This document shows positions 1-64,000 of a DNA stretch of 64,000 nt, in pieces. Positions within the stretch are counted from its first letter, which is position 1. The number at the start of each line of letters is the position of its first letter. The DNA is from an uncultured Chitinophaga sp. (GTDB lineage Bacteria; Bacteroidota; Bacteroidia; Chitinophagales; Chitinophagaceae), in contig CAYUCU010000003.1 in assembly GCA_964443345.1 (NCBI GenBank), positions 5,413 to 69,412 of the forward strand, in the 5' to 3' direction. The position numbers and the translations under genes were made by a program. The notes beneath the pieces were generated by a model. The model made no database searches. It was not told the DNA's origin and saw only the letters and a list, made by a program, of their open reading frames with translations.

Positions 1-608
1 GGCATATCATAATAAGCAGCTTTGCTTTCATCCTGCGGAGCAGAGGGGATCATTGTTCCATATGACAGTATCTTAAGGAGGTTGGCCGCAGGTTTTGCCG
101 CAAGATGGGCCAGCTTACCCTGCAGCACTCCGTATGTATCCGTTTCATTGATGGTCATTTTTTCCTGCATGATTATTTCACCCGTATCAATTCCTCCATC
201 TACTTTATGTAATGTTACTCCGGCTTCGGCATCATTGTTCAGCAGATGACGGAGGATCGGTTGCGGGCCCCGGCATTGTGGCAATAGACCATAGTGAAAG
301 TTGATGAAGCCTTTTGCGGGCAGCTCCCATATTTCTTTGGGCAATACAAATGGAAAGGTCATCATCAGGCCAGTGTTGATACCGTATTGAGTTATGGCTG
401 TAGTTAGTTTGTCAACGTAATCATTCCGGGTTACAATGATAAGAGGTACCCCCGTATCCTGGATAAGGCTGCCAATGATCTGTTGCATTTCCTTATTCTT
501 TTTTGTTACCGCTATGGCCCCTACTTTTCCGTAAAACAAAAATTCTTTAATGCCGGGTACGGCAACAGGATTATTGCAAAGTATCAGCGTTTTTATTTCG
601 TTACTCAT
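1..608 (-). CDS. Formyltransferase family protein (Fmt/PurN-like), partial, runs off the left edge
   Basis: Manual translation from ATG at 608: MSNEIKTLILCNNP...GFINFHYGLLPQCRGPQP...GVTLHKVDGGIDTGEII. The N-x-H and D(TG) catalytic motifs of formyl_trans_N are present. Absent from the ORF track because it is truncated. Confidence 0.85.
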   Translation of the reverse strand, partial: MSNEIKTLILCNNPVAVPGIKEFLFYGKVGAIAVTKKNKEMQQIIGSLIQDTGVPLIIVTRNDYVDKLTTAITQYGINTGLMMTFPFVLPKEIWELPAKGFINFHYGLLPQCRGPQPILRHLLNNDAEAGVTLHKVDGGIDTGEIIMQEKMTINETDTYGVLQGKLAHLAAKPAANLLKILSYGTMIPSAPQDESKAAYYDM

Positions 609-614
609 AAAAAA

Positions 615-1772
615 TTATATGCAGAGATAGGTATTCCTCCAGCTGGAGCTTTCGCCGGACGGAAATAATTCATTCGTAAAATCATTCCATTCTTTATCGA
701 TATCGGGATTATCTTCTACCAGCTTTAGTTCCATTAAGTTGCTGCAGCTCAAAAGCCAGGAAGGTCCGTAAGTGTGATTGGTTCCCGCATCGAGTTTTAG
801 CCATCCTCTCGGGCTATCAAAAGAAGCATTACCCAATGCCAAAAGTATTTTGGCGGAATCAGTAGCCCCTGATTTAAATTGTTGCAACACTTCTTTCAGC
901 AACAAACCGGTATCCCAACCTAACAATGCAAAAAGATTAGCTTTTTTATTACAGCTCCTTTGATAGGAATTTGTAAAGGTGTGGTTATGCTCATTTTCCA
1001 GGAAAGAAACCCAGGGAGAGTAACCTCTTGCATTTTGTACTGCAAAAGTATCTCCGGGCAAACCGGCAAGTCCTTCATCCAGCATCATAGGAGATACATA
1101 CAGGCTAAGGTCATACTGACGCTGTAGCGGAATAACTTCACGATAAAACCTTGCAGCCATATCTCCGCTAAACAGGCACAGCAATGATCTTACTTCCGGC
1201 CGTTGTTTTAAAAACTCATCCAGCGGCGCAAGTGTAAATTCTTCTTCTTTAAAGTGTGTGACATGTGTATAGCAGGGGATCCCACCATTTTGCTGATGAC
1301 TGTTTAAAAAAGAATAGCACTGCCTGTATCCGCCATCATAATAGGAAGTAACATAGGCTGCGTGCTTATCAGCTGCTGTAGCAGCCAGTTTTCCGGAAAG
1401 CCTTGTGTGCAGGCAGAAGTTTAAAGAATGAACGATAGTTGTAGAAGCAGCATTCCAGGAGTCCGGAAAGTTAGCCCCCATATTTACCAGCATCATTATT
1501 TTATTGGTCGCGGTAAATAAGGGCTCCAGCATTTCGCCAATACGGTTTTCTGCAATGACAATAACGATAGCGGCATCATCCTGCAACAGTAATTTTTCTG
1601 CCTTTGTATATATTTCTGCTTCATCGGTCCCAAACCCGATATTATCTGTTAGCAGTTTAAACTCCTCATTTATTTTATAGTGAGCAAGGCATGCCTTTAT
1701 GCCATTCAAAATATCCAGGCCCAATGAGGGAAACAAGGTGGAGCGGGGTAATAAGACGCCTATACAAAGCAT
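615..1772 (-). CDS. ABC-type substrate-binding-fold protein (type 1 periplasmic binding protein, LivJ-like) without signal peptide
   Basis: 385 aa. Begins directly with IGVLLPRS beta-strand. C-terminal half has ALLGWDTG and FDSPRGWLKLD, typical of the branched-chain amino acid binding fold. Confidence 0.75.
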   Translation of the reverse strand: MLCIGVLLPRSTLFPSLGLDILNGIKACLAHYKINEEFKLLTDNIGFGTDEAEIYTKAEKLLLQDDAAIVIVIAENRIGEMLEPLFTATNKIMMLVNMGANFPDSWNAASTTIVHSLNFCLHTRLSGKLAATAADKHAAYVTSYYDGGYRQCYSFLNSHQQNGGIPCYTHVTHFKEEEFTLAPLDEFLKQRPEVRSLLCLFSGDMAARFYREVIPLQRQYDLSLYVSPMMLDEGLAGLPGDTFAVQNARGYSPWVSFLENEHNHTFTNSYQRSCNKKANLFALLGWDTGLLLKEVLQQFKSGATDSAKILLALGNASFDSPRGWLKLDAGTNHTYGPSWLLSCSNLMELKLVEDNPDIDKEWNDFTNELFPSGESSSWRNTYLCI

Positions 1773-1804
1773 TGTGTCAGTAGTTGGTAAAGGAGCACAA
1801 ATAT

Positions 1805-1839
1805 AATCCCCCTTCTTCTTTAACAGGAGAAGGGGGATT
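1805..1839 (-). terminator. Hairpin / probable terminator after the tail-collar genes
   Basis: 12-bp inverted repeat AATCCCCCTTCT (1805-1816) / AGAAGGGGGATT (1828-1839), 25 bp past the stop at 1865. U-tract is weak. Confidence 0.55.
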
Positions 1840-1864
1840 GATTTAATAAGATACGTTCAAAAAA

Positions 1865-2404
1865 TCAGTTTCTGCTGGGGAAGATCCCCTCAATACAAAT
1901 AATATAGTTCATCCCTAAGTAAGGGGGCATATTGCTGAAGGGTTGGTTGCCACCTGTTAACCCAATTGTTACTGTCCCTCCCAATGGGGCCATGTTTATC
2001 AGGTCATCTGCGGCGGCACTGTAAAAAGTACCGGGGCCCATGCGTCTTCCTGTTGGGTCTGATCCTAATGTGCCATCACCTGCTGCCTGTACTACTAAGG
2101 TATTGGTAACGGCATGCGTATGTGAAGGCAGATTAGTGCTTAAAAGTGTGGTGCTTGGTGTACCGGACATTTCACCCAGGTCCACACTTGGTAAACCAGG
2201 GCCCTGACCTGTACCGAGAGCTACTCTGCCCCTGAAGTCGGGTACACCAAAAGTAGTTTGACCATTTCCGCCGTAGGTAGTTCCCACAAGTGCGAAAAAG
2301 GCCGTGTTTTGAGCAATAGACATTATCTGACCCTGGCAAAAAAGCCATGATCTGGGTGCAAAATTGCCCGCAAACATGCGGATCTCTGCAATTGTTCCTT
2401 CCAT
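1865..2404 (-). CDS. Phage tail-collar domain protein (microcystin-dependent protein MdpB-like), copy 2
   Basis: Start reset to MEGTIAEIRMFAGNFAP (ATG 2404), 179 aa. Collar motifs GTTYGGNGQTTF, PDFRGR and C-terminal MPPYLGMNYIIC..GIFPSRN. Confidence 0.9.
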   Translation of the reverse strand: MEGTIAEIRMFAGNFAPRSWLFCQGQIMSIAQNTAFFALVGTTYGGNGQTTFGVPDFRGRVALGTGQGPGLPSVDLGEMSGTPSTTLLSTNLPSHTHAVTNTLVVQAAGDGTLGSDPTGRRMGPGTFYSAAADDLINMAPLGGTVTIGLTGGNQPFSNMPPYLGMNYIICIEGIFPSRN

Positions 2405-2445
2405 ATAAAATAGTTTTAAGTAATAAAAAGAATGTGTTACTGGTA

Positions 2446-2985
2446 TTAGTTTCTCGATGGGAAAATACCAAACATGCAAATGATATAATTCATACCAAGA
2501 TAAGGAGGCATGATGCTGAACGGCTGACTACCTCCTGTATTTCCAATGGCAATGGTACCTCCCAGGGGGGCCATGTTTATCAGATCGTCTGCAGCGGCGC
2601 TATAAAAAGTACCGGGGCCCAGGCGTCTTCCGCTGGGATCTGACCCTAATGTGCCATCGCCTGCTGCCTGTACTACTAAGGTATTGGTAACGGCATGCGT
2701 ATGTGAAGGCATCGTGTTTTGAGTAAGCGTTACTGTTGGTGTTCCCGCAAGCTCACCAAGAACAATGTTTGGTAAACCAGGCCCTTGTCCGGTACCTACA
2801 GCTACCCGGCTTCTGAAATCTGGTAATGCAAAAGTGGTTTGCCCGTTTCCACCATAAGTGGTGCCTAATAAAGAGAATAGAGCGGTGTTTTGCGCAATAG
2901 GTAAAATTTGCGCAGCACAGAATGCCCAGTTGCGTGGAGCAAATGTTCCGGCAAACATCCTTATTTCGGCGATGGTTCCTTCCAT
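2446..2985 (-). CDS. Phage tail-collar domain protein (MdpB-like), copy 1
   Basis: 179 aa with the same motifs. Tandem paralog offset 581 bp from copy 2. Confidence 0.9.
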   Translation of the reverse strand: MEGTIAEIRMFAGTFAPRNWAFCAAQILPIAQNTALFSLLGTTYGGNGQTTFALPDFRSRVAVGTGQGPGLPNIVLGELAGTPTVTLTQNTMPSHTHAVTNTLVVQAAGDGTLGSDPSGRRLGPGTFYSAAADDLINMAPLGGTIAIGNTGGSQPFSIMPPYLGMNYIICMFGIFPSRN

Positions 2986-3204
2986 AAAAAAGTGTTTAAA
3001 GGTTTGTGAGAATTGGTTAATGCACTGAAGTTAATATAAATCAGGTTATTGCCAATATTATTTTAGACAAAAGAAGCGGGCTGTTTTTTGCAACTACCAA
3101 CAGGCAAACTAATCAAGTCTTTTTATTTTTATCGGACAGGATCAGGAGTAAGGGGAACTACTTATTGCAAATACAGATCTTCCTGGTTTTGAAGAAAAAG
3201 CCAG

Positions 3205-3705
3205 CTAGTGTCTGAGCCAGCAGATCATTGCAGGATAGGGGCTGATATTGAGTTCACGGGCCTTGCGTTTTTCTGCCGCCATACCCACCCACTCCAGCAT
3301 TGGCACTCCAACATACCTTCCTTCCTTAAAATCATCTGCAATATTCTTTCCACCGCCATTATACCCGCTTTCATGAAATACAAAGTATGGGTCGATGTTT
3401 AAAAAATGGCAGACCGCATAACTCCAGGCTATTGCCATCATCTCTTCTGCACCCTTATCAGCACGCATGCCAATTTCATTTCCGTTCAGTGTTGCTCTTT
3501 CAGCAGCAGGTACCACCGCCAGATGAGCCGCTTCATGTACTATGTCACCGGGGTATTTGAGTTTTGCATGATCAATGATAACGGCTCCTTTTTCTATTAA
3601 AAGCCCCGGAAGAAAACATTCGGCATCGATATCCCTGAATATAACTTTAAGACCTACCTCTTCCAGGAAAAAGATGATCTTGTCGATTATAGCGCCTTCG
3701 TTCAT
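3205..3705 (-). CDS. Hypothetical protein with HExxH metal-binding motif
   Basis: 166 aa. HEAAH followed by a downstream EE (GAEEMMA). Start overlaps the stop of the upstream hydroxylase by 4 bp. Confidence 0.75.
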   Translation of the reverse strand: MNEGAIIDKIIFFLEEVGLKVIFRDIDAECFLPGLLIEKGAVIIDHAKLKYPGDIVHEAAHLAVVPAAERATLNGNEIGMRADKGAEEMMAIAWSYAVCHFLNIDPYFVFHESGYNGGGKNIADDFKEGRYVGVPMLEWVGMAAEKRKARELNISPYPAMICWLRH

Positions 3706-4412
3706 TCCTTGTCCAATTCAATTTTATCTGCCAGTTCGTTTGCTGTGGTTGTATTCATCTGCCGCAGGTGTTCCACTATCCTTGTTTTTTCTTCGGCGCT
3801 GTACTTTGGCCGTAACTCTTCTTCACTGATCTCTTTTTGCAAAGTTGCATTTTCAATAAACATTTTCTTTAGCCAATCATTCACCCGGCAATCTATCACA
3901 AGGTGTACCCGGTCTTCAGTTCCTAAATTACTTACCCGGTGTTTTAAAGACAGATTCAGGTACCAGCATTCCCCTTCCTGCATCGGAACTCTTTCATCCT
4001 GAAGATAAAATTCCACCTTGTCATTCGTTTGAACAGGAATGTGGAATCTCGCTTCTCCTTCTTCAAAGCTCATTTCATAATCGGTATGCTCTTTTATAAT
4101 GGCCCCTGCTTCCAGTTTCATCAGCCGCACAGTTGTTTTTTCACATTCAAAAAAATCAAGAACGGATTTGATATATGGACATCCATCCATCAGCGGTGTA
4201 TCCTTATAGGTGCGCATGGTATCAGAGGAGGAGTGAATGGAGTAATGATTTTCAGGGTCGCCACCAACAGACCGGAGGGGTAAAACACTCCAGCCTCCTT
4301 CGTAATGTTTTTTATTATAATGTTCTTTCCACCAACTGGTTGCCAGGCGATTTGTTTCTGCCTTTAGTTGTGCCACATCAAAGTTTCGTTTCAGTTGCAG
4401 GTATTTTATCAT
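3702..4412 (-). CDS. Aspartyl/asparaginyl beta-hydroxylase family 2OG-Fe(II) dioxygenase
   Basis: HTD (HxD) motif, distal His in LKHRVSN, Arg in DRVHLVID, and RLMKLEAGAIIKEH cupin pattern. Confidence 0.85.
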   Translation of the reverse strand: MIKYLQLKRNFDVAQLKAETNRLATSWWKEHYNKKHYEGGWSVLPLRSVGGDPENHYSIHSSSDTMRTYKDTPLMDGCPYIKSVLDFFECEKTTVRLMKLEAGAIIKEHTDYEMSFEEGEARFHIPVQTNDKVEFYLQDERVPMQEGECWYLNLSLKHRVSNLGTEDRVHLVIDCRVNDWLKKMFIENATLQKEISEEELRPKYSAEEKTRIVEHLRQMNTTTANELADKIELDKE

Positions 4413-4417
4413 CCCTT

Positions 4418-6838
4418 TTACTTATCTCCAATAATTTTTTCAATATGCAATAATTTTCCTGCTGCATCAAATCCTTCTACGATTATTTTAAACCGTTTGC
4501 TTACATCATTATTATAAAAATTCAATTTTACCATCTTTGTCTCCCCATCCGTAAAGATATCGGGATTCCAGTATAATGTTGTCCGCTTGTCTGTTTGCGG
4601 ATGACGGATATTCGTATTGCTGTAATCGGGACTGTAAAATTCTTTCCGGATTGTGTATCCGTTATATTCAACAAACTCCAGTTTATCCGGTTTCTGCTCT
4701 TCTGCAAATTTTTCTTTTGTGTAAACAGAGATAGCGCCTCCGGGATAGGTACTGCCCACGCCAACAAATCCAGCATCAAAATATTTTACCAGTGCTATAT
4801 CAGTAGCCCTTAATGTTCGTAACATAAACACATCGGTAAGCTGCTCATTTAAAAATATACCCACTGCCCATTTTTGTCCTGACATCAAGCTGAAATTCTT
4901 ACGGCTTACAAAACCGCCGCCATTAAACTCTACCTGCTGCACCCTGTTTTTGATCAGGTCAATTGCGTTTAATGATTTATCAGTAATAGGGTCATTTATA
5001 TTATCAATCACTTCTTTTGCCTGTCCTTTGAAAGCTCCGGTAGTATATTTTTCATTTACTTCATCAATTGGTTTTTTATTGCCAATAGCGTTTACGTTTA
5101 CATTCTCCAATTCTTTTACGTCATCCAGTCTTGCCTGCACCTGCTGATGACGAAGATTGACCTCATCCTTATTCTGCAATTGCGCCGGGTTTCTTATCCC
5201 GGCAGTTGTTGAAAAATTTTCCGGTATCAGTACGATCTGTTTTTCCATAGCATTTTCATCCAGCACGACCATAGCCGGTTGTGCTTTTTGATTCTTATCT
5301 GAATAGGCATAGTAGAAGTTTGTTTTACCAAAAAAAACGATTGAGTCAAGCCTGAATCGTCCGTCAGCACCGATAACAGCCTCAATGGTTTGTGAGGAGG
5401 AATCTTCTCCTTCCACTATAAAGCCTGCTTTACCAAAAGCCAATGGCTCTTTGGTCCTGGGATTTAATACGATCCCGGAAATGGAGATCAGTCCTTTATC
5501 TCTGAACCTGTTTGGCTCTACTCCATTTGAAAGTACTTTGGTCCAGTTGAAGCGGCTCCATCCATGTGTAAGCATAAGGTTATCGAGAGCCAGCTTTGTA
5601 GTATCATTCTGATTTTCAAAATACCAGGCCGGGTTATGTATGTATCCTTTCAGGTCGCTTGTCAGTAAAAAACGGGACCAGATATTATCATTGTCGCTGA
5701 ACGTTTTTCCGGGAAGATCAATTACCGCTACGGAACAACTTCTTTGTATCGCTTCCGGAAATACAATTTCCAGGATATTCTCCGCTCTCCTTTCTGTTCC
5801 TTGTTTTATAACAGCAATATCTGCTGCTCCTTTATATTCGCCATTATCTAAAAAACAGATCCGCTCTGCCAGGGGCTTTTTGTCTTTGTTAAAGACCGTA
5901 AAATGCAGAATACCGGAAGGAAGGCTATCTGTTAACAGGTGACCAATAATGGAAGGATAATCTTCAAACTCTATTTCCGTTTCAAACACTACATGATTAT
6001 TGATCTGTACTGCCAGCCACAGGTTCGCAAACTGGTCCTTATCTTTTTCTGCTCTGGAAAGCTGGAATTTTTTTCCTCCTTTTTCATCTTGTACCCGGAG
6101 ATTGATGCCTGAAGATTGAACTTCCGGCAACTGGTAGATTCGTTTTCCGGAAACTGTTTCCACTTCTGCCTGGTATTTTTTTCCAGCCTGCGGCTTAAAC
6201 TGTATTTTTCCTATTCCATCATGAAAACTTCGGAAGGAGGCTACGGTTATGCCGTCATCTGTTTTCAGAACTCCTTCTACATCCGAAGGGGTGCCCCACT
6301 GATCAACCGCTTTAAAACCAACAACAGACAATATCCCGTCCACCAGGTGGCCGCTTTCCGGAAAAAACTGAAGAGAGATGGTCGGGGATGTTGTTGCCGC
6401 AGTTGCGGAAGTGTTGGGTTTGAAAATAAATATGTTGTGGCGGTACACAAATCCTTCATCGTAATTCAGCATATGAGGGGTTATGGCCCTTATGTAATAG
6501 TTTCCCTGCGGGAGTGAATCGGGGATAGCAATATTTCCCTTAATTACGGCACCCATCACCGGGTATTTTTGGTTGCGAATAATATTCCCTTTGCTATCCG
6601 TCATTTGCAGGTAAAAATTACTGCTCAGATCACTCGGTTTCCCGTCACTATACAGGTATGCTTTAAACCAGATCGTCTCCCCGGTTACATAATATTCCTT
6701 ATCATAGTGTATATAAATTTTTTCTGAGGGATGTTCTGTCAGCAAGACGTTCAAAGCCGAATCAATCTTTTGAGCAGAGAGGATGGTGCAGGAGAGCAAT
6801 GCAAAAGCTATTGCACAATACTTAATATTACTTTTCAT
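4418..6838 (-). CDS. Secreted MG2-domain / TonB-plug-like Bacteroidota protein, paralog B
   Basis: Signal peptide, EKIYIHYDKEYYVTGETIWFKAYL, FFPESG, LDNLMLTHGW, C-terminal EFYSPDY and RTTLYWNP. Confidence 0.75.
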   Translation of the reverse strand: MKSNIKYCAIAFALLSCTILSAQKIDSALNVLLTEHPSEKIYIHYDKEYYVTGETIWFKAYLYSDGKPSDLSSNFYLQMTDSKGNIIRNQKYPVMGAVIKGNIAIPDSLPQGNYYIRAITPHMLNYDEGFVYRHNIFIFKPNTSATAATTSPTISLQFFPESGHLVDGILSVVGFKAVDQWGTPSDVEGVLKTDDGITVASFRSFHDGIGKIQFKPQAGKKYQAEVETVSGKRIYQLPEVQSSGINLRVQDEKGGKKFQLSRAEKDKDQFANLWLAVQINNHVVFETEIEFEDYPSIIGHLLTDSLPSGILHFTVFNKDKKPLAERICFLDNGEYKGAADIAVIKQGTERRAENILEIVFPEAIQRSCSVAVIDLPGKTFSDNDNIWSRFLLTSDLKGYIHNPAWYFENQNDTTKLALDNLMLTHGWSRFNWTKVLSNGVEPNRFRDKGLISISGIVLNPRTKEPLAFGKAGFIVEGEDSSSQTIEAVIGADGRFRLDSIVFFGKTNFYYAYSDKNQKAQPAMVVLDENAMEKQIVLIPENFSTTAGIRNPAQLQNKDEVNLRHQQVQARLDDVKELENVNVNAIGNKKPIDEVNEKYTTGAFKGQAKEVIDNINDPITDKSLNAIDLIKNRVQQVEFNGGGFVSRKNFSLMSGQKWAVGIFLNEQLTDVFMLRTLRATDIALVKYFDAGFVGVGSTYPGGAISVYTKEKFAEEQKPDKLEFVEYNGYTIRKEFYSPDYSNTNIRHPQTDKRTTLYWNPDIFTDGETKMVKLNFYNNDVSKRFKIIVEGFDAAGKLLHIEKIIGDK

Positions 6839-6926
6839 TTACCAGGTTATATTAGCTCAAATTAAAGAAATAGAAACAACCTGATCTGGCTGTTTATATA
6901 AACGGCAACCAGGATCATGTTTCTTA

Positions 6927-9485
6927 CTAGTTTTCAATCACCCGTTCGATATGAATTAGCTTACCATAGCTGTCGAACCCCTCTATGATCACTTTGAATT
7001 TATTGCTAACGTCATTATTAAAGAATCTCAGTCTTACGGTATTTTGATCACCCGTTGTATATACATCAGGATTCCACAAAAGAGTTGTCCGTGTATCTGC
7101 GGCAGTATGCAGGGGATCCGATATTGAATAATCCGGGCTATAGAATTCTTTTGTTATTGAATAACCCTCATACCTGATCTCATCAAGCTTCTCTATTCTT
7201 TCGTTGTTGTTTGAATGAAGCTCTTTTGTATAAATACTCAACGCCCCTCCCGGACCTCCGGTACCAGCACCTATAAAGCCCGGCTCATAAAATTTTATCA
7301 GCGCCACTTCATCCATACGTATTGTTTTTAAAAAACTGATATCTGTAAGGGATTCATTTAAAAAAACAGCGATCGGAAAGTATTCTCCCTTTTCCCTTAT
7401 TCCCAGGTCAATAAACCGCACACTGCCCGGCGCCGCACCTCCTGCTGCATCCATCGTCGAATCAAGTGTTTTTTGCTTTTGTTCATACCACTCTTCTGAG
7501 CTGGCTTTGAAAAGGCTGAAATTCTTTGTGTTGACAAAATTACCTCCCTGTTCTGCAAGCTGCTTAACGGATCTTCTGACAAAATCATATACACTTAGTG
7601 ACCGGTTATTCTCCGGTTGATTGATATTATCAAAATTCACCCTTCCCATTTGTGTGAAAACACCTTTGGTATATTTTTCATTCACCTGCTCTATTGGCCG
7701 CTTATTACTGTTGGATTCAATCACTACCGGTGCCAGGTCCTTCGTTTTAGAAAGTATAGAGTTGCCTGACCGGTACCTGTTACTTACTGCTTCACCACTA
7801 ATTGCCATATCTGTCTCTGAAGGTATATATCCGCCTTCACCCGGTACCATACCCAGGTTTGTTACAGCAGCATCTTCCTTAGCCCTGTCCAGCGTAATAT
7901 CTACTGTCTTTTCTCTTCCCTGTACTGTTTTGTATCCATAAAACAATTTTGATTGGCCCCAAAACAACAGGGAGTCAACCACAAACTGACCTTCTGATCC
8001 AACAGGTACTTCAAAACTCTGATTTACTGAATCTTCCGACTCAAGGAAAACAGAAAGCATTCCTCCACTTACTGGTTGTCCGGTCTTGCTGTCTTTCAGG
8101 CTGCCGGAAAGGGTGATCAGGTAGTTGTCTTTATATGTCGGTACCGGCAATTCATTGTCCATGATCTTCTTCCATGAAAATCTTCTCCAGCCATGAGTAA
8201 GCATCAGGTTATCCATTCCCTGCTGTGCAGAATCATTTTGCGTTAGAAAATACCAGCCGGGGTTATTAATATTGCCCCGCAAATCACTCGTCAATAACAA
8301 AGAAGATATTATATCGTCTTTTTGTCTGGCGCCTGAAATTGAGAGATCTGTTACTGAAACAGAAAGACTTCTTTGTACAGGATCAGGGAAATTAATAGCA
8401 AAAATATTTTCCTGTCGTGCACCGGTGCCCTGTTTTATCAGTTCAACGCTACCATTTGACCGATACTCTTTATTATCTACAAAGGTCAGCCGTTCTGCCA
8501 GCGGCATACCATCTGAATTGAATATGGTAAAATGTAAAATACCTGAAGGCATACTGTCTGTAAGCAAATGACCTTTTACAGAATAAAAATCATCAAATGC
8601 CACTTCGTTATCAAACACTATCTTGTTATTCTGTTGTGCCACCACTCTCAGCTGAGAGTACAGTTCTTTTTCTTTTCTGCTTCGGCTTATTACAAACAGC
8701 TTTCCTCCTTTTTCATTTTCAATCTTCAGATTAATGCCTGAAGATTGTGCTTCTGGTAATGGGTAGAAGACCGTTTGCCCCTGAAAAGCAATTGCCGCTA
8801 CATATTTTTTACCGGCCTTAGGCTTGAATTGAAATTTTCCAATGCCATCATGATAACTTTTAAAAGAAGCGATCACAACCGTATCATCTGATCTGATAAT
8901 TCCGTTTATTTCTACCGGCTTGCCCGATGCATCAGTTGCTTTAAAAGCCACTACGGCCAACAGGTCGTCCACCATGTTACCTCCTTCTGGAAAAAAGCGG
9001 ACCGATAAAGGCAAAACAGGCACAGGCCGGCTGCTTTCTTTTGCAGATGGGTTAAAAACAAATAGATTCTTTAGATACAGAAAATCGGGATTACTGTTCA
9101 GCATTGCAGGTGTTGCCGCTCTTACAATATAATTACCCTGTGGAAGTGAATCGGGAATGTTTATGCTGCCAGATACAGTAGCTCCCTTAACCGGGTACTT
9201 TTGGGTAATGATAATTTCACCTTTGCTGTCCAGCAGTTGCAGGTAAAAGTTATAGCTAAGATCACTCGGTGCATTGTTGTTGTACAAATAGGCTTTAAAC
9301 CAGGCGGTCTCGCCGGCAACATAATAGGTCTTGTCGTAATGAATGTACACTTTCTCTCCCGGAGGTTGGGAGGTAAGCCTGTTGAGCGCTGAATCGATCT
9401 TTTTTTGTGCTGCCGCACTTATTGAGAATAAAAGCAGGGTTAATGGCACAAGAATTAGCTTGTTCATAAAAGAAGCATTTAGCAA
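6927..9485 (-). CDS. Secreted MG2-domain / TonB-plug-like Bacteroidota protein, paralog A
   Basis: Same motif series (EKVYIHYDKTYY, FFPEGG, MDNLMLTHGW, RTTLLWNP). The start may be the second Met (MNKL). Confidence 0.75.
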   Translation of the reverse strand: MLNASFMNKLILVPLTLLLFSISAAAQKKIDSALNRLTSQPPGEKVYIHYDKTYYVAGETAWFKAYLYNNNAPSDLSYNFYLQLLDSKGEIIITQKYPVKGATVSGSINIPDSLPQGNYIVRAATPAMLNSNPDFLYLKNLFVFNPSAKESSRPVPVLPLSVRFFPEGGNMVDDLLAVVAFKATDASGKPVEINGIIRSDDTVVIASFKSYHDGIGKFQFKPKAGKKYVAAIAFQGQTVFYPLPEAQSSGINLKIENEKGGKLFVISRSRKEKELYSQLRVVAQQNNKIVFDNEVAFDDFYSVKGHLLTDSMPSGILHFTIFNSDGMPLAERLTFVDNKEYRSNGSVELIKQGTGARQENIFAINFPDPVQRSLSVSVTDLSISGARQKDDIISSLLLTSDLRGNINNPGWYFLTQNDSAQQGMDNLMLTHGWRRFSWKKIMDNELPVPTYKDNYLITLSGSLKDSKTGQPVSGGMLSVFLESEDSVNQSFEVPVGSEGQFVVDSLLFWGQSKLFYGYKTVQGREKTVDITLDRAKEDAAVTNLGMVPGEGGYIPSETDMAISGEAVSNRYRSGNSILSKTKDLAPVVIESNSNKRPIEQVNEKYTKGVFTQMGRVNFDNINQPENNRSLSVYDFVRRSVKQLAEQGGNFVNTKNFSLFKASSEEWYEQKQKTLDSTMDAAGGAAPGSVRFIDLGIREKGEYFPIAVFLNESLTDISFLKTIRMDEVALIKFYEPGFIGAGTGGPGGALSIYTKELHSNNNERIEKLDEIRYEGYSITKEFYSPDYSISDPLHTAADTRTTLLWNPDVYTTGDQNTVRLRFFNNDVSNKFKVIIEGFDSYGKLIHIERVIEN

Positions 9486-9654
9486 AAGAAAATTAACAGC
9501 CTGCCAGTATGTTCAAATTTACTTAATAATTACCTACAAAAACCCTTTTTACCCCGGTTATTCCTTCGCAAAAAATACTATTTTAAGACAGGTCCCCGCC
9601 TTTCATCATAAGCGCTATCTCATCGCCGGGGTTTCATTAAATTGCATCCTCTTT

Positions 9655-11694
9655 ATGCCATTCAAACTTCAAGCACCCTTTCCTCCCGCCGGTGATCAGC
9701 CGGATGCCATCCGCCAATTGACGGAAGGGCTGGAGAATGATGAAAAATACCAGACACTGCTGGGGGTGACCGGTAGTGGCAAAACATTTACCATTGCCAA
9801 TGTGATTCAAAATGTACAGCGGCCTACATTAGTGCTCACACACAATAAAACACTGGTGGCCCAGCTGTATGGAGAATTCCGGCAGTTCTTCCCGGATAAT
9901 GCCGTGGAGTATTTTGTTTCGTATTATGATTACTATCAGCCGGAAGCATATATGCCCGTGAGTGATGTATATATTGAAAAAGACCTGAGCATTAATGATG
10001 AGCTGGATAAACTTCGCCTGAGGGCCACCTCCAGCTTACTAAGCGGGCGCCGTGATATTATCGTGGTGGCATCCGTGAGCTGCATTTACGGTATGGGTAA
10101 TCCTACCGACTATGAGAACGGTATCATCCGTATCACTAAAGGACAAACCATTTCCCGCCAGGCCTTTCTTCATTCACTGGTCAATTCTTTATACAACCGT
10201 ACAACTATTGAATTCAACCGGGGCAGCTTTCGGGTAAAAGGGGATACGGTGGACATCAACCTCCCGTATGTGGACTATGGCTACCGTATTACTTTTTTTG
10301 GTGATGAAATAGAAGAGATAGAAAGTATTGATGTGGTGAACAGCAAACGGATCGCAAAGATGGAAGATGCAGCCATTTTCCCGGCTAACCTTTATGTAGC
10401 TCCCAAAGACATCCTGCAACAGGTATTATATGAAATACAGGATGAAGTAGCTGCACAGGCGGACTATTTTAAACGGGAAGGAAAATACATTGAAGCACAG
10501 CGGCTGACAGAACGGGTGAACTATGATGTGGAAATGATACGGGAACTGGGCTATTGTAATGGCATTGAAAACTATTCCCGCTTTTTTGACAGAAGGCGGC
10601 CGGGCACACGGCCTTTCTGTTTACTGGATTATTTCCCCAAAGATTATTTAACGGTGATCGACGAAAGCCATCAAACTATTCCGCAGGTAAGTGGTATGTA
10701 TGGTGGTGACCGGAGCCGGAAATTGATCCTCGTTGATTATGGGTTTCGTTTGCCATCCGCACTGGACAACCGGCCGTTGAATTTTCATGAGTTTGAATCA
10801 ATGACCAATCAAACGATTTTCGTTTCTGCCACACCCGATGATTATGAGCTGGAAAAATGCGGGGGCATTGTGGTGGAACAGGTGGTACGGCCTACCGGTT
10901 TGTTAGACCCACCCATCGAGATCCGGCCCAGTGTGAACCAGATTGATGACCTGCTGGAAGAAATAGATAAAAGAATAACCAAAGGAGACAGGGTGCTGGT
11001 AACCACACTTACCAAACGTATGGCCGAAGAAATGGATAAATACCTGCACCGCATTAATATCAAATCCAAATACATTCACAGTGAGGTGGACACATTGGAA
11101 CGGGTGGAAATTCTTCGTGAGTTACGATTAGGAGTGATTGATGTATTAGTAGGAGTGAACCTGCTGCGGGAAGGATTGGACCTGCCGGAAGTATCCTTAG
11201 TTGCTATCCTCGATGCAGACAAAGAAGGCTTTTTGCGAAATGAAAAATCGCTGACACAAACAGCCGGCCGTGCTGCCCGAAATGCAGATGGCCTGGTTAT
11301 CTTTTATGCAGACAAGATGACTGAGAGCATGCAAAAGACCATAGATGAAACAACCCGGCGCCGGGAAAAACAGGTGGCCTGGAATATTAAATATGGCATT
11401 ACCCCAGCCACCATCATTAAATCCACCAAAGATGTATTTGCACAAACATCGGTATTGGATATAAAAGGCTTTGATGAAAAGAATCCATATGCCATTGCCA
11501 ACGAACAGGGCATTGTAACCCTGGCAGCAGAAGACCAGGAAGAATATAAAACCATTCCCCAGGTGGAAAAGGCCCTTTCTAAAATAAAAAAGGAGATGGA
11601 GAAAGCGGCAAGGGACCTCGACTTTATGGAAGCGGCAAGGCTGAGAGATGAGATGTTTATCCTGCAGAAACAGCTGGAGGAAATGAAGAAATAA
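9655..11694 (+). CDS. uvrB: Excinuclease ABC subunit B
   Basis: Start reset to MPFKLQAPF (ATG 9655). Walker A GVTGSGKT, YYDYYQPEAY beta-hairpin, DESH, C-terminal UVR domain (LDFMEAARLRD). Confidence 0.98.
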   Translation: MPFKLQAPFPPAGDQPDAIRQLTEGLENDEKYQTLLGVTGSGKTFTIANVIQNVQRPTLVLTHNKTLVAQLYGEFRQFFPDNAVEYFVSYYDYYQPEAYMPVSDVYIEKDLSINDELDKLRLRATSSLLSGRRDIIVVASVSCIYGMGNPTDYENGIIRITKGQTISRQAFLHSLVNSLYNRTTIEFNRGSFRVKGDTVDINLPYVDYGYRITFFGDEIEEIESIDVVNSKRIAKMEDAAIFPANLYVAPKDILQQVLYEIQDEVAAQADYFKREGKYIEAQRLTERVNYDVEMIRELGYCNGIENYSRFFDRRRPGTRPFCLLDYFPKDYLTVIDESHQTIPQVSGMYGGDRSRKLILVDYGFRLPSALDNRPLNFHEFESMTNQTIFVSATPDDYELEKCGGIVVEQVVRPTGLLDPPIEIRPSVNQIDDLLEEIDKRITKGDRVLVTTLTKRMAEEMDKYLHRINIKSKYIHSEVDTLERVEILRELRLGVIDVLVGVNLLREGLDLPEVSLVAILDADKEGFLRNEKSLTQTAGRAARNADGLVIFYADKMTESMQKTIDETTRRREKQVAWNIKYGITPATIIKSTKDVFAQTSVLDIKGFDEKNPYAIANEQGIVTLAAEDQEEYKTIPQVEKALSKIKKEMEKAARDLDFMEAARLRDEMFILQKQLEEMKK

Positions 11695-11860
11695 GTGCGG
11701 AATCCCTCTTTGTCGTAATTCTACGATTCCCGGTAAAGTATTTGTTCCTGACTTTTTCAAATAGACTCATCTGGCCTTGCAGGGCGGAACAGACGGTTAT
11801 ATCTTAGCTGTGAAAACCGAGAGTAATCCAATATTTGTAAAACCACAAAATCCAGTAAGT

Positions 11861-12109
11861 ATGAAAAGACGTGTCCGTAAAATCGCAAACTTCTTTGCGT
11901 TCAACCTGCTGTTCTTCGCTTTATACCTGAACTTTATTCACAAAGACAAAACAGCTATTATAATTCCATCTGCCCAGCAAACAACTGAAGCCTTTAGTGG
12001 TACGGTATTGGTGGATAATAATGGACAGGCCGACAAAAAAGAAGCAACTGTGGTAGCTACTCAGCCTGCTGCTGAAAAAAGCGCCCCATTAAGATTGTCT
12101 ATTAACTAA
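11861..12109 (+). CDS. Small membrane-anchored hypothetical protein
   Basis: ATG 11861, MKRRVRKIANFFAFNLLFFALYLNF (basic N-terminus plus one TM helix), followed by a terminator. Confidence 0.65.
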   Translation: MKRRVRKIANFFAFNLLFFALYLNFIHKDKTAIIIPSAQQTTEAFSGTVLVDNNGQADKKEATVVATQPAAEKSAPLRLSIN

Positions 12110-12137
12110 TTGAGCAAAGCAGCGTTAATAAAACAGC

Positions 12138-12178
12138 ACCCCGTTTTACCTTCAGGTGAAACGGGGTTTTCTGTGTTT
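12138..12178 (+). terminator. Rho-independent terminator
   Basis: ACCCCGTTTTACC-TTCA-GGTGAAACGGGGT followed by TTTCTGTGTTT. Confidence 0.8.
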
Positions 12179-12279
12179 ATAGATTGAACCGAAAATCCTT
12201 TTTTTCACCCTTTATCATTGAAAATCATTGCTTGCAAAAGCAACAATCGAAGTTCGGGCAGGCTTCTTACCTTAGAGGC

Positions 12280-15153
12280 ATGGAAAAAAAAGTCTTTCTT
12301 CTTGATGCCTTTGCCCTCGTTTTCAGGGCCTATTATGCCCTTATCCGCAGTCCCAGGATCACTTCTAAAGGGAAAAATACCAATGCCCAGTTTGGCTTTA
12401 CTAATGCCCTGGTGGAACTGATCACCAAACAAAAGCCCTCTCACATGGCGGTTTGTTTTGACACCTCGGCCCCTACGGAAAGACATACAGATTTTGCCGA
12501 CTATAAAGCCAACCGGCAGGAAACACCTGAAGACATCAGCGCCGCAGTTCCTGATATCAAAAAGATCATTGAGGCTTTTAATATTCCAGTGATCGCTATA
12601 GATGGTTATGAGGCGGATGATGTGATCGGTACGCTGAGTAAGCTGGGTGAAAAAGCCGGCTATGAAGTATACATGGTCACCCCGGATAAAGATTACGGTC
12701 AGCTGGTTTCAAAAAAAATTAAAATTTACAAACCTGCCTACCAGGGCAATGAGGTGGAAATAATGGGCCCGGAAGAAGTATGTGCCAAATGGAATATCAA
12801 AAATGTAAGCCAGGTAGTGGATATGCTGGGCATGATGGGTGATGCAGTGGACAATATTCCCGGCATACCGGGGGTGGGTGAAAAAACTGCTGCTAAGTTC
12901 CTGGCGGAATACGGATCATTGGAAAACACACTGGCCAATGCCGATAAGATAAAAGGCGCCATGGGAGAGAAAGTGAAGAAAGGTAAAGAAATGGCGATCC
13001 TTTCTAAAAAATTAGCTACCATCATCACCGATGTGCCGGTGGAATTTCATGAAGAAGATTTTAAACTGAAAGAATGGAATAAAGAAAAACTGAAAGAGAT
13101 TTTTGCTGAACTGGAATTCAGAACGCTTGGCAAACGGTTATTGGGTGAAGATTTTTCCGTAACCACTTCATCCAAAGGAGTAGTGGAAAAAGAGATCCCG
13201 CAGGGTGTGCAGACGGACCTGTTTGGTAATATCATAGAAAGTACGAAGTCAGAAGCCGGAAATCAGAAAGAAGACTCCGAAAGTTCAGCGTTTTCAGAGG
13301 GAAGCAAGGTCGATAAAAACATCAACAACACTCCTCACAAGTATGAAGCAATAGAAGGAGATGCCGCTATAAAAAAACTGGTAACTGAATTAAAGAAACA
13401 TACTGAAATCTGTTTTGATACCGAGACAACCGGTATTGATGCCAATGATGCCGAACTGGTAGGGTTAAGTTTTGCCGTAAAACCCGGTGAAGCCTGGTAT
13501 GTTCCGTGCCCGGCTGATCAGAAAAGGACCAAAGAAATTCTGGCACATTTTGACCCCCTGTTTTCCGATAAAAAGAAAACATGGATCGGACAAAATACCA
13601 AGTACGACCTGCTGGTACTGAAATGGTATGGTGTGGAGCTGGCTGGAAAATTATTTGATACCATGCTGGCGCACTATGTTATTGAACCCGACGGAAAAAG
13701 AAGCATGGATATATTAAGTGAACGGTTCCTTGGGTATGAACCTGTACATATTGAAGAACTGATAGGAAAAAAAGGAGCTCGGGGTGCCGGTGCTAAGGCA
13801 CAGGGAAGTATGAGAGACGTGGAAATAGAAAAAATAAAAGAATATGCCGGTGAAGATGCGGATATTACTTTACAGCTGAAAAATATATTTGCACCCCAGC
13901 TAAAAGAAAAAGAAGTAGAAAGGGTTTTTAATGAAGTGGAAACACCCCTGGTGAAAGTGCTGGTGGACATGGAGTTTGAAGGAATAAAGATTGATGTTGA
14001 TTTTTTAGCCGACTATTCCAAACAATTAGAGAAGGATGCAAAGAAAGCAGAAGAAAGTGTGTACAAACAAGCGGGTGTTCGATTCAACCTCGCCTCACCC
14101 AAGCAATTAGGAGAAGTATTGTTTGATAAATTAAAACTGGACCCTTCCGCCAAAAAAACAAAAACAGGGCAATATCAAACGGGCGAAGATGTGTTGCTGA
14201 AACTGGCAGTAAAAGGGCATCAGATAGTGGATGATATCCTGGCCTTCCGGGAGCTGACCAAATTAAAATCCACCTATGTTGATTCGCTGCCATTGCTTAT
14301 CAATAAAAAAACAGGACGGGTACATACCACCTACGGACAAGCAGTAGCCGTAACAGGCCGGCTGGCGAGTAATAATCCTAACCTGCAAAACATACCTGTA
14401 CGAACAGAAAGAGGTAAAGAGATCCGGAAAGCATTTATACCAAGAGACAATAAGCATATTTTACTATCTGCCGACTATTCCCAGATCGAATTAAGAATTG
14501 TGGCAGCCATCAGCGGCGATAAAAACATGTGCAAAGCCTTCCGGGATGGTACAGATATTCATACAGCTACTGCAGCAAGGGTATATAATATCTCCGAAAA
14601 AGATGTTACCAAAGAAATGCGCTATAAAGCCAAGAGTGTGAATTTTGGTATCATCTACGGGCAGGGTGCTTTTGGCCTGGCAGATAACCTGGGCATCAGC
14701 AGAACAGAAGCCAAAGAGATCATTGATAATTATAAAAAAGAGTTTCCCGGCATCCAGCAATATATGGATGGCACCATCAACTTTGCCAGGGAAAACGGCT
14801 ATGTGGAGACGCTGATGGGCAGAAAACGCTGGTTGCGGGATATCAACTCCGCCAACTTTACCGTTCGTGGTTTTGCTGAGCGAAACGCTATCAACTCACC
14901 CATACAGGGAACGGCTGCTGATATGATCAAACTGGCGATGGAGAAAGTACAGACCGCTATGAAAAAAGAAAAGATGCAAAGCAAAATGATACTGCAGGTA
15001 CATGATGAACTGGTGTTTGATGCAGTAAAAACAGAAGTGAAAGAACTAAAGCCATTGATATTGGAAAACATGCAGAAGGCCATGCTGCTTCCGCACAAAG
15101 TACCGGTAGTGGCAGAATGCGGCGAAGGTAAAAACTGGCTCGAAGCACACTAA
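12280..15153 (+). CDS. polA: DNA polymerase I
   Basis: Start reset to MEKKVFLLDA (ATG 12280). 5'-3' exonuclease (YEADD), 3'-5' exonuclease (FDTET), polymerase motifs A (ADYSQIELR), B (KSVNFGIIYG), C (QVHDEL). Confidence 0.98.
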   Translation: MEKKVFLLDAFALVFRAYYALIRSPRITSKGKNTNAQFGFTNALVELITKQKPSHMAVCFDTSAPTERHTDFADYKANRQETPEDISAAVPDIKKIIEAFNIPVIAIDGYEADDVIGTLSKLGEKAGYEVYMVTPDKDYGQLVSKKIKIYKPAYQGNEVEIMGPEEVCAKWNIKNVSQVVDMLGMMGDAVDNIPGIPGVGEKTAAKFLAEYGSLENTLANADKIKGAMGEKVKKGKEMAILSKKLATIITDVPVEFHEEDFKLKEWNKEKLKEIFAELEFRTLGKRLLGEDFSVTTSSKGVVEKEIPQGVQTDLFGNIIESTKSEAGNQKEDSESSAFSEGSKVDKNINNTPHKYEAIEGDAAIKKLVTELKKHTEICFDTETTGIDANDAELVGLSFAVKPGEAWYVPCPADQKRTKEILAHFDPLFSDKKKTWIGQNTKYDLLVLKWYGVELAGKLFDTMLAHYVIEPDGKRSMDILSERFLGYEPVHIEELIGKKGARGAGAKAQGSMRDVEIEKIKEYAGEDADITLQLKNIFAPQLKEKEVERVFNEVETPLVKVLVDMEFEGIKIDVDFLADYSKQLEKDAKKAEESVYKQAGVRFNLASPKQLGEVLFDKLKLDPSAKKTKTGQYQTGEDVLLKLAVKGHQIVDDILAFRELTKLKSTYVDSLPLLINKKTGRVHTTYGQAVAVTGRLASNNPNLQNIPVRTERGKEIRKAFIPRDNKHILLSADYSQIELRIVAAISGDKNMCKAFRDGTDIHTATAARVYNISEKDVTKEMRYKAKSVNFGIIYGQGAFGLADNLGISRTEAKEIIDNYKKEFPGIQQYMDGTINFARENGYVETLMGRKRWLRDINSANFTVRGFAERNAINSPIQGTAADMIKLAMEKVQTAMKKEKMQSKMILQVHDELVFDAVKTEVKELKPLILENMQKAMLLPHKVPVVAECGEGKNWLEAH

Positions 15154-15155
15154 CT

Positions 15156-15911
15156 ATGAATTGGAATTTTTATTTTGACGATGTGCTCCTGATCGGAAGC
15201 CGCTATTTGATCATAGCAAGCATTGCTTTTATTATATGGTATGTATTACTACGCCGGATGATGGCTTCCAAAAAAATCCAGGAACGATATCCTAAGTTTG
15301 GCGACTATGCCAGGGAGATCGGCTTCTCTATAACCACGGTCTTTATCATGTCTTTTATTCCAGCATTAGTTTTTGGTAGTCCGGAATTATCCGGTCATAC
15401 AAAATTTTACAGGGACATCAATCAGCACTCCCTGCTGTATTTTGTTCTGGCTTTTCCGCTGATGGCCCTTATGCACGACACTTATTTTTACTGGATGCAC
15501 CGGCTTATGCATCATCCGTCCGTATTTAAACTGGTACACCTCATTCACCACAAATCAACCAACCCAAGTCCCTTTGCAGCCTATGCCTTTCATCCGCTGG
15601 AAGCGATCGTTGAAGCCGGCATATTCCTGGTATTTGTTTTCACTATCCCGGTTCACCTGTTTCATTTGTTATTCTTCTTTTTGTTCATGATCGTTTACAA
15701 TGTGTATGGCCATCTTGGCTGGGAATTGTATCCCAAAGGTTTCAGCAGGCACTGGCTGGGCAAATGGATCAACACCTCCGTTAATCACAATCAGCATCAC
15801 CAGTATTTTAAAGGCAATTATGGATTGTACTTTTTGTTCTGGGACAGGATGATGGGCACCATCCGGAAAGATTACGAGGAAAGATTTGAAGAGGTGAAAA
15901 GCAAAAAATAA
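15156..15911 (+). CDS. Sterol desaturase / fatty acid hydroxylase family protein
   Basis: His boxes HDTYFYWMHRLMH, HLIHH, HNQHH with hydrophobic segments. Confidence 0.9.
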   Translation: MNWNFYFDDVLLIGSRYLIIASIAFIIWYVLLRRMMASKKIQERYPKFGDYAREIGFSITTVFIMSFIPALVFGSPELSGHTKFYRDINQHSLLYFVLAFPLMALMHDTYFYWMHRLMHHPSVFKLVHLIHHKSTNPSPFAAYAFHPLEAIVEAGIFLVFVFTIPVHLFHLLFFFLFMIVYNVYGHLGWELYPKGFSRHWLGKWINTSVNHNQHHQYFKGNYGLYFLFWDRMMGTIRKDYEERFEEVKSKK

Positions 15912-15999
15912 TTATTACCCGGCCTACCTGAATACTAAATCTCCGGTAGCACCCGCTATTATTTTTCCAAAGTCATAATCTTTTACAGGTACAAGGGAG

Positions 16000-16007
16000 T
16001 AAGTTTG
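16000..16007 (+). promoter_or_regulatory. Bacteroidota -7 promoter element
   Basis: TAAGTTTG (consensus TAnnTTTG) 7 nt upstream of the DsbA-family ATG. Confidence 0.6.
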
Positions 16008-16014
16008 CATCCTT

Positions 16015-16674
16015 ATGCAACCCGTTATTTATTATTGTTATGATGCTTACTGCGGCTGGTGCTATGGTTTCAGTCCTGTTATTAAAAAATTGGCGGAAAC
16101 ATACAAAGGCAAGATCACTTTTGAAGTATTATCCGGCGGCATGATACCGGCAGAAAATGCACAACCGATCGCTGCTACAGCCGGGTATATCAGCAGCGCT
16201 TACAAACGGGTGGAAGAGCTGACTGGAATACAATTCGGTCCCGATTATCTCTGGCATATTTTTAATCCCGGAGAAAGCGACTGGTTCCCTCATTCAGAAA
16301 AAGCGGCCATTGCTCTGTGCATCTTTAAGGAGTTGTACCCAGAACAACAGATATTTTTCGCTGCAGACCTTCAGTATTCATTACACTATGAAGGTAGAGA
16401 CCTCACTGATGATGAAGCCTACCGCCACCTGCTGGAAAAATACAGTATCAACCCGGCAGATTTTTATAAAAAATTATATGCGGAGGAATACAAAGACAAA
16501 GCCCGCCAGGAATTTGCGCTGTGCAAACAATTGCAGGTAACAGGCTTTCCGCAGGTGTTGATCCAGGTATCAGATAAAAAATTTTATTTACTTTCAAAAG
16601 GATATGCGGATTTTGAAACGGTAAACAGCAGGCTTGAATCTGTATTTACAGAATTGAAAACCACGACTTCCTGA
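16015..16674 (+). CDS. DsbA family protein (thioredoxin fold)
   Basis: YDAYCGWCYGF CxxC motif and cis-Pro loop VTGFP. Confidence 0.9.
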   Translation: MQPVIYYCYDAYCGWCYGFSPVIKKLAETYKGKITFEVLSGGMIPAENAQPIAATAGYISSAYKRVEELTGIQFGPDYLWHIFNPGESDWFPHSEKAAIALCIFKELYPEQQIFFAADLQYSLHYEGRDLTDDEAYRHLLEKYSINPADFYKKLYAEEYKDKARQEFALCKQLQVTGFPQVLIQVSDKKFYLLSKGYADFETVNSRLESVFTELKTTTS

Positions 16675-16690
16675 TATTAATAAGTATCAC

Positions 16691-17611
16691 ATGATCCTCA
16701 CCATTACATTGAACCCCTGTATTGATAAAAGTTCAAGGGTTGAAAAAATGAAACCCGAAAGTAAGTTGCGCTGTACAGAAGTGGTAAACGAACCCGGTGG
16801 CGGTGGCATCAATGTAAGCAAGGCGTTAAAGAAATTGGACACTCCGTCAGTAGCTTTATTTCCCGCCGGAGGGCACAATGGAAATATGTTGTGCTCCTTA
16901 CTAAAAGAGGAAGGCATATTATTCCATGCAGTTGACACCAAAACAGAAACAAGGGAAAACTGGATCGTACTGGAAACATCCACAAATGATCAATACCGGT
17001 TTACTTTTCCCGGAAGAGAAGTACAGGAAGAAACCATCAAAACATTGGTAGACCAGATCCGTTCATTTACCCCCGCCTATGTAGTGGCCAGCGGCAGTTT
17101 GCCTCCCGGATTACCTGATTATTTCTATGGGCTGATAGTAAAAAATGCAGCGGCAGTTGGTGCCAAATGTATAATAGATACCAGTGGTCCCGCATTACAA
17201 GCATTAAAAGGAAAACATGCTTACCTGATAAAACCTAATATTGGTGAGTTGTGTAAAATGCTTAATGTGGAATGGCTGGATAAAAAAGAAGTACCCGATG
17301 CTGCACAGCAGGCTATTGCTGACGGATTTGCAGAGATCATCGTTATTTCAATGGGAGCTGAAGGAGCCTGGCTGGTAAGCAGTGATCAACGGTACTTTGT
17401 GGCTGCTCCGGCGGTAGAGAAAAAAAGTACGGTTGGCGCCGGTGACAGTATGGTGGCTGGTATTACTTATTTCCTGCAAAAGAGTAAACCATTAAAGGAG
17501 GCTATTCGCTTTGGTGTGGCCTGCGGAAGCGCTGCTACGATGAATGATGGTACCCAGCTATTCAATATGGAAGATGCAGAAAGATTATTTAATGAGATCA
17601 ACCAGCAATAA
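16691..17611 (+). CDS. 1-phosphofructokinase family hexose kinase (PfkB)
   Basis: TITLNPCID, PGGGGINV, IKPNIGE, STVGAGDSMVAG PfkB signatures. Confidence 0.92.
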   Translation: MILTITLNPCIDKSSRVEKMKPESKLRCTEVVNEPGGGGINVSKALKKLDTPSVALFPAGGHNGNMLCSLLKEEGILFHAVDTKTETRENWIVLETSTNDQYRFTFPGREVQEETIKTLVDQIRSFTPAYVVASGSLPPGLPDYFYGLIVKNAAAVGAKCIIDTSGPALQALKGKHAYLIKPNIGELCKMLNVEWLDKKEVPDAAQQAIADGFAEIIVISMGAEGAWLVSSDQRYFVAAPAVEKKSTVGAGDSMVAGITYFLQKSKPLKEAIRFGVACGSAATMNDGTQLFNMEDAERLFNEINQQ

Positions 17612-17615
17612 GTAC

Positions 17616-17993
17616 ATGAAAGAAGATATAAAGAAAAGGGAAGATATTTTATTGCTGATGACGAAGTTTTATGAAAAACTATTGTCTGATGATTCTATCA
17701 GTTACCTGTTTACTGCAATTGCAAAGATCGATCTGCCACATCACCTGCCCGTGCTCGTAGATTTCTGGGATTCCATTTTATTTCAATCAGATACGTATCA
17801 AAAGAATGCGATGCAACCGCATTTGTTATTGCACCAGCGGTCGCCTTTACAAAAACATCATTTTGAAACCTGGCTTCGCTATTTTAAGGAAACGGTTGAC
17901 GAATTGTTTGAAGGCGAAAAGGCCTTTATTGCAAAAGAACGGGCCACCAGCATTGCCACAGTCATGCAGATAAAGGTCAGCCAGTTAGGTTAA
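17616..17993 (+). CDS. Group III truncated hemoglobin
   Basis: Start reset to MKEDIKKREDI (ATG 17616). HLPVLVDFW, AMQPH, HFETWLRYF pattern. Confidence 0.85.
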   Translation: MKEDIKKREDILLLMTKFYEKLLSDDSISYLFTAIAKIDLPHHLPVLVDFWDSILFQSDTYQKNAMQPHLLLHQRSPLQKHHFETWLRYFKETVDELFEGEKAFIAKERATSIATVMQIKVSQLG

Positions 17994-18088
17994 GCGGCGG
18001 CATTTCATCCCCCTATTTTCCGTTTTTGTCTTTTATTTTTTGCTTTCTCAAAAAGTACTTTGTACCTTATATGCCTAAAAAACTTTTT

Positions 18089-18748
18089 ATGAAAAAACGA
18101 TTACTTACTGTATGTGCGGCGGCGCTGTTATTTGCTGCCTGCAGCAATGAGAAAAAAACCGATGACAAAAAAACTACTGATGCTGTTAAAGAAACCAACA
18201 GCGAAAGCAAGATGGAGGCAAAAGCCTGGGTCCCTATTGATTCAGTTATGATGGACAAAGCATGGAAAGAAAACATGACTATCAGCGATCAGCACAAAAT
18301 GCTGGCAAAGTCAAACGGCACATGGACAGGTGAAGTAACTATGTGGATGGCTGATGGTGCCCCTCCTATGAAGTCGGCTTCCACCAGTGTTACCAAATCG
18401 GTCTATGGCGGTCTTTACCAGCAAACAAACCATAGCGGTGATATGATGGGAATGCCATTTGAAGGAACGAGCATTATGGGCTATGATAATTTGAAAAAAG
18501 AATTCTTTTCAACCTGGATTGATAATATGGGAAGCGGAATCATGGTTATGACCGGACAATGGGATGCTGCCAGTAAAAAAATGAATCTCTCCGGCAATAT
18601 GAGATGCATGAATGGTCAGGATGCTGGTATGCGTGAAGTTTTTACCATGGTTGATGACAATAACCAAATGCTGGAAATGTATGGTCCCGATCCGGCAACA
18701 GGAAAAGAGTACAAAAACATGGAAATAAAATACACCCGTAAAAAATAA
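18089..18748 (+). CDS. DUF1579-family lipoprotein
   Basis: Start MKKRLL (ATG 18089), lipobox FAAC. GTWTG, GYDN, STWIDNMGSG motifs. Confidence 0.8.
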   Translation: MKKRLLTVCAAALLFAACSNEKKTDDKKTTDAVKETNSESKMEAKAWVPIDSVMMDKAWKENMTISDQHKMLAKSNGTWTGEVTMWMADGAPPMKSASTSVTKSVYGGLYQQTNHSGDMMGMPFEGTSIMGYDNLKKEFFSTWIDNMGSGIMVMTGQWDAASKKMNLSGNMRCMNGQDAGMREVFTMVDDNNQMLEMYGPDPATGKEYKNMEIKYTRKK

Positions 18749-18763
18749 TTTTTATTCTCACTA

Positions 18764-18798
18764 ATTAAAAAGCCCCGGAAATTCCGGGGCTTTTTAAT
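18764..18798. terminator. Bidirectional terminator
   Basis: Perfect inverted repeat ATTAAAAAGCCCCGGAA-A-TTCCGGGGCTTTTTAAT between convergent genes. Confidence 0.88.
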
Positions 18799-18832
18799 AT
18801 TACAGATTGAAGTCAGTAAAATTCTCCTTCTG

Positions 18833-19402
18833 TCATCCTGCCTGCTCATACGCCTTCTTTATCCAGTTGATCAGGTCTTTGTTGATTGCTTTCTCCTCTT
18901 CCACCCTGATCCGGTGCGTACACATCGCATTCCACTTACTTCCTTCTTCTGCATTGCCCGATGGTGCAACGCCTTTAATATTTAATCCCACATCCAGCCG
19001 GTCTTTAGTAGATGGCTGAATAAGCGCAAACTGCTTTTTTCGTCTCAGGCTTACGTAGGCTTTCTTGGGGGCCAGTTCCACATCTTTCCCAAATTTGGTT
19101 ATCTCTGCCATTATTTTGTCGTACCAGGGTTTCAGGTTCTCTTTGCCCTTGTATTGTTCCGTTATCCAGTCAGTATCGTTTTCGGGAGCCCCTGCATGAC
19201 TTTGTTTGGCAAAATGCACGATCGTATTGGCATTGCCATGGGTGAAGCCATGTTTTTCTTTTAAGAAGCTGACCAATTCCCCGTGTTTAGTAAAGCCGCT
19301 CTTATTTACTACCGCTATCCAGTCGGCCAGTTTTTTGCCGGTATTTTTTTCAATATTGCTTATCTGTGTTTGGATGGCCTTGTCAATGTTGTCATTGCTC
19401 AT
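18833..19402 (-). CDS. DUF4287/DUF5655 domain protein
   Basis: NIEKNTGKKLADW...EKHGFTHGNAN (DUF4287-like) plus PKKAYVSLRRKKQFA (DUF5655-like). Confidence 0.8.
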   Translation of the reverse strand: MSNDNIDKAIQTQISNIEKNTGKKLADWIAVVNKSGFTKHGELVSFLKEKHGFTHGNANTIVHFAKQSHAGAPENDTDWITEQYKGKENLKPWYDKIMAEITKFGKDVELAPKKAYVSLRRKKQFALIQPSTKDRLDVGLNIKGVAPSGNAEEGSKWNAMCTHRIRVEEEKAINKDLINWIKKAYEQAG

Positions 19403-19622
19403 ATAAATGTGTTTAGGTAAACCAATTATACGAAATGATTTCTTTAAAAGAAAGCTTCAGAATATAAAGGAGGAATAATGGGGGATGAAATGGAACTTAA
19501 AGCAGACTAATCAGTGGAAAAAACATAATCTTACTTTCCATATCTACTATTCTTACACCTTCAATACTGCCAGAGAGCTGATAAATATCCTTCAACAGGC
19601 GTGAGTCAGTTCGGGCTTATAA

Positions 19623-20078
19623 TTACCGCTTGATATTCTTTTCATACACAGCGATCCATTCATCGGGAGTGACTTTTGAAGCCAGCTCACCAATAAGTTC
19701 ATAAGGGATATCTTCCGCTTTTTTATACCGGATACAGCTTTTTCCCATATCTAATCTTTTGGGTGAAGCTTTTGCATGTGCATCAGTAAACCATTTCAGT
19801 AATTTAGGATCTGCATAAATGCCCATATGATACACCGCTGTAAAATTCTTCTGTGAGGCTACACTCATAAATGGCAGCGGCATTTTAGGATCACAATGAT
19901 AACCGGCCGGGTACTTTGAGTGGGGAATAACATACCCTATCGCTCCATAATTCATTTGTTCTTTAAATCCCTTTGGCAGATTCTTCTTAATTACTTTTCG
20001 TAATTGAACAATTGCTTTTTTCCTGTCTTCCGGCAGCTCAGCAAGGTATTGTTCCGCCGTTATTGCTTTTGACTGCAT
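19623..20078 (-). CDS. DUF1801 domain protein
   Basis: YLAELPEDRKKAI, SQKNFTAVY, DMGKSCIR. Confidence 0.85.
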   Translation of the reverse strand: MQSKAITAEQYLAELPEDRKKAIVQLRKVIKKNLPKGFKEQMNYGAIGYVIPHSKYPAGYHCDPKMPLPFMSVASQKNFTAVYHMGIYADPKLLKWFTDAHAKASPKRLDMGKSCIRYKKAEDIPYELIGELASKVTPDEWIAVYEKNIKR

Positions 20079-20087
20079 CGCATTTTT

Positions 20088-20612
20088 TTAGAAATTCAAA
20101 ATACGGAAAAACTCCGGCCACGGGCCCATCTCTTCTTTATACTGTTTGGCCATCACCCGGGTAACCTGGGCAATATGGGTCAGATCATGCACCACCCAGG
20201 TAGAAAGCAGGTTTCTTAAGGTGATGGCTCCAAGCACCGGGTGTATTCCTTTTTTCTCCAGGTCAGCTTCTGATATGTTTGTTGACCTGAACCAGGCCAT
20301 GTTCTCTTTTCTGACAGCTTCAAACTCATCCAGTAATTGCTGAAGGGTTTTGCCTTTGCTTGCTTCGTATTGTGCAAACCGGTCCCAGGGAGTAAAGGGT
20401 TTTGAAACACCAAACTCCAGGATGATTTTTGCCCTGGGTACCCAGTCCGTTTTTTCGCCATGTATCAAATGGCCCACCACATCATAAGGAGAAAAAGTAT
20501 CCGGCCCTTCGTTGCTCATTACCCAACCGTTATCAATATTTCGCAGGAGTGTGTTAAGAACAGCCGGAGTTCTTTCAAGTATCTCTGCTGCTCCTTCAAA
20601 GCTGTATTTCAT
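20088..20612 (-). CDS. DinB family protein
   Basis: VVGHLIHGE and HDLTHIAQ His triad of the DinB/YfiT fold. Confidence 0.85.
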   Translation of the reverse strand: MKYSFEGAAEILERTPAVLNTLLRNIDNGWVMSNEGPDTFSPYDVVGHLIHGEKTDWVPRAKIILEFGVSKPFTPWDRFAQYEASKGKTLQQLLDEFEAVRKENMAWFRSTNISEADLEKKGIHPVLGAITLRNLLSTWVVHDLTHIAQVTRVMAKQYKEEMGPWPEFFRILNF

Positions 20613-20968
20613 TTCTTTTTCTTTACCGGTTTTTTCTTGCTTGCCTTTGCCATTTTATTATACTCCAGCGCCAGGTTCATCCAATACTCCAGTTTCTTTT
20701 TTGTATTTAATACATCAATATCCACAAACACAAACCCTTTCATCACCTTCCCGGTAAAGTCCATCGGCTTACATCCTTCTTTCTCCATCACTTCTTCATA
20801 CCGGGCCGGATCCAGCCGCACCATCAACCGTTCTTTTTCCACTCCCACACACATCTTATCATTTACCATAAAACATAACCCTCCGAACATAGCCTTCTCC
20901 ACCACATTCTTATGAGACAATGAAATAATTTCTCTTACACGGTCTGCCAATTGTTCATTGTAAGCCAT
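20609..20968 (-). CDS. TfoX/Sxy family protein
   Basis: MAYNEQLADRVR, KAMFGGLCFMVNDKM, MDFTGKVMKGF. Confidence 0.85.
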   Translation of the reverse strand: MAYNEQLADRVREIISLSHKNVVEKAMFGGLCFMVNDKMCVGVEKERLMVRLDPARYEEVMEKEGCKPMDFTGKVMKGFVFVDIDVLNTKKKLEYWMNLALEYNKMAKASKKKPVKKKK

Positions 20969-21009
20969 TGATCATGCTTTAGCGTTACCAATATATGTAT
21001 TGCTGCCGG

Positions 21010-21408
21010 TTACCCCTTTAAATATTTCTCCGGTACAGAATGCAGGGCAATGCGATTGCCTTCTGTGTCTAAGAATATCGCCATAAAGCCATATTCCGGG
21101 CCGATCTCCCGTTTTGGCACCACGATCTTTCCTCCTGCGGCTTCCACCCTGTCCAGTGTTATTTGCACATCCGGGTTGCCATTCAGGTAGATCAATGGCC
21201 CATCGGTAGCAGACGGTTTATGAAAACCACCCGTGTCAATGATTGTTCCACCAATGCCTTTCATCGGATCATCAATAGGAAACATTCGCATTTTTACTTC
21301 CCCAAAATCCATCGGCTGCATTTTAATTTGAAAAATGGCCTCATAAAATTGTTGCGCCCTTTCAATGTCGGTAGCCGGTATTTCAAACCAGCTGATAGCG
21401 TTGTCCAT
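21010..21408 (-). CDS. VOC family protein (glyoxalase/bleomycin resistance fold)
   Basis: ISWFEIPATDIERAQQFY, VEAAGGKI, FLDTEGNRIALH. Confidence 0.9.
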   Translation of the reverse strand: MDNAISWFEIPATDIERAQQFYEAIFQIKMQPMDFGEVKMRMFPIDDPMKGIGGTIIDTGGFHKPSATDGPLIYLNGNPDVQITLDRVEAAGGKIVVPKREIGPEYGFMAIFLDTEGNRIALHSVPEKYLKG

Positions 21409-21423
21409 GTTGATTTTTTTTTA

Positions 21424-22524
21424 TTATTGATTAATGTCTTTTCCTTCCTTCAGTTTTATAATAAATCCTTCAATTTGTTTTTTGGTTGCATCATTGGGCG
21501 CTTGTGCCAATGCTTTGCCGGCATACTCCTGTGCTTTGGTAAAATCACCTTTAGCAGAATAGTAAGACATGAACCCGGCATTTACCGCATACACATCACC
21601 ATTCTTTTTCTGGCTGGCATTAAATATTTCGAGGGCCCTCTCCAGTCTTTTTGCAGTGAGCATTGAGCGTCCCGAGCCCATGTACTGATTAGGATTTGCA
21701 AAAACCAGCGCTTCATTCATAGCAGAATCTGCCAGTGGCAGGCGGTTCAGTTTTGCATAGTTATTGGAAAGATTGTTTAGGGTGGCATACGTTTTTGTAA
21801 GTGCCGCTCTTTTACTCCACTCCAGCGCTTCTTCCAGGTTTATATTCTTATTTACGCAATACTGTGCAGCAGCCAGCATATTAAAAGCATTGAATCCTTT
21901 TTGGCTGGTAACCTCATCCCGAAGTTTGGCAATGACGATATTTTCCACGTCGATCTCTATTTTGAATGGCACCGATAATTTTTCCCACTGCATGGCTATC
22001 ACACAATACTTTTCCTTATGCTCAATGAATTCGTACTTCAGGTATTCCACACTTCTGTCAAGCGTCACTGGTTTTACCGTTACCCGCAGCGCATCATATT
22101 TCTCGTCATAATAAAAACTGCCCCATGAACCAGATTGGTTGGAGAAGATCAGTTGCACACTATCCGGCCACACTGCCATATGCAGGCCGTAGGTACCGGC
22201 TTTAATGTTTTTGCCTTCCACTTTCACATCATGCTCAAATGTGATAATGGTATTTTCATTGGCACCGGCCCGCCAGGGTTGGGTGTTTTTATTGGTAACC
22301 AGGTTGGTGGATGTAAATCCATATGTTACCAGGTTTCCATCGCCCCATATTTTCCCTTCCCGTTTGTTCACATCAGGTCTGGAATATTTTATGGTAATGC
22401 TGGTGATGCCCACTTCTTCAGAAATGGTAGCCCTCGGATTTCCGCCACTTGGTGGCAGGTCCATTTGAGCGAACAGGCTTATTGAAAAAAGAAAGATGGC
22501 GGAAAGCAGCGTTATCCGTTTCAT
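21424..22524 (-). CDS. DUF2911 domain protein with C-terminal TPR repeats
   Basis: Signal peptide, ITIKYSRPDV..R.GKIWG, PWRAGANENT, helical TPR-like tail. Confidence 0.85.
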   Translation of the reverse strand: MKRITLLSAIFLFSISLFAQMDLPPSGGNPRATISEEVGITSITIKYSRPDVNKREGKIWGDGNLVTYGFTSTNLVTNKNTQPWRAGANENTIITFEHDVKVEGKNIKAGTYGLHMAVWPDSVQLIFSNQSGSWGSFYYDEKYDALRVTVKPVTLDRSVEYLKYEFIEHKEKYCVIAMQWEKLSVPFKIEIDVENIVIAKLRDEVTSQKGFNAFNMLAAAQYCVNKNINLEEALEWSKRAALTKTYATLNNLSNNYAKLNRLPLADSAMNEALVFANPNQYMGSGRSMLTAKRLERALEIFNASQKKNGDVYAVNAGFMSYYSAKGDFTKAQEYAGKALAQAPNDATKKQIEGFIIKLKEGKDINQ

Positions 22525-22601
22525 GTTGCGGTTGTTTGGTGTAAGTAAATTTTAAATCTGACTAAAGTTCCTGAAAAAACACTTTACTCCCGCTCCGCTC
22601 A

Positions 22602-23123
22602 TCATTTCTTCCGGCGGTATTCCAGATCATACTCTGTTGACCAGGACACTCCGTTATCTTTTGATATCTCACCGTGCTGCCGCAGCTTTACCGGGCTTAG
22701 GTTGGTAAACGTCATCTTACGAATGGCCATGGTATCTTTTGCTATCGGAAACGGTTTGGAAGAGAAGATGATCTGGTTGTTTTCAAACTTACCTTGCAGG
22801 TATTCGTTGGTGCCGCCTGCATTATCCACCCAGGTTTGTTGCCATTGCCGGGTAGCTGCATTATACGTGTTGAAACTTTTTCCGGCGTACCGCAACCCCT
22901 GTGTTACGGAAGCGCTGGTCCATTCTTCGAGAATGATACAGCTATCCAGAATAAGGCTGATCTTGCTATCACCGGCCTTTTGTCCATTTTTGCCAAAGGC
23001 TTCCCATTCACCGATCCAGAAATCAAACTGGCGGTATTCGGGGCGGCTGCAAGGTAATTGCTGAGAAAAACAAGGGGGGTACAATGTTATTAAAAGAGCT
23101 GCAGTAGCAATTAGTTTCTTCAT
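22602..23123 (-). CDS. Secreted hypothetical protein (DUF1579-like beta-barrel)
   Basis: Signal peptide, QFDFWIGEW, WQQTWVDNAG. Confidence 0.7.
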   Translation of the reverse strand: MKKLIATAALLITLYPPCFSQQLPCSRPEYRQFDFWIGEWEAFGKNGQKAGDSKISLILDSCIILEEWTSASVTQGLRYAGKSFNTYNAATRQWQQTWVDNAGGTNEYLQGKFENNQIIFSSKPFPIAKDTMAIRKMTFTNLSPVKLRQHGEISKDNGVSWSTEYDLEYRRKK

Positions 23124-23179
23124 GATCGTTTATTTAAAGACACCTGTATCACCAAAATAGCTGAGGCGTTTATCCCTGA

Positions 23180-23617
23180 TTATCGCCACACACCAATAAT
23201 GGCCCCCATAAGAATAAGCGCCACAATGCTGTAGCCTCCGTTTATAAGAATAAGGCGCCACGGTTTTTGTTCAAATAAGCTATGGATGGCTATCGCACAA
23301 AACGTCCAGATACCCGCCAAAAACCCGCCTATTGCTCCCCAGGAGATATCTGTTTTTTGGGCACAGTTACCTGTACATTCCGGTGGTGTATCCGCCAGGA
23401 ACATTCCCAAATTAGCCGCCATCAGGACAGAGAAAACAAAGGTCCATCCAAATATCTTTCCTTTATTGCCACCTTTTTTAATCTGCTCTTCCGTAAAGTT
23501 GTTGTCCGCCATCCAGGCTTTGCCAAACAATCCCGGTGAATACCAGATACCTCCTACTACAAAAGCAGAGATACCAGCTACTAATACAGCCAGCCAGTTA
23601 ATTGAAGACATATCCAT
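23180..23617 (-). CDS. DUF1761 domain membrane protein
   Basis: INWLAVLVA, GGIWYSPGLFGKAW, LILINGGY. Confidence 0.85.
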   Translation of the reverse strand: MDMSSINWLAVLVAGISAFVVGGIWYSPGLFGKAWMADNNFTEEQIKKGGNKGKIFGWTFVFSVLMAANLGMFLADTPPECTGNCAQKTDISWGAIGGFLAGIWTFCAIAIHSLFEQKPWRLILINGGYSIVALILMGAIIGVWR

Positions 23618-23708
23618 ACAAATTGGTTTTGGTTAATAAAAATGTTGCTCTTCTAAACTAATTTCTAAACTTTACATAGAAAATAGTTTGCGATTGAAGC
23701 AGTAAAAA

Positions 23709-24779
23709 ATGGCGACAAAGCAGCAATTCATAGCGACAAAACTGTTTGGGCAACGGGATAAGATCAATGATATTGGTATCCGTGTTGTGTTAGTCCCGCT
23801 ATTTGGCATCAGCATTCCGCTGATCACCAAAATGGTTCCGCATGAGGAGTTCAGCAACTGGCAGGTAAAGTTCAGCTACCTGTACACCATCGGTATCGCT
23901 TTTATTATTTATGAAGGAACACGGTTTCTTCATTTTACGCTGCGCTCTTATTTCGACTGGTTCAATAAGCCGGCCCGGAAGATCATTGCACTTATAGTAA
24001 CCATCCCCTTTTACTGTGTGCCGGTAAGTGTGTTGCTGCTGGTGGGCTGGTACAATATGTTTATGAATGGTGTTGTTAACTGGGAAGTAGTACGCCTTAC
24101 CACGATAGTGATATTGGTAGCCGTGTTTTTCCTGGTGAATTTATATGAAACCGTTTTCCTCGTCAGGGATGTAGCCAATGACCGGGTAAAAAATGAACAA
24201 CTGGAAAGAGCAAAGGCGGAAGCAGAGCTGGAGGCTTTAAAAAACCAGGTAGATCCACATTTTATTTTTAATTCGCTCAACACCCTGTCACACCTGATAG
24301 AAGAAAAACCCAAAAAAGCACAATTATTCAACGACTGCCTTGCCGATGTGTACCGCTATATTCTGCACAACAAAGCAAGGGACCTTGTATTTATTAAAGA
24401 AGAACTGGGTTTTATCAACGATTATTTTTCTTTACTTAAAATAAGATTTGAAGGGGCGGTGCAGCTAAACATCAACATTGAAGATGATTGGCTGAACCAC
24501 TACCTGCTGCCTCCCATCTCATTGCAAATACTTATAGAAAATGCGGTAAAGCATAATGAGTTCAGTGATGCACATCCGCTTACCATTAGCATTTCCGCTG
24601 CCGGTGAACTGATAACCGTGCGCAATGATGTCCGGAAAAAGATACTTAGAAAACCTTCTGGTAAGATTGGACTGCAAAACCTCCGGGAACGCTACCGCCT
24701 TATAACCGGAAAAGAAATAATCATTGAAGACAGCGGAACAGCTTTTACTGTTAAACTACCCGTTTTAAAAATCAGTTGA
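23709..24779 (+). CDS. LytS-family sensor histidine kinase
   Basis: Four N-terminal TM segments, LKNQVDPHFIFNSLN, LIENAVKHN, IGLQNLRER. Confidence 0.92.
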   Translation: MATKQQFIATKLFGQRDKINDIGIRVVLVPLFGISIPLITKMVPHEEFSNWQVKFSYLYTIGIAFIIYEGTRFLHFTLRSYFDWFNKPARKIIALIVTIPFYCVPVSVLLLVGWYNMFMNGVVNWEVVRLTTIVILVAVFFLVNLYETVFLVRDVANDRVKNEQLERAKAEAELEALKNQVDPHFIFNSLNTLSHLIEEKPKKAQLFNDCLADVYRYILHNKARDLVFIKEELGFINDYFSLLKIRFEGAVQLNINIEDDWLNHYLLPPISLQILIENAVKHNEFSDAHPLTISISAAGELITVRNDVRKKILRKPSGKIGLQNLRERYRLITGKEIIIEDSGTAFTVKLPVLKIS

Positions 24780-25531
24780 TGAAAGTAATTATCATAGAAG
24801 ACGAAAAACCAGCAGCAGAGAAACTGCAAAAAGCGATTCAAAAAGCGGATCCGCTTATAGAAGTGATCGCTGTACTGAACAGTATAGAGTCTTCCATACA
24901 ATGGCTGCAGCAACATCCTATGCCGGAACTTATCTTTATGGATATTGAACTGACGGACGGCCTTTCTTTTAAGATCTTTGAAAAAATAAACATCACTTCT
25001 CCTGTCATCTTTTGTACCGCCTATGATGAATACTGGCAGGAAGCTTTTGAACACAGTGGCATTGACTATTTATTAAAACCCGTAAAACAACAGAAGCTGG
25101 AATCAGCCCTGAACAAATATGATAAACTGAAACAATATTTCACCAGCAATTTTCAGCAATTACTTCAATCACAGCAGCCCGGTAATGGTAGTTATAAGAA
25201 AAGATTCCTGGTTAAAAGAGGAACGGACTATGTCAGTATCAAAACAGAAGAGATTGCGTACTTCTATGCCGCCCATAAATTGGTTTGCCTGGTAGACACC
25301 AAAAAACAGAAATTCATTTTGGACCAGTCGTTGTCCGATATTGAAAAACAACTGGACCCTTCCCAATTTTACCGGGTAAACAGAAAGTACCTGGTGCAGC
25401 TGACTGCCATTAAAAAGATCAGTACCTATCCTAAAAGCAAGCTGCAACTGGAGCTGGAACCATCAATAAATGATGATGTTATCATCAGCCAGGAAAATGC
25501 TTCCGCCTTTAAAGAGTGGATGGGAAACTGA
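24776..25531 (+). CDS. LytTR family response regulator
   Basis: IIEDE, FMDIEL, FCTAY, YLLKP receiver domain. FYRVNRKYLV LytTR domain. 4-bp overlap with the kinase. Confidence 0.95.
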   Translation: MMKVIIIEDEKPAAEKLQKAIQKADPLIEVIAVLNSIESSIQWLQQHPMPELIFMDIELTDGLSFKIFEKINITSPVIFCTAYDEYWQEAFEHSGIDYLLKPVKQQKLESALNKYDKLKQYFTSNFQQLLQSQQPGNGSYKKRFLVKRGTDYVSIKTEEIAYFYAAHKLVCLVDTKKQKFILDQSLSDIEKQLDPSQFYRVNRKYLVQLTAIKKISTYPKSKLQLELEPSINDDVIISQENASAFKEWMGN

Positions 25532-25651
25532 TAAAGAAGCAACCCTGTCCATATTCCATATTGAAAAGGCGAAAAAATATTTTTCCGGATTTTTTCCCCA
25601 ATACCCTGTGTAATCCCTCCGGAGGGAACATCCATAGTCCAAAGTATTCCC

Positions 25652-27997
25652 ATGCAACAGCGGACCTTCTCCCTTGACCCCCGGTATTTCCAGGTCATCT
25701 TCCAGGCCATCTTTTTAAGTTATGGCCTTTTTTATCTTCATTGGTCAGCAGACTGGATGCACTACATCATCAGCATTGGCGGGTGTTTGTTATTCCAGTA
25801 CTCGGCTGATTCCATTAAAGCAAAGCGTTTTTTAAAACCCGGTGAATTCAATCGCTGGGGTTTCAGTGTGCTCATCAGTGCTATGAGCCTTTGCCTCTTG
25901 TTAAAGGTCAATCACTGGTCGGTCAGTTTGCTGGCTGCATTCATTACTGTTGCTTCAAAGTATATTTTCCGTTTCAATCACAAACATATTTTCAATCCCT
26001 CCGCTATCGGCATTGTAGCAGCCATTTATCTTACTAATAATGCCTGGCTTAGTCCCGGTCAATGGGGGAGCAATACGGTAATTCTGTTTGGCGTCATCAC
26101 ACTGGGCACTATCGTGGTAACAAGAGTGCAAAAGCTGGATGTGTCCTTAGCCTTCTTATTCACTTTTGTTGGTTTATTGTATTGGCGCCAGGTATATGTA
26201 CTCGGCTGGCCGATGGATCATTTTATGCACTCTGTAAGTACGGGCAGCCTGCTGCTGTTTACATTTTTTATGATCAGCGACCCGAGAACATCTCCCAATC
26301 ACCCTGTGGCACGAATGATCTGGGCCGTGGGCATCGCTGCTGTTGCGTTTTATTTAGGTGCCTTTAAATGGAAATACAATACACCTGTCTGGGTACTGGT
26401 AGGCGCAGCGCCATTGGTACCACTGTTAGATAAAATATTCAAGGCAAAAGATTTTACCTGGAGATCTTCTATTCTTCGTTTTAATATTATTTCAAAACTT
26501 AAACAACTAGTCATGAAACCAATGATGAAAAAAGGAGCTGCTGTACTGATCCTGGCAGCAATGTTGGGCCACGAAGCGGCAGCCTTCTGCGGCTTTTATG
26601 TGAGCAAAGCAGATGGTACGCTTAGAAACAAAACCTCACAGGTGATCATCGTAAGAGATGGCAACCGGAATGTGATCACCATGTTCAATGATTTTAAGGG
26701 CAACCTGAAAGACTTTGCCATGGTGGTACCGGTACCGGTAGTATTAAATAAGTCAGACATCAAGGTGGTGGACCAGCAGATATTTACTACACTGAATGAT
26801 TATAGTAAGCCCCGGCTGGTGGAATACTATGATCAGAATCCGTGCAATCCGTACGGGATGGAAGATAAATTGAGCGGGAAAGTTTCCGGACTGCAAATAA
26901 GGGGCAATGCCACATTCAGCGAAGCAGCGAAATCAAAAGACCTTGGAGTAAAAATAGAGGCCAAATACCTCGTAGGTGAGTACGATATCCTCATCCTCTC
27001 TGCCAAAGAATCATCCGGGCTTAAAACCTGGCTGGATGAAAACGGGTATAAAATTCCTGCCGGGGCAGATGAAGTGCTGGCACCTTATATCAAAAGCAAC
27101 CTGAAATTTTTTGTGGTCAAAGTAAATGAGAATGAAAAGAAAAAACTGCCCGGCAATTTTTTACGTCCGCTGCAGATCAGTTTCACTTCCCCCAAATTCA
27201 TGCTTCCTATCCGGTTGGGTATGGCCAATGCCGATGGCGACCAGGATATGATCGTGTATGCATTTACTAAAAAAGGAAGAATTGAGTGTACCAATTACCG
27301 CACACAGTCTTTGCCTACCGGCAACAGGGTCCCCTTATTTGTAAAAAACAATTTTGGTAATTTCTATGCCAATCTTTTCCAAAATCAATGGAGTAAAGAA
27401 GGTAAAGCCATCACCATGCTGGAATATGCGTGGGATGTAAGTCCGAAGAACTATGTAAAATGTGATCCCTGCGTGGCCACGGCTCCTTCCACACAAGACC
27501 TGGTGCAGGCCGGTGTGTGGTGGATCAACCGCGACTGGAATGATTATGGTGATGTGGACGGTGATGAAGAAGGTTACTCTGACAATGTTTACTTCACCCG
27601 TTTGCATGTCCGTTATAACAGGGATAAATTTCCACAGGACCTGATGTTCCAGGTAACGCCCAATACAGAAAGCTACCAGGCCCGTTATGTGATCACTCAT
27701 CCTGCCACCGGAGATTTTAGTTGTGAAGCAGGAAAGAAATACCTGAAAGAATTGAAGGAACGCCGGGCAGATGAAATGGAAATGCTTACGTACCTGACAG
27801 GTAAAGGCTACAGCGACTGGGATGTGGTGCTGGAAGAACCTGAAGAAAAATTCATTCCTGCTGAAGCCTCTTATGCATCCATTGCGCCTAACGTAAACAA
27901 AGGGCCCAAAAGAGACAACGGGATATTATTTGCCACGATAGGAGTAGTAGGGCTGGTTTCGCTGGCCGGATTCACAAACAAAAAGAAGCCTTCATAA
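25652..27997 (+). CDS. RnfD/NqrB-like membrane domain fused to DUF2330 domain, with C-terminal TM anchor
   Basis: N-terminal ~280 aa: KHIFNPSA, FFMISDPRTSP. From ATG 26513: signal-like helix, AFCGFYV, and DUF2330 motifs (FAMVVPVP, GEYDILILSA, MLPIRLG). Ends in a TM helix plus NKKKPS. Confidence 0.8.
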   Translation: MQQRTFSLDPRYFQVIFQAIFLSYGLFYLHWSADWMHYIISIGGCLLFQYSADSIKAKRFLKPGEFNRWGFSVLISAMSLCLLLKVNHWSVSLLAAFITVASKYIFRFNHKHIFNPSAIGIVAAIYLTNNAWLSPGQWGSNTVILFGVITLGTIVVTRVQKLDVSLAFLFTFVGLLYWRQVYVLGWPMDHFMHSVSTGSLLLFTFFMISDPRTSPNHPVARMIWAVGIAAVAFYLGAFKWKYNTPVWVLVGAAPLVPLLDKIFKAKDFTWRSSILRFNIISKLKQLVMKPMMKKGAAVLILAAMLGHEAAAFCGFYVSKADGTLRNKTSQVIIVRDGNRNVITMFNDFKGNLKDFAMVVPVPVVLNKSDIKVVDQQIFTTLNDYSKPRLVEYYDQNPCNPYGMEDKLSGKVSGLQIRGNATFSEAAKSKDLGVKIEAKYLVGEYDILILSAKESSGLKTWLDENGYKIPAGADEVLAPYIKSNLKFFVVKVNENEKKKLPGNFLRPLQISFTSPKFMLPIRLGMANADGDQDMIVYAFTKKGRIECTNYRTQSLPTGNRVPLFVKNNFGNFYANLFQNQWSKEGKAITMLEYAWDVSPKNYVKCDPCVATAPSTQDLVQAGVWWINRDWNDYGDVDGDEEGYSDNVYFTRLHVRYNRDKFPQDLMFQVTPNTESYQARYVITHPATGDFSCEAGKKYLKELKERRADEMEMLTYLTGKGYSDWDVVLEEPEEKFIPAEASYASIAPNVNKGPKRDNGILFATIGVVGLVSLAGFTNKKKPS

Positions 27998-28038
27998 AAC
28001 ACTGAGCAAAATTAAGGATGGTTTTACAGGCCCATAAC

Positions 28039-28070
28039 AAAACAGGCACCACGAGGTGCCTGTTTTCTTT
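28039..28070. terminator. Bidirectional terminator
   Basis: AAAACAGGCACC-ACGA-GGTGCCTGTTTT between convergent genes. Confidence 0.88.
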
Positions 28071-28085
28071 AGTAACTAATTTCTT

Positions 28086-28496
28086 TTATTGATTTCCACC
28101 AGATCCGCCGGGCATTCCGCCACCGCCTTGTGGACGCTGTGGCCGCATAGAGGGCTGAATTTTTTCTTTCCAGATGTCAAACTGTTCTTTGGTGAGTACT
28201 GCTTTCAATATCTCATCCTGTGCATCTGTATATTTCTTCATTTCTGCCATAAAGGTCTCCCGGTCGGGCATGCCACCAGCCATTAATTCTTGTCTTTTAG
28301 CATCTTGTGCTTTGTAAAGTGCCGTCAGGGCTGTATCCAGGGTGGTCAGTTTGGCAGGCTCCAGTTTAAAGGCACTGTCCAGTTTTTGATGGATCCGGGC
28401 CATCCTTTCTTCGGGGGTCATCCGGTTACCCGGTTGGGCGTATGTAATAAGGGCAAAGGCAAAAAAAGCGGCAAACAATAATGAGATCTTTTTCAT
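28086..28496 (-). CDS. Secreted helical hypothetical protein (Spy/CpxP-like)
   Basis: Signal peptide, MTPEERM, VLTKEQFDIW, Gly/Pro-rich tail. Confidence 0.7.
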   Translation of the reverse strand: MKKISLLFAAFFAFALITYAQPGNRMTPEERMARIHQKLDSAFKLEPAKLTTLDTALTALYKAQDAKRQELMAGGMPDRETFMAEMKKYTDAQDEILKAVLTKEQFDIWKEKIQPSMRPQRPQGGGGMPGGSGGNQ

Positions 28497-28645
28497 GTAG
28501 GAGTTTTTTTAGATAAAATAGGTAAGAACCGGTAAATAGGACGGTGTTTGGCCAAAAACCGTTCGGATGGGGGGAAACTTATTTCAAAACCACTCATTTG
28601 GCAGAACTCAAGTATCTTGCACGTCCTTAATTATCAATAAAACGT

Positions 28646-29188
28646 ATGGAATACAGTAAACTAGTTGCCGTTACCGGGTTGCCGGGCTTATTTGAGCTGA
28701 TCAACAGTAAAACCGACGGGGCCATCGTCCGCTCCCTCGACGATAAAAGTACCCGGTTTGTGTCCAGCCGGATCCACAATTTTTCGCACCTGGAAAGCAT
28801 TGAGGTTTATACTGTCCGGGACAATGTGAACCTGGTGGATGTGCTGAACGCTATGGAAGCCGCCGGGGGAAAATTGCCCGATGAAAAGGATGCCGCTGCG
28901 GTCAAAAAATATTTTGAAAAAGTATATCCCGACATGGATTTTGAAAGGGTATATGCCAGCGATATGAAAAAGATGGTGAAATGGTTTGAGGTGCTGAAAA
29001 AGAATAATGTAGAGATAAAACTGAGCGAAATACCTGAAGAGGAAGAAGAGCCGGTAGTGGAAGAAGTAAAAGCCGCACCCGTAGCAGAAGCTAAGCCTGC
29101 TAAAAAAACTGCCGCTAAAAAGAAAGAAGCTGCACCAGAAGAAAAAGCCGCAGCCCCTAAGAAGGCGGCGAAAAAAAAGAAAGCTTAA
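28646..29188 (+). CDS. DUF5606 domain protein with Ala/Lys-rich tail
   Basis: VAVTGLPGLFELI, VYASDMKKMVKW, C-terminal PAKK repeats. Confidence 0.85.
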   Translation: MEYSKLVAVTGLPGLFELINSKTDGAIVRSLDDKSTRFVSSRIHNFSHLESIEVYTVRDNVNLVDVLNAMEAAGGKLPDEKDAAAVKKYFEKVYPDMDFERVYASDMKKMVKWFEVLKKNNVEIKLSEIPEEEEEPVVEEVKAAPVAEAKPAKKTAAKKKEAAPEEKAAAPKKAAKKKKA

Positions 29189-29190
29189 TA

Positions 29191-29295
29191 AATTTGAAAA
29201 TCAGCAAATGTGGAGATGTGAAAATGAATCCGTTCATTAACATATCTGCACATTTTTGATTTTCACTCATTTCCAAATTCCCACATTTTCAAATT
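29191..29295. repeat. Degenerate palindromic intergenic element (ATTTGAAAAT family)
   Basis: AATTTGAAAAT (29191-29201) / ATTTTCAAATT (29285-29295), with short periodic variants between. Confidence 0.5.
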
Positions 29296-29303
29296 ATCAA
29301 ATT

Positions 29304-31022
29304 ATGCCTTACAGTGCTGATATAAAAAAACTGCCCCGTCATTTTTTACCTGCCGGTTTTTCGATCAAAGACTGGGAAAGCCTCGAACCATATTTTAAAG
29401 ACCTGGATGAAAGAAGTATTACTTCTATCACTGTTCTGGAACAATGGTTGAAAGATGCCAGCGAACTGGAGTCGGTGATCAGCGAAGATGCCTGCTGGCG
29501 ACAGATAAAAATGACCTGCGATACAGAGAATAAAGAACTGGAAGAATCCTTTACTTTCTTTATGATGGAGATCCAGCCAAAGATCCAACCCTACTCCGAC
29601 AAGTTGAATAAAAAACTGGTTGACTGTCCCTTTACCAAAGACCTTGACCAGGATAAATATTTTACCTACCTGCGAAATGTAAAAAAGAATATCGAACTGT
29701 TCCGGGAGATCAACATTCCCATCAATGCAGAGCTGAGTGTGATGCAACAGCAGTTTGGTATTATTTCCGGAAAGATGACAGTGGAAGTAAATGGCCAGGA
29801 ATATACTTTACAACAGGCAGCCAAATTTTTGGAAGACCCCGACCGCAACATCAGGGAAGAAGTTTATCATAAGATCAATAAAAGAAGATTGCAGGATAAA
29901 AAAGAATTGAACGATCTCTTTTCTTCCTTAATACAAAAACGTCACCAGGTAGCCATTAATACCGGCTTTGAAAACTACCGGGATTTCCGGTTTGCAGAAC
30001 TGGGCCGCTTCGATTATACCAAAGAAGATTGTTACCAGTTTCATGAAGCAGTAAAACTGCATGTAATGCCATTGGTAAACCAGATCTACGAGGTCAAAAA
30101 GAAAAAACTGGGATTAGAGACGCTGCGCCCCTGGGATGTGGAAGCGGAACCGGCAGGTATTCAACCGCTTCGTCCTTTTAAAACAGGAGAAGAGCTGACA
30201 GCCAAAACAATTGAATGCTTCAATAAACTCCGGCCATTTTTTGGCGACTGCCTGAAAAAAATGAAAGAGATGGGCCACCTGGACCTGGAAAGCCGGAAAG
30301 GCAAAGCCCCCGGTGGATACAATTGCCCGCTGGCTGAAAGCGGTGCCCCTTTCATTTTTATGAATGCGGCAGGACAACTGGATGATGTGACCACTATGGT
30401 ACATGAAGGAGGACATGCTGTTCATTCCTTCCTGGCACACGGGCTGGAGCTGAATGGCTTCAAAGAATATCCAACCGAAATAGCGGAGGTGGCCAGCATG
30501 AGCATGGAGCTTTTCAGCATGAATCACTGGGAGGTATTTTTCGACAGCAAAGAAGAGCTGAAAAGAGCGAAAGAGCAGCAACTGGAAAGAGTGATCACCA
30601 TTTTTCCCTGGATAGCCACTATCGATAAATTTCAGCATTGGGTATATGAAAACCCGGTGCATACTGTGGAAGCAAGAGCTGCTGAATGGATAACTATTTT
30701 AAACGAATTTTCTTCACCCGTTATTGATTTCTCAGGTCTTGAAGAATACCGCCAGTTCGGCTGGCAGAGACAGTTACACCTGTTTGAAGTGCCTTTTTAT
30801 TATATAGAATATGGAATTGCACAGTTAGGCGCAATTGGCCTCTGGCAGCAGTATAAAGAGAATCCGGACGCAGCGCTTACTAATTATATAACGGCGCTGG
30901 AACTGGGCGGTATGAAGACCCTGCCCGCATTATTTGAGGCGGCCGGCCTCCGGTTCGACCTTTCTCCCGCCTGCATCAGCCAGCTGATGCAGTTTGTAAA
31001 GAAGGAAATGGATAACCTGTAA
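29304..31022 (+). CDS. M3 family oligoendopeptidase (PepF-like)
   Basis: Start reset to MPYSADIK (ATG 29304). HEGGH zinc motif, AEVASMSME, YYIEYG. Confidence 0.93.
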   Translation: MPYSADIKKLPRHFLPAGFSIKDWESLEPYFKDLDERSITSITVLEQWLKDASELESVISEDACWRQIKMTCDTENKELEESFTFFMMEIQPKIQPYSDKLNKKLVDCPFTKDLDQDKYFTYLRNVKKNIELFREINIPINAELSVMQQQFGIISGKMTVEVNGQEYTLQQAAKFLEDPDRNIREEVYHKINKRRLQDKKELNDLFSSLIQKRHQVAINTGFENYRDFRFAELGRFDYTKEDCYQFHEAVKLHVMPLVNQIYEVKKKKLGLETLRPWDVEAEPAGIQPLRPFKTGEELTAKTIECFNKLRPFFGDCLKKMKEMGHLDLESRKGKAPGGYNCPLAESGAPFIFMNAAGQLDDVTTMVHEGGHAVHSFLAHGLELNGFKEYPTEIAEVASMSMELFSMNHWEVFFDSKEELKRAKEQQLERVITIFPWIATIDKFQHWVYENPVHTVEARAAEWITILNEFSSPVIDFSGLEEYRQFGWQRQLHLFEVPFYYIEYGIAQLGAIGLWQQYKENPDAALTNYITALELGGMKTLPALFEAAGLRFDLSPACISQLMQFVKKEMDNL

Positions 31023-31044
31023 AAAATACCACATTTGTGGTATG

Positions 31045-31182
31045 CATTAAATTCGGAAATCTGGTTATCACCGCCTATTTTTGGTTTCGAATCCTGATGC
31101 CATTCCAGGCATTTTAAAATAGCTACTAATCAGAGCCTTAACCAAAAAGTCCCGATGTTTCTACACCGGGGCTTTGTTTTTT
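31045..31182 (+). ncRNA. Candidate structured small RNA
   Basis: Nested stems 31060-67/31127-34, 31075-81/31116-22 and 31097-101/31108-12, followed by a terminator. No ORF. Confidence 0.4.
31146..31182 (+). terminator. Rho-independent terminator
   Basis: AAAGTCCCGATG-TTTCTA-CACCGGGGCTTT then GTTTTTT. Confidence 0.7.
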
Positions 31183-31226
31183 ATCCTGTCCCCCGTCGCG
31201 GCGGGGAACTTAGGTCATAGCTTCAC

Positions 31227-31673
31227 TTAGTTTTTTTTGCAATTCTTACAAATCCCTTCCACCACTACTTCCACATGACCGGCGGTATATCCTTTGGGTA
31301 ATTTTATTTCCGGCGTCACCACATCATCCAGGCAATACGTGTTGCCACAATTGTTACAAACAAAATGTATATGATGATCATGATGGTGGCCTTCTGAACA
31401 CTCGTCTTTACATAAAGCATAGCGAATGGAATTATCTGCAGTAGGAATGGTATGAATGATCCCTTTGTCCACAAAAGTTTGCAGGGTGCGGTACACTGTT
31501 ACCCGGTCAAATTTTTCTCCGGCCCTTTTTTCAATATCCCCATGTGCCAGCGCACCCGTTTGTTCCAGGAAAAGCTGCAATATTCTCTTCCGGCTGTCGG
31601 TAATACTCATGTTATTACGTTTCAGAAGGGCCTCTATCTGGTCTGATACCGGTATGGCGTTCTTTGTCTGCAT
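31227..31673 (-). CDS. Fur family transcriptional regulator (Zur-like)
   Basis: DRVTVYRTL, HHHDHHIHFVCNNCG, CKNC. A -7 box TAAATTTG at 31682-31689 (minus) favours the MQTK start. Confidence 0.9.
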   Translation of the reverse strand: MQTKNAIPVSDQIEALLKRNNMSITDSRKRILQLFLEQTGALAHGDIEKRAGEKFDRVTVYRTLQTFVDKGIIHTIPTADNSIRYALCKDECSEGHHHDHHIHFVCNNCGNTYCLDDVVTPEIKLPKGYTAGHVEVVVEGICKNCKKN

Positions 31674-31712
31674 GTACACTGCAAATTTATTGTTTTTTTG
31701 ATGCTGCTGCTG

Positions 31713-32321
31713 TCATTCCTTTAGCAGCCGTTTGGCATCTTTTATCAGGTCCCTCACTTCCGTTTCTTTTATGCCATCATATATTTTCCGTACATCGCCG
31801 TTCTTATCCACCAATGCCCAAAACTGTGTATGCAAAAAATCGTCTTCAGTGTTTTTGAGGTTATTCGCCGGATCATCTATTGTATAGCTTATCCTTGCCA
31901 TATTATAGAGGCTGTCTTTTCTTCCTGTAAGAAACATCCAATTGCTGCTATTCACCCCCAGCGAATCGGCATATCTTTTAAGCTGTGCTACCGTGTCGAT
32001 CCGGGGATCACAAGTGTGAGAAAGAATGAGAAAGTTCTTTTCATTTTTGAATTCTTCATGCACCAGCTTCATGTAATTATTCATGATAGGGCAGATGGTC
32101 TTACAGGTGGTGAAGAAATACTCCGCCACAAATACTTTTCCGGCCACGTCCTTTTCTGTTATCATTTTACCATCCTGGTTGGTAAAGGCAAAAGGCCGTA
32201 TAAAACTGATGGGTGCCACTTTTCGTTTGGCATAATCAGGGATCAACAGGGTAAGGGCATAATAAAAACCAACCGCCAATACCACAAAAAAACTGAGATA
32301 AAACAACTTCTTTTTCGACAT
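31713..32321 (-). CDS. SCO family protein (Cu chaperone / thioredoxin fold)
   Basis: Start MSKKK (ATG 32321). N-terminal TM, FFTTCKTICP (CxxxC), FLHT. -7 box TAACTTTG at 32339-32346 (minus). Confidence 0.9.
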   Translation of the reverse strand: MSKKKLFYLSFFVVLAVGFYYALTLLIPDYAKRKVAPISFIRPFAFTNQDGKMITEKDVAGKVFVAEYFFTTCKTICPIMNNYMKLVHEEFKNEKNFLILSHTCDPRIDTVAQLKRYADSLGVNSSNWMFLTGRKDSLYNMARISYTIDDPANNLKNTEDDFLHTQFWALVDKNGDVRKIYDGIKETEVRDLIKDAKRLLKE

Positions 32322-32384
32322 GCTGTTCAATTGAACGGCAAAGTTACGCCTCAATCAGTCTCGCTTAGTAAAAGGAAACAAGAT

Positions 32385-32415
32385 TTTGCAACTGTGTTGC
32401 TTTTCTGTACCTTTG
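32385..32415 (+). promoter_or_regulatory. Bacteroidota promoter (-33/-7) overlapped by palindromic operator GCAAC-N3-GTTGC
   Basis: TTTG 32385-88, 19-nt spacer, TACCTTTG 32408-15. Palindrome at 32388-32400. Confidence 0.65.
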
Positions 32416-32423
32416 TCAGCTTC

Positions 32424-32816
32424 ATGAAACTGAAAATAAACTGGGATGCATTAGGGATCGGGGCCTCTCTGGCCTGTGCCATACACTGTGCCCTGCTTCC
32501 GCTGTTTCTCAGCAGCCTGCCCCTGTTTGGTATAAACATTATTCACAATACCGCTTTTGAGATCGGGATGATCCTGCTTGCTCTTTGCATTGGTTCCTAT
32601 TCCCTTTATCATGGTTATAAAAAACACCACCACAGCCTGCTGCCCCTTACCCTTTTCTTTGGTGGTTTTATTTTTTTGGTGCTGAAACAATTTTTTATTG
32701 ATTACGAACCCTGGCTGTTGGTTCCTGCTGTTGCCCTGATCATTACCGCCCACCTTATCAACTATAAATCCTGCCGGGTGCATAATCATGCACATGCTGA
32801 TGATTGTAATCACTAA
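32424..32816 (+). CDS. MerC domain membrane protein with His-rich tail
   Basis: MKLKINWDALGIGASLACAIHCALLP, 4 TM segments, tail HNHAHADDCNH. It is the C-terminal part of the spurious 328-aa ORF. Confidence 0.85.
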   Translation: MKLKINWDALGIGASLACAIHCALLPLFLSSLPLFGINIIHNTAFEIGMILLALCIGSYSLYHGYKKHHHSLLPLTLFFGGFIFLVLKQFFIDYEPWLLVPAVALIITAHLINYKSCRVHNHAHADDCNH

Positions 32817-32912
32817 GTCCCTGTCTCCAAAGGGAAACGCAGGCCTGGCCCTCTTTATATTTCCCGATACTTAAAAAAACAAGTCGTAAATTTTCATTAT
32901 TAAACAGTTCTG

Positions 32913-33338
32913 ATGAAAAAAATTATTATCCTTTCGATACTCTTGGCTGCCACTGAAGTGGTGTCTGCACAATCAAAAGATGAAACGGCCATTCGCCAAT
33001 TGCTGGATCAGCAAACCGCTGCCTGGAACCGGGGCGATGTACTAAACTTTATGAATGGCTATTGGGAAAACGACTCGCTGATGTTTATTGGTAAAAGCGG
33101 GGTGACCTATGGCTGGACCAACACCTTAAACAACTATAAAAAAGGATACCCGGACACTGCGGCTATGGGCAAGCTTATATTTACACTGATACAGGTAAAA
33201 AAACTTTCTAAAAAATATTACCATGTTACCGGTAAATGGTTTTTGAAAAGAAGCATTGGAGATGTAAGCGGGCATTATACCCTGTTGTTTCAAAAGATCA
33301 ATGGCCGCTGGGTGATCATTTCTGATCACAGCAGTTAG
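32913..33338 (+). CDS. NTF2-like / DUF4440 secreted protein
   Basis: Signal peptide, QTAAWNRGD...FMNGYW, WVIISDHSS. Confidence 0.85.
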   Translation: MKKIIILSILLAATEVVSAQSKDETAIRQLLDQQTAAWNRGDVLNFMNGYWENDSLMFIGKSGVTYGWTNTLNNYKKGYPDTAAMGKLIFTLIQVKKLSKKYYHVTGKWFLKRSIGDVSGHYTLLFQKINGRWVIISDHSS

Positions 33339-33410
33339 TTTACCATAGTTTTTCTTTTTGAAAATAAATTCCAGTCCTTGATTTTAGCTTCCCGGGATAG
33401 TGGGTAAAAA

Positions 33411-33483
33411 CATTTCGCTCCTACGGAGCTCTGGTATCGCTAACGCTGTATACTATCTACTATCATTTCGGCCCGATGGGCCT
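33411..33483 (+). repeat. Pair of REP-like hairpins
   Basis: CATTTC-GCTCC-TAC-GGAGC-T (33411-33430) and CATTTC-GGCCC-GAT-GGGCC-T (33464-33483). Confidence 0.55.
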
Positions 33484-33561
33484 TTGGGGTAGTGGGTCCG
33501 TTTGTAAATTTGTCGTCTTAAAACGCCTTTGAGCCTAACCCACTACTGCCTTTGGAAACCT

Positions 33562-33789
33562 TCACTCTTTATTCCATTTTTTGTATAAATACCATATCAG
33601 CCACACCAGGCTGCCAATAGCGCAAACATAAAAAATGATAGTGTAGATCAGTGGCTTGCCATTGGTGTATCCCAATTCAAAATAGAGCCCCGCAGTGGCA
33701 CAGGCTATCATCCACATCAGCCCGAGGGCAATAGAGTTGATGATCTTTACAAAAAAACTTTTTACATCATCATCCCAGCCGCTTGCCAT
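33562..33789 (-). CDS. Small two-TM membrane protein
   Basis: Start MASGWDDDVK (ATG 33789), two hydrophobic helices, basic tail. Confidence 0.7.
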   Translation of the reverse strand: MASGWDDDVKSFFVKIINSIALGLMWMIACATAGLYFELGYTNGKPLIYTIIFYVCAIGSLVWLIWYLYKKWNKE

Positions 33790-33845
33790 GGTACAATATT
33801 TCAGATAGAAAAGTACAACATTTGAGCAGCAATTGCAGCAACTGT

Positions 33846-34619
33846 TCAATCAATAAGAATTTTTTTGAACTCGGTGGAGTCTCCGTTGAATACATTGAAA
33901 TCCACTTTGGAAACAATTCCATTCACCCTTCCTTCATCACTGTGCTGCCAGAAGGTCCAGCTTCTGCCAATACGGGGTTGGTCGGGCCGGTAATAATGGG
34001 CGGCCCACAACGGGTACTTGTCAAACTCATCCCCCAGGTTACGGTTATAAAAATCCACATTGGTATAAATGATCGGCTTTACCCCATAATGCACTTCCAC
34101 AAGCTGCAGCCATTTTCGCACTTCATTTTTCAATTGGGCCACAGAGGTGCCATTCAGTTGTTCCACATCTAATACAGGCGGCAGGTCGCAGCTTTCCAGC
34201 TTTACGTTGTCAATAAAATTTTCCGCCTGCTGTTTTCCATCTTTGGAAGCAATAAAAAAATGATACGCCCCGCGGGGAAGCCCGGCTTCTTTTGCTCTTT
34301 TCCAGTTTCGTTTGAATTGCGGATCGGAGGAAGACGTTCCTTGTGTGGCTTTTATAAAAGCGAATCCCATCTGGATCTGCTGCACTTTCATTTTCTTCAC
34401 CTCGTCCCAGGCGATAACCGATTGGTATTTTGAAACATCAATGCCATGTATATCATACCCACCGGGAATGGATATGCCAAACTCTTCGTAGCGGGTATAT
34501 TTTGCTTTACGGTAAGTAAGCCATTGAAAGATGATCAGGGCGGCCACGCAGAACAACGCTGTGCCAAACACTATAAAGACGAATCGCTGAATACGCTTTT
34601 TTTGCTTGCGTGAAAACAT
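33846..34619 (-). CDS. GH25 lysozyme/muramidase, membrane anchored
   Basis: GIDVSKYQ, IKATQG, GAYHFF, PPVLDVE, WQHS, VDFNVF. N-terminal TM. Confidence 0.92.
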   Translation of the reverse strand: MFSRKQKKRIQRFVFIVFGTALFCVAALIIFQWLTYRKAKYTRYEEFGISIPGGYDIHGIDVSKYQSVIAWDEVKKMKVQQIQMGFAFIKATQGTSSSDPQFKRNWKRAKEAGLPRGAYHFFIASKDGKQQAENFIDNVKLESCDLPPVLDVEQLNGTSVAQLKNEVRKWLQLVEVHYGVKPIIYTNVDFYNRNLGDEFDKYPLWAAHYYRPDQPRIGRSWTFWQHSDEGRVNGIVSKVDFNVFNGDSTEFKKILID

Positions 34620-34734
34620 TGGGTGGCGGGTGGTTTTGCTTTGTTACTGATCCCTTTACACAGCGGTGAAGATAAAGTGCAGGCTGAAAACAGGATGTGA
34701 AAAGTTGGGGCTTTTTCTGCTAAAGGCAGGGCGG

Positions 34735-35055
34735 ACCTGTTAAAAGGATAGGCACCGCCTAATAAACAGTTAGGCGTGCCTATTAAAAGGTTAGGTACCC
34801 CCTAATAGATTATTAGGCGGACCTATTAAAAGGTTAGGTACTACCTAATAGATTATTAGGTCGACCTATTAAAACGCTAGGTACTACCTAATAGATTATT
34901 AGGTCGACCTATTAAAAGGTTAGGTACCACCTAATAGATTATTAGGTCGACCTATTAACAGGTTAGGTACTACCTAATAGATTATTAGGTCAACCTATTA
35001 AAACGCTAGGTACCACCTAATAAATAATTAGGTCGGCCTATTAAAATGATAGGTC
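34735..35055. repeat. Non-coding tandem array, ~7.5 x 43 bp, each unit made of two ACCTA-N9-TAGGT palindromes
   Basis: Units start at 34735, 34778, 34821, 34864, 34907, 34950, 34993 and 35036 (partial). Consensus ACCTATTAAAAGGTTAGGTACTACCTAATAGATTATTAGGTCG. Confidence 0.95.
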
Positions 35056-35329
35056 AGCCCATTGATAATGATACATTTAGTCTTTTTGGGCCAGGAAAAA
35101 GTGGCGGATAACCTATTGACGGAGAGACCAAGTCGGGACAGTTGCGAAAATTGATAGGGGTCGATAAGGCGGTTCAAAGAAAGGAAGGCGACAGTCATAA
35201 AAGGTGCCTTTAAAAAAGAATCGCAGGTATTAATGGCAAAGATCTGTCATCATTTACTGCTCTTTTTCTTCAAAAGGGCCGGTTTTTCTATCACCTGTTA
35301 GTGGTATTGCTTTGCGTTTGCCCTGCGGC

Positions 35330-35337
35330 TACCTTTG
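35330..35337 (+). promoter_or_regulatory. Bacteroidota -7 promoter element
   Basis: TACCTTTG 80 nt upstream of ATG 35418. Confidence 0.55.
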
Positions 35338-35417
35338 CCCTCTGCATTTATTAATGAGATACCAGTTGTAGTAAACAAAGGCAGTTCTCAATTAACCATT
35401 AAACCAAACCACATTTT

Positions 35418-37856
35418 ATGTTACGATCTTTATCAACGGCCTTTGCCGCAGTTCTCCTCTGCACCGGGGCCTTTTCACAAAACAAAAGCGAAGTAAAAAA
35501 TTATCCCCGCAATCACACTGCAGGTGAAGTAGCCCTGCTGCAACAATGGACCGAAAGCGATGGTACCCGTTCGTTTACCGCTTACACCATTGATGTGCCG
35601 GTGGCAGGTACTTATTCCATTGCAGTGGTGTCCAACCTGCAAAGTGGGGCGTCGCTTCCTGTTATTGTTGATGACCGGTCTTCTTCATTCCGCATCAATG
35701 CGGCTGAAAGCGGCTGGCAAAAAACAACTGTTTCAGCTTTGACAAAAAATGATGCTGCCGGTTTGTATCTTACTGCAGGCCGTCATACCATTAAACTAAG
35801 CTTAGCCGGTAATATACCGCCACTGGTGGACCAGGTCAGTTTCAGTCGCAGTGGTTCTCATGCTGAATTAGATGCTAACTGGCAGCAGTTTTCCTCACGC
35901 CTGGCACAATGGAAGCAGGAGCAACCTGTTTCCATCGCTCCCGCAGCCGATAAGTACCAGCCTTCATTTGATAAAGTGCTGAGCAATCCTGAAGGCAATT
36001 ACGACCATGCCATTGATACCGGCTTTACCTATTCCACTTTTCAATGGGTGTACTTAACAGCCGGCACTACTTATACCTTCGCCACCAACAACTCTACCAA
36101 AGACCCGGTACTGCATCTTTTTGATCCCGCTAATATAGATACACGTTCCTGGTATGATGATGATTATAACGGTACCTGGGAAAGTAACCTGGTAGTGAAC
36201 ATTACCGTTAGCGGCAGCTATGCCCTGTTGTTACGTCCTTATTATGCTTCGCAAAGCGGTACTACCAATGTTACACAAAACGGCGTACCAATTATTAGCA
36301 ATACACCAATCGGCGGGCAACGGTTTGCCACAACACTCAGAACAGGTAACCTTAATTATTTTACTGCCAAACTCAGCGGCGTAAATCCCGATACACGCAT
36401 TTTTACATTATTGACTTCAGGCAGCTCCGTTACCGGGTATAATGATGATTATTATAATGCCAGCGGTGGCACCTGGAACTGGTCATTGTGCTCCCGCATC
36501 AAAAAGAACTATGCCGCTGCCAGCAGCTATGTATATGTGTGTGCTTACAATACTTCTAAAACAGGCAATTGTGATGTGTATATGGGAAATATAGCGGCCA
36601 CGCTGCCAACCTCTGGTGAAGCAGGCAACTTCCCCTTGCTGAAAGGCGAAGATGCGATACAGACTGCACCCAGCACTGGTACTTATAACTGTATTGCCTG
36701 GAGCGGTGGTATCACCACTTCATGGGAATGGCCCCCAAGCAATTGGTCTACCTGGTATGTGGCAGGAAATCCGTTGGCTGGTTTTGATAAATATTATTCC
36801 AATACCCCGGCCCGTTTCCCCGGTGCCTGGAATTATACCCGCACAGGAGCTACTGTTTCCAATTCAGTGGTGGACCTGTGGAAGACAGCCAGTGATTATA
36901 CACATGCTTCGGTAACAAAGCCCGGCAATAATAACCCGCATGGGTATGATTGGGAAAGCAAGCCCGGCGGTTTCGACCGGACCCTGCATCCCCGCAATGC
37001 ACTGCAGAATGCCAACTGGTACGGATCGGTATCTAATTATTATAAACCTACCGGTACGTATGCACGCCTGCCCATTGCTGCAGGTACATTTGAAACAGAT
37101 ATGGATGCGGTGAACGCCGGTGTGGCTGTTATTGACAGAGCAAGCCTAACTAATGGTGCACAGGAGAAACTACGTTCCATGTTATCAAGAACAGATGCTT
37201 CATTTATAAATAAGTTCAACGAGCTGTATGCTGCCTGGGATAAAACGAAAGCAAAGAATGCTTCGCTTAGCGATCCTTCGATGTATTGCAGGAATACCGA
37301 GTTTGAAAACCTGGCGGCATTCAGCCAAAAAAATACTACTGCTGCCATGCTGTTGTCGTTTGACAAATTTGTGAACAATGGTGATCATTATATTGGGGAA
37401 CTGGTATTGTTGCTCACAACAAATCAGTATGGCCGTTTATTGACCGAGGTAAGAACAGAACGGTTAGAAAATCCAAATGATGCACAGGGCCGGTATAAGA
37501 TTCATGGTGATCATGATAACGGAGTGCTGTATGTAGAAAAGATACTGAAGCAGCTGGATGAAAAAGCGTTCATAAGCCCGGTGGAAGAAGCTATTATCGT
37601 AACCATTTCACCCAACCCGGTGAAAGATCAGTTTACCGTACAGGTAAATCTGAAAACAGCAGGTCGTGTTAGTGTACAGGCCGTATCTGCACAAAGCCGT
37701 GTTTCAAGAGAGTTGCGTTCAGAGATCGAACTGCCGGCAGGTACCCACCGCTTTAGCGCCAATGCAAAAAACTTTGGTTCATCAGCCGGAGATATTATTG
37801 CTGTACAGGTGAGAGTAAATGGAGTATTGCATACTGCAAAAGTGCTGGTGCTCTAA
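35418..37856 (+). CDS. T9SS-secreted multidomain protein: CBM-like, two PPC-like domains, DUF7689-like Cys-His domain, type A CTD
   Basis: Signal peptide, YTIDVPVAGTY...LTAGRHTIKL, DPVLHLFD...DDDYNG, YNCIAWSGG...THAS...WESKPG, C-terminal ISPNPVKD...TAKVLVL. Confidence 0.8.
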   Translation: MLRSLSTAFAAVLLCTGAFSQNKSEVKNYPRNHTAGEVALLQQWTESDGTRSFTAYTIDVPVAGTYSIAVVSNLQSGASLPVIVDDRSSSFRINAAESGWQKTTVSALTKNDAAGLYLTAGRHTIKLSLAGNIPPLVDQVSFSRSGSHAELDANWQQFSSRLAQWKQEQPVSIAPAADKYQPSFDKVLSNPEGNYDHAIDTGFTYSTFQWVYLTAGTTYTFATNNSTKDPVLHLFDPANIDTRSWYDDDYNGTWESNLVVNITVSGSYALLLRPYYASQSGTTNVTQNGVPIISNTPIGGQRFATTLRTGNLNYFTAKLSGVNPDTRIFTLLTSGSSVTGYNDDYYNASGGTWNWSLCSRIKKNYAAASSYVYVCAYNTSKTGNCDVYMGNIAATLPTSGEAGNFPLLKGEDAIQTAPSTGTYNCIAWSGGITTSWEWPPSNWSTWYVAGNPLAGFDKYYSNTPARFPGAWNYTRTGATVSNSVVDLWKTASDYTHASVTKPGNNNPHGYDWESKPGGFDRTLHPRNALQNANWYGSVSNYYKPTGTYARLPIAAGTFETDMDAVNAGVAVIDRASLTNGAQEKLRSMLSRTDASFINKFNELYAAWDKTKAKNASLSDPSMYCRNTEFENLAAFSQKNTTAAMLLSFDKFVNNGDHYIGELVLLLTTNQYGRLLTEVRTERLENPNDAQGRYKIHGDHDNGVLYVEKILKQLDEKAFISPVEEAIIVTISPNPVKDQFTVQVNLKTAGRVSVQAVSAQSRVSRELRSEIELPAGTHRFSANAKNFGSSAGDIIAVQVRVNGVLHTAKVLVL

Positions 37857-37876
37857 TATTATTTGAGTTAAAAAAG

Positions 37877-37915
37877 AAAAGAGTTGACATCTTTTAAAGG
37901 TGTCAACTCTTTTTT
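37877..37915 (+). terminator. Rho-independent terminator
   Basis: AAAAGAGTTGACATCTT / AAGGTGTCAACTCTTTT followed by T tract. Confidence 0.85.
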
Positions 37916-37931
37916 ATGTAAATCAATACAG

Positions 37932-38123
37932 GCACACGGATGACACGGGTTGGACAGATGAACACGGATCAATCCTGCTTCGCAGCATTTACGGATAGGT
38001 TCAATCGCCTCTTTGCGGATTTTGCACTTAGACTATCCTATTTATAGTGCTACGCACTATAAAAAATCTGTGTTCATCCCTGTCTGCCGACAGGCAGGCG
38101 TCCAACCCGTGTCATCCGTGTGC
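37932..38123. repeat. MITE/REP-like element with long terminal inverted repeats and a nested 20-bp REP
   Basis: Perfect 24-bp arms at 37932-37955 / 38100-38123. CCTGTCTGCCGACAGGCAGG at 38079-38098. Internal hairpin TTTATAGTGC-TAC-GCACTATAAA at 38041-38063. Confidence 0.8.
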
Positions 38124-38215
38124 TAAAAAATTAAATAACCAAGAGATGTGTACACCTATCAGGATAAATAGACCAGGCTATCCACACATAGCCCTGACTG
38201 ATTGAAATAGTGTCT

Positions 38216-40636
38216 TTATTCAATGATCCGCAGCTTCGCATAGTTCAGCATGATCTTCTTTTCACCGTTGTGCTCAAACTTTACTGTGGCAATTGGATTG
38301 TGTGCGGCGCCTTCCATTTTTAATACTTCGCCAAAACCAAATTTCTGGTGCTCCACTTTTTGTCCTTCTTTTAAACTGGATGTGTCGCTGGCCTCAAAGT
38401 CAGCCGAAGGCACATGCTCTTTTATTTTTCCGGGTACGCCTTTCGGTGGCAGGTAAGAGGGTGTGGATGATTTAGCAGCCGGCGGACCGGAGTTATAATA
38501 AGTGCCGGATTGTTGCCGTGCAGAACCAGACTCTCCATCATCTACATTTTTTGCCCGCATCCGTTCAAAAGCAGAGCCTTTGCTCCACTTGCTGCCGCCC
38601 ACCTGGTTCTTGGCACCACCACCGGCAAAGCTTCTGTCCATGTGTTGCTCCGGAATTTCTTCTATAAACCGGCTGGGTTCATTTTGCACCAGCTGGCCAA
38701 AGCGGTACCGTGTATTGGCATAAGTGATCCAGAGCCGTTGCTTGGCCCGGGTGATCACCACATAAAACAAGCGGCGCTCTTCTTCCAGTTCTTCCCTTGT
38801 ATTGATTGACATTGCGTTGGGAAAAAGCATTTCTTCAAGGCCTGCTGCAAACACACAACTAAACTCCAGGCCCTTGGCCGCATGTATCGTCATCAGTTTT
38901 ACAGTATCTGCATCGGGATCTTTTTCATCTGCATCCGTTAGTAAGGTGATCTGTTGTAAATAGGAAGCAAGACCCGGCCCCCCACCTCCCGAAGGAGGAG
39001 TATCAGAACCCTCAACCACTACTCCGTCTTCATCAATCAAAGAACGGTTTGCAGTATCATCCACCCATTCTTTTATTGAGTTGAGTAATTCCTGTATGTT
39101 CTCATAGCGCTGCACCCCTTCGGTGCTTTTATCATTGAACAGTTCTTTTACCAGGTTCGTTTGTTTACCCACATGAAAGGCCACTTCGTAGGCATTCTGT
39201 TTGGTAAGCATGCTGGAAAAACTTTTTATCATTGTTACAAAGTCTTCCAGTGCGGTGAAGGTGCCCGCCCGGAAACCAAACTCATTGGCTTTTTCCAGAA
39301 CCTCCCACATGCTGATATTGTTTGTGTTGGCAGACAACACCAGCTTATCGATCGTTGTTTTGCCAATTCCTCTTGCGGGATAATTGATAATGCGCTTTAA
39401 CGCTTCTTCATCATTGGGGTTGACGATCAGCCGCAGGTAGGCTACAATATCTTTGATCTCCTTTCTTTGATAAAAACTGATGCCGCCGTAGATAGTATAA
39501 GCAATACCCATTTTGCGCATCGCTTCCTCAAAGGCACGGCTTTGTGCATTGGTGCGGTAAAGGATAGCAAAATCCCTGTTGCTGTAATGGTTGCGTAGTT
39601 TTTGTTCCTGTATGCTGTCGGCCACAAATTTTCCTTCTTCGTTGTCCGTCATCGTCCGCACCAGCTTTATCTTTTCGCCTTCGTCATTTTCTGTAAACAA
39701 CACTTTCTCTATCTGGCCTTTATTGTTTTTTATCACTTCATTGGCCACATTCAAAATGCTTTTGGTGCTGCGGTAGTTCTGTTCCAGCTTCACCAGCTTT
39801 ACATCATCATAATCTTTCTGGAATTGCAGTATATTTTCAATCGTAGCCCCGCGGAAACTGTAAATGCTCTGTGCATCATCTCCCACCACGCATACATTCT
39901 CATGCATGGCGCCCAGCAGTTTGATGATCTCGTACTGTGCCGGGTTAGTATCCTGGTACTCGTCTATTAAAATGTATTTGAATTTGCGCTGGTATTTGGC
40001 CAGTGCTTCGGGAATATTTTTAAGCAGCTCATAGAATTTCAGCAACAGGTCATCAAAATCCATAGCGCCGTTCTTAAAACATCTTTTTACATACGCTTCA
40101 TATATCTGGCCGATAGCAGGCCGGTTGCTCCGCATATCTTCCTGTTGCAGTCCGTAGTCATTCTTATATTCCGCAGGGCCAACTAATGCATTTTTTGCAG
40201 AAGATATCCGGTTGTAAACAATATTGGGTTTGTAATGTTTGTCATCCAGGTCCATTTCGTTGATGACGGTCTTTACCACACTCTTGGCATCATCCGTATC
40301 ATAAATAGTGAAGCTTTTGGGATAGCCGATCTTATCTGCTTCAAAACGAAGTATCCGTGCAAACACAGAGTGAAAGGTGCCGATGTACAAATTCCGGGCT
40401 TCACCATTGCCCAATATCTTTTCCACCCGTTCCTTCATCTCTTTAGCGGCCTTGTTGGTAAATGTGAGTGCCAGTATATTAAAGGCATCCACGCCATTGG
40501 CCATCAGGTGGATGATACGGGTGGTGAGCACTTTTGTTTTTCCGCTGCCGGCCCCGGCCACTATCATTATCGGCCCGTCTTTATGTAGTACGGCTTCTTT
40601 CTGCCGCTCATTTAATCCCTGCAAATAGTCGATCAT
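38216..40636 (-). CDS. uvrD: ATP-dependent DNA helicase UvrD/PcrA
   Basis: AGAGSGKT, DEYQD, VGDDAQSIYSFRGA, NYRST, TIHAAKGLEF, EEERRLFYV, C-terminal Tudor-like domain. Confidence 0.95.
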   Translation of the reverse strand: MIDYLQGLNERQKEAVLHKDGPIMIVAGAGSGKTKVLTTRIIHLMANGVDAFNILALTFTNKAAKEMKERVEKILGNGEARNLYIGTFHSVFARILRFEADKIGYPKSFTIYDTDDAKSVVKTVINEMDLDDKHYKPNIVYNRISSAKNALVGPAEYKNDYGLQQEDMRSNRPAIGQIYEAYVKRCFKNGAMDFDDLLLKFYELLKNIPEALAKYQRKFKYILIDEYQDTNPAQYEIIKLLGAMHENVCVVGDDAQSIYSFRGATIENILQFQKDYDDVKLVKLEQNYRSTKSILNVANEVIKNNKGQIEKVLFTENDEGEKIKLVRTMTDNEEGKFVADSIQEQKLRNHYSNRDFAILYRTNAQSRAFEEAMRKMGIAYTIYGGISFYQRKEIKDIVAYLRLIVNPNDEEALKRIINYPARGIGKTTIDKLVLSANTNNISMWEVLEKANEFGFRAGTFTALEDFVTMIKSFSSMLTKQNAYEVAFHVGKQTNLVKELFNDKSTEGVQRYENIQELLNSIKEWVDDTANRSLIDEDGVVVEGSDTPPSGGGGPGLASYLQQITLLTDADEKDPDADTVKLMTIHAAKGLEFSCVFAAGLEEMLFPNAMSINTREELEEERRLFYVVITRAKQRLWITYANTRYRFGQLVQNEPSRFIEEIPEQHMDRSFAGGGAKNQVGGSKWSKGSAFERMRAKNVDDGESGSARQQSGTYYNSGPPAAKSSTPSYLPPKGVPGKIKEHVPSADFEASDTSSLKEGQKVEHQKFGFGEVLKMEGAAHNPIATVKFEHNGEKKIMLNYAKLRIIE

Positions 40637-40688
40637 GGCTGCAAGTTACGAAGGGCGCAGAGAAGAAAAATGTTTACTATTTAATGTA

Positions 40689-41852
40689 TCAAAAAGGTTT
40701 TCCGTGGGTCTTTCGAATCAGCCAATTAACCAGCCGCGGAAAAGGCCTGATGCAGGTAATAAACAAATTCGTCAGCAGGGGATTGCCAAATAAGCGTTGT
40801 ATCCTTCGTCCCATCTTTAAGCGGCCGGCAAATTTCCGTTGCCATTGAAGCGTATATCTTTTCTCCATTTTCTCCCGGGTTGTTTTTCCCTGCAAAAAAT
40901 GGTGGATATGCACAGCCGCCAGTTTGCTGCCATGCAGCGCCATGCTCATCCCGTTTCCGCATAGCGGCGTTATCATACCAGCTGCATCACCTATCATTAG
41001 CACATGGTTCTCTACCTGCGATTTTTTATCAAAGCTTATTTGTGAAATGGTAAGCGGCGCTGCCGGTTTGTTTGCTTCAGCAAAGATCTTTTTCAAATGA
41101 GGGTTACGGCTTAAGATGGTTTGTTCCATTATTGCAATATCACCATTGCTTTTCTGCAAGTTACCGGCGGTGGTTAAGTAACAAAGATTATACTCGTCGC
41201 CTTCTATTTTTACAATACCGCAATACCCGTCCTTAAAATTGTGCAATGCAATAGTGTCCGTTGCAAAAGCTCCTTTGATATGATACTTTACGCCAATATA
41301 GTTATTCAACTTGTTTTTGGCAGCCATACTGAATGGCCGTTTCCATTTTATATCAATATTGCTGCGCTTGCCATAGGTGCCGCATACCAGTTTGGCAGTG
41401 TATGCCTGTTCAGCCGTATCAATGGTGAATTCATCTGCTGAAAACCGTACATCATTCACTTTAGTATTCTCTTTCAATATCACTCCGGCCTCCCTCGCCA
41501 ATTGCGCCAATGTATCATCTAATTTATACCGGCTGATGCCAAAGCCTCCAAGCGGCATATGCTGCTGCAATAATTTGCCTTTCACTGATGATACCTCCAA
41601 TTGTGTAATGATCGGCACGTGCATTCCATCCAGGTCCACACCAAGATCATTTAGAAAATCCCATGCCTCCAGGCTGATGTATTCGCCACATACTTTATGA
41701 AATGGGTATTGCTCTTTTTCAAAAAGAATGATGCGGTGACCCAGTCTTGCTAACTGAACAGATAATGAAAGTCCTGCCAGGCCGCCACCCACAATGGCTA
41801 CATCATATTGTTTGTCCTTGTTCAACAAAAACTTATTAAATGCCCGAAGCAA
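40689..41852 (-). CDS. FAD-dependent oxidoreductase (geranylgeranyl reductase / halogenase-like)
   Basis: DVAIVGGGLAG, HKVCGEYIS, IGDAAGMITPLCGNGMSMA. Confidence 0.88.
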   Translation of the reverse strand: MLRAFNKFLLNKDKQYDVAIVGGGLAGLSLSVQLARLGHRIILFEKEQYPFHKVCGEYISLEAWDFLNDLGVDLDGMHVPIITQLEVSSVKGKLLQQHMPLGGFGISRYKLDDTLAQLAREAGVILKENTKVNDVRFSADEFTIDTAEQAYTAKLVCGTYGKRSNIDIKWKRPFSMAAKNKLNNYIGVKYHIKGAFATDTIALHNFKDGYCGIVKIEGDEYNLCYLTTAGNLQKSNGDIAIMEQTILSRNPHLKKIFAEANKPAAPLTISQISFDKKSQVENHVLMIGDAAGMITPLCGNGMSMALHGSKLAAVHIHHFLQGKTTREKMEKRYTLQWQRKFAGRLKMGRRIQRLFGNPLLTNLFITCIRPFPRLVNWLIRKTHGKPF

Positions 41853-42531
41853 CTAACCATCGGAAAGCCCATTTCCAGGTTATGCTATGTTTTTCAATGC
41901 CCGCCTGTGCCAATAGTTGCTGCCAGTCTTTCTTTTTAAAGCTTCTTGCCACAGAAAGGCAGGCATCATTTTTAACAAGGTAAGATTTACTGAAAAATTT
42001 CGTGATGTATTTTATAAGATAGTAAGCCAGCCAATGCCGGTGCAGGTCGTTGATAAAAAAACCCCTTCGGCTGTTTTGTTGCAGCCATTGCAGCATGGGC
42101 ACCAGTTGTTCATTGGTAAAATGATGGCAAAACAGGGAAGAGAAAATAATATCGGGTTGGCTTTCCCCAAATTGAACAACCGCATAATCACTGCATATCC
42201 ACTGGCAGGGAAGCTGCGGGTATTGCTGTTTGGCAAATGCGATACACTCCGCATTCATATCTATTCCGATAAAGCTAACGGGGATTTGATGCCTGGTGCA
42301 ATATTTATGAATAGCAAAAAGATTGTCGCCACCGCCGCAGCCGATCTCACAAACAGTGACCGGCTCTTTACTGATCAGTAATTGTTTCAGGCCTTTTATT
42401 GTAATGGCATGTCCCCCAAGCCTTGTGTTGATGATATTCAATTCCTTTAAGGTTTGCGCCATCGCATCAAACGAAATAGCATCTCCATCCATTAATTCTT
42501 TTTGGTAACTGCGGTGCAGGAGGTTTATCAT
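41836..42531 (-). CDS. Class I SAM-dependent methyltransferase
   Basis: CEIGCGGGD, FIGIDMN, FSSLFCHHF, FINDLHR. Confidence 0.88.
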   Translation of the reverse strand: MINLLHRSYQKELMDGDAISFDAMAQTLKELNIINTRLGGHAITIKGLKQLLISKEPVTVCEIGCGGGDNLFAIHKYCTRHQIPVSFIGIDMNAECIAFAKQQYPQLPCQWICSDYAVVQFGESQPDIIFSSLFCHHFTNEQLVPMLQWLQQNSRRGFFINDLHRHWLAYYLIKYITKFFSKSYLVKNDACLSVARSFKKKDWQQLLAQAGIEKHSITWKWAFRWLVASGI

Positions 42532-43610
42532 GAAGACAAAATAAGCGTTTCCATTGTTAATCCCGGGCCAAAAGCCGCCCCAAAGATCTTATTTGGCTGC
42601 TGGTTGTTCAAGTCCTTCATGATCTTCTCCAGCACAAATAATACGGTAGGTGAGGACATATTACCATATTCTTTCAGCACATCATAACAGGGCTGCAATT
42701 GTCCGTTGGTAAAGCCCAGGCTGCTGTGTACTGATTCCAGTATCTTTTTCCCCCCGGGATGTATGCACCAGTGGCTGATGTTTTCCTTACTAAGATTCGC
42801 TGCTGTTAATGCATTTTGTACCAGCTCTTCAAAATTCTCTTCTATCATTTCTGCTACATAGCTGCTGAGTGTCATCAAAAAACCGGTGGAAGAAAGTTCC
42901 CAGGCCATATCCGGTTTCCCTTTTAAAGCAACGGTGGAATAAAAATTATCAATTTGTAATCCCTGCTGCTCATTATCCCCGCTTACCAATACAGCCGCTG
43001 CCCCATCTGAAAATAGCATGCTGCTGGTGATATTGTCTGTGGTATTTTCTTTTTGAAAATGAAGGGTGCACAATTCTGTGCAAACGATCAGTACGTTAGC
43101 CTTTTTATCTGCTTTACAAAAAGCATCTGCTATTTTCAATGCATGAATAGCAGCATAGCAACCCATAAAGTTTACCGAGGTGCGAAATGTAGTGGCCGGC
43201 AATTGTAATAATTCGAGTAATTCTAAATCAAGGCCCGGTGCACTCATACCGGTGCAGCTTACGGTGATCAGGTGCGTAATCTCATTTTCGGGAAATTTTT
43301 CCACACATTTTTGGATGGCTTGCAGGGATAGTGGCGCTGCTTCTTTCTGAAACCATTTCATCCGTTGTTCCAGGTTGGGAAAAGGTTCCAGGTTTTCAGA
43401 GGGGCTGTAAAATTGCCATTCGCCGGCAAAGAGACTATAATCCGGGATCACCGAATAGCGGGTCTCAATGCCTCCCTGTTTATATAAGAATCTTAATTTT
43501 CTTTTATCTGCCTCATTTAGTGCATAGACCCGCTGCATAAAATCCAGGATATCTTCCTGTTTATGCTTGTAAGCCGGAACGGCAGTTCCTATTGATAGTA
43601 TTTTACTCAA
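42528..43610 (-). CDS. Type III polyketide synthase
   Basis: Cys-His-Asn triad in FMGCYAA, HPGG and GNMSS. AFGPGLT. TTG start overlaps the UbiA stop. Confidence 0.93.
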   Translation of the reverse strand: MSKILSIGTAVPAYKHKQEDILDFMQRVYALNEADKRKLRFLYKQGGIETRYSVIPDYSLFAGEWQFYSPSENLEPFPNLEQRMKWFQKEAAPLSLQAIQKCVEKFPENEITHLITVSCTGMSAPGLDLELLELLQLPATTFRTSVNFMGCYAAIHALKIADAFCKADKKANVLIVCTELCTLHFQKENTTDNITSSMLFSDGAAAVLVSGDNEQQGLQIDNFYSTVALKGKPDMAWELSSTGFLMTLSSYVAEMIEENFEELVQNALTAANLSKENISHWCIHPGGKKILESVHSSLGFTNGQLQPCYDVLKEYGNMSSPTVLFVLEKIMKDLNNQQPNKIFGAAFGPGLTMETLILSS

Positions 43611-44466
43611 AAAACCTCCAGGTTAATAAAATAATGAATGCGATGTTGGTACAGATAGCTGCCAGCCAGTTCATTTTCATGGTGTTCTTAAAATTGGCCT
43701 CCAGCACATCTTTTCTCACCTTCCAGAACCACTGTATGAAATAAACGATGATTGGCACGAAAAAGATGCTAACGACCAATAATTTACCCGTTTCACCCTT
43801 ATTGATAAAAAATTGTGCCATGAATACCCAGGCCAATGCATAAATGATTGCACAAAAAACAAACGTACCGGTATAGCCCAGTTTATAACTGATGGTCTTT
43901 ACGCCGTCGGCCAGGTCCTGCTGGTGCTGGTAGATCTGTGTAAGCGGGTAAAAGCCACCGATGAGTAAGGCACAGATCGCCATTCCCTGCCAGGGTATGA
44001 AAAAGCGGGTGTCTATATTACTTCCATAATACACCAGGCCGAATGTAAGTGCGCCCTGGAAAATAATTACGGTGAGGTAACCGATAACGGGGAATTTTTT
44101 TAACCTGATGCCCCTGTAACTATAGGCTTTGGAAGCGCCAATATATAACAGCATAAACACCGGTATGAACGGATGAATCAATGCACTCAGCAAGATCGCT
44201 GTAATATCCAATACAATTGTAAGCAAATAAAGTTGACGGGAGGGCGGTGGTGGTTGTTCAATGCCGCCGATGCTTTCCGTATCCCGGTCCATATAACTAT
44301 TGTATCCGTTACTGGCAGGATAAATTAAAAAATGAAGGATAACAAATAGCAGCGCTGCCTTCCACCAATTGATATTTGGCACTTGTGACAAAGCAAAAAA
44401 ATATAACGGAGATAAAAAGATCGAAAACGGTATCCGCAACAACTTAATGGTTGATGATGAAAGCAT
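43603..44466 (-). CDS. UbiA family prenyltransferase
   Basis: NGYNSYMDRDTE and QHQQDLADGVKT Asp-rich motifs, multiple TM helices. Confidence 0.88.
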   Translation of the reverse strand: MLSSSTIKLLRIPFSIFLSPLYFFALSQVPNINWWKAALLFVILHFLIYPASNGYNSYMDRDTESIGGIEQPPPPSRQLYLLTIVLDITAILLSALIHPFIPVFMLLYIGASKAYSYRGIRLKKFPVIGYLTVIIFQGALTFGLVYYGSNIDTRFFIPWQGMAICALLIGGFYPLTQIYQHQQDLADGVKTISYKLGYTGTFVFCAIIYALAWVFMAQFFINKGETGKLLVVSIFFVPIIVYFIQWFWKVRKDVLEANFKNTMKMNWLAAICTNIAFIILLTWRFFE

Positions 44467-44522
44467 ACTGGTCACAATGTTACTCTAAGGTAACACTACA
44501 TAGCAGTATTCCTGCCAAAGGC

Positions 44523-46580
44523 TTACCGGATGATCAGCGCTGCAGGATGATACACTCTCTTCGCTGTCCGCAGCACTTCTTTTTTATCCAGTGTCATCGG
44601 TTTGGTCTGCTGGTTTTGAAACAGTGTCAGCTGGTCTTTAAAGTGTGGTGATTTAGGATTCATAGAAGCCCCAAAAGTATTCACCGTTTCAATTACTGGT
44701 AAGCCGCCATTTTTGGGGTATCGTATAAAACAGATATAGGCATCACCACCCGTTACTTTCCGCATACCATTTATATAGGGCTCAGAAAAAGAAGGTGTCA
44801 GCACATCCGGAAAACCCCAGGCTGGCCGGACATCATCGCCCCGTACTAGTTTTTGTATATCGCCCAGCACCAGATCTGTTTTTCCAAAATGTTTCATCAT
44901 ATAGTCATACACATACTGGTAGGTTTCCACCGCTTCAGCCCTGGTAACTTGTCTCGTAGGAACGCCTTTGAGCTTGTCGGCGAGATAATAGTAAGTAAGC
45001 AAAAAAACGGCTGCGCCTTTACTGGAAGCAACTGATCTTTTATCCCAGTTTTGAAACACGGTGATCACTTCTTTCAAAGCGGGATAGTCCGCCGCATTTA
45101 AATGGAGCATACTGTCTATACCATAAGTATATTTCAGTTCTTTGGGCAGTTGCTGGTCAAACTTGATTCGTTTGAATGTGTTGTAATCCACTTTATCTCC
45201 ATTGATCAATTCAGTGACCCGCTGACTGCGGTTGTTATGATACGTTTCATACCCGTCATTCTTGTCAAACTTTGTTTTATCAAGATTGTACTTTACATCG
45301 GTGGCTAAAAAAGGGGAGTGGTTGGTATTGAACAAATATCCTGAGGGAGGATTGATGTATTGTGGCAATTCCCCCACTGGTTTGAATTCGGTCCACAAGG
45401 TGGCAGAGGTATTCCCTGGCAGGGTGCTTTTCCAGTTATACGTTGGGTCAGGGTTTCTTCTCGGCATTTTTCCATTGCTGATATAAAAGATCGTATCATA
45501 CCGGTCAGCATACGTAATGTTGAACATTGGAAGGCTTGTCATGCTAAGCGCTTTGTAAAACTCTGTAAAGTTCCTCGCCTTATTCATCCGGTACCATTGT
45601 TCCAGGGCTTTGATGTCCATTGTGGCTGGCACCCGTAAAGAAAAAACACCTTTGTCGGTTTTTACAGTAGCTCCGTATTTGCTCCACCATATTTTTTTAC
45701 CAATAGTGATCGGAATGCCTTTTACTTTCAGTTTTGCCTTGTCTTCTTCCAGGTCCACCCATTGCCCGTCAAATTTGTATTGATCCTTATTTGCCGGGTT
45801 CATTTCCAATTGATACACATCTACCTTGTCCTGGTAGTTTACTGTATGGGCCCAGCCCAGATTTTCATTGGTACCATGAAAGATGAGGCAGCCTCCGGGA
45901 AACAAACCGCCGAGCATATTCCAGCCCTGCTCGCTTTGCAAATGTGCTTCGTAAAAAGCTACCGGACCTGTATTCGGCTGATGCGCATTCACTGCCAGGA
46001 AGGATTCTCCCGTAGTTGTTTTTGCAGCGTTCATCGCAAATGCATTGGAGCCATTGGGGTTAAACCCGGGAATAGTAGCCACTTTACCACCTACTATTTG
46101 CGGCAGTACCTGGTCCACACCACAAAAAAGGGCGGTTGAAAAAACCACGGCTGTCATGTAGTCTTTTTCATCAAAGGGAAAAGCCTGTTTGTATTTTACA
46201 TCAGCAGGGTAAGCGGCTGCATATGCATTTAATCCGGCCACATAGCCTTTTATTAATTCAATAAAATCAGGACTGAGTGTATGCCACTGCTCCTCCACTG
46301 TTTTCCGGATGCGCAGCAATTTGATCACATAATCTCCTTCTGCACCTTTTTTACCAAGGCCTGTTCCCAGTTTGGCCTTGCCGCTAAGCACCACCAGTTG
46401 CAGTGTTTCAAAATCATCTTCTGCATGTGCCCATGCAATACCGTATGCCACTTCGGGATCGGTAGGTGCAAAGATGTGCGGAATGCCAAAGCTGTCACGG
46501 GCAATGGTAATATTGGAAGGATTGATCTGTGCTGAGGCGTTCAGGGAAATAATAAGCAGGAGTATGGCAATTTTTTTCAT
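44523..46580 (-). CDS. Penicillin acylase family Ntn-hydrolase (PvdQ/QuiP-like)
   Basis: Signal peptide, RDSFGIPHI, GSNAF (Ser nucleophile), NAHQP, GWAHTVN. Confidence 0.92.
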   Translation of the reverse strand: MKKIAILLLIISLNASAQINPSNITIARDSFGIPHIFAPTDPEVAYGIAWAHAEDDFETLQLVVLSGKAKLGTGLGKKGAEGDYVIKLLRIRKTVEEQWHTLSPDFIELIKGYVAGLNAYAAAYPADVKYKQAFPFDEKDYMTAVVFSTALFCGVDQVLPQIVGGKVATIPGFNPNGSNAFAMNAAKTTTGESFLAVNAHQPNTGPVAFYEAHLQSEQGWNMLGGLFPGGCLIFHGTNENLGWAHTVNYQDKVDVYQLEMNPANKDQYKFDGQWVDLEEDKAKLKVKGIPITIGKKIWWSKYGATVKTDKGVFSLRVPATMDIKALEQWYRMNKARNFTEFYKALSMTSLPMFNITYADRYDTIFYISNGKMPRRNPDPTYNWKSTLPGNTSATLWTEFKPVGELPQYINPPSGYLFNTNHSPFLATDVKYNLDKTKFDKNDGYETYHNNRSQRVTELINGDKVDYNTFKRIKFDQQLPKELKYTYGIDSMLHLNAADYPALKEVITVFQNWDKRSVASSKGAAVFLLTYYYLADKLKGVPTRQVTRAEAVETYQYVYDYMMKHFGKTDLVLGDIQKLVRGDDVRPAWGFPDVLTPSFSEPYINGMRKVTGGDAYICFIRYPKNGGLPVIETVNTFGASMNPKSPHFKDQLTLFQNQQTKPMTLDKKEVLRTAKRVYHPAALIIR

Positions 46581-46670
46581 TCTGAAATTTAAAGAAAAAT
46601 CAAATGCTTTAATTTGTTTATTTTGCCAAGCAGGTAATCCGTATTAACAGTACTACTAATAAACAACACT

Positions 46671-46964
46671 ATGGAAAAGCAAGATGCAATTAAAGTATTT
46701 GAGAATAAAAAAGTCAGAACCCTCTGGGATGAAGATCAGGAAAAATGGTATTTTTCAATTGTTGATGTAATTGAAGTACTCACAGAAAGTCCAAATGCCA
46801 GAAAGTATTGGAGTGTATTGAAAATGAGGTTAAAAAAGGAAGGAAGCCAGTTGGCTACAAATTGTAGTCAACTGAAAATGCAATCTGCTGATGGCAAATT
46901 TTATAAAACCGATGTTGCTGATACAGAGCAGCTTTTCCGCCTTATCCAATCACTCGCCGCCTAA
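46671..46964 (+). pseudogene. Truncated Bro-N domain (phage antirepressor-like) gene
   Basis: 97 aa, WYFSIVDVIEVLTES...YWSVLK.RLKKEG...DGKFYKTDVAD. Ends LIQSLAA* where I recall homologs continuing IQSIPSPKAEPFK. Confidence 0.7.
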
Positions 46965-46981
46965 GTCTAAACTATTTATCA

Positions 46982-48535
46982 TTACTTTCTCCGTTTACTC
47001 TTCAAATACTTTTCGTGTATCACCGAACTCATGGGTTTATTATACACTTTTCCTTCCACCCAGGAGATGATATCTATATAGGCAAACGAGCGGGTTTGAA
47101 AGCGGTCATTCTCCAGGTGTTTGATCGTATCCAGCAGTTTTTCAAATTCCGGTCGCAATTGCCGGGGTGATATTGGGATAGAGTGGCGCAGGAATTTAAA
47201 CATAGCCTCTTCCACCTTGGTCAGGTTCTTCATCCGCGCCATAAAGCGATAGACGGATTTACTAAGTGATTCCATCAGCATATCATTACCCAGTTCATAG
47301 TGTGCCATCAGGTGCACCACCCGTGCATAGCATTGCAGATCGTAGCGCAGGTTGGTTTTATCATTCATTATCAGCTGCAGGTAATCAATGCAACGGTTGT
47401 AATCACCGCTACCGAAGTATAACATGGCAAACTTATAATTGAACACCAGCACCCGGTGCGTGTCGAGAAACAGATCAAATTCTTTCAATTCTGTTTCTAT
47501 TCCGGCAATAATGCCAAGCCCTTCTTTAAAAGTGCCCCGCATAAAATGCTGGTTGATGCGGGCCTGGCTGATATATATGAATGCCTGCATTCGAAAATTA
47601 TCATGGTCTTTTACCCGGGCTGTTTGTGCTGCTTTTTCAAAATACTTCAGGGTCTTTTCAAATTCCCGGTGATTGCGCAAGTCGAAGTGTGCATTCTGGA
47701 GGTAATGAATGGATTTGATATAATGGCTTGTTTCCACCCGCTTCATAAGCGGGTGCTCTTCAAAAAGGTCCACCAGTTTTTGAGCATAGCGGTAATACTG
47801 TAAAAAATCCTGCCGGATAAAAGCATACCAGGTATAGCTCTGGTACAAATACATCCGTTCATAAAAACCTGTTTCTTTCCAGGCGCCGCTGGGCAGGTTT
47901 TGTGTCATGAATTTTCGAACGTCTTTTTCATCATACTCATCACGGGCATGGCCATGTTGTACAAACCAGCTGAATAGTTTCAATACCAGGTTCGAAAGCC
48001 TTGTTACTTTATCAATAAGTTCATTTACTTCATTGGCTTCTGCAGAAAGTGCTTCCGCCCGGTATTGTATGTTGCGTGTAATATGTATTCCTTCTATTCT
48101 TTTTTCCAGTGCGATCAGGTGTGGTAAGAAATTAAACTTTTGATTAGATCTTGCCAGTTCCTTTGCCCGGTCTATGATCCGCAGGCTTTGCATGAACAGT
48201 CCTTTTTTATAAAGGATATGGGCATAATCAAACTGTTCATTCAGTTGCAGGTCCATGCTATCAGTACTTTTCAGCAGACGGAGGCTGGCGAGCACCTGTT
48301 TATACAAATGGGTTTTCAGGTTGGCCAGTTGCGGTTTGGTCACATCATCCAGTTTTTTCAGCAGGGCCTTTTCATCGTAGTCCTTTAGCTTATCCAGGGC
48401 ATCAAAAAGACGGACGATCTTGAGGTCTTCATTGCCCGAACTTCGTTTTATATAGAGCTTAAAATGCCTTTTTTCGGCTTTTTCAAGCGACCGGATGAGC
48501 TGAAACAGTATGTCGGTTGGGCGGTTGGGCATCAT
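46982..48535 (-). CDS. Conserved Bacteroidota hypothetical protein (helical, TPR-like)
   Basis: 517 aa, N-terminal LFQLIRSLEKAEKRHFKLY, helical periodicity. No catalytic motif recognised. Confidence 0.8.
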   Translation of the reverse strand: MMPNRPTDILFQLIRSLEKAEKRHFKLYIKRSSGNEDLKIVRLFDALDKLKDYDEKALLKKLDDVTKPQLANLKTHLYKQVLASLRLLKSTDSMDLQLNEQFDYAHILYKKGLFMQSLRIIDRAKELARSNQKFNFLPHLIALEKRIEGIHITRNIQYRAEALSAEANEVNELIDKVTRLSNLVLKLFSWFVQHGHARDEYDEKDVRKFMTQNLPSGAWKETGFYERMYLYQSYTWYAFIRQDFLQYYRYAQKLVDLFEEHPLMKRVETSHYIKSIHYLQNAHFDLRNHREFEKTLKYFEKAAQTARVKDHDNFRMQAFIYISQARINQHFMRGTFKEGLGIIAGIETELKEFDLFLDTHRVLVFNYKFAMLYFGSGDYNRCIDYLQLIMNDKTNLRYDLQCYARVVHLMAHYELGNDMLMESLSKSVYRFMARMKNLTKVEEAMFKFLRHSIPISPRQLRPEFEKLLDTIKHLENDRFQTRSFAYIDIISWVEGKVYNKPMSSVIHEKYLKSKRRK

Positions 48536-48656
48536 AAAGAGTTTTTGCTGAAATCCACTGCCAGTAAGGGTTTTGCAAACGACTTGTCCGGTTAGGCATG
48601 CTGAAATGACGCCGTATTTGTTTTTAAGGACAGGGGCCTGCTCACTACTTTCGTGT

Positions 48657-48842
48657 CAGAAGATTAATCAAAGGCAAGCAATCGTTGAAATAGGCAAACG
48701 TCAGAGGTCAAAGTTAAAGCCAATAATCTTCAAAAGCTGATAATCGGCCACGAGAGTCAGCAATTAAACTCTACTCTTTAAGAATTTCATATGGCAAGCA
48801 ATCGTTAGAGGTCAGTCCGTTTCTACGGAAGGACCTTTTTTT
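48657..48842 (+). ncRNA. Candidate sRNA / micro-ORF transcript
   Basis: -7-like TACTTTCG at 48646-53. Duplicated GGCAAGCAATCGTT at 48673 and 48793. Micro-ORF MASNR* at 48791-48808. Intrinsic terminator at 48809-48842. Confidence 0.4.
48809..48842 (+). terminator. Rho-independent terminator not preceded by an annotated plus-strand gene
   Basis: AGGTC-AG-TCCGT-TTCT-ACGGA-AG-GACCT followed by a T run. Confidence 0.75.
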
Positions 48843-49004
48843 GTGTAAGGCGCCGCTAAAGTAACAATTTATTAATCCCCACAAAAGTTCTTCGCTACTT
48901 TTTTCCTGATTTCTACCTAACGCCTGTTTTTGTTGAATAAAGTCAATTTTGGCCGCCCGCCATTAACCAGCTGATTCTATATCTTCATGCGGAAAAAGAA
49001 ACCT

Positions 49005-49493
49005 ATGGCTATCCGCATCTTTATTACCGGCGGCACCTTTGATAAAGAATACAACGAACTGAATGGGGAGCTGTATTTTAAAGACACACATATGTCCGAC
49101 CTGCTGGAAATGGGCCGCAGCCGTGCCGCTGTAGAAATAAGGACCCTGATGATGGTGGACAGCCTGGAAATGACGGACGAGGACCGGGAACTGATCGTGT
49201 ATCAGTGCAATAACTGTGATGAGAACCAGATCGTCATCACCCACGGTACGGATACGATGAGTGATACCGCCAAAGTGTTAGCCCAAAAGGTAAAAAATAA
49301 AACCATTGTACTCACCGGCGCCATGATACCGATCAAATTCGGTAGTTCTGATGGATTGTTCAACCTGGGAAGTGCCCTTGCATTTGCACAAACATTACCG
49401 CCGGGTGTATATGTAGCGATGAATGGCCGCTACTTCAATTGGGACAATGTGCGGAAGAATAAACAGACGGGTGTGTTTGAGGAAATAAAATAA
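49005..49493 (+). CDS. Short asparaginase-domain protein
   Basis: Start MAIRIF (ATG 49005). ITGGT, THGTDT, LTGAM, SSDGLFNL. 162 aa. Confidence 0.88.
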   Translation: MAIRIFITGGTFDKEYNELNGELYFKDTHMSDLLEMGRSRAAVEIRTLMMVDSLEMTDEDRELIVYQCNNCDENQIVITHGTDTMSDTAKVLAQKVKNKTIVLTGAMIPIKFGSSDGLFNLGSALAFAQTLPPGVYVAMNGRYFNWDNVRKNKQTGVFEEIK

Positions 49494-49590
49494 CTCCCCT
49501 TGCTTTTTCCTCCTTATGACAGCAGAAGCGATCAAAAAAAGCCGGCTTTTTTCAAGCCGGCCGTCGTGTTGATATTGGGTTCTAAGTATC

Positions 49591-50532
49591 TTATTTTTTT
49601 AAACTTAAGCTTCTGTTGATGGTGAATCCGAAAGCAAACTGACCGTCTTTGATCCAGCTGTTATTGCGGGCCAGGTGATCAATGTTGGATGCATCAGTGG
49701 TGTTGCCAACAAAAAACTGGAACAGGTGACCGCCGGTGTTGATCTCTAAACCTGCAGAAAGCATATCGGGGCTGTAGTTGATAATGGCGCCATTTTTAGT
49801 GACCAGGTTTTCATGCATATTCAATTGCCGGGCATATTCCAGTGTTAAATTTAACTTGGAGGTCAGCTTATATTTTCCTGCCATTCCTAATGACCATACC
49901 AGGTTACTGTTGTTGATGCCATAAGGGACAACATTAAAATGGATCAATGTAGGCATCAGTTGTAAGGAGAGCTTATTAGAAAATTTTCTGGCGATCAGTA
50001 ACTGGTGCATAAACGACCAGCGGTTATCAGTAAACTCATCGGCAGTGGAAAGTCCTGTATAAATATTGGCCACGGAGTACCAGCCTAATGTAACGGGAAT
50101 ATTCCGGGCGCCGGTTTGCTGCCTGAGGATCTTAAACTTGGCCCATCCTTCAAAAACAGCCCTTCCGCTTGCAGCAATACCTACATTAGCAAAGCTGGCT
50201 GGTGAGTAATCAAATGAAAGATAGGTATTAGCGATACCGGCATTAAGTCCGAAAAAATGAGCTGCATTCTGCTGAAACCGTTTACCGGAACCTGCAGGGG
50301 CCAGATCTTTATTCCAGAAATAGCCAAAGTGGTGATTGATCATAAACTGCAGGTTGCCTTTAGTTACGATCTCTACACTCTGCATGTTGATCACCTTGGT
50401 AGAGTTGAAGGTAGCTCTTGTAAACTTTTGTTTGGGGGCTTCTGGTGCTGCTGCAGTATCGGGAGCGTCCTGAGCAATAGAAAGGGTGCAAAGGCCCAGT
50501 ACAACGATCAGGAGCGATAAAATCTTTTTCAT
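49591..50532 (-). CDS. DUF5777-family outer-membrane beta-barrel protein
   Basis: Signal peptide, TFNSTKVINMQS, QLLIARKF, LQLMPT, INTGGHLFQFF, FGFTINR near the C-terminus. Confidence 0.8.
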   Translation of the reverse strand: MKKILSLLIVVLGLCTLSIAQDAPDTAAAPEAPKQKFTRATFNSTKVINMQSVEIVTKGNLQFMINHHFGYFWNKDLAPAGSGKRFQQNAAHFFGLNAGIANTYLSFDYSPASFANVGIAASGRAVFEGWAKFKILRQQTGARNIPVTLGWYSVANIYTGLSTADEFTDNRWSFMHQLLIARKFSNKLSLQLMPTLIHFNVVPYGINNSNLVWSLGMAGKYKLTSKLNLTLEYARQLNMHENLVTKNGAIINYSPDMLSAGLEINTGGHLFQFFVGNTTDASNIDHLARNNSWIKDGQFAFGFTINRSLSLKK

Positions 50533-50578
50533 AATGCCTGTTTTTATTTTAAAAACAATGTTTAGTTTTTGTTGGTGT

Positions 50579-51199
50579 TTACTGTGGCTGTCCCTGTAAT
50601 ATCCATTCTTTGAATTTATTGATGGTACAAGTGGTAAGGCTTAAAGGACCGCCGGGGTGGCCCTGGCTGCCGCCGCTGTTCATAATAGCACTGATGGTAT
50701 TTTTTTCAGCCACCATCTTATTATAATCCAGGGTAATGGCTAAACCACCATGGCAGGTTGCTCCTTTGCAACCGCTGGTATAGATCGGTAAAATATCCAA
50801 AGTGTAGCGGATAGTTCCGGTTACAGTGCAGCCAGCTCCATCATCATAAGGATCGCCTTGTTCTATCCATCTTTTAATGATGTTTTTTTCATTGGCAGCA
50901 AATTCAATTCCGCCACCACCGGGGTGTTTACCCACGAGCCTTGACATAGAATCAAAATAGGCTCTCCGGGAAAGAATGGCATCATAAAACACTGTATCAA
51001 AATGAGAGAACTGCACAGCCCTTGTGCCAATTCCATTGTTATGGCAACCGCAGGGGCCGGCTGTTATGATCGGCACCACTTCACTTCTGAATGAAACCCT
51101 GGGAAGGGCAGTAATGTCTTCTTTATTTTTATAACAGGATGACAATGCATAGATAATCATGGTCGTCATCATTGCTGTTACTAATATTCTTGTTTTCAT
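50579..51199 (-). CDS. Diheme cytochrome c-like lipoprotein with atypical motifs (CXCH, CX4CH)
   Basis: Lipobox LSSC. Two repeats of [VSF/IRY]..[EV/DI].PI...C..CH...HPGG...WI.QG. Confidence 0.72.
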   Translation of the reverse strand: MKTRILVTAMMTTMIIYALSSCYKNKEDITALPRVSFRSEVVPIITAGPCGCHNNGIGTRAVQFSHFDTVFYDAILSRRAYFDSMSRLVGKHPGGGGIEFAANEKNIIKRWIEQGDPYDDGAGCTVTGTIRYTLDILPIYTSGCKGATCHGGLAITLDYNKMVAEKNTISAIMNSGGSQGHPGGPLSLTTCTINKFKEWILQGQPQ

Positions 51200-51229
51200 A
51201 TCCTGAAATTTTAGAATGATTTTATTGGA

Positions 51230-52420
51230 TTACCTCCTGATGATAGTTCCTGACTTCCTGTATTTGAATATGCCCACATTAGCCGTTCCGTATTTCCATA
51301 CATCTGGCACATTGGGATCAGCAAAGTACCATGCCTTGATCAGGGCTACTTCATTTGGTTTCAATCCGCCATCGCCATAGGCCATATCGCCCTGGTGAGA
51401 TGTTGCAAAGACATTAGTAAAGGGATTGGCCAATAACAAAGTAGAGTCACATCTTGAAACCATAGAGCTGCTTACATTCAGATAATTGCCTTTTGCATAA
51501 TACTGCACCAGTGTTACCGGGTCGGTATATTGCACACTGGAATTACTTCTGGCACTTTTTGGATACATAATATCCATCAGGATGTCGTCATAATTCTGCA
51601 GCGGGCCTCTTGTGCTAAGTGCAGATCTTGGGGTAGTAAATGTTTTCCATGGACGGAAGCTGGCATAAGCCACTGTATCAGAATAGAATTTTTTTACGCT
51701 GTCTTTATATGCTGTCCAAACCTGGTTGCGCAGTGTGGCATTGGAAAGCTGACAGTATACTGTTATTGCGCCTGTAACAGGGTTGATATAAGTGAACTGT
51801 GTGGTGTCTGCATTGGTCAATGTACCAAGCAATCCTTTGCGGGCCCATCCGCCAGTGGCCGTGGCCTGATTGTGACAGTTGGCAGAACCGCATCCATCTA
51901 CTATTAAGCGGATAGCAGCAGGCCTGAAATCTGAAAGATCAGGTCTTTCTTTTGCGCCATTTTTGATCCAGTTATAAATAAGGCCCTTGTCAGACGTATT
52001 CAGCTCATGACTTGAAGCCACAGGAGGCATCGCCTTATTGAAATCATTGGTGGTAATATATTCCCACAGCTTGCTTCCATTTGGATTGCCGGGTGTAACA
52101 AACTTCATGATCTCGGCATACGTATCAAATTTTGGGGCAATAGGCCCGCCATGACAATTGGAGGTGCCACAATACTCATGAATCACTGTTTGCACACCCC
52201 TGTACTTGATCTTGTCATTTATATCCGGGGTAGCATCAGAAGGCGTGATGGTGTTGCTTTCATAAAATGCAGCAAATACTGTGGAATCGGCCGCCCCGGT
52301 ATAGGATCTGTCCAGATCTTTTACAAGAACACCCTCCTTAGTACACTGAAAAACAGCAGTTGAAAGAAATACACCACAAAGAATTAAGACCGCTGTTTGG
52401 ATAGAAGAAACTTTTTTCAT
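51230..52420 (-). CDS. Cytochrome c-like lipoprotein with two CX4CH motifs
   Basis: Lipobox-like VFQC. CGTSNCH...AMPP...NWIKNGA (planctomycete cytochrome C-like) and CGSANCH. Confidence 0.72.
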   Translation of the reverse strand: MKKVSSIQTAVLILCGVFLSTAVFQCTKEGVLVKDLDRSYTGAADSTVFAAFYESNTITPSDATPDINDKIKYRGVQTVIHEYCGTSNCHGGPIAPKFDTYAEIMKFVTPGNPNGSKLWEYITTNDFNKAMPPVASSHELNTSDKGLIYNWIKNGAKERPDLSDFRPAAIRLIVDGCGSANCHNQATATGGWARKGLLGTLTNADTTQFTYINPVTGAITVYCQLSNATLRNQVWTAYKDSVKKFYSDTVAYASFRPWKTFTTPRSALSTRGPLQNYDDILMDIMYPKSARSNSSVQYTDPVTLVQYYAKGNYLNVSSSMVSRCDSTLLLANPFTNVFATSHQGDMAYGDGGLKPNEVALIKAWYFADPNVPDVWKYGTANVGIFKYRKSGTIIRR

Positions 52421-52537
52421 AAAAAGCCAGTTTAACTGATTGAAAATTGATACTGGTAAGAGCTATGCTTTAAAAACTAGTTTTCAAAAGTAGCCTGGGT
52501 CTCATTGACAGTTTTATGACAAGGGCCTGTGTTAAAC

Positions 52538-52652
52538 ATGACTTTTGTCACATTGGCTGCTAAGGGGTGTCAGTTTACACGCTTCTGTGACATTTCTCAC
52601 TTTGCTCCTTGACGTCTGTCATGAAACAGGCCATTCGCCATGAATAAGTTGC
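52538..52652. promoter_or_regulatory. Three Crp/Fnr-like TGA-N6-TCA boxes and a -7-like element in the divergent promoter region
   Basis: ATGACTTTTGTCAC at 52538-51, TGTGACATTTCTCAC at 52586-600, TTGACGTCTGTCAT at 52609-22, TAAGTTGC at 52645-52. Confidence 0.6.
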
Positions 52653-52686
52653 ATCACCTTTTTTTACTCTAAAACAAACCTCAACC

Positions 52687-52911
52687 ATGGGCAATACTAA
52701 AAAATCAACAGACCAGTCCCGCCGCGGTTTTTTCTCTCATTTCCTGTCAAAAAAAGAAACAAGCACCGAAAAAATAAAGATGCTTACTGCTGAAGGTAAA
52801 TTGGTGGAAGTGGATAAAGCCGTGTTTGATGCTGCCACTAAAAATCAAAAAGCAACCAATAAAGACATCTACACCTGGATGAACAATCCCTCTAAAGAAA
52901 CCAACGAATAA
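52687..52911 (+). CDS. Small protein resembling the Tat/N-terminal segment of the downstream Fe-S protein
   Basis: SRRGFF and TEKIKMLTAEGKLVEVD, versus SRRDFI and TEKIKLLSPDGEIVEID in 52937-53905. Confidence 0.75.
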   Translation: MGNTKKSTDQSRRGFFSHFLSKKETSTEKIKMLTAEGKLVEVDKAVFDAATKNQKATNKDIYTWMNNPSKETNE

Positions 52912-52936
52912 ATTCTACTCACTTATATATATACAA

Positions 52937-53905
52937 ATGAAACAGGAAGAAATAAATGACAAAAGCCGGCGGGATTTTATAAAAACCGCCGCCATTGCAA
53001 CGGTGGCAACTGCTGCCTGCGGAAGCCTCGTCTGTTCCTGCTCTTCTAAAAAAGCTGCAGTTACTGAAAAGATAAAACTCCTTTCCCCGGATGGAGAAAT
53101 TGTGGAGATCGACTCCGCTTATCTTAATCATCATGAAAATATGGCTGTGTTGTCCCAGCACGAACAAAGAATAGGAATAGCAGGAAAAAAATTTGTAATG
53201 GTAGTGGACCTGGCCCGCTGCAAAAATGCCCGGAAGTGCATTACCGCCTGCCAAAAACATCACTACCGCCCCGAGGAAACAGAATGGCTTACTATAAAAT
53301 TGATGAAGGATAGTGATAAAGGGGCCCCCTACTGGTTTCCAAAACAGTGCTTCCATTGCGACAACCCTCCTTGCGTAAAAGTGTGTCCCGTGGATGCTAC
53401 ATTCAAAAGACAGGATGGCCTGGTATTAATAGACAATGAACGTTGTATCGGTTGTAAGTTTTGCATGGCTGCCTGCCCTTACTCTACCCGTGTATTCAAC
53501 TGGAACGAACCCGAATTGCCGCTGGATATCAAAAACCTGCCCTACTCTGCCGAAACCGGTGTGCCTGCCCAGGTAGGTACCGTGGAGAAATGTGATTTCT
53601 GTCCCGACAGGGCAAGAGAAGGTTTGCTTCCTCCTTGTGTGGAGGCCTGCCCCAACGGAGTATTTTATTTTGGTGATGAAAATGAGGATACTGTTACCAA
53701 TGGTGACGAAACAGTCAGCTTCACTCAATTAATAAAAGACCGTGCCGGGTACCGGTATATGGAAGAACTGGGTACCAAACCAAGAGTGTATTACCTGCCA
53801 CCAAAAGACAGGCAGTTCCCGGTGGAAAGAGGCTATGAATCATTATCTGATGATCTGAAAGAACGGTACAAAGAGTATAAAGACGTATTGGGAGAAAAGA
53901 AATAG
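52937..53905 (+). CDS. Tat-exported 4Fe-4S dicluster protein (NrfC/DsrO/HmcB-like)
   Basis: SRRDFIK signal. Cys groups CKNARKCITAC, CFHCDNPPCVKVCP, CIGCKFCMAACP, CDFC...PPCVEACP. Confidence 0.9.
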   Translation: MKQEEINDKSRRDFIKTAAIATVATAACGSLVCSCSSKKAAVTEKIKLLSPDGEIVEIDSAYLNHHENMAVLSQHEQRIGIAGKKFVMVVDLARCKNARKCITACQKHHYRPEETEWLTIKLMKDSDKGAPYWFPKQCFHCDNPPCVKVCPVDATFKRQDGLVLIDNERCIGCKFCMAACPYSTRVFNWNEPELPLDIKNLPYSAETGVPAQVGTVEKCDFCPDRAREGLLPPCVEACPNGVFYFGDENEDTVTNGDETVSFTQLIKDRAGYRYMEELGTKPRVYYLPPKDRQFPVERGYESLSDDLKERYKEYKDVLGEKK

Positions 53906-53947
53906 TGTGGCCGGTATTTTTCAACTTACTCAATGAATTAATTAATT

Positions 53948-55318
53948 ATGGAACTTAATACTTATCAACAGGAAGCCTTCAATTACCAGCGGAAGAATAT
54001 TGAAAAGTTTGGCAAAAAGAACTGGGCCTGGACCATCTTCTTCCTTCTCTGGATCATCGTTGGCGGATATGCCTTGTATTTACAAATTGCAAAAGGCCAT
54101 GGGGTAACGGGTATGCGGGATAATGTGGTATGGGGCCTGTTCATCGTCAATTTTATATTCTTTATCGGTATCAGCTATGCCGGGGCGATCATTGCCGGGT
54201 TATTACACCTTTTTAAAGTGCCCTGGGGCAAACCCATCATCCGTATTGCACAGCTGATGACGATCGTATCAGTTATCGTAGGACCGATATTTATTTTGCT
54301 TTGTGTAGGCCGGTTCGACCGCCTGCATCACCTGTTCATTTATCCACGGCTGCAATCTCCCATGACATGGGATGTACTGGCCATCCTAACTTATTTTGTC
54401 GGCAGCGTTCTATTCCTGTATATGGCATTGATAAAAGATTTCGCTGTGTACCGCGATGCCAAACTGAACATTCCAAAATGGAAACAACGGATGTATAAGT
54501 TCCTGGCAATAGGATACCGTGGCGCTGCCAGTCAGAAAAGACACCTGCTCATTTCACAGAACCTGCTGGCCATCATCATGATCCCGCTTTCTATTATTGT
54601 AAGTTCTATCCTCTCCTGGATATTTGGTATGACGCTGCGGCCGGGATGGCACAGCACTATCTTCGGCCCCTACTTCGTATTGGGTGCATTGTATTCTGGT
54701 TGTGGTGTGCTGATAGTTGCCATGTGGGTGTACAGAAAGATGTATAAACTTGAAACCTATTTTACCGACCGGCATTTCATTTATCTCGGTTATATCATAA
54801 TGGTGCTGGCCGCCGGTTATGGATACTTTACTTTCTCCGAATACTTCACCAGTTGGTTTGGCTCGGAAAAATGGGACAATGAAGTGATCAATAAATTATT
54901 CAATCCCGCAGCGTATGGCTGGTGGACATTGTTTGCTAATACAGCTGGCATCCTTTTACCCATACTTATTGTAGCGATACCAAAAACAAGAAAGCCTAAC
55001 CTTATTACACTGGCTGCCTTCCTGATGGTGATCGCCCTGTGGGTAAAACGGTATCTCATCATTGTTCCTACTCTGGAAACTCCGCTGCTTCCCATACAGG
55101 ACACCAGGGCCGCTTATGTTAAATACTCAGCTACCTGGCCAGAATGGGCGTTGACCTTTGCCGGTATTGCATCCTTCCTGTTGTTCTTTACCATTATGTC
55201 AAAGTTTGTAACGATTGTTCCTGTGTCAGGGCTGGAAGACACACACAAACCTTATGAACATGCCCACACTGAACATAACCACATAGAAACAAAAAAAGAA
55301 GAAGTTCATCCTGCATAA
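53948..55318 (+). CDS. NrfD/PsrC family integral membrane protein (ActC-like)
   Basis: WGLFIVNFIFFIGISYAG, VGRF, SPMTWD, PGWHSTIFGPYF, ~10 TM helices. Confidence 0.9.
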   Translation: MELNTYQQEAFNYQRKNIEKFGKKNWAWTIFFLLWIIVGGYALYLQIAKGHGVTGMRDNVVWGLFIVNFIFFIGISYAGAIIAGLLHLFKVPWGKPIIRIAQLMTIVSVIVGPIFILLCVGRFDRLHHLFIYPRLQSPMTWDVLAILTYFVGSVLFLYMALIKDFAVYRDAKLNIPKWKQRMYKFLAIGYRGAASQKRHLLISQNLLAIIMIPLSIIVSSILSWIFGMTLRPGWHSTIFGPYFVLGALYSGCGVLIVAMWVYRKMYKLETYFTDRHFIYLGYIIMVLAAGYGYFTFSEYFTSWFGSEKWDNEVINKLFNPAAYGWWTLFANTAGILLPILIVAIPKTRKPNLITLAAFLMVIALWVKRYLIIVPTLETPLLPIQDTRAAYVKYSATWPEWALTFAGIASFLLFFTIMSKFVTIVPVSGLEDTHKPYEHAHTEHNHIETKKEEVHPA

Positions 55319-55328
55319 AATTATTTTT

Positions 55329-56291
55329 ATGAAACAAATTCTTATATCAGCTTCACTAAAAAAATCCCGGCGGTTTATCCTCTTTGCAGGATTGATGGTA
55401 CTGTTGCTTACACCAGCTGGTCTTTTTGCACAAACAGACACCACAAAAACAACAGCTACTGAAGAACCTGCTGCCGCAGAAGAATCATCATTGATCTCTC
55501 CGACCATTGAATTCATCAGCGTTCAAAAAAGCAATAACACCATTGATCTGAAAGCTTCGCTGAGAGCCAAGATAAAAGGTTCGCTGACAAAGCTCCATAG
55601 CCTGAAGGTGAGATTCTACCTGATGAATGATACAATGGAACAGGAACTCGGAGCAGTAAATGCCGACATGAAAGGCGTAGCGCTGCTGAATGTAAAAGCG
55701 GATGCCATTACTCCTGATAAAGAAGGCAAACTGCATTTCAAAGCAGTCGTAGCCGGTAATAAATCAATGGAAGGAGCAAATGAAGAACTAACCATTAAAA
55801 GGGCCATACTTACCATTACCCCTGTAAAAGAAGATTCGTTGCTAAGTGTTTCCGTTAAACTGGTGGATATGGTAAGCGGAGTGGAAACCCCCGTAAAAGA
55901 AGCAGTTATCGGAATATTTGTTACCCGCTTATTCAATCCCCTGAAAGTGGTAGAAGCCACCACAGATGAAAATGGTGAGGCTTCTGTTGAATTTCCGGCC
56001 AACCTCCCGGGAGATGCAAAAGGCAATTTAACCCTGCTGGCCAGACTGGATGAAAGTGAGGTTTATGGCAACCTGGAAGCTTCTTCAGAGCAAAAATGGG
56101 GAGTTCCTGTTTCTAACTTAAATGAAGAACAGCCAAGGGCTTTATGGAGTTCACATCCCCCGATGTGGATGCTTATAACCTTTATTGTACTGATGGTGAC
56201 TGTATGGGGGCATTACATTGTTATCATATATGAACTGTTCCGTTTAAGAAAAGAGCAACCTCATGCACCTGTTGATGCAACTAATCCTTAA
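55329..56291 (+). CDS. Exported Ig-like protein with C-terminal TM anchor
   Basis: Signal peptide, beta-rich body (ATTDENGEASVEF), C-terminal TM PPMWMLITFIVLMVTVWGHY. Confidence 0.75.
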   Translation: MKQILISASLKKSRRFILFAGLMVLLLTPAGLFAQTDTTKTTATEEPAAAEESSLISPTIEFISVQKSNNTIDLKASLRAKIKGSLTKLHSLKVRFYLMNDTMEQELGAVNADMKGVALLNVKADAITPDKEGKLHFKAVVAGNKSMEGANEELTIKRAILTITPVKEDSLLSVSVKLVDMVSGVETPVKEAVIGIFVTRLFNPLKVVEATTDENGEASVEFPANLPGDAKGNLTLLARLDESEVYGNLEASSEQKWGVPVSNLNEEQPRALWSSHPPMWMLITFIVLMVTVWGHYIVIIYELFRLRKEQPHAPVDATNP

Positions 56292-56322
56292 TAAAACAAT
56301 ATCTTTAAATAGTAAAAAAACA

Positions 56323-56733
56323 ATGAAAATGAAAAAAAATGTAACTGTACTGATGTCATGCCTCTTTGCTGTTGGCTTCCTGGCTTTTGTACCAAAAAAC
56401 AGCGTACAGGATCCCTGGCCTGTTCCTGATGCATATAAAAACAAGGTAAATCCGCTTAAAGGCAATGTCGAATCTATCGCTACAGGCAAGACCCTTTACA
56501 ACCAGCATTGCAAGTCCTGTCATGGAACAAAAGGAAAAGGTGACGGACCTAAAGCATCCCAGTTAGATACTGAATGCGGCGATTTTACTAAAGCCTCTTT
56601 CCATGCACAGACAGATGGTTCCTTGTTTTACAAAACATACCAGGGAAGAAAAGATATGCCCTCTTATAAAACCAAGATACCAGATGCTAATGATATCTGG
56701 GCTGTGGTTAATTATATGAGAACATTGAAATAA
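56323..56733 (+). CDS. Monoheme class I cytochrome c
   Basis: Start MKMKKN (ATG 56323). NP..GKTLYNQHCKSCHG and distal MP. Confidence 0.9.
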   Translation: MKMKKNVTVLMSCLFAVGFLAFVPKNSVQDPWPVPDAYKNKVNPLKGNVESIATGKTLYNQHCKSCHGTKGKGDGPKASQLDTECGDFTKASFHAQTDGSLFYKTYQGRKDMPSYKTKIPDANDIWAVVNYMRTLK

Positions 56734-56757
56734 TTCCTGTTTCTTTTATGAGGCAAG

Positions 56758-56785
56758 CAAAGACCGTTTTATTAAGCGGTCTTTG
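56758..56785 (+). terminator. Probable terminator ending the Fe-S/NrfD operon
   Basis: CAAAGACCGTTT-TATT-AAGCGGTCTTTG then TCATTTTT. Confidence 0.65.
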
Positions 56786-56864
56786 TCATTTTTATACCCT
56801 TGTATAATTTTTCTTAGCAAATGCAAAAATCCTACAACTTTGCAATTCAACATTCGCATCCGCT

Positions 56865-58091
56865 ATGGCCGCACCCCGCAAAGCAGCAGTTGGTTTTATA
56901 TTCATCACTCTTTTAATAGATGTGATGGGCTGGGGACTTATCATTCCCGTGATGCCCAAACTGATCTCTTCTTTAAAAGGCATATCAATCAATGAGGCCA
57001 GTTCTTATGGTGCCTGGCTGATCTCTGCTTATGCTATCACTCAATTCTTATTTGCCCCTGTTATCGGCAACCTGAGCGACCGGTATGGCCGCAGGCCCGT
57101 ATTATTGTTCTCTTTGCTGGGCTTTGGTATTGATTATCTTTTTTTGGCATTGGCCCCTGGTTATGAATGGTTATTTGTGGGCCGTGTCATCGCTGGTATC
57201 ACCGGTGCCAGTTTTACAACAGCGACAGCTTATATCGCCGATGTAAGTACTCCGGAAACCAGGGCAAAGAATTTTGGACTGATCGGTGCCGCATTCGGGC
57301 TGGGCTTTGTCATTGGTCCCGCATTAGGTGGCGCCCTCGCCGGATTGGGCGTCAGAGCTCCTTTTTATGCCGCAGCATTACTTTGTTTACTTAATACATT
57401 GTACGGTTACTTTGTTTTGCCGGAATCCTTAAGTAAAGAAAACCGCCGCCCGTTTGAATGGAGAAGGGCCAATCCTTTTGGTTCATTAAAATTCTTAAAA
57501 AATACGCCGGGTATTGGCGGATTAGCCTTTTCTTTCTTTTTAATATACCTGGCTGCACAAGCCGTGCAGGGCAACTGGAATTTTTTTACTATCTACCGGT
57601 TTCAATGGACAGAGGGAATGGTAGGAATTTCGCTGGCAGTAGTGGGATTATTAGTAGGTGCCGTACAAGCAGGATTAACAAGGGTCATCACACCCAAATT
57701 GGGAAACAACAGAAGTATTTATCTTGGTTTGTTTTTATATACGGCCGGGCTGGTATTGTTTGCATTTGCCACACAAGGATGGATGATGTTTGCATTCCTG
57801 GTACCGTACTGTCTTGGTGGTATTGCGGGACCTTCTTTACAGGCCACCCTTTCACAACATGTTCCCCCTTCGCAGCAGGGAGAATTGCAAGGCGCATTGA
57901 CCAGCCTGATGAGCCTCACCACAATCATTGGCCCGCTGGTGATGAATAACCTGTTTACTTATTTTACCAGTAAAAAAGCGCCATTCCTTTTTCCCGGTGT
58001 ATCTTTTTTATTGGGCGGTATCTTTATGCTGCTGAGCCTTCTTATTGCATGGCATGTTCTTAAAAACGAAAAAAAGCCCGTCATTGCATAA
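56865..58091 (+). CDS. TCR/Tet family MFS transporter
   Basis: Motif [14 protein letters not shown], motif [17 protein letters not shown], 12 TM helices. Confidence 0.92.
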
Positions 58092-58120
58092 CGGGCTTCT
58101 TCTTACAATTTTTTTTAGGT

Positions 58121-58669
58121 TCATTGTGGTTTGGAACTTGTCGGTGCCTTACCTCCTTCCGGAACAAATATCAATGCCAGTGAGTTGATGCAATAACGCT
58201 TTCCGGTAGGCTCAGGTCCATCATCAAAAACATGACCTAAATGGGAGCCGCTTTTACTATCCACCACTGCCCAGCGCACCATTCCGTAGCTTTCATCTTT
58301 TACCAGGCGCACCGCATCTGAAGTAATGGGGGCATAAAAACTGGGCCAGCCAGTACCGGAGTTAAATTTTGTTTCTGAACTAAACACCGGCTGCAAAGAT
58401 GCAGCAGAATAATATGTTCCTTTCTGATAAAATTTATCATACTTGCCCGTACCCGCCCGTTCGGTTCCTTCCTGCCGCAGGATATTATACTGCTCCGGGG
58501 TCAGCCGTTCTTTCCATTGGGCATCTGTAAATTTCATTGGGTAAACGGTATTGTGGGTGGCTTCAGGAGGGTCCTTATATTTAGTGGAGGCGTTTCCTGT
58601 TTGGCCCATGCCACAACTGGTCTGCAATAATGCAGTAACGATCAATGCTGAAAAAATGAACTGTTTCAT
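58121..58669 (-). CDS. msrB: Peptide-methionine (R)-S-oxide reductase, exported
   Basis: Lipoprotein-like signal, LRQEGTERA, GTGWPSF, HLGHVFDDGP, RYCINS. Confidence 0.93.
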   Translation of the reverse strand: MKQFIFSALIVTALLQTSCGMGQTGNASTKYKDPPEATHNTVYPMKFTDAQWKERLTPEQYNILRQEGTERAGTGKYDKFYQKGTYYSAASLQPVFSSETKFNSGTGWPSFYAPITSDAVRLVKDESYGMVRWAVVDSKSGSHLGHVFDDGPEPTGKRYCINSLALIFVPEGGKAPTSSKPQ

Positions 58670-58806
58670 GATTTAATTATTTACTTGTTATACTAACGAA
58701 ATCTGTTCTTGCCCGGTTTTTGAACCGGCTGCAAAATATTGCGGTGCCGGCGCTGCTTTTGTCTGCGGGGAGACAGTCTCTATGTATAAAGAGTGTTTTA
58801 ACATTT

Positions 58807-59160
58807 CTATTTTACAGCGCTTTTCAAAGCCGCAATATTCTTCTTTTCGCTTCCGACGAATATTTTATCCTTTATAATTACAACGGGCCTTTTCAAAAAG
58901 GTATATTCCTGCAATATAAAATCCCGGTAATCCTTTTCCTCCAGTTTCTTATCCTTTAGCCCCAGCTCCTTGTATTTTAATGCCCTTCGGCTGAAGAGGG
59001 CTTCATAACTTCCGGCCATTTTCTTCATTTCTTCCAGTTGTGCCGGTGTGATCTTTTCAAATTTGATATCCTGCATCTGGAATCCCTTCTGGTCGATTGC
59101 CGTTTCTTTAATAATGGCCTGGCAGGTGGTGCAGTTGCCGAGGTGATAGATTTTTTTCAT
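58807..59160 (-). CDS. ArsC/Spx family (arsenate reductase-like) protein
   Basis: NCTTC, LFSRR, LKRPV. Confidence 0.85.
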   Translation of the reverse strand: MKKIYHLGNCTTCQAIIKETAIDQKGFQMQDIKFEKITPAQLEEMKKMAGSYEALFSRRALKYKELGLKDKKLEEKDYRDFILQEYTFLKRPVVIIKDKIFVGSEKKNIAALKSAVK

Positions 59161-59237
59161 ATAAATAATACGTTACTGGTGGTTGTTTGGTTCGCTACAC
59201 TCCAAATTCCTTTACTTTGCAAGTATCAATTAAGCGT

Positions 59238-59966
59238 ATGAGCAAAGATGAAGTTTTCCGGGACGAAATAGAAAAAGCCAGTGATTTTAAATTTGGCGCC
59301 AATGTGGCCAAAGTGTTTGACGATATGGTGAACAGGTCTGTTCCTTTTTATGGAGAGATACAACGAATGATGGCAGAACTGGCAGCTGACCACGCAAAGG
59401 AGGGTTCAGATGTGTATGACCTGGGCTGCTCTACCGGCACCACAATGATCGGTATGGATACGATGGTGAACCAGGACATTCGTTTCATCGGTATTGACGA
59501 CTCGCAGGAAATGCTGGATAAATGTAAATCAAAGCTGATGGAACTGGGGTTTTCCCGTCCGTATGAATTACGTTGCTACGACCTCGGCCAGGGAGTTAAA
59601 ATTGAAAATGCCTCTGTTGTGGTATTGTGCCTTACCCTTCAGTTTGTACGGCCTATATACCGGGAACGTTTATTAAAAGATATATATGACGGGTTAAACC
59701 CTGGCGGCGTTTTAATACTCGTGGAAAAGATACTGGCAGAAGAAAGCAATTTCAACCGCGACTTCATCAATTATTACTACAACTATAAACGCCGCAACAA
59801 CTACAGCGAAATGGAGATCTCTCAAAAAAGAGAAGCCCTCGAAAATGTGCTGGTGCCTTATAAGTTAAGTGAGAACATTACATTATTGCGTGACAAAGGC
59901 TTCGATCATTGTGAGGTGTTTTTTAAGTGGTACAATTTTGCGGGGCTGGTGGCGGTGAAGAAATGA
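59238..59966 (+). CDS. cmoA: Carboxy-S-adenosyl-L-methionine synthase
   Basis: Start MSKDEVF (ATG 59238). FDDMVNRSVPFY, YDLGCSTG, TLQF, SQKREALENV (conserved Arg). Confidence 0.88.
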   Translation: MSKDEVFRDEIEKASDFKFGANVAKVFDDMVNRSVPFYGEIQRMMAELAADHAKEGSDVYDLGCSTGTTMIGMDTMVNQDIRFIGIDDSQEMLDKCKSKLMELGFSRPYELRCYDLGQGVKIENASVVVLCLTLQFVRPIYRERLLKDIYDGLNPGGVLILVEKILAEESNFNRDFINYYYNYKRRNNYSEMEISQKREALENVLVPYKLSENITLLRDKGFDHCEVFFKWYNFAGLVAVKK

Positions 59967-59991
59967 GTAATCCAAAAATCACAAAAAAAGA

Positions 59992-60038
59992 AAAATTCTA
60001 AATTCCACCAACAGACCCGGCCTGGAATTTGGAATTTT
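59992..60038. repeat. Short palindromic intergenic element (TTTGGAAT family)
   Basis: AAAATTCTAAATTCCA / TGGAATTTGGAATTTT, one mismatch. Confidence 0.45.
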
Positions 60039-60052
60039 AAAGTTTGGAATTT

Positions 60053-60775
60053 ATGATAAGTATCGGCAATTTCTTCTTCAAGTACCGCAATTGGATATTT
60101 ATTCTCTTCTACGGAGCCTTGTTCATTCCGTCGTGGCCGCTTTTTTCTCCAAAGCATTTTGGTAGCTGTTATTATATATGGCCGATAACCATCGGTTTGC
60201 TTATTACCTGTTTGGGTCAACTCATCCGTGGGCTCACCATCGGGCTGGCTTATATCGTTCGGGGTGGCAAAGAAGGCAAGCCTTATGCTGAAGGATTAGT
60301 AACAGAAGGTATTTTCAATCACTGCCGCAATCCTTTATATGTTGGAAATATTTTGATGCTGCTGGGTGTCGGTATTTTAGCCAACTCATTAGTATATGTG
60401 GCCATTGTTATCCCTGTTTTCTTATTCATTTACCAGGCCATTGTACTGGCGGAAGAAAATTTCCTTCGGGGAAAATTCGGGCCGGGCTTTGATGAGTATT
60501 GTAAAAAAGTAAACCGCTGGTTCCCCAACCTGAAAGGCCTTGGAAAAACCCTTGGCAGTATGCAATTCAACTGGAAGCGCTGGATATTAAAAGAACATAC
60601 CACCCAATTTATCTGGCTGATTGGTATTACCCTGCTTCTTTTACTAAACTATCCAGAATTGACCGGGCATGATGAAAAGCTCCGCAACATGCTGCTTGGA
60701 GTTGTACTTGGCATATTACTCCTTATTTATGTCCTCATCCGGTATCTGAAAAAGACGGGAAAATTTAAGGAGTAG
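60053..60775 (+). CDS. Isoprenylcysteine carboxylmethyltransferase (ICMT/PEMT) family membrane protein
   Basis: LVTEGIFNHCRNPLYVGN, EENFLRGKFG..FDEYCKKVNRW. Confidence 0.88.
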   Translation: MISIGNFFFKYRNWIFILFYGALFIPSWPLFSPKHFGSCYYIWPITIGLLITCLGQLIRGLTIGLAYIVRGGKEGKPYAEGLVTEGIFNHCRNPLYVGNILMLLGVGILANSLVYVAIVIPVFLFIYQAIVLAEENFLRGKFGPGFDEYCKKVNRWFPNLKGLGKTLGSMQFNWKRWILKEHTTQFIWLIGITLLLLLNYPELTGHDEKLRNMLLGVVLGILLLIYVLIRYLKKTGKFKE

Positions 60776-60777
60776 TC

Positions 60778-60891
60778 GGGAAGACCGTAAGACGGAAAGT
60801 CAGAAAGTATGTTTCCGATAATGGTAAGGTCTTACTGACTTCCCGTCTCCCCGACTTCCCGTCTTCCCTCTTCCCGTCTTACGGTCTTCCC
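60778..60891. repeat. Palindromic intergenic element (GGAAGAC family)
   Basis: Perfect 18-bp arms GGGAAGACCGTAAGACGG / CCGTCTTACGGTCTTCCC, with internal CTTCCCGT reiterations. Confidence 0.75.
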
Positions 60892-60979
60892 ATCTTCGTA
60901 AACAACAACCCGCTTTTGTTGTTATTTTTGTTTGTCCTCGGAAGCTTTAGCGAAGGAGGATCATTTAAAACAGTGAGCT

Positions 60980-61576
60980 ATGATCAAAACAGGAAACCCC
61001 ATTATCAGCATTTATACGGAAATGACCCCCAACCCGGAGACCATGAAGTTTGTGGCTAACAAGCTGTTATACCCCGGCAAGAGTATTGACTTCCCGGATG
61101 CTGAAAGCGCCAAGCCGTCTCCGCTGGCAACCGAACTATTTGGCTTCCCCTTCATTAAAGCCATTTTTATTGCCAGCAATTTTGTCACCATGACAAAAAC
61201 GGCCGAAACAGACTGGCAGGATGTAATTCCTTCCGTGCGCCAGTTTTTGAAGGAATACCTTGAAGAAGGTAAAGCAGTGATCAACGAAGAAGAGCTGGCG
61301 ACCGTAAAACAATCCAGCAGCAATGAGGTGGCGGCAGATGATGACGATGTGGTGAAACGAATCAAAGAGTTGTTAGATAATTATGTTCGCCCTGCTGTGG
61401 AAATGGATGGTGGCGCTATACAATTCAAAAGCTATGAATCGGGTACTGTAAACCTGGCCATGCAGGGAAGCTGCAGTGGCTGCCCTTCCTCCATGATCAC
61501 TTTAAAAGCCGGTATTGAAGGCATGATGAAGCGGATGATACCAGAAGTAAAAGAAGTGGTGGCAGAAGCGGAGTAA
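60980..61576 (+). CDS. nfuA: NifU/NfuA family Fe-S cluster carrier
   Basis: TPNPETMKF N-terminal domain, VRPAVEMDGG, GSCSGCPSS. -7 box TATTTTTG at 60923-30. Confidence 0.88.
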   Translation: MIKTGNPIISIYTEMTPNPETMKFVANKLLYPGKSIDFPDAESAKPSPLATELFGFPFIKAIFIASNFVTMTKTAETDWQDVIPSVRQFLKEYLEEGKAVINEEELATVKQSSSNEVAADDDDVVKRIKELLDNYVRPAVEMDGGAIQFKSYESGTVNLAMQGSCSGCPSSMITLKAGIEGMMKRMIPEVKEVVAEAE

Positions 61577-61582
61577 CCAGAA

Positions 61583-61602
61583 CCTGTCTGCCGACAGGCA
61601 GG
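61583..61602. repeat. 20-bp REP, identical to 38079-38098
   Basis: CCTGTCTGCCGACAGGCAGG. Confidence 0.8.
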
Positions 61603-61633
61603 CTGAGATTACAGAATATAAAAGATTAATATG

Positions 61634-61657
61634 AAAGCGGCTGATGGCCGCTTTTTT
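61634..61657 (+). terminator. Rho-independent terminator
   Basis: AAAGCGGC-TGATG-GCCGCTTTTTT. Confidence 0.8.
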
Positions 61658-61659
61658 GT

Positions 61660-61804
61660 TTAGCCACAGATTACACGGATTAACACAGATTAATACAAAT
61701 GGTCTCTCGCAAAGACGCAACGACGCAAACCTGTTGTGTCTTTTCCAGGCGCAGCTAATGGTGAAGCCATCCAATCTATGTTAATCCGTGTAATCTGTGG
61801 CTAA
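61660..61804. repeat. MITE-like element of the ACACGGAT family
   Basis: 32-bp arms at 61660-61691 / 61773-61804, one mismatch. Confidence 0.8.
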
Positions 61805-61817
61805 AATAATTTCGTGG

Positions 61818-62927
61818 CTACCCTTTCTTCCAGATCACCTTTCGTTCCTTTAAATAATTGATCACAAAGTCAAAACACTCTTTTCTGTTTCCAATCAGCT
61901 CTGGCGGAAATACCCCTTTCTCCGTAAACAGTCCGCTGGCAATTAAATTCACTGCAGCAGTGCAGGTATAGCCGGTTGTTCTTGCCATAGAAGATGTTTT
62001 CGTGATGGCATCATACCTGTCGAGCAAATTATACTCAATCGTTTTGCCTTCCCCTTTAATTATTACTTTCATCACGGTAAACTCTTCTTCTTCAGCGTCC
62101 AGCTTCCATTCATTCACCAGCAATTTTGAAGTAAAGTCCAGCGGTGAAATATCAACCTCTTTGATCCGCAATGGCGTTGTATCAAAAAAACCGGCCTGCT
62201 TTAATGCGATGATCAGTTCGATATGGCCGGGGTAGCGCAGTGTTTTTTCCTTCATATCCGGTATATGGTTCATCGTAAATAGCAATGACCGAAGCCCGTC
62301 TGTGTTGAACGCTTCCAGTTCACCCACCTCATCAAAGTTCATCCGCTCCCGTTCACTCAATGCCGGCCTGGTAACGATCGTTCCTTTTTCCACCAGCCTG
62401 GCAGGACGAATGTATTCCTGTATCACATCTACCGGCGAAAAGGGCGCTTTATACTCAAAAGGAGGTTTTCTTTCTTTTGGCAACCCGCCCACATAGCATT
62501 CAAAAGCATCCACTTTCATTTCCGCATTATAGCGGCCCAATATAAAATTGCTCATACCTGGGGCTACACCACAATCGGTTATCACCGTCACCCCTTTCTT
62601 TTTTGCGAGTGCATCCAACTCCAGTACATCTTCCGGAAAAAAAGAAATATCCACCACATTCACTCCTGCGTTGATCACGGCCTCCAGTGTTTTATAACCC
62701 ATAAAACCGGGCACCGCTGTCACTACAATATCAAAGGAAGAAAACCAGTTTGTGTATTCATCAAATTGAGAAAGATCGGCTGCCACTGTTTGCACCGCTT
62801 TATTCCTGTTTTTCAGGTCTTCCAGGTTGGTCGCATTCAGATCGAAAGATGTGACAGCATGATCATTTACAAGATCCAGCGCAATCGCTTTACCTACCAT
62901 ACCCGCACCTAATACAGCAATCGTCAT
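61818..62927 (-). CDS. Saccharopine dehydrogenase family protein
   Basis: VLGAGMVG, TAVPGFMG, DCGVAPG, YVGGLP, AFNTDGL, KTLRYPGH, MARTTGY. -7 box TAAATTTG at 62947-54 (minus). Confidence 0.9.
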   Translation of the reverse strand: MTIAVLGAGMVGKAIALDLVNDHAVTSFDLNATNLEDLKNRNKAVQTVAADLSQFDEYTNWFSSFDIVVTAVPGFMGYKTLEAVINAGVNVVDISFFPEDVLELDALAKKKGVTVITDCGVAPGMSNFILGRYNAEMKVDAFECYVGGLPKERKPPFEYKAPFSPVDVIQEYIRPARLVEKGTIVTRPALSERERMNFDEVGELEAFNTDGLRSLLFTMNHIPDMKEKTLRYPGHIELIIALKQAGFFDTTPLRIKEVDISPLDFTSKLLVNEWKLDAEEEEFTVMKVIIKGEGKTIEYNLLDRYDAITKTSSMARTTGYTCTAAVNLIASGLFTEKGVFPPELIGNRKECFDFVINYLKERKVIWKKG

Positions 62928-63024
62928 GTGAGAAGAATTTAGTTGGCAAATTTACACAATCAAAAGCTATGGGTTGTGAGTTTTGAGCCGCAAGCTCTTG
63001 AAGCCTGCTGCTAATAGCGCATAA

Positions 63025-64000
63025 CTATTTCTTCCCTCTTCGTCCCTGTAATATCTTATAAAAGGAGCGGCTGCGGATCTCTTCGATCGTTAAGCCAGTG
63101 GCAGTAGCTTCTTCTTCGCTGATGGCACCACAGTTCATTGCTTTTAAAAAGAAGTTCAATAATCCCTGTCCTGTTGCAGCATCATCAAAAATATCGCCGG
63201 TCAGTGTGGAGATGGCAGCCCTCTCTACAAATGTTTTCAACCGGTGGGTGGCGTCTTCAATGCTGCTTAGAAAGAAATTATAAGTGGCGGCATAGCGCAT
63301 GGGCAGTTGTGCCGGGTTCAGGTCCCATCCCTGGTAAAACCCATTGATCAGCGAATGTATGGTATGAGTATATCCTATTCTCCATGCATTATGAACTGAC
63401 TGCCGGTTTTCTTTCAGTTGCTTTGCTGTAAGATCATCACCCCGGTGCGGGGCCACCGGCATTACATTCGTTGCACCATCGGATAAAAATATTCCGGTGC
63501 TGCCTAATGCCACTTTGGTCATATGGTGTGCAAAGTCACAAACCGGGTGCGCCATCGTTTGATACTTAGCTGTAATACCGCAGGAGGCGGTGTAATCATA
63601 CGTACCGAAATGTGCGGCGATCAAACGGCCTTCACCAGCTCTTATGATTTTCATCAATGGATTTTTGCCTTCCTCATCCATGATGATCTGGGTAGCTTCC
63701 ACCATTGTCTCCATTTTTAATGTGCCGGGGCCCAGGTTGTTTTTCTTTTCGATGAGCTCAAATAAACGGATGAGTGTGGTAACCTGTTCTGTTATCGTCA
63801 CTTTGGGCAGCATTACGATAAAATTATCCGGCAGCTTGCCCCCGGTTTTCTCCAGCAAGGTGGTGAGGAAAATATCCAGTGTTCTTACGCCACGGTTTTT
63901 CAGATCCTCTGTAAATGGTTTAATGCGGATACCGATAAATGGAGAGATGGTTTTATCGTTCATTCCTATGGCCAGTTCATTTGCTGCATTTACTGCTGTA
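63025..64000 (-). CDS. HpcH/HpaI aldolase/citrate-lyase-like (DUF6986-type) protein, 5'-partial
   Basis: The frame stays open to the window edge (TAVNAANELAIGMNDKT). LPKV, METMVEAT, HFGTYDY, SDGATN, YQGWDLNPAQL. Confidence 0.7.
   Translation of the reverse strand, partial: TAVNAANELAIGMNDKTISPFIGIRIKPFTEDLKNRGVRTLDIFLTTLLEKTGGKLPDNFIVMLPKVTITEQVTTLIRLFELIEKKNNLGPGTLKMETMVEATQIIMDEEGKNPLMKIIRAGEGRLIAAHFGTYDYTASCGITAKYQTMAHPVCDFAHHMTKVALGSTGIFLSDGATNVMPVAPHRGDDLTAKQLKENRQSVHNAWRIGYTHTIHSLINGFYQGWDLNPAQLPMRYAATYNFFLSSIEDATHRLKTFVERAAISTLTGDIFDDAATGQGLLNFFLKAMNCGAISEEEATATGLTIEEIRSRSFYKILQGRRGKK

Follow-up and report, generated by a model that had tools for sequence, protein, structure and literature searches.

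Three consecutive PF07484 tail proteins of the virophage DSLV2, each of about 180 amino acids (aa), co-purify at 1:1:1 and form a heterotrimeric fibre of about 16 nm (PMC12724248). The head patch of this fibre, at residues 120–145, is flexible, and the fibre binds both cells and LPS (PMC12724248). Bacterial tandem triplets of COG4675 proteins, which source databases name 'microcystin-dependent protein' (MdpB), 'tail fiber protein' or 'phage tail protein', are widespread without phage genes. Related Collar triplets bear Sec signal peptides, and unrelated high-GC lineages have Collar triplets accompanied by GNAT and sulfotransferases as well. The window, the whole 64,000-nucleotide stretch of DNA analysed here (uncultured Chitinophaga sp., GCA_964443345.1, contig CAYUCU010000003.1), carries two such genes among genes for enzymes. 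An earlier note had described six genes on one strand, and all six are present on the minus strand (Table 1). They belong to a chromosomal cassette conserved across Chitinophagaceae, a family of soil and water bacteria. This cassette of collars plus enzymes is previously undescribed; no publication on it was found in the literature, and it is none of the known defence systems. Our leading explanation, held with slightly less than even confidence, is that the cassette makes a heterotrimeric fibre of the receptor-binding type, which would undergo tailoring in the cytoplasm before its export. It looks like a route to a chemically decorated, fast-evolving binding fibre.

Table 1. Features of the cassette and its upstream neighbours in the window
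Feature	Position	Strand	Remark
Secreted protein of ~850 aa, weak MG2 (alpha-2-macroglobulin-like)	6927..9485	-	signal-peptide-like N-terminus
806-aa paralogue of the ~850-aa MG2-type protein	4418..6838	-	
Fe(II)/2-oxoglutarate oxygenase, Asp/Asn beta-hydroxylase family, 236 aa	3702..4412	-	PF05118 E 4e-19
HExxH protein, 166 aa	3205..3705	-	predicted small zincin-like domain
Terminator-like hairpin with T-run	3200..3221	-	overlaps HExxH gene end
Collar promoter and leader region	2986..3204	-	leader motif AACCTTTAA at 2996-3004
Collar A, 179 aa	2446..2985	-	PF07484 Collar E 1e-25
Collar A head segment, aa 98-150	2536..2694	-	homogenised with collar B
Collar B, 179 aa	1865..2404	-	PF07484 Collar E 1e-26
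Collar B head segment, aa 98-150	1955..2113	-	gene-converted with collar A
G+C-rich conserved stem-loop directly after last collar gene	1811..1836	-	
PBP-fold protein (SBP), 385 aa	615..1772	-	Peripla_BP_6 E 8e-17
Formyltransferase (Fmt/ArnA superfamily), N-terminal 202 aa	1..608	-	window edge cuts gene

A gene-neighbourhood comparison, which the earlier note had proposed, has shown that the genes are a co-conserved unit. The set was found in about 65 genomes, and this recurrence places the co-location far beyond chance. Among the 36 genomes whose locus has 8 kb or more of flank on both sides, Collar genes are present in 36 (one to four per locus, mostly two or three), the Fmt-like gene in 35, a gene for a Tat-signal protein in 34, the hydroxylase gene in 31, the HExxH gene in 30 and a gene for a PKHD oxygenase in 25, and a T9SS-secreted protein (T9SS-module gene) is encoded just downstream in 31. 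Since the hydroxylase and HExxH genes are missing within 10 kb from 5 and 6 of these 36 loci, respectively, both are accessory. The collars are the only non-enzymatic constant. Gene order varies, with the collars before or after the SBP–Fmt pair and the hydroxylase on either strand; the set persists. Look-ups anchored on the HExxH protein recovered the cassette from Taibaiella lutea and from further contigs. The T9SS partner gene has been lost from the window's own locus, and the Tat-signal protein was not seen at the Taibaiella locus; these two absences and the accessory status of the hydroxylase and HExxH genes count against a tailored fibre.

A contig overlapping the window (L001) adds the Tat-signal protein and a PKHD-type oxygenase to this locus. 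The further enzymes anticipated by the earlier note were indeed found, as a second oxygenase in the left flank and as GNATs and sulfotransferases in related clusters. The accessory set of the relatives includes PhyH dioxygenases and a PRMT5-like methyltransferase, and one slot holds either an O-carbamoyltransferase (10 loci) or a sulfotransferase set with APS kinase and its own PAPS supply (13 loci), never the two together. The flanking genes encode UvrB and, on the overlapping contig, YceI, in a synteny common to other genomes and in agreement with the lack of phage context described before. A prophage was rejected on these shared chromosomal flanks and the absence of phage genes. It is extremely improbable that there is no system at all and that a decayed prophage tail-fibre remnant merely happens to lie next to metabolic genes. 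PF07484 is indeed a phage domain, and the nearest cultured-phage relatives of the collars are minor tail proteins, but about 65 genomes carry the set with conserved UvrB/YceI flanks and intact frames, the collars fall into two orthologous groups, and the cassette loci contain no virion, integrase or lysis genes.

Collars A and B are 80% identical and represent a tandem duplication with a spacing of 581 bp. The mechanical open reading frame of collar B spans 1865–2479 from a TTG start, and the conserved start MEGT lies at 2404. Collar B belongs to the second orthologous group, which has E instead of F eight residues from the C-terminus. The N-terminal sequence MEGT[IL][AG]EIRMFAG is conserved in the family, and His-95 and His-97 are invariant. 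A sequence search matched T4 gp12 to collar A at E 0.002, placing collar A by sequence in the phage tail-fibre-tip (gp12/gp37-type) fold family. Because AF2 modelling of the collar monomer did not yield a fold (pLDDT 44.5), both this fold and a trimer are predicted from sequence only. The head at aa 98–150 is hypervariable between genomes (identity 0.35–0.37) and matched between paralogues within a genome (0.78). In the window, nt 271–405 of the collar genes are 87–93% identical, compared with 51–76% elsewhere, and third-codon identity is 0.68 versus about 0.35. Head matching in the window arises by gene conversion. Both window collars have zero lysine residues, leaving only the N-terminal amine available to the formyltransferase, a restriction that speaks against the collars of a fibre being formylated.

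The collar genes are a separate unit closed by a conserved hairpin. Among 64 collar upstream regions examined for motifs, AACC..TAA precedes the start codon ATG of the first collar gene by 8–40 nt in 27 (1.2 expected), and TAnnTTTA is present in the −75 to −25 interval in 36 (11.9 expected), many regions having it at about −50 to −41. The region after the last collar gene folds with z < −2 in 44 of 50 loci, with a median z of −4.0. Its stem sequence ATCCC(T/C)CTTC recurs, often followed by a T-run, and the stem-loop is a predicted terminator or attenuator ahead of the enzyme genes. Promoter and leader motifs of their own, the conserved hairpin, heads that vary between genomes yet match within a genome, and the precedent of the similarly sized PF07484 proteins in the virophage fibre make the collars look like the product of the cassette.

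The earlier assignment of the oxygenase as an Asp/Asn beta-hydroxylase stands at the level of the family. Among solved structures, L-proline cis-4-hydroxylase (4P7W, 1e-10) and proline 3-hydroxylase (1E5R), rather than the EGF-domain Asp/Asn hydroxylase, are the closest. The enzyme also shows a weak match to TIGR04531 'nonproteinogenic amino acid hydroxylase'. That its only sequence-level solved relatives act on free proline is a point against a fibre as substrate. The HExxH gene, with the motif HEAAH, overlaps the hydroxylase stop codon by 4 nt. Its 166-aa product has no match in Pfam, NCBIfam or PADLOC, and every one of its 1324 homologues is annotated 'hypothetical'. His-57, Glu-58, His-61, Glu-87, Glu-88 and His-111 are invariant. 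The AF2 model (pLDDT 84) has no significant fold match in the PDB, including to any solved peptidase; this, like the low pLDDT of the collar model, weighs against the proposed fibre. Elsewhere the domain is fused to a hydroxylase, a carbamoyltransferase, a methyltransferase or a sulfotransferase. It behaves more as a shared partner domain of tailoring enzymes than as the stand-alone processing protease suggested earlier, and its fusion to four enzyme classes points to a common substrate, which would be the fibre. Upstream of the hydroxylase, the MG2 match of the ~850-aa protein (E 4e-5) is under the Pfam cut-off. This MG2-type neighbour is syntenic in five loci (L009, L011, L017, L032 and L043) and specific to the window's clade. 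Since the stop codon of the 806-aa paralogue lies only 5 nt before the hydroxylase start, the two are probably co-transcribed.

The reading frame of the PBP-fold protein is the longest possible and begins at the first beta-strand, and hence the protein has no signal peptide, as noted before. It is a cytoplasmic protein of the type-I PBP fold. All of its homologues, more than 300 in number, have a length of about 385 aa; the C-terminus WRNTYLCI is invariant, and the best PDB match is the solute-binding protein 4EVQ. A PBP fold normally binds small molecules, which does not favour a fibre-tailoring role. The gene adjoins the collars in every locus and the Fmt-like gene in 35 of 36, and its stop codon overlaps the Fmt start codon in many loci, so the two are often translationally coupled. 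The formyltransferase is 312 aa long on the overlapping contig. Its Asn/His and Asp residues, described earlier as intact, align with the catalytic residues of E. coli Fmt. No alignment is possible over the N-terminal 75 residues, a stretch that in Fmt includes the tRNA-acceptor loop, and the 202-aa fragment scores 89 bits against an fmt equivalog cut-off of 201.5 bits. The enzyme is alignable to the sugar formyltransferase ArnA over its full length.

These properties bear on a small-molecule pathway, which is unlikely but deserves serious weight. The substrate hydroxylated by the oxygenases would be a free amino acid or a comparable metabolite, which the PBP-fold protein would hold and the formyltransferase would N-formylate; in relatives it would also receive carbamoyl, sulfate or methyl groups, and the collar trimer would bind, carry, sense, deliver or target the product. 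The proline-hydroxylase and TIGR04531 matches, a PBP fold of the small-molecule-binding Leu/Ile/Val type, a formyltransferase lacking the tRNA-loop region and aligning throughout with ArnA, carbamoyl/sulfate swapping typical of natural-product clusters and the lack of collar lysines for formylation are all consistent with it. However, none of the ~65 loci contains an enzyme that would build a scaffold (NRPS, PKS, ligase, cyclase or glycosyltransferase), the collar genes are the sole constant partners of the SBP–Fmt pair, the accessory set includes a PRMT5-like protein methyltransferase, and the fusion of one domain to enzymes of four classes suits a macromolecular substrate better. Alternatively, the SBP and Fmt-like proteins might be assembly or quality-control factors of the fibre rather than tailoring enzymes, with the other enzymes as unrelated neighbours. 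Phage tail-fibre genes have chaperone genes after them; the SBP–Fmt pair directly adjoins the collar genes in every locus, and the collar monomer does not fold alone in AF2. Conservation of the catalytic Asn/His/Asp residues, together with the co-conservation and fusion linkage of the other enzymes across rearrangements, renders this improbable.

According to the preferred explanation of a tailored fibre, the two collar genes, or three in many relatives, would encode the structural product, and their chains probably co-assemble into a heterotrimer with a conserved base and a fast-evolving head matched by gene conversion. Since the chains have no export signal, they would fold in the cytoplasm, where clade-specific cofactor-dependent enzymes would act on them. 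The absence of signal peptides from collars, SBP and enzymes, and the fact that the cofactors of these enzyme families are cytoplasmic metabolites, argue for cytoplasmic tailoring. The window organism would use the Asp/Asn-hydroxylase-family oxygenase, the PKHD-type oxygenase and the invariant SBP–formyltransferase pair, to which relatives would add an O-carbamoyltransferase or a sulfotransferase with PAPS supply, PhyH dioxygenases and the PRMT5-like methyltransferase. The HExxH domain, alone or fused, would be the common partner, most likely docking the enzymes on the fibre, and may also cut it. The finished fibre would be exported folded, with the Tat-signal protein, of a degenerate enzyme fold, as the candidate carrier. 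In most relatives its probable partner is the SprB-type surface protein, secreted by the T9SS and encoded beside the formyltransferase, and the fibre would serve as a variable tip that binds in adhesion or recognition. Tat motifs are present in c5 and p211, and T9SS C-terminal domains occur as well. With the Sec signals of related triplets, these suggest an extracytoplasmic destination, and the surface or secreted location proposed earlier is therefore plausible. The earlier reading of the cassette as a whole is supported in part.

The enzymes might instead act on a surface glycan or lipid, such as an N-formylated amino sugar or a hydroxylated lipid, the collar trimer being a self-binding lectin, much as phage fibres bind LPS. 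PF05118 includes lipid hydroxylases, and collar-type fibres of T4 bind LPS. ArnA and sugar N-formyltransferases are among the relatives of the formyltransferase. The collar-type virophage fibre binds LPS as well (PMC12724248). Such an envelope modification has little probability, since the loci have no conserved nucleotide-sugar aminotransferase, dehydratase, glycosyltransferase, flippase or acyltransferase, the hydroxylase is soluble and short, and neither the HExxH fusions nor the PRMT5-like enzyme would be explained.

The collars resemble the short tail fibre gp12 and the long-fibre tip gp37 of T4 in their Collar match of about 1e-25, in direct matches to gp12 structures (1OCY, 1PDI and 5IV5), in an invariant H-x-H where the metal-binding motif lies, and in a conserved base with a variable distal part. 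Unlike gp12/gp37, they are only 179 aa long without the shaft, have two or three paralogous chains rather than one, and are encoded in a chromosomal, syntenic and enzyme-flanked cassette without virion, baseplate or chaperone genes. DSLV2 shares the tandem Collar genes for ~180-aa proteins, and its head patch corresponds in position to the cassette head at aa 98–150; the DSLV2 proteins, however, are part of a virus particle without tailoring enzymes, whereas the cassette genes are cellular, are accompanied by such enzymes and have a heterotrimer only as a predicted product. Other COG4675/MdpB triplets have Sec signals or are joined to GNAT and sulfotransferases, whereas the cassette collars begin with a fixed MEGT, lack a signal peptide and are always joined by SBP and formyltransferase. 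The formyltransferase has both Formyl_trans_N and Formyl_trans_C with aligned Asn/His/Asp, as in Fmt, ArnA and sugar N-formyltransferases, but differs from Fmt in its unalignable first 75 residues and in its pairing with a cytoplasmic PBP-fold protein. The SBP has the type-I PBP fold of the Leu/Ile/Val-binding family, as do ABC-transporter solute-binding proteins, but lacks a signal peptide and nearby permease or ATPase genes; AmiC, a cytoplasmic PBP-fold protein, provides a comparison. The cassette differs from RiPP clusters in that its putative substrate is a folded 179-aa protein without a leader peptide, that it has no PqqD-type RRE, cyclase or dedicated exporter, and that its shared domain carries an HExxH metal site. 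As in RiPP clusters, however, the structural genes have a promoter of their own and a hairpin ahead of the enzyme genes, the tailoring enzymes are interchangeable, and the small domain occurs alone or fused to different enzymes in the manner of an RRE. The PF05118 hydroxylase and the sulfotransferase with dedicated PAPS supply likewise resemble the RiPP tailoring enzymes CinX, an Asp hydroxylase, and RaxST, a tyrosine sulfotransferase.

The six genes that an earlier note on this DNA had recognized from the sequence, namely those of an Asp/Asn hydroxylase, an HExxH protein, two tail-collar proteins, a solute-binding protein without a signal peptide (PBP-fold protein) and a formyltransferase (Fmt), are all present on the minus strand as described (Table). 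The left flank of the window has been read from an identical public contig (L001), in which Fmt is complete with 312 residues and is followed by a twin-arginine-signal (Tat-signal) protein (MQRRNFIS...) and then by a PKHD-type 2-oxoglutarate (2OG) oxygenase. A convergent YceI gene lies after that of the PKHD oxygenase. Upstream of the hydroxylase gene, at a distance of 5 nt, lie the genes of two paralogous secreted proteins of ~800 amino acids with a weak MG2 domain, and UvrB is found beyond them. The MG2-type paralogues are joined into the operon in the clade of the window and are absent from other clades. The rest of the 64-kb window contains no other cassette-type gene (sulfotransferase, carbamoyltransferase, T9SS module or Tat proteins), and an Rfam scan of window positions 1-12000 has given chance-level matches only. 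The public runs that contain the window sequence are without exception metagenomes of DNA, sampled from biofilters and drinking water, and none is an RNA run.

Table. Features of the collar cassette in the window and on contig L001, and their occurrence in 36 related loci with long flanks
Feature	Window position	Strand	Description	Loci (of 36)
MG2-type paralogues	4418-9485		joined into operon in window's clade	
Hydroxylase	3702-4412	minus	236 aa, PF05118, E 4e-19	31
HExxH protein	3205-3705	minus	166 aa, HEAAH, no family match; 4-nt overlap with hydroxylase stop	30
Leader motif AACC..TAA	2996-3004		before first collar gene	
Collar A	2446-2985	minus	179 aa, PF07484 Collar	36 (collar genes: two copies in 23, three in 11, one in 1, four in 1)
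Collar B	1865-2404	minus	179 aa, PF07484 Collar	
G+C-rich hairpin	1811-1836		directly 3' of last collar gene	
PBP-fold protein	615-1772	minus	385 aa, Peripla_BP_6	
Formyltransferase fragment	1-608	minus	N-terminal 202 residues, truncated at window edge	35
T9SS-secreted protein			gene directly after formyltransferase in relatives	31
Tat-signal protein			211 aa, on L001	34
PKHD oxygenase			225 aa, on L001	25

A profile of the PBP-fold protein has recovered 69 loci from species-representative genomes, nearly all of them from Chitinophagaceae and including one from the cultured Ferruginibacter yonginensis CECT 8289. The cassette proteins were mapped onto the loci and all open reading frames were clustered, and neighbours were compared over 65 loci; the component counts are restricted to the 36 loci that are flanked by 8 kb or more on each side (Table). 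The gene order differs by clade but the set is kept: the collar genes lie on either side of the adjacent PBP-Fmt gene pair, and the hydroxylase gene is co-directional or divergent. Look-ups that start from the HExxH protein, rather than from the PBP-fold protein, recover this cassette in Taibaiella lutea as well as on other contigs. Since the set persists across rearrangements and in the HExxH-anchored look-ups, the genes are co-conserved, and the outcome that the earlier note had named as speaking against a joint system, a lack of co-conservation, does not apply. In some long-read MAGs, a single cassette gene appears to be split: Fmt in locus L037, the PBP-fold protein in L040 and L071, and the HExxH protein in L073. 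Either the assemblies have frameshifts there or the cassette is decaying.

The absence of a phage context around the collar genes extends from the window to the relatives. The loci contain no capsid, terminase, sheath, baseplate, integrase or other virion or tail genes and are flanked by UvrB and YceI, and no sheath, tube or baseplate gene occurs among the clustered neighbours of the 65 loci or in the Pfam lists of three further loci (L154, L155 and L161). A prophage remnant is excluded by the co-conservation across loci, and a prophage, a tailocin and a contractile injection system are rejected because no sheath, tube or baseplate genes are nearby.

Both window collars match the PF07484 Collar domain above the Pfam cut-off (E 1e-25 and 1e-26), gp12 structures are matched by the collar sequence with an E value of 0.002, and the best relatives in cultured phages are full-length "minor tail proteins" with at most 38% identity. 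The N-terminus MEGT[IL][AG]EIRMFAG is common to all 147 collars in the loci and leaves no room for a signal peptide. His-95 and His-97, which are invariant in the collar alignments, are presumably the counterpart of the metal-binding H-x-H motif in the phage fibre tips gp12 and gp37. An AF2 model of collar A, built as a monomer only, has a pLDDT of 44.5, which is too low for use.

Collars A and B of the window are 80% identical and form a tandem duplication with a spacing of 581 bp. The two copies are old orthologous groups, as the N-terminal and C-terminal parts of collar A show identities of 0.80 and 0.86 to collar A of other genomes, compared with 0.69 and 0.72 to collar B of its own genome. 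The identity of the head segment (residues 98-150) is 0.35-0.37 between genomes and 0.78 between paralogues within a genome. In the window, the DNA identity between A and B is 87-93% in the head segment and 51-76% elsewhere in the genes, and the third-codon identity is 0.68 and ~0.35, respectively. This contrast indicates that the heads of the window collars have undergone gene conversion. Such a matched, gene-converted and hypervariable head points to a role in recognition, with selection for diversity. In a virophage, three PF07484 proteins of collar size, encoded one after another, form a 1:1:1 heterotrimeric fibre with a flexible head patch at residues 120-145 (PMC12724248). The simplest reading is that the cassette collars form a heteromeric fibre, the chains of which must show one shared and quickly diversifying head, and by analogy with the virophage fibre the matched heads suggest that it may be a heterotrimer.

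Lysine accounts for 0.6% of the residues in the 147 cassette collars compared with 6.1% in the neighbouring enzymes, and 61 of these collars, including both from the window, have no lysine at all. Since neither window collar has lysine, a formyl group on these proteins could reach the N-terminal amine only. Lysine is also scarce in unrelated collar proteins (1.4%), and so its depletion is rejected as a cassette-specific trait, being family-wide and more extreme here.

A motif search in 64 regions upstream of the first collar gene has found a TAnnTTTA box at ~41-50 nt before the first collar ATG, which is present between -75 and -25 in 36 regions compared with 11.9 expected. A leader motif, AACC..TAA with the fuller form AACC(A/T)TTAAAC, is located 8-40 nt before the first collar start codon in 27 regions, whereas shuffled sequences give an expectation of 1.2. 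Bacteroidota are not known to use a classical Shine-Dalgarno sequence, and hence the leader motif could be a translational or a regulatory element. A strong G+C-rich hairpin directly 3' of the last collar gene is present in 44 of 50 loci, with a median z of -4.0. Its stem is also conserved in sequence, ATCCC(T/C)CTTC...GAAGAGGGAT, across distant loci, and a T-run often follows. A plain terminator would have no need of a conserved stem sequence. The hairpin is predicted to act as a terminator or as an attenuator ahead of the enzyme genes. The upstream motifs and the hairpin suggest that the collar genes are a unit of their own, predicted to be highly expressed. A collar unit followed by enzyme genes is the layout expected of a structural product and its catalytic helpers.

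The hydroxylase scores 69.3 bits against PF05118 (cut-off, 22.6), and its HxD...H iron triad is seen in the sequence as KEHTD and KHRV. The nearest solved relatives of this enzyme, which are the only ones, act on free proline. The Fmt-like protein has both PF00551 and PF02911 domains, and its catalytic Asn/His and Asp residues, described as intact in the earlier note, do align with those of E. coli Fmt. Its residues 1-75, the region where Fmt has the tRNA-acceptor loop, are unalignable with E. coli Fmt, and the 202-residue window fragment scores 89 bits against TIGR00460 (methionyl-tRNA formyltransferase), for which the cut-off is 201.5. A housekeeping fmt gene is rejected on both grounds. The PBP-fold protein lacks a signal peptide because its longest possible open reading frame opens directly with the first strand of the fold, and the compared loci contain no transporter genes, so that neither feature of an ABC-transporter binding protein is found. 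The sequence of its last eight residues, WRNTYLCI (C-terminus, window positions 615-617), is invariant or nearly so in the family, including the penultimate cysteine, which is unusual for a binding-protein fold. The PBP fold is that of a small-molecule binder. The main rival to a tailoring of the collars is that the enzymes constitute a small-molecule pathway, which would account for both the PBP fold and the free-proline activity of the hydroxylase relatives; however, no locus contains a scaffold-forming enzyme, and the collars are the sole constant partner.

The relatives also carry accessory genes. A NodU/CmcH-type carbamoyltransferase is encoded between the oxygenases in 10 of the 36 loci, and a sulfotransferase, an APS kinase and a small nucleotidyltransferase are encoded there in 13; the two sets co-occur in none. 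Such an exchange of carbamoyl and sulfate genes is the pattern seen where tailoring enzymes work on one common scaffold. PhyH dioxygenases and a PRMT5-like methyltransferase are further accessory genes in relatives. The clade of the window has neither set. The left flank, where the earlier note had suggested looking for more enzymes such as a sulfotransferase, supplies the PKHD oxygenase. Sulfotransferase loci have Tyr-128 in 51 of their 52 collars and the other loci in 74 of 95; this association is rejected as evidence because phylogeny confounds it.

The HExxH protein has 1324 homologues, none of which is named, and its invariant residues are His-57, Glu-58, His-61, Glu-87, Glu-88 and His-111. 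The predicted model is confident (pLDDT 84) and consists of a helix and a three-stranded sheet followed by the HExxH helix and an EE helix, placing His-57, Glu-58 and His-61 and the Glu-87/Glu-88 pair on consecutive helices, a layout similar to that of small zincins. Searches with Pfam and other profiles and against the PDB have given no significant match to a peptidase family or a solved peptidase; the PDB sequence search is empty, and a Foldseek search of the model against the PDB has found nothing significant, the best match being an ImmA/IrrE-like domain of an M. tuberculosis regulator (E 0.56). A full-library HMM search has found 942 relatives, many of which are C-terminal domains of longer proteins. 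The fusion hosts are oxygenases of the Asp/Asn-hydroxylase family, carbamoyltransferases, a PRMT5-like methyltransferase and a cassette-type sulfotransferase, and a tandem HExxH pair is also among the longer proteins. One carbamoyltransferase-HExxH fusion lies within a complete one-strand cassette together with a PKHD oxygenase, a hydroxylase, a PBP-fold protein, a formyltransferase and three collars. Since the HExxH domain occurs by itself as well as in fusions with four different tailoring enzymes, it ties these enzymes to one substrate, and it behaves like a recruitment module, which may also cleave.

Nearly every locus encodes exactly one Tat-signal protein, either of the c5 type (26 loci), the fold of which is 5'-nucleotidase-like but degenerate, or of the p211 type found in the window organism (8 loci), and the two types are never together in one locus. 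The protein encoded after Fmt has a T9SS C-terminal domain and, at its N-terminus, a characteristic module (GDIAFTGY...) with which giant SprB-repeat proteins of other loci also begin. Its gene, of ~430 codons, lies between Fmt and the Tat-signal gene in sister genomes and is missing in the window organism and its two closest relatives; comparison of L001 positions 2440-2621 with loci L009, L011, L021, L032 and L155 indicates a recent loss. An unrelated low-GC contig (L076, positions 1148-3456) encodes a collar triplet, all chains of which have Sec signal peptides of the classical type (MKKQIILLC...SQ). After the triplet comes the N-terminal module that is also found in the T9SS proteins accompanying the cassette. 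This arrangement points to an extracytoplasmic place of action for the collar family.

The best-supported account is that the collars are a tailored fibre, and its observed basis is the linkage, the fusions, the motifs, the signal-peptide status, the concerted evolution and the hairpin. The collars would be the structural product, a heteromeric fibre of the receptor-binding type, and would be tailored in the cytoplasm by enzymes dependent on 2-oxoglutarate, formyl-THF, carbamoyl phosphate, PAPS or SAM. The HExxH domain would bring these enzymes to the fibre, which would then be exported in a folded state and used at the surface. We infer that the collars are the enzyme substrate, that they have the trimer composition considered here, and that the fibre may hitch-hike on the Tat-signal protein and dock on the T9SS protein. 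It is conceivable, although we consider it unlikely in this full form, that the cassette represents an undescribed class of ribosomally made and enzymatically tailored fibre: a heterotrimer decorated in the cytoplasm (with hydroxyl, then carbamoyl or sulfate, as well as methyl and formyl groups) by enzymes that a new HExxH docking domain recruits as the RRE does in RiPP pathways, with a Tat-signal carrier for export of the folded fibre and with SprB-type T9SS surface proteins bearing it as a quickly evolving tip for recognition.

Bacterial genomes very often contain small tail-collar (COG4675/MdpB) genes, and the cassette provides a concrete and testable handle on their cellular role, consisting of the fixed pair of PBP-fold protein and formyltransferase, the swap-in tailoring enzymes, the shared HExxH domain and the export-related partners, with F. 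yonginensis CECT 8289 and T. lutea as cultured carriers. If the collars are the substrate, the cassette would be one of the rare examples, RiPPs aside, in which enzymes heavily tailor a folded bacterial protein. It would also show how phage receptor-binding modules have been domesticated by bacteria, and would give enzyme engineering a new domain for recruitment. Candidate roles of the collars in this abundant soil and water family are adhesion, kin or prey recognition, and interplay with phage receptors.

Other lineages have collar genes in tandem triplets that are not accompanied by the PBP-Fmt pair, and one such triplet is flanked by a GNAT protein and two sulfotransferases. On a high-GC contig (L157, positions 1-21593), a collar triplet and a GNAT gene adjoin lasso-peptide-type genes and a methyltransferase-HExxH fusion. 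Group-transfer enzymes beside collar triplets are hence a recurrent theme beyond this family. The lasso-type set on L157 comprises three PqqD proteins, Asn_synthase, Transglut_core3, an ABC exporter, a ScmC/HprK-like protein, sulfotransferases and JmjC; small DUF6916 proteins recur in this contig and in contig L158. Another high-GC contig, entered as viral in IMG/VR (L077, positions 489-8516), has six tandem collar genes after those of three proteins with collagen repeats and a CBM96 domain.

The cassette collars share the Collar domain and the H-x-H motif with phage fibre proteins of the gp12/gp37 type but differ from them in lacking virion and tail genes. The features of RiPP clusters, namely a short leader-peptide precursor, an RRE and a class-defining enzyme, are absent from the window cassette and the 65 related loci, and a lasso-peptide-like set stands beside a related cluster in L157 only. 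In PADLOC, the collars, the HExxH protein, the PBP-fold protein and the Fmt-like protein have no match to any defence model; the sole significant match is that of the PKHD oxygenase to a generic 2OG-oxygenase model (E 9e-17), and PDC-S19 and PglX are marginal (E ~0.004). A literature search has found no paper on the cassette or on collar proteins joined to a formyltransferase, hydroxylase or sulfotransferase. The parts of the cassette come from known superfamilies, and their assembly matches no described system. We place the cassette as a variant within the known, uncharacterised cellular tail-collar (COG4675) gene clusters, and there is a real chance that it specifies a new class of tailored protein product.

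Follow-up and report, generated by a model that had tools for sequence, protein, structure and literature searches.

The question raised by this locus is what a tandem row of some 15 short palindromes does between two divergent genes of an uncultured Chitinophaga, and whether it belongs to those genes at all. We addressed it in a stretch of 64,000 nucleotides of DNA (hereafter the window), an ordinary chromosomal context with Pol I, UvrD and housekeeping genes, from an organism that is present in biofilter and freshwater metagenomes. PF07484, the phage tail collar domain, was recognised in two proteins of the window (best E 1.4e-26), whose surroundings are otherwise housekeeping. The features discussed below are the following.

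34735..35054, no strand: the array, 15 sites ACCTA-N9-TAGGT, arranged as a 43-bp dimer in 7.5 copies with a 129-bp higher order in 2.5 copies (TRF and position scan)
34735..34818, no strand: decayed left-hand units (ACCTG..., GCCTA...TAGGC, CCCTA...TAGGC; scan, exact in the unitigs of four studies)
34821..35033, no strand: homogeneous core of 10 sites with perfect ACCTA/TAGGT arms (position scan), where unitigs break
within 34821..35033, no strand: the two site types of the core, A-type ACCTATTAAAAGGTTAGGT and B-type ACCTAATAGATTATTAGGT
within 34821..35033, no strand: junction palindromes TAGGTCGACCTA and TAGGTAC(C/T)ACCTA (also given as TAGGTACCACCTA)
35036..35073, no strand: decayed right-hand units GCCTATTAAAATGATAGGT, then TAGGTCAGCCCATTGATAATGA (TRF row 35029-35073, period 21; scan)
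33846..34619, minus strand: GH25 lysozyme gene, context outside the element (PF01183, 5.8e-49), start codon 115 bp from the array edge
35418..37856, plus strand: gene of an 812-aa DUF7689 protein (Pfam), context outside the element, start 363 bp from the array

The first-pass annotation of this DNA had described a 43-bp array of 7.5 units with about 15 phased palindromes, and both TRF and a direct position scan agree with this anatomy. The 15 sites, the first starting at 34735 and the last at 35036, follow one another alternately at 22 and 21 bp (mean about 21.5 bp), that is, with linkers of 3 and 2 nt, and TRF reports 34734-35054 as a period of 43 bp with 7.5 copies and 87% matches. Since the A- and B-type palindromes are identical at 14 of 19 positions, the basic unit measures about 21.5 bp and the 43-bp repeat is already a dimer. 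TRF also scores the same stretch as a period of 129 bp with 2.5 copies and, indeed, the AAAACGCT variant is present at both 34864 and 34993, a distance of exactly 129 bp. Units 3-7 carry perfect arms while the two left units and the last one are decayed (GCCTA, TAGGC, ACCTG), a decay that TRF traces on to 35073. The junctions between sites are palindromic as well, and the array is non-coding, with 12-16 stop codons in each frame and a longest open stretch of 22 codons. A single detail of the annotation has to be corrected at this level: the search pattern it proposed, CCTA-N11-TAGG, is mis-spaced and gives zero hits. With the right spacing, CCTA-N9-TAGG, the 64-kb window holds 14 matches against 0.72 expected from 100 shuffles, every one of them inside the array, and zero further copies of the unit outside it. 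Another small tandem repeat lies at 60829-60897 of the window, an 8-bp CTTCCCGT-like unit in 7.5 copies that is also scored with periods of 16 and 31.

Assembly is difficult where 43-bp units are nearly identical, and the same annotation had named an assembly artefact as one finding that would overturn its description. We checked the array against Logan unitigs (k=31) of runs from four studies, of which X1 and X2 are the same contig for contig and leave three independent contig sets. The left edge is exact in the unitigs of all four runs, and the right edge and internal variants in three of the four. The unitigs break inside the homogeneous core; they therefore confirm the existence of the array, whereas the copy number given here is the apparent one of the assembly. 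With the left edge reproduced by three independent contig sets, with the right edge and internal variants reproduced in three of the runs, and with homologous arrays in dozens of other assemblies, complete genomes included, the likelihood of an artefact is next to nil. Run X9, from a biofilter study, contains besides the exact sequence two short unitigs that show 3 differences over 34736-34786 of the window and are preceded by a different sequence (ATTAGGCTCG), which points to another allele, another strain or a further copy of the array.

The array lies between the 5' ends of the GH25 and DUF7689 genes, and had been presented as an element of this one divergent promoter region. The lysozyme assignment made at that time is borne out by the Pfam match, but that of a T9SS effector-like neighbor is not, given that no Por_Secre_tail or T9SS C-terminal domain was found in the 812-aa protein, for which Pfam gives only DUF7689 and NCBIfam nothing. 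In an orthologous locus with 88% identity in DUF7689, the downstream UvrD gene is kept, the upstream gene is different, the array is absent and only about 150 bp upstream of the ATG (about 35270-35417) are conserved with the window. Within these 150 bp, TACCTTTG at 35330-35337 fits the Bacteroidota -7 promoter motif TAnnTTTG, and a terminator-like hairpin is found just upstream of them at 35259-35279 on the plus strand. The array is likewise absent from a 90% GH25 orthologue and from a 75% one in a complete genome. On the other hand, an 81% GH25 orthologue (L074) carries an array of about 14 units at the corresponding place, about 130 bp upstream of the ATG, with the same unusual ACCTAA...TTAGGT arms as in the window, entirely different loops and its own four-unit higher order. 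Comparison of these orthologous loci indicates that the arrays are evolutionarily labile and internally homogenised, and that their half-sites are constrained while their loops are not. A-tract curvature as a conserved property was ruled out, the loops of the orthologous L074 array being non-A-tract.

These data bear on the proposal that the array is a local cis-regulatory contingency locus whose copy number tunes or switches the expression of GH25 and/or DUF7689. Such a role would agree with the short distances from the array to both start codons in a divergent region, with the equivalent place of the array in the 81% relative and with the left-edge variant in the unitigs of one study. Nevertheless, the 90% GH25 and 88% DUF7689 orthologues do without the array and, as described below, like arrays occur at 3' ends, between convergent genes and beside unrelated genes. 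To our knowledge, moreover, a 21-22-bp unit is unlike the known slipped-strand contingency tracts, and we regard this explanation as very unlikely.

The scope of the element was established by scanning one genome per prokaryotic species with a pattern of two adjacent sites (20 specified bases), for which we estimate about one chance hit. The scan returned 56 loci, nearly all in Bacteroidota (Chitinophagales, Saprospiraceae, Flavobacteriales, Cytophagales and Bacteroidales), with multiple loci in several genomes and five in one Chitinophagales MAG. Arrays of three or more sites number 33; their period is 21-22 bp and they contain up to 21 exactly matching sites, with L014 reaching 25 under a tolerant junction scan. 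A period of 21 or 22 bp is found in the arrays of every lineage, irrespective of whether the linker is of 2 or 3 nt and the loop of 9 or 10 nt. The consensus over the 33 arrays reads ACCTA-(C/T)-c-AAA-(A/T)-t-G-G-TAGGT plus a linker of 2-3 nt with CCTA/TAGG invariant, a conservation that is in part a matter of selection, as the pattern required ACCTA/TAGGT for the first 56 loci, and that loci selected by protein (see below) correct only partly. The signature of the family is thus a TAGG-N4/5-CCTA core (equivalent to CCTA-N9/10-TAGG) with a variable, mostly A/T-rich spacer of about 9 nt. The arrays are intergenic. Housekeeping genes of many kinds flank them, whether divergent, convergent or in tandem, and a test for Pfam enrichment among 95 array-flanking proteins brought up no family. 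By its head-to-tail period of 21/22 bp, its core and its intergenic non-coding location, the window array is, at the level of sequence, one member of a non-coding array family that extends across Bacteroidota, and is not private to the GH25/DUF7689 region; the framing as a part of one divergent promoter is accordingly not supported.

Several observations complete this survey. From one lineage to another, the bases on either side of the core change in a symmetric manner (TAGGTCGACCTA, TAGGCGCGCCTA, TAGGAGCTCCTA), as expected of a site for a symmetric dimer. At L013 (1835-2136), two sub-arrays with different flanking bases (GCGCGCCTA...TAGGCGCGC and GACCTA...TAGGTC) stand side by side, so the flanking base is no strict determinant of specificity within a genome. 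Short arrays of the family motif are present on five IMG/VR contigs classed as viral (L068-L072), which have no homologue of the linked protein described below. A second class of repeats, with a period of 11 bp and the sequence (T/G)GACCTAGGTnn, forms short tandem arrays in Bacteroidales/Paludibacteraceae MAGs of rumen and gut origin, with many loci in each genome (L002, L008, L026, L028, L033 and L034 in one Bacteroidales MAG; L010, L023, L037, L038 and L053; L015, L018 and L042; L030), and was set aside from the family with a 21-22-bp period.

An all-versus-all comparison of the flanking proteins yielded a sole recurrent neighbor, a protein of about 160 aa encoded beside 7 of the 33 arrays in four orders or families; the remaining arrays, about 26 of 33, are orphans that lack this gene. 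Its presence next to an array marks the archetype of the family and not each member. The linkage was examined independently of any DNA pattern at four loci picked with the protein as the sole criterion (Ferruginibacter albus, Flavobacterium granuli, Flavobacterium sp. WC2509 and a metagenome lineage), each of which carries a 21-22-bp array starting 64-100 bp past the stop codon. A protein-based scan of metagenomes gave 31 loci, among which 18 have a clear array (17 downstream and 1 upstream), 7 have short or decayed arrays, 4 leave less than 250 bp of contig and 2 have none. The order at linked loci is gene stop, canonical intrinsic terminator, 10-20 nt and array. No second conserved neighbor of the arrays or of the linked gene was found, only clade-specific synteny (LptD, RidA, DUFs). 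In the 64-kb window, tblastn and HMM searches detect no homologue of the protein in any frame, hence the window array is an orphan. One MAG illustrates both situations, its gene-linked array (L005) and two orphans (L049 and L051) having a common 43-bp dimer.

The protein falls into 411 representative clusters, almost all single-domain and of 155-175 aa. Its sequences are acidic, with a median pI of 5.0 and net charges between -1 and -9. Neither Pfam, PHROGs, NCBIfam nor PADLOC holds a family for it. AlphaFold predicts with confidence an all-alpha bundle (pLDDT 87) in which no HTH, RHH or winged-helix fold was seen, and no match was obtained by sequence search of the PDB or by Foldseek against PDB and BFVD. 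In F. albus (L078, 2650-3003), an element of about 30 bp (AAGAAAAATGTAGAwAGC..CTTAAATAA) occurs twice ahead of the linked gene, and in L079 and L081 similar ATGTAAGAAA motifs precede this gene by about 40-60 bp; the element may be a promoter or operator. In one Flavobacteriaceae lineage (L083 1-6483, also L084-L086 and L108), the gene of the 160-aa protein and a 21-bp array sit between cas12a and its CRISPR array, whose repeat (...AATTTCTACTATTGTAGAT) is present more than 40 times, with no cas4/1/2 genes in between; the phased array is distinct from the CRISPR array that it adjoins. L044 has a gene, terminator and array matching those of this lineage. The array unit CCTAC-loop-GTAGG and the stem of the Cas12a repeat, TCTAC-loop-GTAGA, are alike in hairpin shape and not in sequence. 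Mimicry of the Cas12a repeat, suggested by the YCTAC...GTAGR hairpin shape of the two, was rejected as a general explanation, as the sequences differ and the adjacency is confined to one lineage.

Whether the palindromes act as duplex DNA or as folded nucleic acid can be examined from the way in which they vary. Over 167 distinct units, about 60 departures from ACCTA/TAGGT are one-sided against about 8 that are compensatory. At position 6, where the left arm has Y and the right arm has R, the two bases are combined without regard to each other (CG 33, TA 15, CA 28, TG 26), and the closing pair of the junction (R-TAGG-N4-CCTA-Y) also fits independence almost exactly (76/77 for GC, 24/24 for AT, 65/59 for GT and 31/31 for AC). 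Thus, neither of the two possible stems displays compensatory covariation. An A-type unit folds at -1.2 kcal/mol, which is no better than shuffles; single units are marginal and stems are of 4-6 bp. Furthermore, a search of the window array against Rfam returned no family at the gathering threshold, permissive hits being spurious miRNA-precursor models. In four wastewater metatranscriptomes, the linked gene has a depth of 4-9 and is therefore expressed, while the array behind the terminator has a depth of 0 in three and 2.3 in one. These depths, together with the intrinsic terminator that separates the linked gene from the array, argue that the array is no part of the mRNA.

A different picture is drawn by the polarity of the arrays. 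In 17 of 19 linked arrays the strand with T-rich loops is the sense strand of the upstream gene, a bias that among co-directional orphans stands at about 9 to 3-4. In 24 of 31 arrays the T-rich strand has the lower energy when folded as RNA, and on this strand the junction reads R-TAGG-NNNN-CCTA-Y followed by T4. These three features, and the low coverage of the array in one of the four metatranscriptomes, are what one would expect from an element acting at the RNA level or coupled to transcription, either a multi-hairpin RNA, as had also been proposed, or a series of weak terminators or insulators (hairpin plus U-run) opposing read-through from the upstream gene. Against it stand the one-sided changes, the short and marginal stems, the canonical terminator already in place ahead of the linked arrays, the lack of array contigs in three of the four RNA runs and of a match in Rfam; as for the window copy, it lies between two divergent 5' ends and has nothing to terminate. 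On balance, we deem this kind of element quite unlikely, and the multi-hairpin RNA is disfavored. The lack of covariation, the symmetric changes of the flanking base and the fixed period of two helix turns favor instead recognition of the duplex by a symmetric protein over RNA or single-stranded DNA structure.

The reading that we tentatively prefer, with slightly less than an even chance, is that the array is a helically phased row of duplex binding sites for a candidate factor acting in trans. The roughly 15 pairs of inverted half-sites (core CCTA/TAGG) recur every 21-22 bp, that is, two turns of the helix, which would place all sites on one face of the DNA. Many copies of one sequence-specific and probably dimeric protein could then dock side by side on the array and build a continuous nucleoprotein structure. 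The archetype would be an array just behind the terminator of the gene of the 160-aa protein, with orphan arrays of like unit scattered between genes elsewhere in the genome, the window array being such an orphan. Action in trans is suggested by the occurrence of several arrays per genome and by the dimer common to L005, L049 and L051. Unequal recombination or slippage would homogenise the units and shift their number, and whole arrays are gained or lost between close relatives with the half-sites retained. Among the roles listed in the first-pass annotation (iteron-, centromere- or silencer-like), the general notion of a cooperative protein-binding array remains the best fit to the strict period, the conserved half-sites and free loops, the one-sided departures and the little or no RNA, while membership in iterons or centromeres is not retained (see below). 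What the data show directly is the anatomy of the array, its family, the link to the gene, the missing covariation of the arms, the weak RNA signal and the polymorphism in presence or absence; protein binding, its cooperativity and the role of the complex are what we infer.

Some of our observations sit less easily with a row of binding sites. The only candidate binder by association, the 160-aa protein, is an uncertain one, being acidic, with a predicted fold that finds no match and in which no DNA-binding fold is recognisable. The spacings between half-site centres, 8-9 bp and 13 bp, both differ from the usual 10-11 bp for HTH dimers. The loop polarity and the folding of the T-rich strand would not be predicted for a purely symmetric duplex site. 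Finally, the conservation of the core could equally stem from an enzyme that copies the arrays.

This last point leads to the main rival, which we consider unlikely though more probable than the other alternatives: a selfish or neutral dispersed repeat akin to REP/BIME, whose unit is the site of a transposase or recombinase or a recombination substrate, seeded between genes and expanded by slippage and unequal crossing-over, the core being kept by the copying machinery with no cellular function. REP/BIME units are short, palindromic and extragenic, and REPs carry a GTAG tag (PMC3733652), which many related arrays recall by reading GTAGG...CCTAC. The arrays further resemble the REP clusters and BIMEs of Proteobacteria, which are associated with RAYT transposases, in being strictly extragenic, between unrelated genes only, in having identical units at several loci of a genome, in forming clusters of about a dozen units and in varying among strains, as seen in their presence or absence among close relatives at the GH25 locus. 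Strand-specific transposition of single-stranded DNA would give the observed polarity relative to genes, and a decayed terminal partial unit of 12 nt is common to two MAG-366 loci. Yet this partial unit is the only shared end found around arrays of one genome, in which no TIRs, target-site duplications or conserved leader or tail were detected. The units are direct and head-to-tail at a fixed 21-22 bp, with constant loop polarity along an array, rather than alternating in inverted orientation as in BIMEs, and in place of a high-copy dispersal, units on their own or in pairs are absent from the rest of the 64-kb window and scarce in the 8-kb loci. Hairpin covariation is lacking, and the window units (GTTAGGT/ATTAGGT) read TTAG, with arms TTAGG/ATAGG, and not the GTAG (or CGTC) of REPs. 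No RAYT was seen and no transposase recurs near the arrays in the all-versus-all comparison of flanks, none being among the top 25 families listed. A selfish repeat also leaves unexplained that the arrays, in another phylum, are tightly linked to a small gene other than a transposase and follow its terminator at a fixed distance.

Returning to the row of binding sites, an extension of it that is possible but doubtful is that the arrays and the acidic helical protein of about 160 aa make up a two-component chromosomal system of Bacteroidota, in which the dedicated protein, alone or with a host partner, would assemble on scattered phased TAGG/CCTA arrays, with roles such as the organisation or insulation of DNA or conflict with mobile elements. 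No published description of the arrays or of the protein was found in the full-text literature, with exact-sequence terms included, and a candidate preprint concerns other systems; such an absence is no proof of novelty. The array family is apparently undescribed, although its kind, a dispersed intergenic palindromic repeat or phased binding-site array, is not, and there is a substantial chance that array and protein form a new two-component system. Few phyla of the gut and the environment have been studied as much as Bacteroidota, yet hardly anything has been charted of their dispersed non-coding repeats in comparison with the REP/BIME, ERIC and Correia elements of Proteobacteria. The signature TAGG-N4/5-CCTA every 21-22 bp and the unannotated partner family of about 400 clusters can now be searched, deleted and used in pull-downs in culturable strains. 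If a protein does coat the arrays, this would reveal a new chromosomal nucleoprotein structure; should they prove selfish, they would be mobile minisatellites of a new class. On the practical side, the arrays cause breaks at many loci when Bacteroidota MAGs are assembled from short reads.

It remains to place the arrays among the other known systems. Iterons of theta-replicating plasmids, e.g. the 7 x 22 bp of the R6K gamma ori and those of P1, F and pSC101, are tandem direct repeats of about two helical turns located by a dedicated gene, with incA/incC as titration arrays. The arrays share with them direct repeats of a period of about two turns, within the 17-22 bp that defines iterons, a dedicated adjacent gene and extra orphan arrays elsewhere. 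Tandem-repeat partition centromeres of plasmids, such as F sopC (12 x 43 bp), R1 parC and pSK41 parC, are comparable in their phased sites that each contain an inverted repeat and in the continuous nucleoprotein filament that we propose here, and the 43-bp dimer of the window coincides with the sopC unit. A small gene next to repeats of 21-22 bp, as at the archetypal loci, is generally what a rep gene with its iterons or a centromere with its binding protein looks like, and an origin or centromere left by an integrated replicon would explain it. This origin is nonetheless largely refuted and in our view extremely unlikely: the window and the family are chromosomal, with several dispersed arrays per chromosome rather than on plasmids, the units have a palindromic core unlike iterons, and no Rep, ParA, ParM or TubZ gene, nor any other partition NTPase or RHH/HTH centromere-binding protein, is found beside the arrays. 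The neighbor is, instead of a winged-helix Rep, an acidic protein predicted to be all-alpha that has no hit in 72,556 plasmids (PLSDB), 50,697 phage genomes and IMG/VR, and the array region itself has no blastn match in plasmid and phage collections.

The window array differs from a CRISPR array in that its units abut with linkers of 2-3 nt and, as had been noted, no unique spacers, and no cas family is among the best 25 of the 75 families listed for the window. The closest parallel within the phylum is BrickBuilt of Porphyromonas gingivalis, a minisatellite-MITE of intergenic tandem repeats of about 23 nt at some 19 copies per genome, the non-palindromic unit of which (AGAYCATARTATCCTCTCRTRTG) is framed by leader and tail segments with IS-like TIRs (PMC4596501). 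While the arrays described here are unrelated to it in sequence, palindromic and devoid of TIRs, target-site duplication, leader and tail, both are intergenic tandem-repeat elements of Bacteroidota that have a similar unit length and break assemblies.

What the first reader, a model, noticed from the sequence alone, without database searches (positions are those of the whole stretch)
49591..56733. Candidate undescribed trans-envelope electron-transfer system: porin plus atypical cytochromes divergent from an NrfCD-like module
Seen, left arm (minus): two cytochrome-c-like lipoproteins and a DUF5777 beta-barrel. Seen, right arm (plus): Tat mimic, Tat Fe-S protein, NrfD, Ig-like TM protein, monoheme cytochrome c, terminator. 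The shared 266-bp spacer has Crp/Fnr-like boxes. There is no molybdopterin subunit, NrfA, ActA-type pentaheme or second NrfD (ActF), so it is not canonical Psr, Nrf or alternative complex III. Known: NrfCD-type modules exchange electrons with quinones, and porin-cytochrome pairs carry electrons across outer membranes. Inference: a low-O2-induced quinone -> Fe-S -> cytochrome c -> outer-membrane conduit to or from an extracellular partner, in a family regarded as mainly aerobic.
Basis: partly seen in the sequence, partly recalled or inferred. Interest (0 to 1): 0.85.

Follow-up and report, generated by a model that had tools for sequence, protein, structure and literature searches.

The report
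Quinol-to-outer-membrane cytochrome module in Bacteroidota
Eight genes in a Chitinophagaceae genome appear to form one undescribed electron-transfer system, linking an inner-membrane quinol-oxidising complex to haem lipoproteins and a small outer-membrane barrel; whether electrons actually leave the cell is still unproven.

Summary

The two arms belong together:
- Every sufficiently long locus of the window's Chitinophagaceae clade has the same divergent layout (14 of 14).
- A distant Bacteroidota clade has orthologues of six parts (haem lipoprotein, DUF5777 barrel, cytochrome c, Fe-S protein, NrfD, the 320-aa protein) in one co-directional operon.
- That operon also carries multihaem cytochromes and a cytochrome b, and sits next to an FNR-like regulator gene with the same DNA boxes.

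The lipoproteins are diverged class I c-type cytochromes. CX4CH sits in the same alignment column as CXXCH in relatives.

Three corrections:
- The barrel is a small 12-strand barrel, not an Mtr-type porin.
- The barrel-plus-lipoprotein pair is a phylum-wide module that usually occurs without NrfCD, with a YceI protein instead.
- Catalytic-subunit-free NrfCD modules feeding cytochromes have precedents (Geobacter Cbc4; a Melioribacter proposal).

A quinone–Fe-S–cytochrome c–outer-membrane cytochrome chain is well supported by context. Haem binding, the side of the membrane the lipoproteins face, the direction of flow and any crossing of the outer membrane are inference. I judge it a new variant of a known kind, of fairly high interest.

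The parts
49540..49562 (-). Terminator-like hairpin that closes the left arm
   Evidence: Nine-pair stem with six G-C pairs, followed by a T run.
49591..50532 (-). DUF5777 outer-membrane beta-barrel, 313 aa, predicted to have 12 strands
   Evidence: Pfam PF19089 E 2.3e-61. AlphaFold2 pLDDT 89.3, pTM 0.84, 12 strands and a confident N-terminal segment at residues 36-59. Foldseek against the PDB finds only generic small barrels with TM below 0.5. Invariant residues across 61 diverse representatives are H67, F69, H269, F271, G302, F303 and R307.
50579..51199 (-). 206-aa lipoprotein with two class-I-cytochrome-c-like domains: domain 1 has CGCH, domain 2 has CX4CH, and both have HPG where relatives have the Met ligand
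   Evidence: The lipoprotein-family profile matches residues 1-117 (E 2.7e-15) and 122-205 (E 1.7e-12). The motifs are strictly conserved in 21 homologues. Lipobox is LSSC.
51230..52420 (-). 396-aa lipoprotein with two CX4CH cytochrome-c-like domains: domain 1 at residues 58-158 with an MPP Met ligand, domain 2 split by an insertion of about 140 aa
   Evidence: Pfam PSCyt1 5.7e-5. Profile hit 2.1e-14 for domain 1. C84, C89, H90, M131, C177, C182 and H183 are invariant in 29 sequences. The mature N-terminus C-T-K-E-G resembles the Bacteroidota surface-export signal C-X-K-(D/E)2 (PMC5080379).
52421..52686 (.). Shared 266-bp divergent control region with Crp/Fnr-type palindromes at 52539-52550 and 52610-52621, a TGTGA-N6-TCAC site at 52586-52600 and a TGACA direct repeat at 52505-52522
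   Evidence: The boxes are conserved in alignments of 13 loci. They occur upstream of the lipoprotein operon in 13 of 14 group A loci and 5 of 6 group B loci, against a background of 0.03 per 300 bp.
52687..52911 (+). 74-aa protein, a paralogue of the Fe-S protein's N-terminus that keeps the SRRxF motif but lacks the hydrophobic core of a signal peptide
   Evidence: Alignment with 10 orthologues and with Fe-S protein N-termini. It is called as a gene in related genomes.
52937..53905 (+). Tat-exported NrfC/DsrO/ActB2-type iron-sulfur protein with 15 Cys in four cluster motifs
   Evidence: Pfam Fer4_11 and a TAT signal. NCBIfam DsrO 187.6 bits against a cutoff of 200. PDB matches PsrB 2.8e-28 and the ActB C-terminal domain 1.7e-19. 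Cys motifs.
53948..55318 (+). NrfD-family integral membrane subunit of the ActC type, with about 10 membrane helices; the presumed quinol/quinone site
   Evidence: Pfam NrfD 1.6e-30. The best solved relatives are ACIII ActC: 6f0k_C 5.1e-54 over residues 19-432. Hydropathy.
55329..56291 (+). 320-aa accessory subunit: signal sequence, an ectodomain of about 240 aa, and a C-terminal membrane helix with a conserved WGHY motif
   Evidence: No Pfam or PDB sequence hit. It always follows NrfD. Orthologues at 30-34% identity follow NrfD in the second operon type.
56323..56733 (+). Periplasmic class I monohaem cytochrome c (CKSCH, Met ligand in KDMP); the ORF can be read from 56263 but probably starts at 56323
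   Evidence: Pfam Cytochrom_C 1.2e-12. Homologue N-termini. Identity to the cytochrome c of the second operon type is 43-55%.
56757..56786 (+). Terminator-like hairpin that closes the right arm
   Evidence: Thirteen-pair stem followed by a T run.

Best explanation
The eight genes form one respiratory electron-transfer module under a Crp/Fnr-family regulator.

Right arm: an inner-membrane quinol:cytochrome c oxidoreductase with no catalytic molybdoenzyme.
- An ActC-type NrfD subunit exchanges electrons with menaquinol.
- A Tat-exported Fe-S protein with four cluster motifs carries them into the periplasm.
- A conserved single-pass 320-aa subunit completes the complex.
- A soluble class I monohaem cytochrome c takes the electrons onward.

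Left arm: the outer-membrane end of the chain.
- Two lipid-anchored proteins, each with two cytochrome-c-type domains.
- A small 12-strand DUF5777 barrel that works with them.

The chain most likely runs quinol -> Fe-S -> cytochrome c -> outer-membrane cytochromes. It would serve an acceptor at or beyond the outer membrane when oxygen is scarce.

Shown here: the domain identities, the co-conservation of the parts, the shared regulatory boxes and the barrel's size.
Inferred: haem attachment, which side of the membrane the lipoproteins face, the direction of flow, the signal the regulator senses, and above all whether and how electrons cross the outer membrane.
For: One system:
- The same divergent eight-gene layout occurs, with different flanking genes, in 14 of 14 informative loci of the clade.
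- In a distant Bacteroidota clade the order is: lipoprotein, DUF5777 barrel, cytochrome c, heptahaem cytochrome, cytochrome b, Fe-S protein, NrfD, and a protein of about 297 aa, all in one co-directional operon. This was seen at seven loci.
- Identities to the window's proteins: Fe-S 56-58%, NrfD 50-53%, cytochrome c 43-55%, 320-aa protein 30-34%, barrel 24%, lipoprotein 28%.
- All 8 distinct loci reached from the NrfD or Fe-S side carry the barrel and a lipoprotein.

Cytochromes:
- A profile of 49 single-domain family members hits cytochrome c6 (1e-6), FoxE (4.5e-6) and PccH (1.6e-5).
- The Cys-Cys-His motif and the 'MP' align with the haem motif and the Met ligand.
- 26 of 49 members hit Pfam Cytochrome_CBB3.
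- CXXCH and CX4CH occupy the same alignment column.
- The window's lipoproteins match this profile.

Regulation:
- TGAY-N4-RTCA boxes are conserved in the spacer.
- The same boxes lie upstream of all six second-type operons with DNA in hand, next to a Crp/Fnr gene.
- In the L048 regulator, the one aligned, Cys residues fall at or near E. coli FNR C16, C20, C29 and C122.

Outer end:
- One second-type operon starts with an 8-haem cytochrome that carries a type IX secretion tail, so it is presumably exported to the cell surface.

Precedent:
- NrfCD-like modules without a catalytic subunit have been proposed as quinol:cytochrome oxidoreductases in Geobacter (Cbc4; 10.1101/2025.04.14.648717) and in Melioribacter (PMC3534657).
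Against: - There is no experimental evidence of any kind, and no usable transcript data.
- The barrel has only 12 strands and a confident N-terminal segment that may plug it. It cannot house a cytochrome the way MtrB does.
- No redox cofactor is known that could bridge the roughly 25-30 angstrom membrane span.
- CX1CH is not a known haem-attachment motif. CX4CH may need a dedicated haem lyase, and none was seen nearby.
- The structure prediction of the 396-aa protein failed (pLDDT 42).
- Most DUF5777-plus-lipoprotein modules in Bacteroidota lie far from any NrfCD: 0 of 9 in group B and almost none of 59 in group C. The pair therefore does not depend on this particular feeder.
- The N-terminal surface-export-like motifs are only partial matches (PMC5080379).
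- No Crp/Fnr regulator gene was found among the window's scanned ORFs.
Confidence: 0.5

Rival explanations
1. The chain is the same but ends in the periplasm. The lipoprotein cytochromes face the periplasm, anchored to the inner leaflet of the outer membrane. The DUF5777 barrel is either a narrow channel for a small substrate or metal ion, or simply a docking partner. The system would then reduce or oxidise a small solute that enters the periplasm, for example chelated Fe(III), Mn, or a reactive oxygen or nitrogen species. No electron would cross the outer membrane.
For: The barrel has 12 strands, like small solute channels (Tsx, NanC) and polypeptide-threading barrels. The lipoproteins have one or two domains and a class-I-type fold with a Met or His sixth ligand, typical of periplasmic carriers. 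The surface-export motifs match only partly. The module is widespread in aerobic Bacteroidota.
Against: One second-type operon encodes a multihaem cytochrome with a type IX secretion tail, which suggests a cell-surface end point. Lys at +3 after the lipidated Cys is conserved in all listed homologues of the 396-aa protein, as in surface lipoproteins (PMC5080379). Six-coordinate haems argue for electron transfer rather than catalysis.
Confidence: 0.27
2. The chain runs in reverse. An extracellular or periplasmic donor such as Fe(II) or Mn(II) is oxidised at the outer-membrane cytochromes. Electrons pass through the cytochrome c to a terminal oxidase, and the NrfCD module allows uphill flow into the quinone pool.
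For: The lipoprotein family resembles FoxE, an Fe(II)-oxidising cytochrome. Met/His ligation usually gives high-potential haems. The organism occurs in biofilter and drinking-water metagenomes. One DUF5777 protein is fused to an N-terminal CXXCH-containing segment, which recalls the fused cytochrome-porin Cyc2.
Against: Chitinophagaceae are heterotrophs and have little need for reverse electron flow (general knowledge). FNR-type control and the low-potential-type multihaem cytochromes of the second operon type fit reductive respiration better. The FoxE similarity is weak and covers only the generic cytochrome fold.
Confidence: 0.1
3. The two arms are functionally unrelated neighbours. The right arm is a reduced ACIII-like quinol:cytochrome c oxidoreductase that feeds a terminal oxidase. 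The left arm is an outer-membrane module with a different, possibly non-redox, role such as handling lipids or isoprenoids together with YceI proteins.
For: DUF5777-plus-lipoprotein modules usually occur without NrfCD and with a YceI-like protein. NrfD is closest to ACIII ActC.
Against: Six orthologous parts sit in a single operon in a distant clade. The divergent layout is kept while the flanks change. One Chitinophagaceae locus (L016) keeps the layout even though its NrfD is only 36% identical. The lipoproteins are cytochrome-c-type.
Confidence: 0.08
4. Some or all of the CX4CH and CX1CH domains of the window's two lipoproteins have lost haem. They would then bind a metal through Cys/Cys/His/His or form a disulfide, acting as structural or sensing parts rather than electron carriers.
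For: CX1CH has no precedent as a haem c site (general knowledge). In the 206-aa protein the Met ligand is replaced by His in both domains. No dedicated haem lyase gene was seen in the cluster.
Against: The Cys, His and distal-ligand positions are invariant across 21 to 29 homologues. CX4CH alternates with CXXCH at the same position in relatives. CX4CH binds haem in cytochromes c3 (general knowledge).
Confidence: 0.15

Closest known systems
Geobacter sulfurreducens Cbc4 (CbcS, CbcT, CbcU) and related Cbc inner-membrane complexes
   Same: An NrfC-like four-cluster Fe-S protein and an integral membrane subunit work with a c-type cytochrome and no molybdopterin catalytic subunit. The complex is proposed to be a quinol:cytochrome c oxidoreductase that feeds periplasmic carriers in extracellular electron transfer (10.1101/2025.04.14.648717).
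   Different: Cbc4 has a membrane-anchored NapC/NirT-type tetrahaem cytochrome. The window has a soluble monohaem class I cytochrome and an extra 320-aa single-pass subunit. The phylum differs, and no direct sequence comparison with CbcT or CbcU was made here. The role of Cbc4 itself is unproven.
Alternative complex III (ActABCDEF)
   Same: ActC is the closest solved relative of the window's NrfD (6f0k_C, 5.1e-54, near full length). The Fe-S protein matches the C-terminal Fe-S domain of ActB. A monohaem cytochrome c is the electron exit. The function is quinol:cytochrome c oxidoreductase.
   Different: There is no pentahaem ActA, no molybdopterin-like ActB1 domain, no second NrfD-type subunit (ActF), and no recognisable ActD. 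The genomic partner is an outer-membrane module rather than an oxidase.
DsrOP part of DsrMKJOP, and QrcCD of Qrc
   Same: The best NCBIfam matches are DsrO (187.6 bits) and DsrP/QrcD. These are periplasm-facing Fe-S plus NrfD modules that connect menaquinone to periplasmic cytochromes.
   Different: The scores fall below the family cutoffs (200 for DsrO, 350 for DsrP). DsrM, DsrK, DsrJ, QrcA and QrcB are absent, and there is no sulfur-metabolism context.
Stand-alone NrfCD of Melioribacter roseus (Mros1571/1572)
   Same: An NrfCD pair without a catalytic subunit in the Bacteroidetes/Chlorobi group. Its authors proposed that it gives electrons to periplasmic cytochromes and on to an outer-membrane Fe(III) reductase (PMC3534657).
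   Different: That was only a genome-based proposal. No DUF5777 or lipoprotein-cytochrome partner was described, and orthology to the window's genes was not tested here.
Porin-cytochrome conduits (MtrCAB, Pcc/OmbB-OmaB-OmcB) and the fused cytochrome-porin Cyc2
   Same: In concept, an outer-membrane barrel is encoded next to c-type cytochromes, some lipid-anchored, downstream of an inner-membrane quinol oxidase. One DUF5777 protein is fused to an N-terminal CXXCH-containing segment, as in Cyc2.
   Different: The barrel has 12 strands, against 16 for Cyc2, 26 for MtrB and about 20 for Pcc barrels (strand numbers from general knowledge). There is no homology, and MtrB does not appear among the top structural matches. 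The cytochromes have one or two domains and are class I, not deca- to dodecahaem.

Membership tests
Pfam DUF5777 (PF19089) outer-membrane barrel | Match to the family profile above its gathering score | tested here: met
   207.6 bits against a cutoff of 23.1, E 2.3e-61, residues 42-308. A 12-strand barrel is predicted with pLDDT 89.
Class I c-type cytochrome (the two lipoproteins) | Cytochrome c fold with a Cys-X2-Cys-His haem motif and a distal Met or His ligand at the homologous positions | tested here: inconclusive
   The family profile hits cytochrome c6, FoxE and PccH with the motif and Met aligned, and the window's proteins match that profile. However, the window's motifs are CX4CH (three domains) and CX1CH (one domain), and the structure prediction failed.
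Class I c-type cytochrome (the two lipoproteins) | Covalently bound haem | not testable with these tools
   This needs haem staining, spectra or mass spectrometry.
Alternative complex III | ActC-type NrfD subunit | tested here: met
   The best PDB hits are ActC chains (6f0k_C 5.1e-54, 6lod_C, 8k9e_C, 6btm_C) over nearly the full length.
Alternative complex III | Pentahaem ActA, an ActB with a molybdopterin-like B1 domain, and a second NrfD-type subunit ActF | tested here: not met
   The cluster has no ORF with multiple CXXCH motifs. The Fe-S protein is 322 aa with ferredoxin domains only. There is a single NrfD.
Psr/Ttr/Nrf-type complexes (catalytic subunit plus NrfC plus NrfD) | A molybdopterin catalytic subunit or NrfA encoded with the NrfCD pair | tested here: not met
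   None was found among the window's ORFs scanned with Pfam. None lies within 8-10 kb in nine gene-annotated related loci.
DsrMKJOP | DsrO and DsrP equivalog scores, and presence of DsrM, DsrK and DsrJ | tested here: not met
   DsrO scores 187.6 against a cutoff of 200 and DsrP 79.3 against 350. No DsrM, DsrK or DsrJ genes are nearby.
Geobacter Cbc4-type quinol:cytochrome c oxidoreductase | Fe-S protein and integral membrane subunit together with a membrane-anchored NapC/NirT-type tetrahaem cytochrome | tested here: not met
   The window has no tetrahaem cytochrome. The second operon type has a heptahaem cytochrome with a C-terminal membrane helix and a cytochrome b instead. CbcT and CbcU were not compared directly. 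The resemblance is functional, taken from 10.1101/2025.04.14.648717.
Mtr/Pcc porin-cytochrome conduit | A large porin (20 strands or more) that encloses a multihaem cytochrome, plus an extracellular multihaem lipoprotein | tested here: not met
   The barrel has 12 strands, and structural matches are only generic small barrels. The window has no multihaem cytochrome. A multihaem cytochrome with a type IX secretion tail is present in only one second-type locus.
Cyc2 fused cytochrome-porin | A monohaem cytochrome domain fused to the N-terminus of the barrel | tested here: not met
   The window has separate genes. One distant DUF5777 representative (P0300) is fused to a CXXCH-containing segment and a Reeler domain.
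Crp/Fnr regulon | TTGAT-N4-ATCAA-type palindromes in the promoter region, conserved in orthologous loci | tested here: met
   Two boxes lie in the spacer, 2 of the 6 in 64 kb. They are conserved in 13 of 14 group A upstream regions, 5 of 6 group B upstream regions and all six second-type operons, against a background of 0.03 per 300 bp. Binding and the signal sensed were not testable.

The most novel reading that the evidence does not exclude
DUF5777 barrels together with monohaem cytochrome c lipoproteins are a new, phylum-wide kind of outer-membrane electron conduit in Bacteroidota, unrelated by descent to Mtr, Pcc or Cyc2. A 12-strand barrel, perhaps through its invariant His pair or through a threaded segment of its partner, would relay electrons between a periplasm-side and a surface-side cytochrome. 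Interchangeable feeders would supply it: an NrfCD-cytochrome c complex, as in the window, or a YceI-type carrier, as in most other lineages.
Probability: 0.25. Interest if true: 0.9.

Novelty: new variant of a known kind. Interest (0 to 1): 0.72.

Why it matters
Bacteroidota are abundant in soils, sediments, water treatment systems and guts, yet no route is known by which they move respiratory electrons to the outer membrane or beyond.

This analysis defines a testable candidate:
- A gene set conserved in two operon architectures.
- A phylum-wide barrel-plus-cytochrome pair, with about 1,000 DUF5777 representative clusters at 50% identity, that no paper in the searched library mentions.
- A likely FNR-type switch.

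If the chain works as proposed, three things follow:
- Extracellular or envelope-level respiration would extend to a major phylum regarded as mostly aerobic or fermentative.
- A minimal ACIII/Cbc4-like quinol:cytochrome c oxidoreductase would be added to the known types.
- A second function would be shown for small outer-membrane barrels.

It would also give haem-attachment biochemistry two unusual motifs to explain: CX4CH in a class I fold, and CX1CH.

Tried and rejected
- **Structure of the 396-aa lipoprotein.** AlphaFold2 with 29 close homologues gave pLDDT 42, which is unusable, so no fold search was made.
- **First genome scan.** I repeated it with 8 sequences.
- **Literature.** Searches for DUF5777 and PF19089 found nothing. 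Searches on extracellular electron transfer in Bacteroidota found no description of this cluster.
- **NosGH as a precedent.** I considered the NosGH-NosC1/C2 module of clade II nitrous oxide reductase clusters. I dropped it because NosGH resembles NapGH, not NrfCD (PMC3475470), and no nosZ gene is in the window.
- **Transcript evidence.** The only candidate run (X19, kind unknown) held short fragments at low depth and says nothing about co-expression.
- **The 320-aa protein.** PDB sequence search found nothing.
- **A Crp/Fnr regulator gene in the window.** None was found among the ORFs scanned.
- **Not done.** I left the metagenome scan unused, because its best-80 output would have been filled with close relatives.

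Full report
**1. What is in the window**

The window comes from a Chitinophagaceae (Ferruginibacter-like) genome. The best NrfD relatives are 78-91% identical and carry that label. A 15-kb MAG contig labelled 'Chitinophagaceae bacterium SF1_2_17' is 96-99% identical at protein level across the cluster. Matching DNA occurs in biofilter, drinking-water and freshwater metagenomes.

Left arm, minus strand:
- A DUF5777 protein (Pfam E 2.3e-61).
- A 206-aa lipoprotein and a 396-aa lipoprotein. Only the larger has a weak Pfam hit (PSCyt1, 5.7e-5).

Right arm, plus strand:
- A 74-aa protein.
- A Tat-signal Fe-S protein. Its best NCBIfam match is DsrO, at 187.6 bits, just under the cutoff of 200.
- An NrfD protein.
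- A 320-aa protein with no family match.
- A monohaem cytochrome c.

Terminator-like hairpins close both ends. The flanking genes are unrelated housekeeping genes: asparaginase-like, penicillin amidase, an MFS transporter, MsrB and ArsC-like. No molybdopterin enzyme, NrfA, NosZ or multihaem cytochrome was found among the window's ORFs scanned with Pfam.

**2. The right arm**

The closest solved relatives of the NrfD protein are the ActC subunits of alternative complex III (6f0k_C, E 5.1e-54, residues 19-432). ActF is far weaker. Hydropathy gives nine to ten membrane segments.

The Fe-S protein matches PsrB/NrfC-type proteins and the C-terminal Fe-S domain of ActB. Its mature part has 15 Cys in four motifs: CX5CX3C, CX2CX4CX3C, CX2CX2CX3C and CX2CX11CX3C. 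By inference that fits three [4Fe-4S] clusters and one [3Fe-4S] cluster.

The 320-aa protein has a signal sequence, an ectodomain of about 240 aa and a C-terminal helix with a strongly conserved PRALWS-HPP-WML-TF...VWGHY motif. It always follows NrfD. It has no sequence relative in the PDB.

The cytochrome c has an ordinary signal peptide in most homologues, followed by a conserved KPWPVPD motif. It is probably soluble in the periplasm, and the true start in the window is probably the Met at 56323.

The 74-aa protein is a conserved paralogue of the Fe-S protein's N-terminus. It keeps SRRxF and the KIKMLTADGKLVEV segment but lacks the hydrophobic core of a signal peptide. Its role is unknown.

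**3. The left arm**

AlphaFold2 with 61 diverse DUF5777 sequences gave a confident model (pLDDT 89.3, pTM 0.84). It has 12 strands and a well-ordered N-terminal segment at residues 36-59.

Foldseek against the PDB returned only generic small barrels: OmpG, FapF, Tsx, NanC, invasin and the autotransporter EstA. All had TM scores below 0.5, and MtrB was not among the top matches. The protein is a small outer-membrane barrel, not an Mtr-type sheath.

The two lipoproteins belong to one family. In other Bacteroidota its members are usually single-domain proteins of about 125 aa with these features:
- a lipobox followed by an acidic stretch (CYYDNEEDLY);
- a Cys-X2-Cys-His or Cys-X4-Cys-His motif in the same alignment column;
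- a nearly invariant 'MP';
- a C-terminal WI..GA..NN.

A profile of 49 such proteins hits cytochrome c6 (1e-6), FoxE (4.5e-6), PccH (1.6e-5) and the cytochrome c subunits of bc1 and cbb3 complexes. The motif aligns with the haem-binding site and 'MP' with the Met ligand. Individually, 26 of 49 hit Pfam Cytochrome_CBB3.

The same profile finds domains in the window's proteins:
- Two domains in the 206-aa protein (E 2.7e-15 and 1.7e-12).
- One clear domain in the 396-aa protein (E 2.1e-14).
- A second domain in the 396-aa protein, split by an insertion of about 140 aa.

In the 396-aa protein both CX4CH motifs and M131 are invariant in 29 sequences. In the 206-aa protein the first domain has a strictly conserved CGCH, the second has CX4CH, and both have HPG in place of MP.

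The proteins are therefore diverged class I cytochrome-c-type domains. Whether all four still bind haem cannot be decided here. The structure prediction of the 396-aa protein failed.

**4. Are the two arms one system?**

I scanned one genome per species with a DUF5777 alignment. I then classified the neighbours of 84 barrels by BLAST and clustering. Three situations appear.

- **Group A** (barrel at least 55% identical; Ferruginibacter-like). All 14 loci with enough sequence have the full divergent layout, with varying flanks. One of them, L016, keeps the layout although its NrfD is only 36% identical.
- **Group B** (44-51% identical; other Chitinophagaceae and Sphingobacteriia). Homologues of both lipoproteins sit with a YceI-like protein and the barrel, and an OB-fold lipoprotein gene lies upstream. 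No NrfCD lies within the 7-10 kb available on either side (0 of 9).
- **Group C** (38% or less; all orders of Bacteroidota). One to three small haem-motif lipoproteins (52 of 59 loci) accompany the barrel, with YceI in 41 of 59 and the OB-fold protein in 34 of 59 (Pfam).

The barrel-plus-cytochrome pair is thus a phylum-wide module that usually lacks an adjacent NrfCD.

The decisive evidence came from two Bacteroidales loci in that scan (L032, L048) and from looking up homologues of their Fe-S protein. Seven loci carry a single co-directional operon in this order:
1. an optional multihaem cytochrome;
2. a single-domain lipoprotein;
3. a DUF5777 barrel;
4. a cytochrome c;
5. a heptahaem cytochrome with a C-terminal membrane helix;
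6. a cytochrome b (PF01292);
7. an Fe-S protein;
8. NrfD;
9. a protein of about 297 aa.

Identities to the window's proteins are 56-58% (Fe-S), 50-53% (NrfD), 43-55% (cytochrome c), 30-34% (320-aa protein), 24% (barrel) and 28% (lipoprotein). Six of the window's eight parts therefore recur as one operon in a distant clade.

All eight distinct loci reached from the NrfD or Fe-S side, in either architecture, carry the barrel and a lipoprotein. YceI and the OB-fold protein are absent wherever NrfCD is present. This is consistent with alternative ways of feeding the same outer-membrane module, but that reading is speculative.

In one second-type locus (L087) the first gene encodes an 8-haem cytochrome with a type IX secretion C-terminal domain. 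That points to a cell-surface end point in that lineage.

**5. Regulation**

The spacer holds two TGAY-N4-RTCA palindromes, 2 of the 6 in the 64-kb window, plus a TGTGA-N6-TCAC site. An alignment of 13 orthologous spacers conserves an ATGA-N6-TCA core and a TGACA-N6-TGACA repeat.

The palindrome occurs within 300 bp upstream of the lipoprotein operon as follows:

| Group | Loci with the box |
|---|---|
| Group A | 13 of 14 |
| Group B | 5 of 6 informative loci |
| Group C | 3 of 50 |
| Background | 0.03 per 300 bp |

Two of the three group C loci are L032 and L048.

In the six second-type loci with DNA in hand, one or two TTGAYNNNNRTCAA boxes lie between the operon and an adjacent Crp/Fnr-family gene. 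I aligned one of those regulators (L048) with E. coli FNR, whose sequence I recalled from memory. Its Cys residues fall at or near FNR C16, C20, C29 and C122.

Control by a Crp/Fnr-type regulator is well supported. Oxygen as the signal is a reasonable inference for the second operon type. For the window it is an extrapolation, since no regulator gene was found among the scanned ORFs.

**6. Mechanism and its weak point**

The best reading is a chain from menaquinol at NrfD, through the Fe-S protein and the periplasmic cytochrome c, to the outer-membrane-anchored cytochromes.

Modules of this kind without a catalytic subunit have been proposed before as quinol:cytochrome oxidoreductases:
- Geobacter Cbc4 (10.1101/2025.04.14.648717).
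- A stand-alone NrfCD in Melioribacter roseus, which its authors linked to a hypothetical outer-membrane Fe(III) reductase (PMC3534657).

The 2021 review of NrfD-type subunits does not list this subfamily (PMC8076601).

The unresolved step is the outer membrane. A plugged 12-strand barrel cannot enclose a cytochrome, and no cofactor is known within the membrane span. Three observations may bear on this:
- The barrel has two invariant His residues (H67 and H269), on strands that flank the strand carrying the invariant G302-F303.
- In the 13 homologues whose N-termini were listed, the 396-aa lipoprotein has Lys at +3 after the lipid-modified Cys, often followed by Asp or Glu. This resembles the Bacteroidota surface-export signal C-X-K-(D/E)2 (PMC5080379).
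- One DUF5777 protein is fused to an N-terminal CXXCH-containing segment and a Reeler domain.

These are leads, not evidence. A periplasmic end point, with the barrel as a small-solute channel or anchor, remains a serious rival. Reverse flow from Fe(II) or Mn(II) is possible, given the habitat and the weak FoxE similarity.

**7. Verdict**

One system, a cytochrome-type left arm, Crp/Fnr boxes and the absence of a standard catalytic subunit all hold. The porin-cytochrome analogy, haem binding by the atypical motifs, low-oxygen induction and an extracellular partner are unproven.
- The system fails the membership tests for ACIII, Psr/Nrf, DsrMKJOP, Cbc4, Mtr/Pcc and Cyc2, while working like parts of several of them.
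- I class it as a new variant of a known kind: an envelope-spanning respiratory chain built from unfamiliar outer-membrane parts. No paper in the searched library mentions DUF5777.

Noticed in passing
window 52687-52911 (+): A conserved 74-aa protein is a paralogue of the Fe-S protein's N-terminus. It keeps the twin-arginine SRRxF motif and the following KIKMLTADGKLVEV segment but has lost the hydrophobic core of the signal peptide. It is present in all 12 group A loci checked and absent from the second operon type. It may be an assembly or proofreading factor, or a decoy.
   Followed up: partly
window 49591-50532 (-), residues H67, F69, H269, F271, G302, F303, R307: Two His residues and a Gly-Phe pair are invariant across 61 DUF5777 representatives that are only about 35% identical. 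They lie on strands 1, 11 and 12, which should be neighbours in the closed barrel. This may be a cofactor or metal pocket.
   Followed up: partly
window 50579-51199 (-), residues 53-56 (CGCH): The first cytochrome-like domain of the 206-aa lipoprotein has a strictly conserved Cys-Gly-Cys-His, a CX1CH spacing with no known precedent for haem c attachment. In both domains a conserved His-Pro-Gly replaces the family's Met-Pro.
   Followed up: partly
Loci L018-L085 (for example L018:3496-4050, L050:8980-9417): In most Bacteroidota the DUF5777-plus-lipoprotein pair comes with a YceI-like protein (Pfam PF04264) and an OB-fold 'tRNA_anti-like' lipoprotein (PF12869). Both are missing exactly where NrfCD and the cytochrome c are present. 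They may be alternative electron feeders.
   Followed up: partly
Protein P0300 (a DUF5777 representative, 456 aa): An N-terminal segment with a CXXCH motif and a Reeler domain are fused to a DUF5777 barrel. This is reminiscent of the fused cytochrome-porin Cyc2 and of Reeler-domain ferric reductases.
   Followed up: no
L087:4803-6317 (+): An 8-haem c-type cytochrome with a type IX secretion C-terminal domain is the first gene of a second-type operon. It is a candidate cell-surface cytochrome in Bacteroidota.
   Followed up: partly
L048:5706-6404 (+) and the equivalent genes in L086-L089: A Crp/Fnr-family regulator gene sits next to every second-type operon looked at. In the L048 regulator, Cys residues fall at or near E. 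coli FNR C16, C20, C29 and C122 in a pairwise alignment. L086 and L087 also have N-terminal CxxC-type motifs and a central Cys. TTGAYNNNNRTCAA boxes lie in the adjacent promoter regions.
   Followed up: partly
window 40689-44466 (-): A type III polyketide synthase, a methyltransferase, a UbiA prenyltransferase and an FAD-type enzyme lie in a row. This looks like a small aromatic-lipid or pigment biosynthesis cluster.
   Followed up: no
window 1865-2985 (-): Two tandem 179-aa proteins each carry a phage tail collar domain.
   Followed up: no
window 25652-27997 (+): A 781-aa protein combines an RnfD/NqrB-like membrane segment with a DUF2330 domain, an unusual fusion.
   Followed up: no
window 49591-56733 (whole cluster): Near-identical DNA is found mainly in biofilter metagenomes, and also in drinking-water and freshwater metagenomes. 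No usable RNA data set was found.
   Followed up: partly
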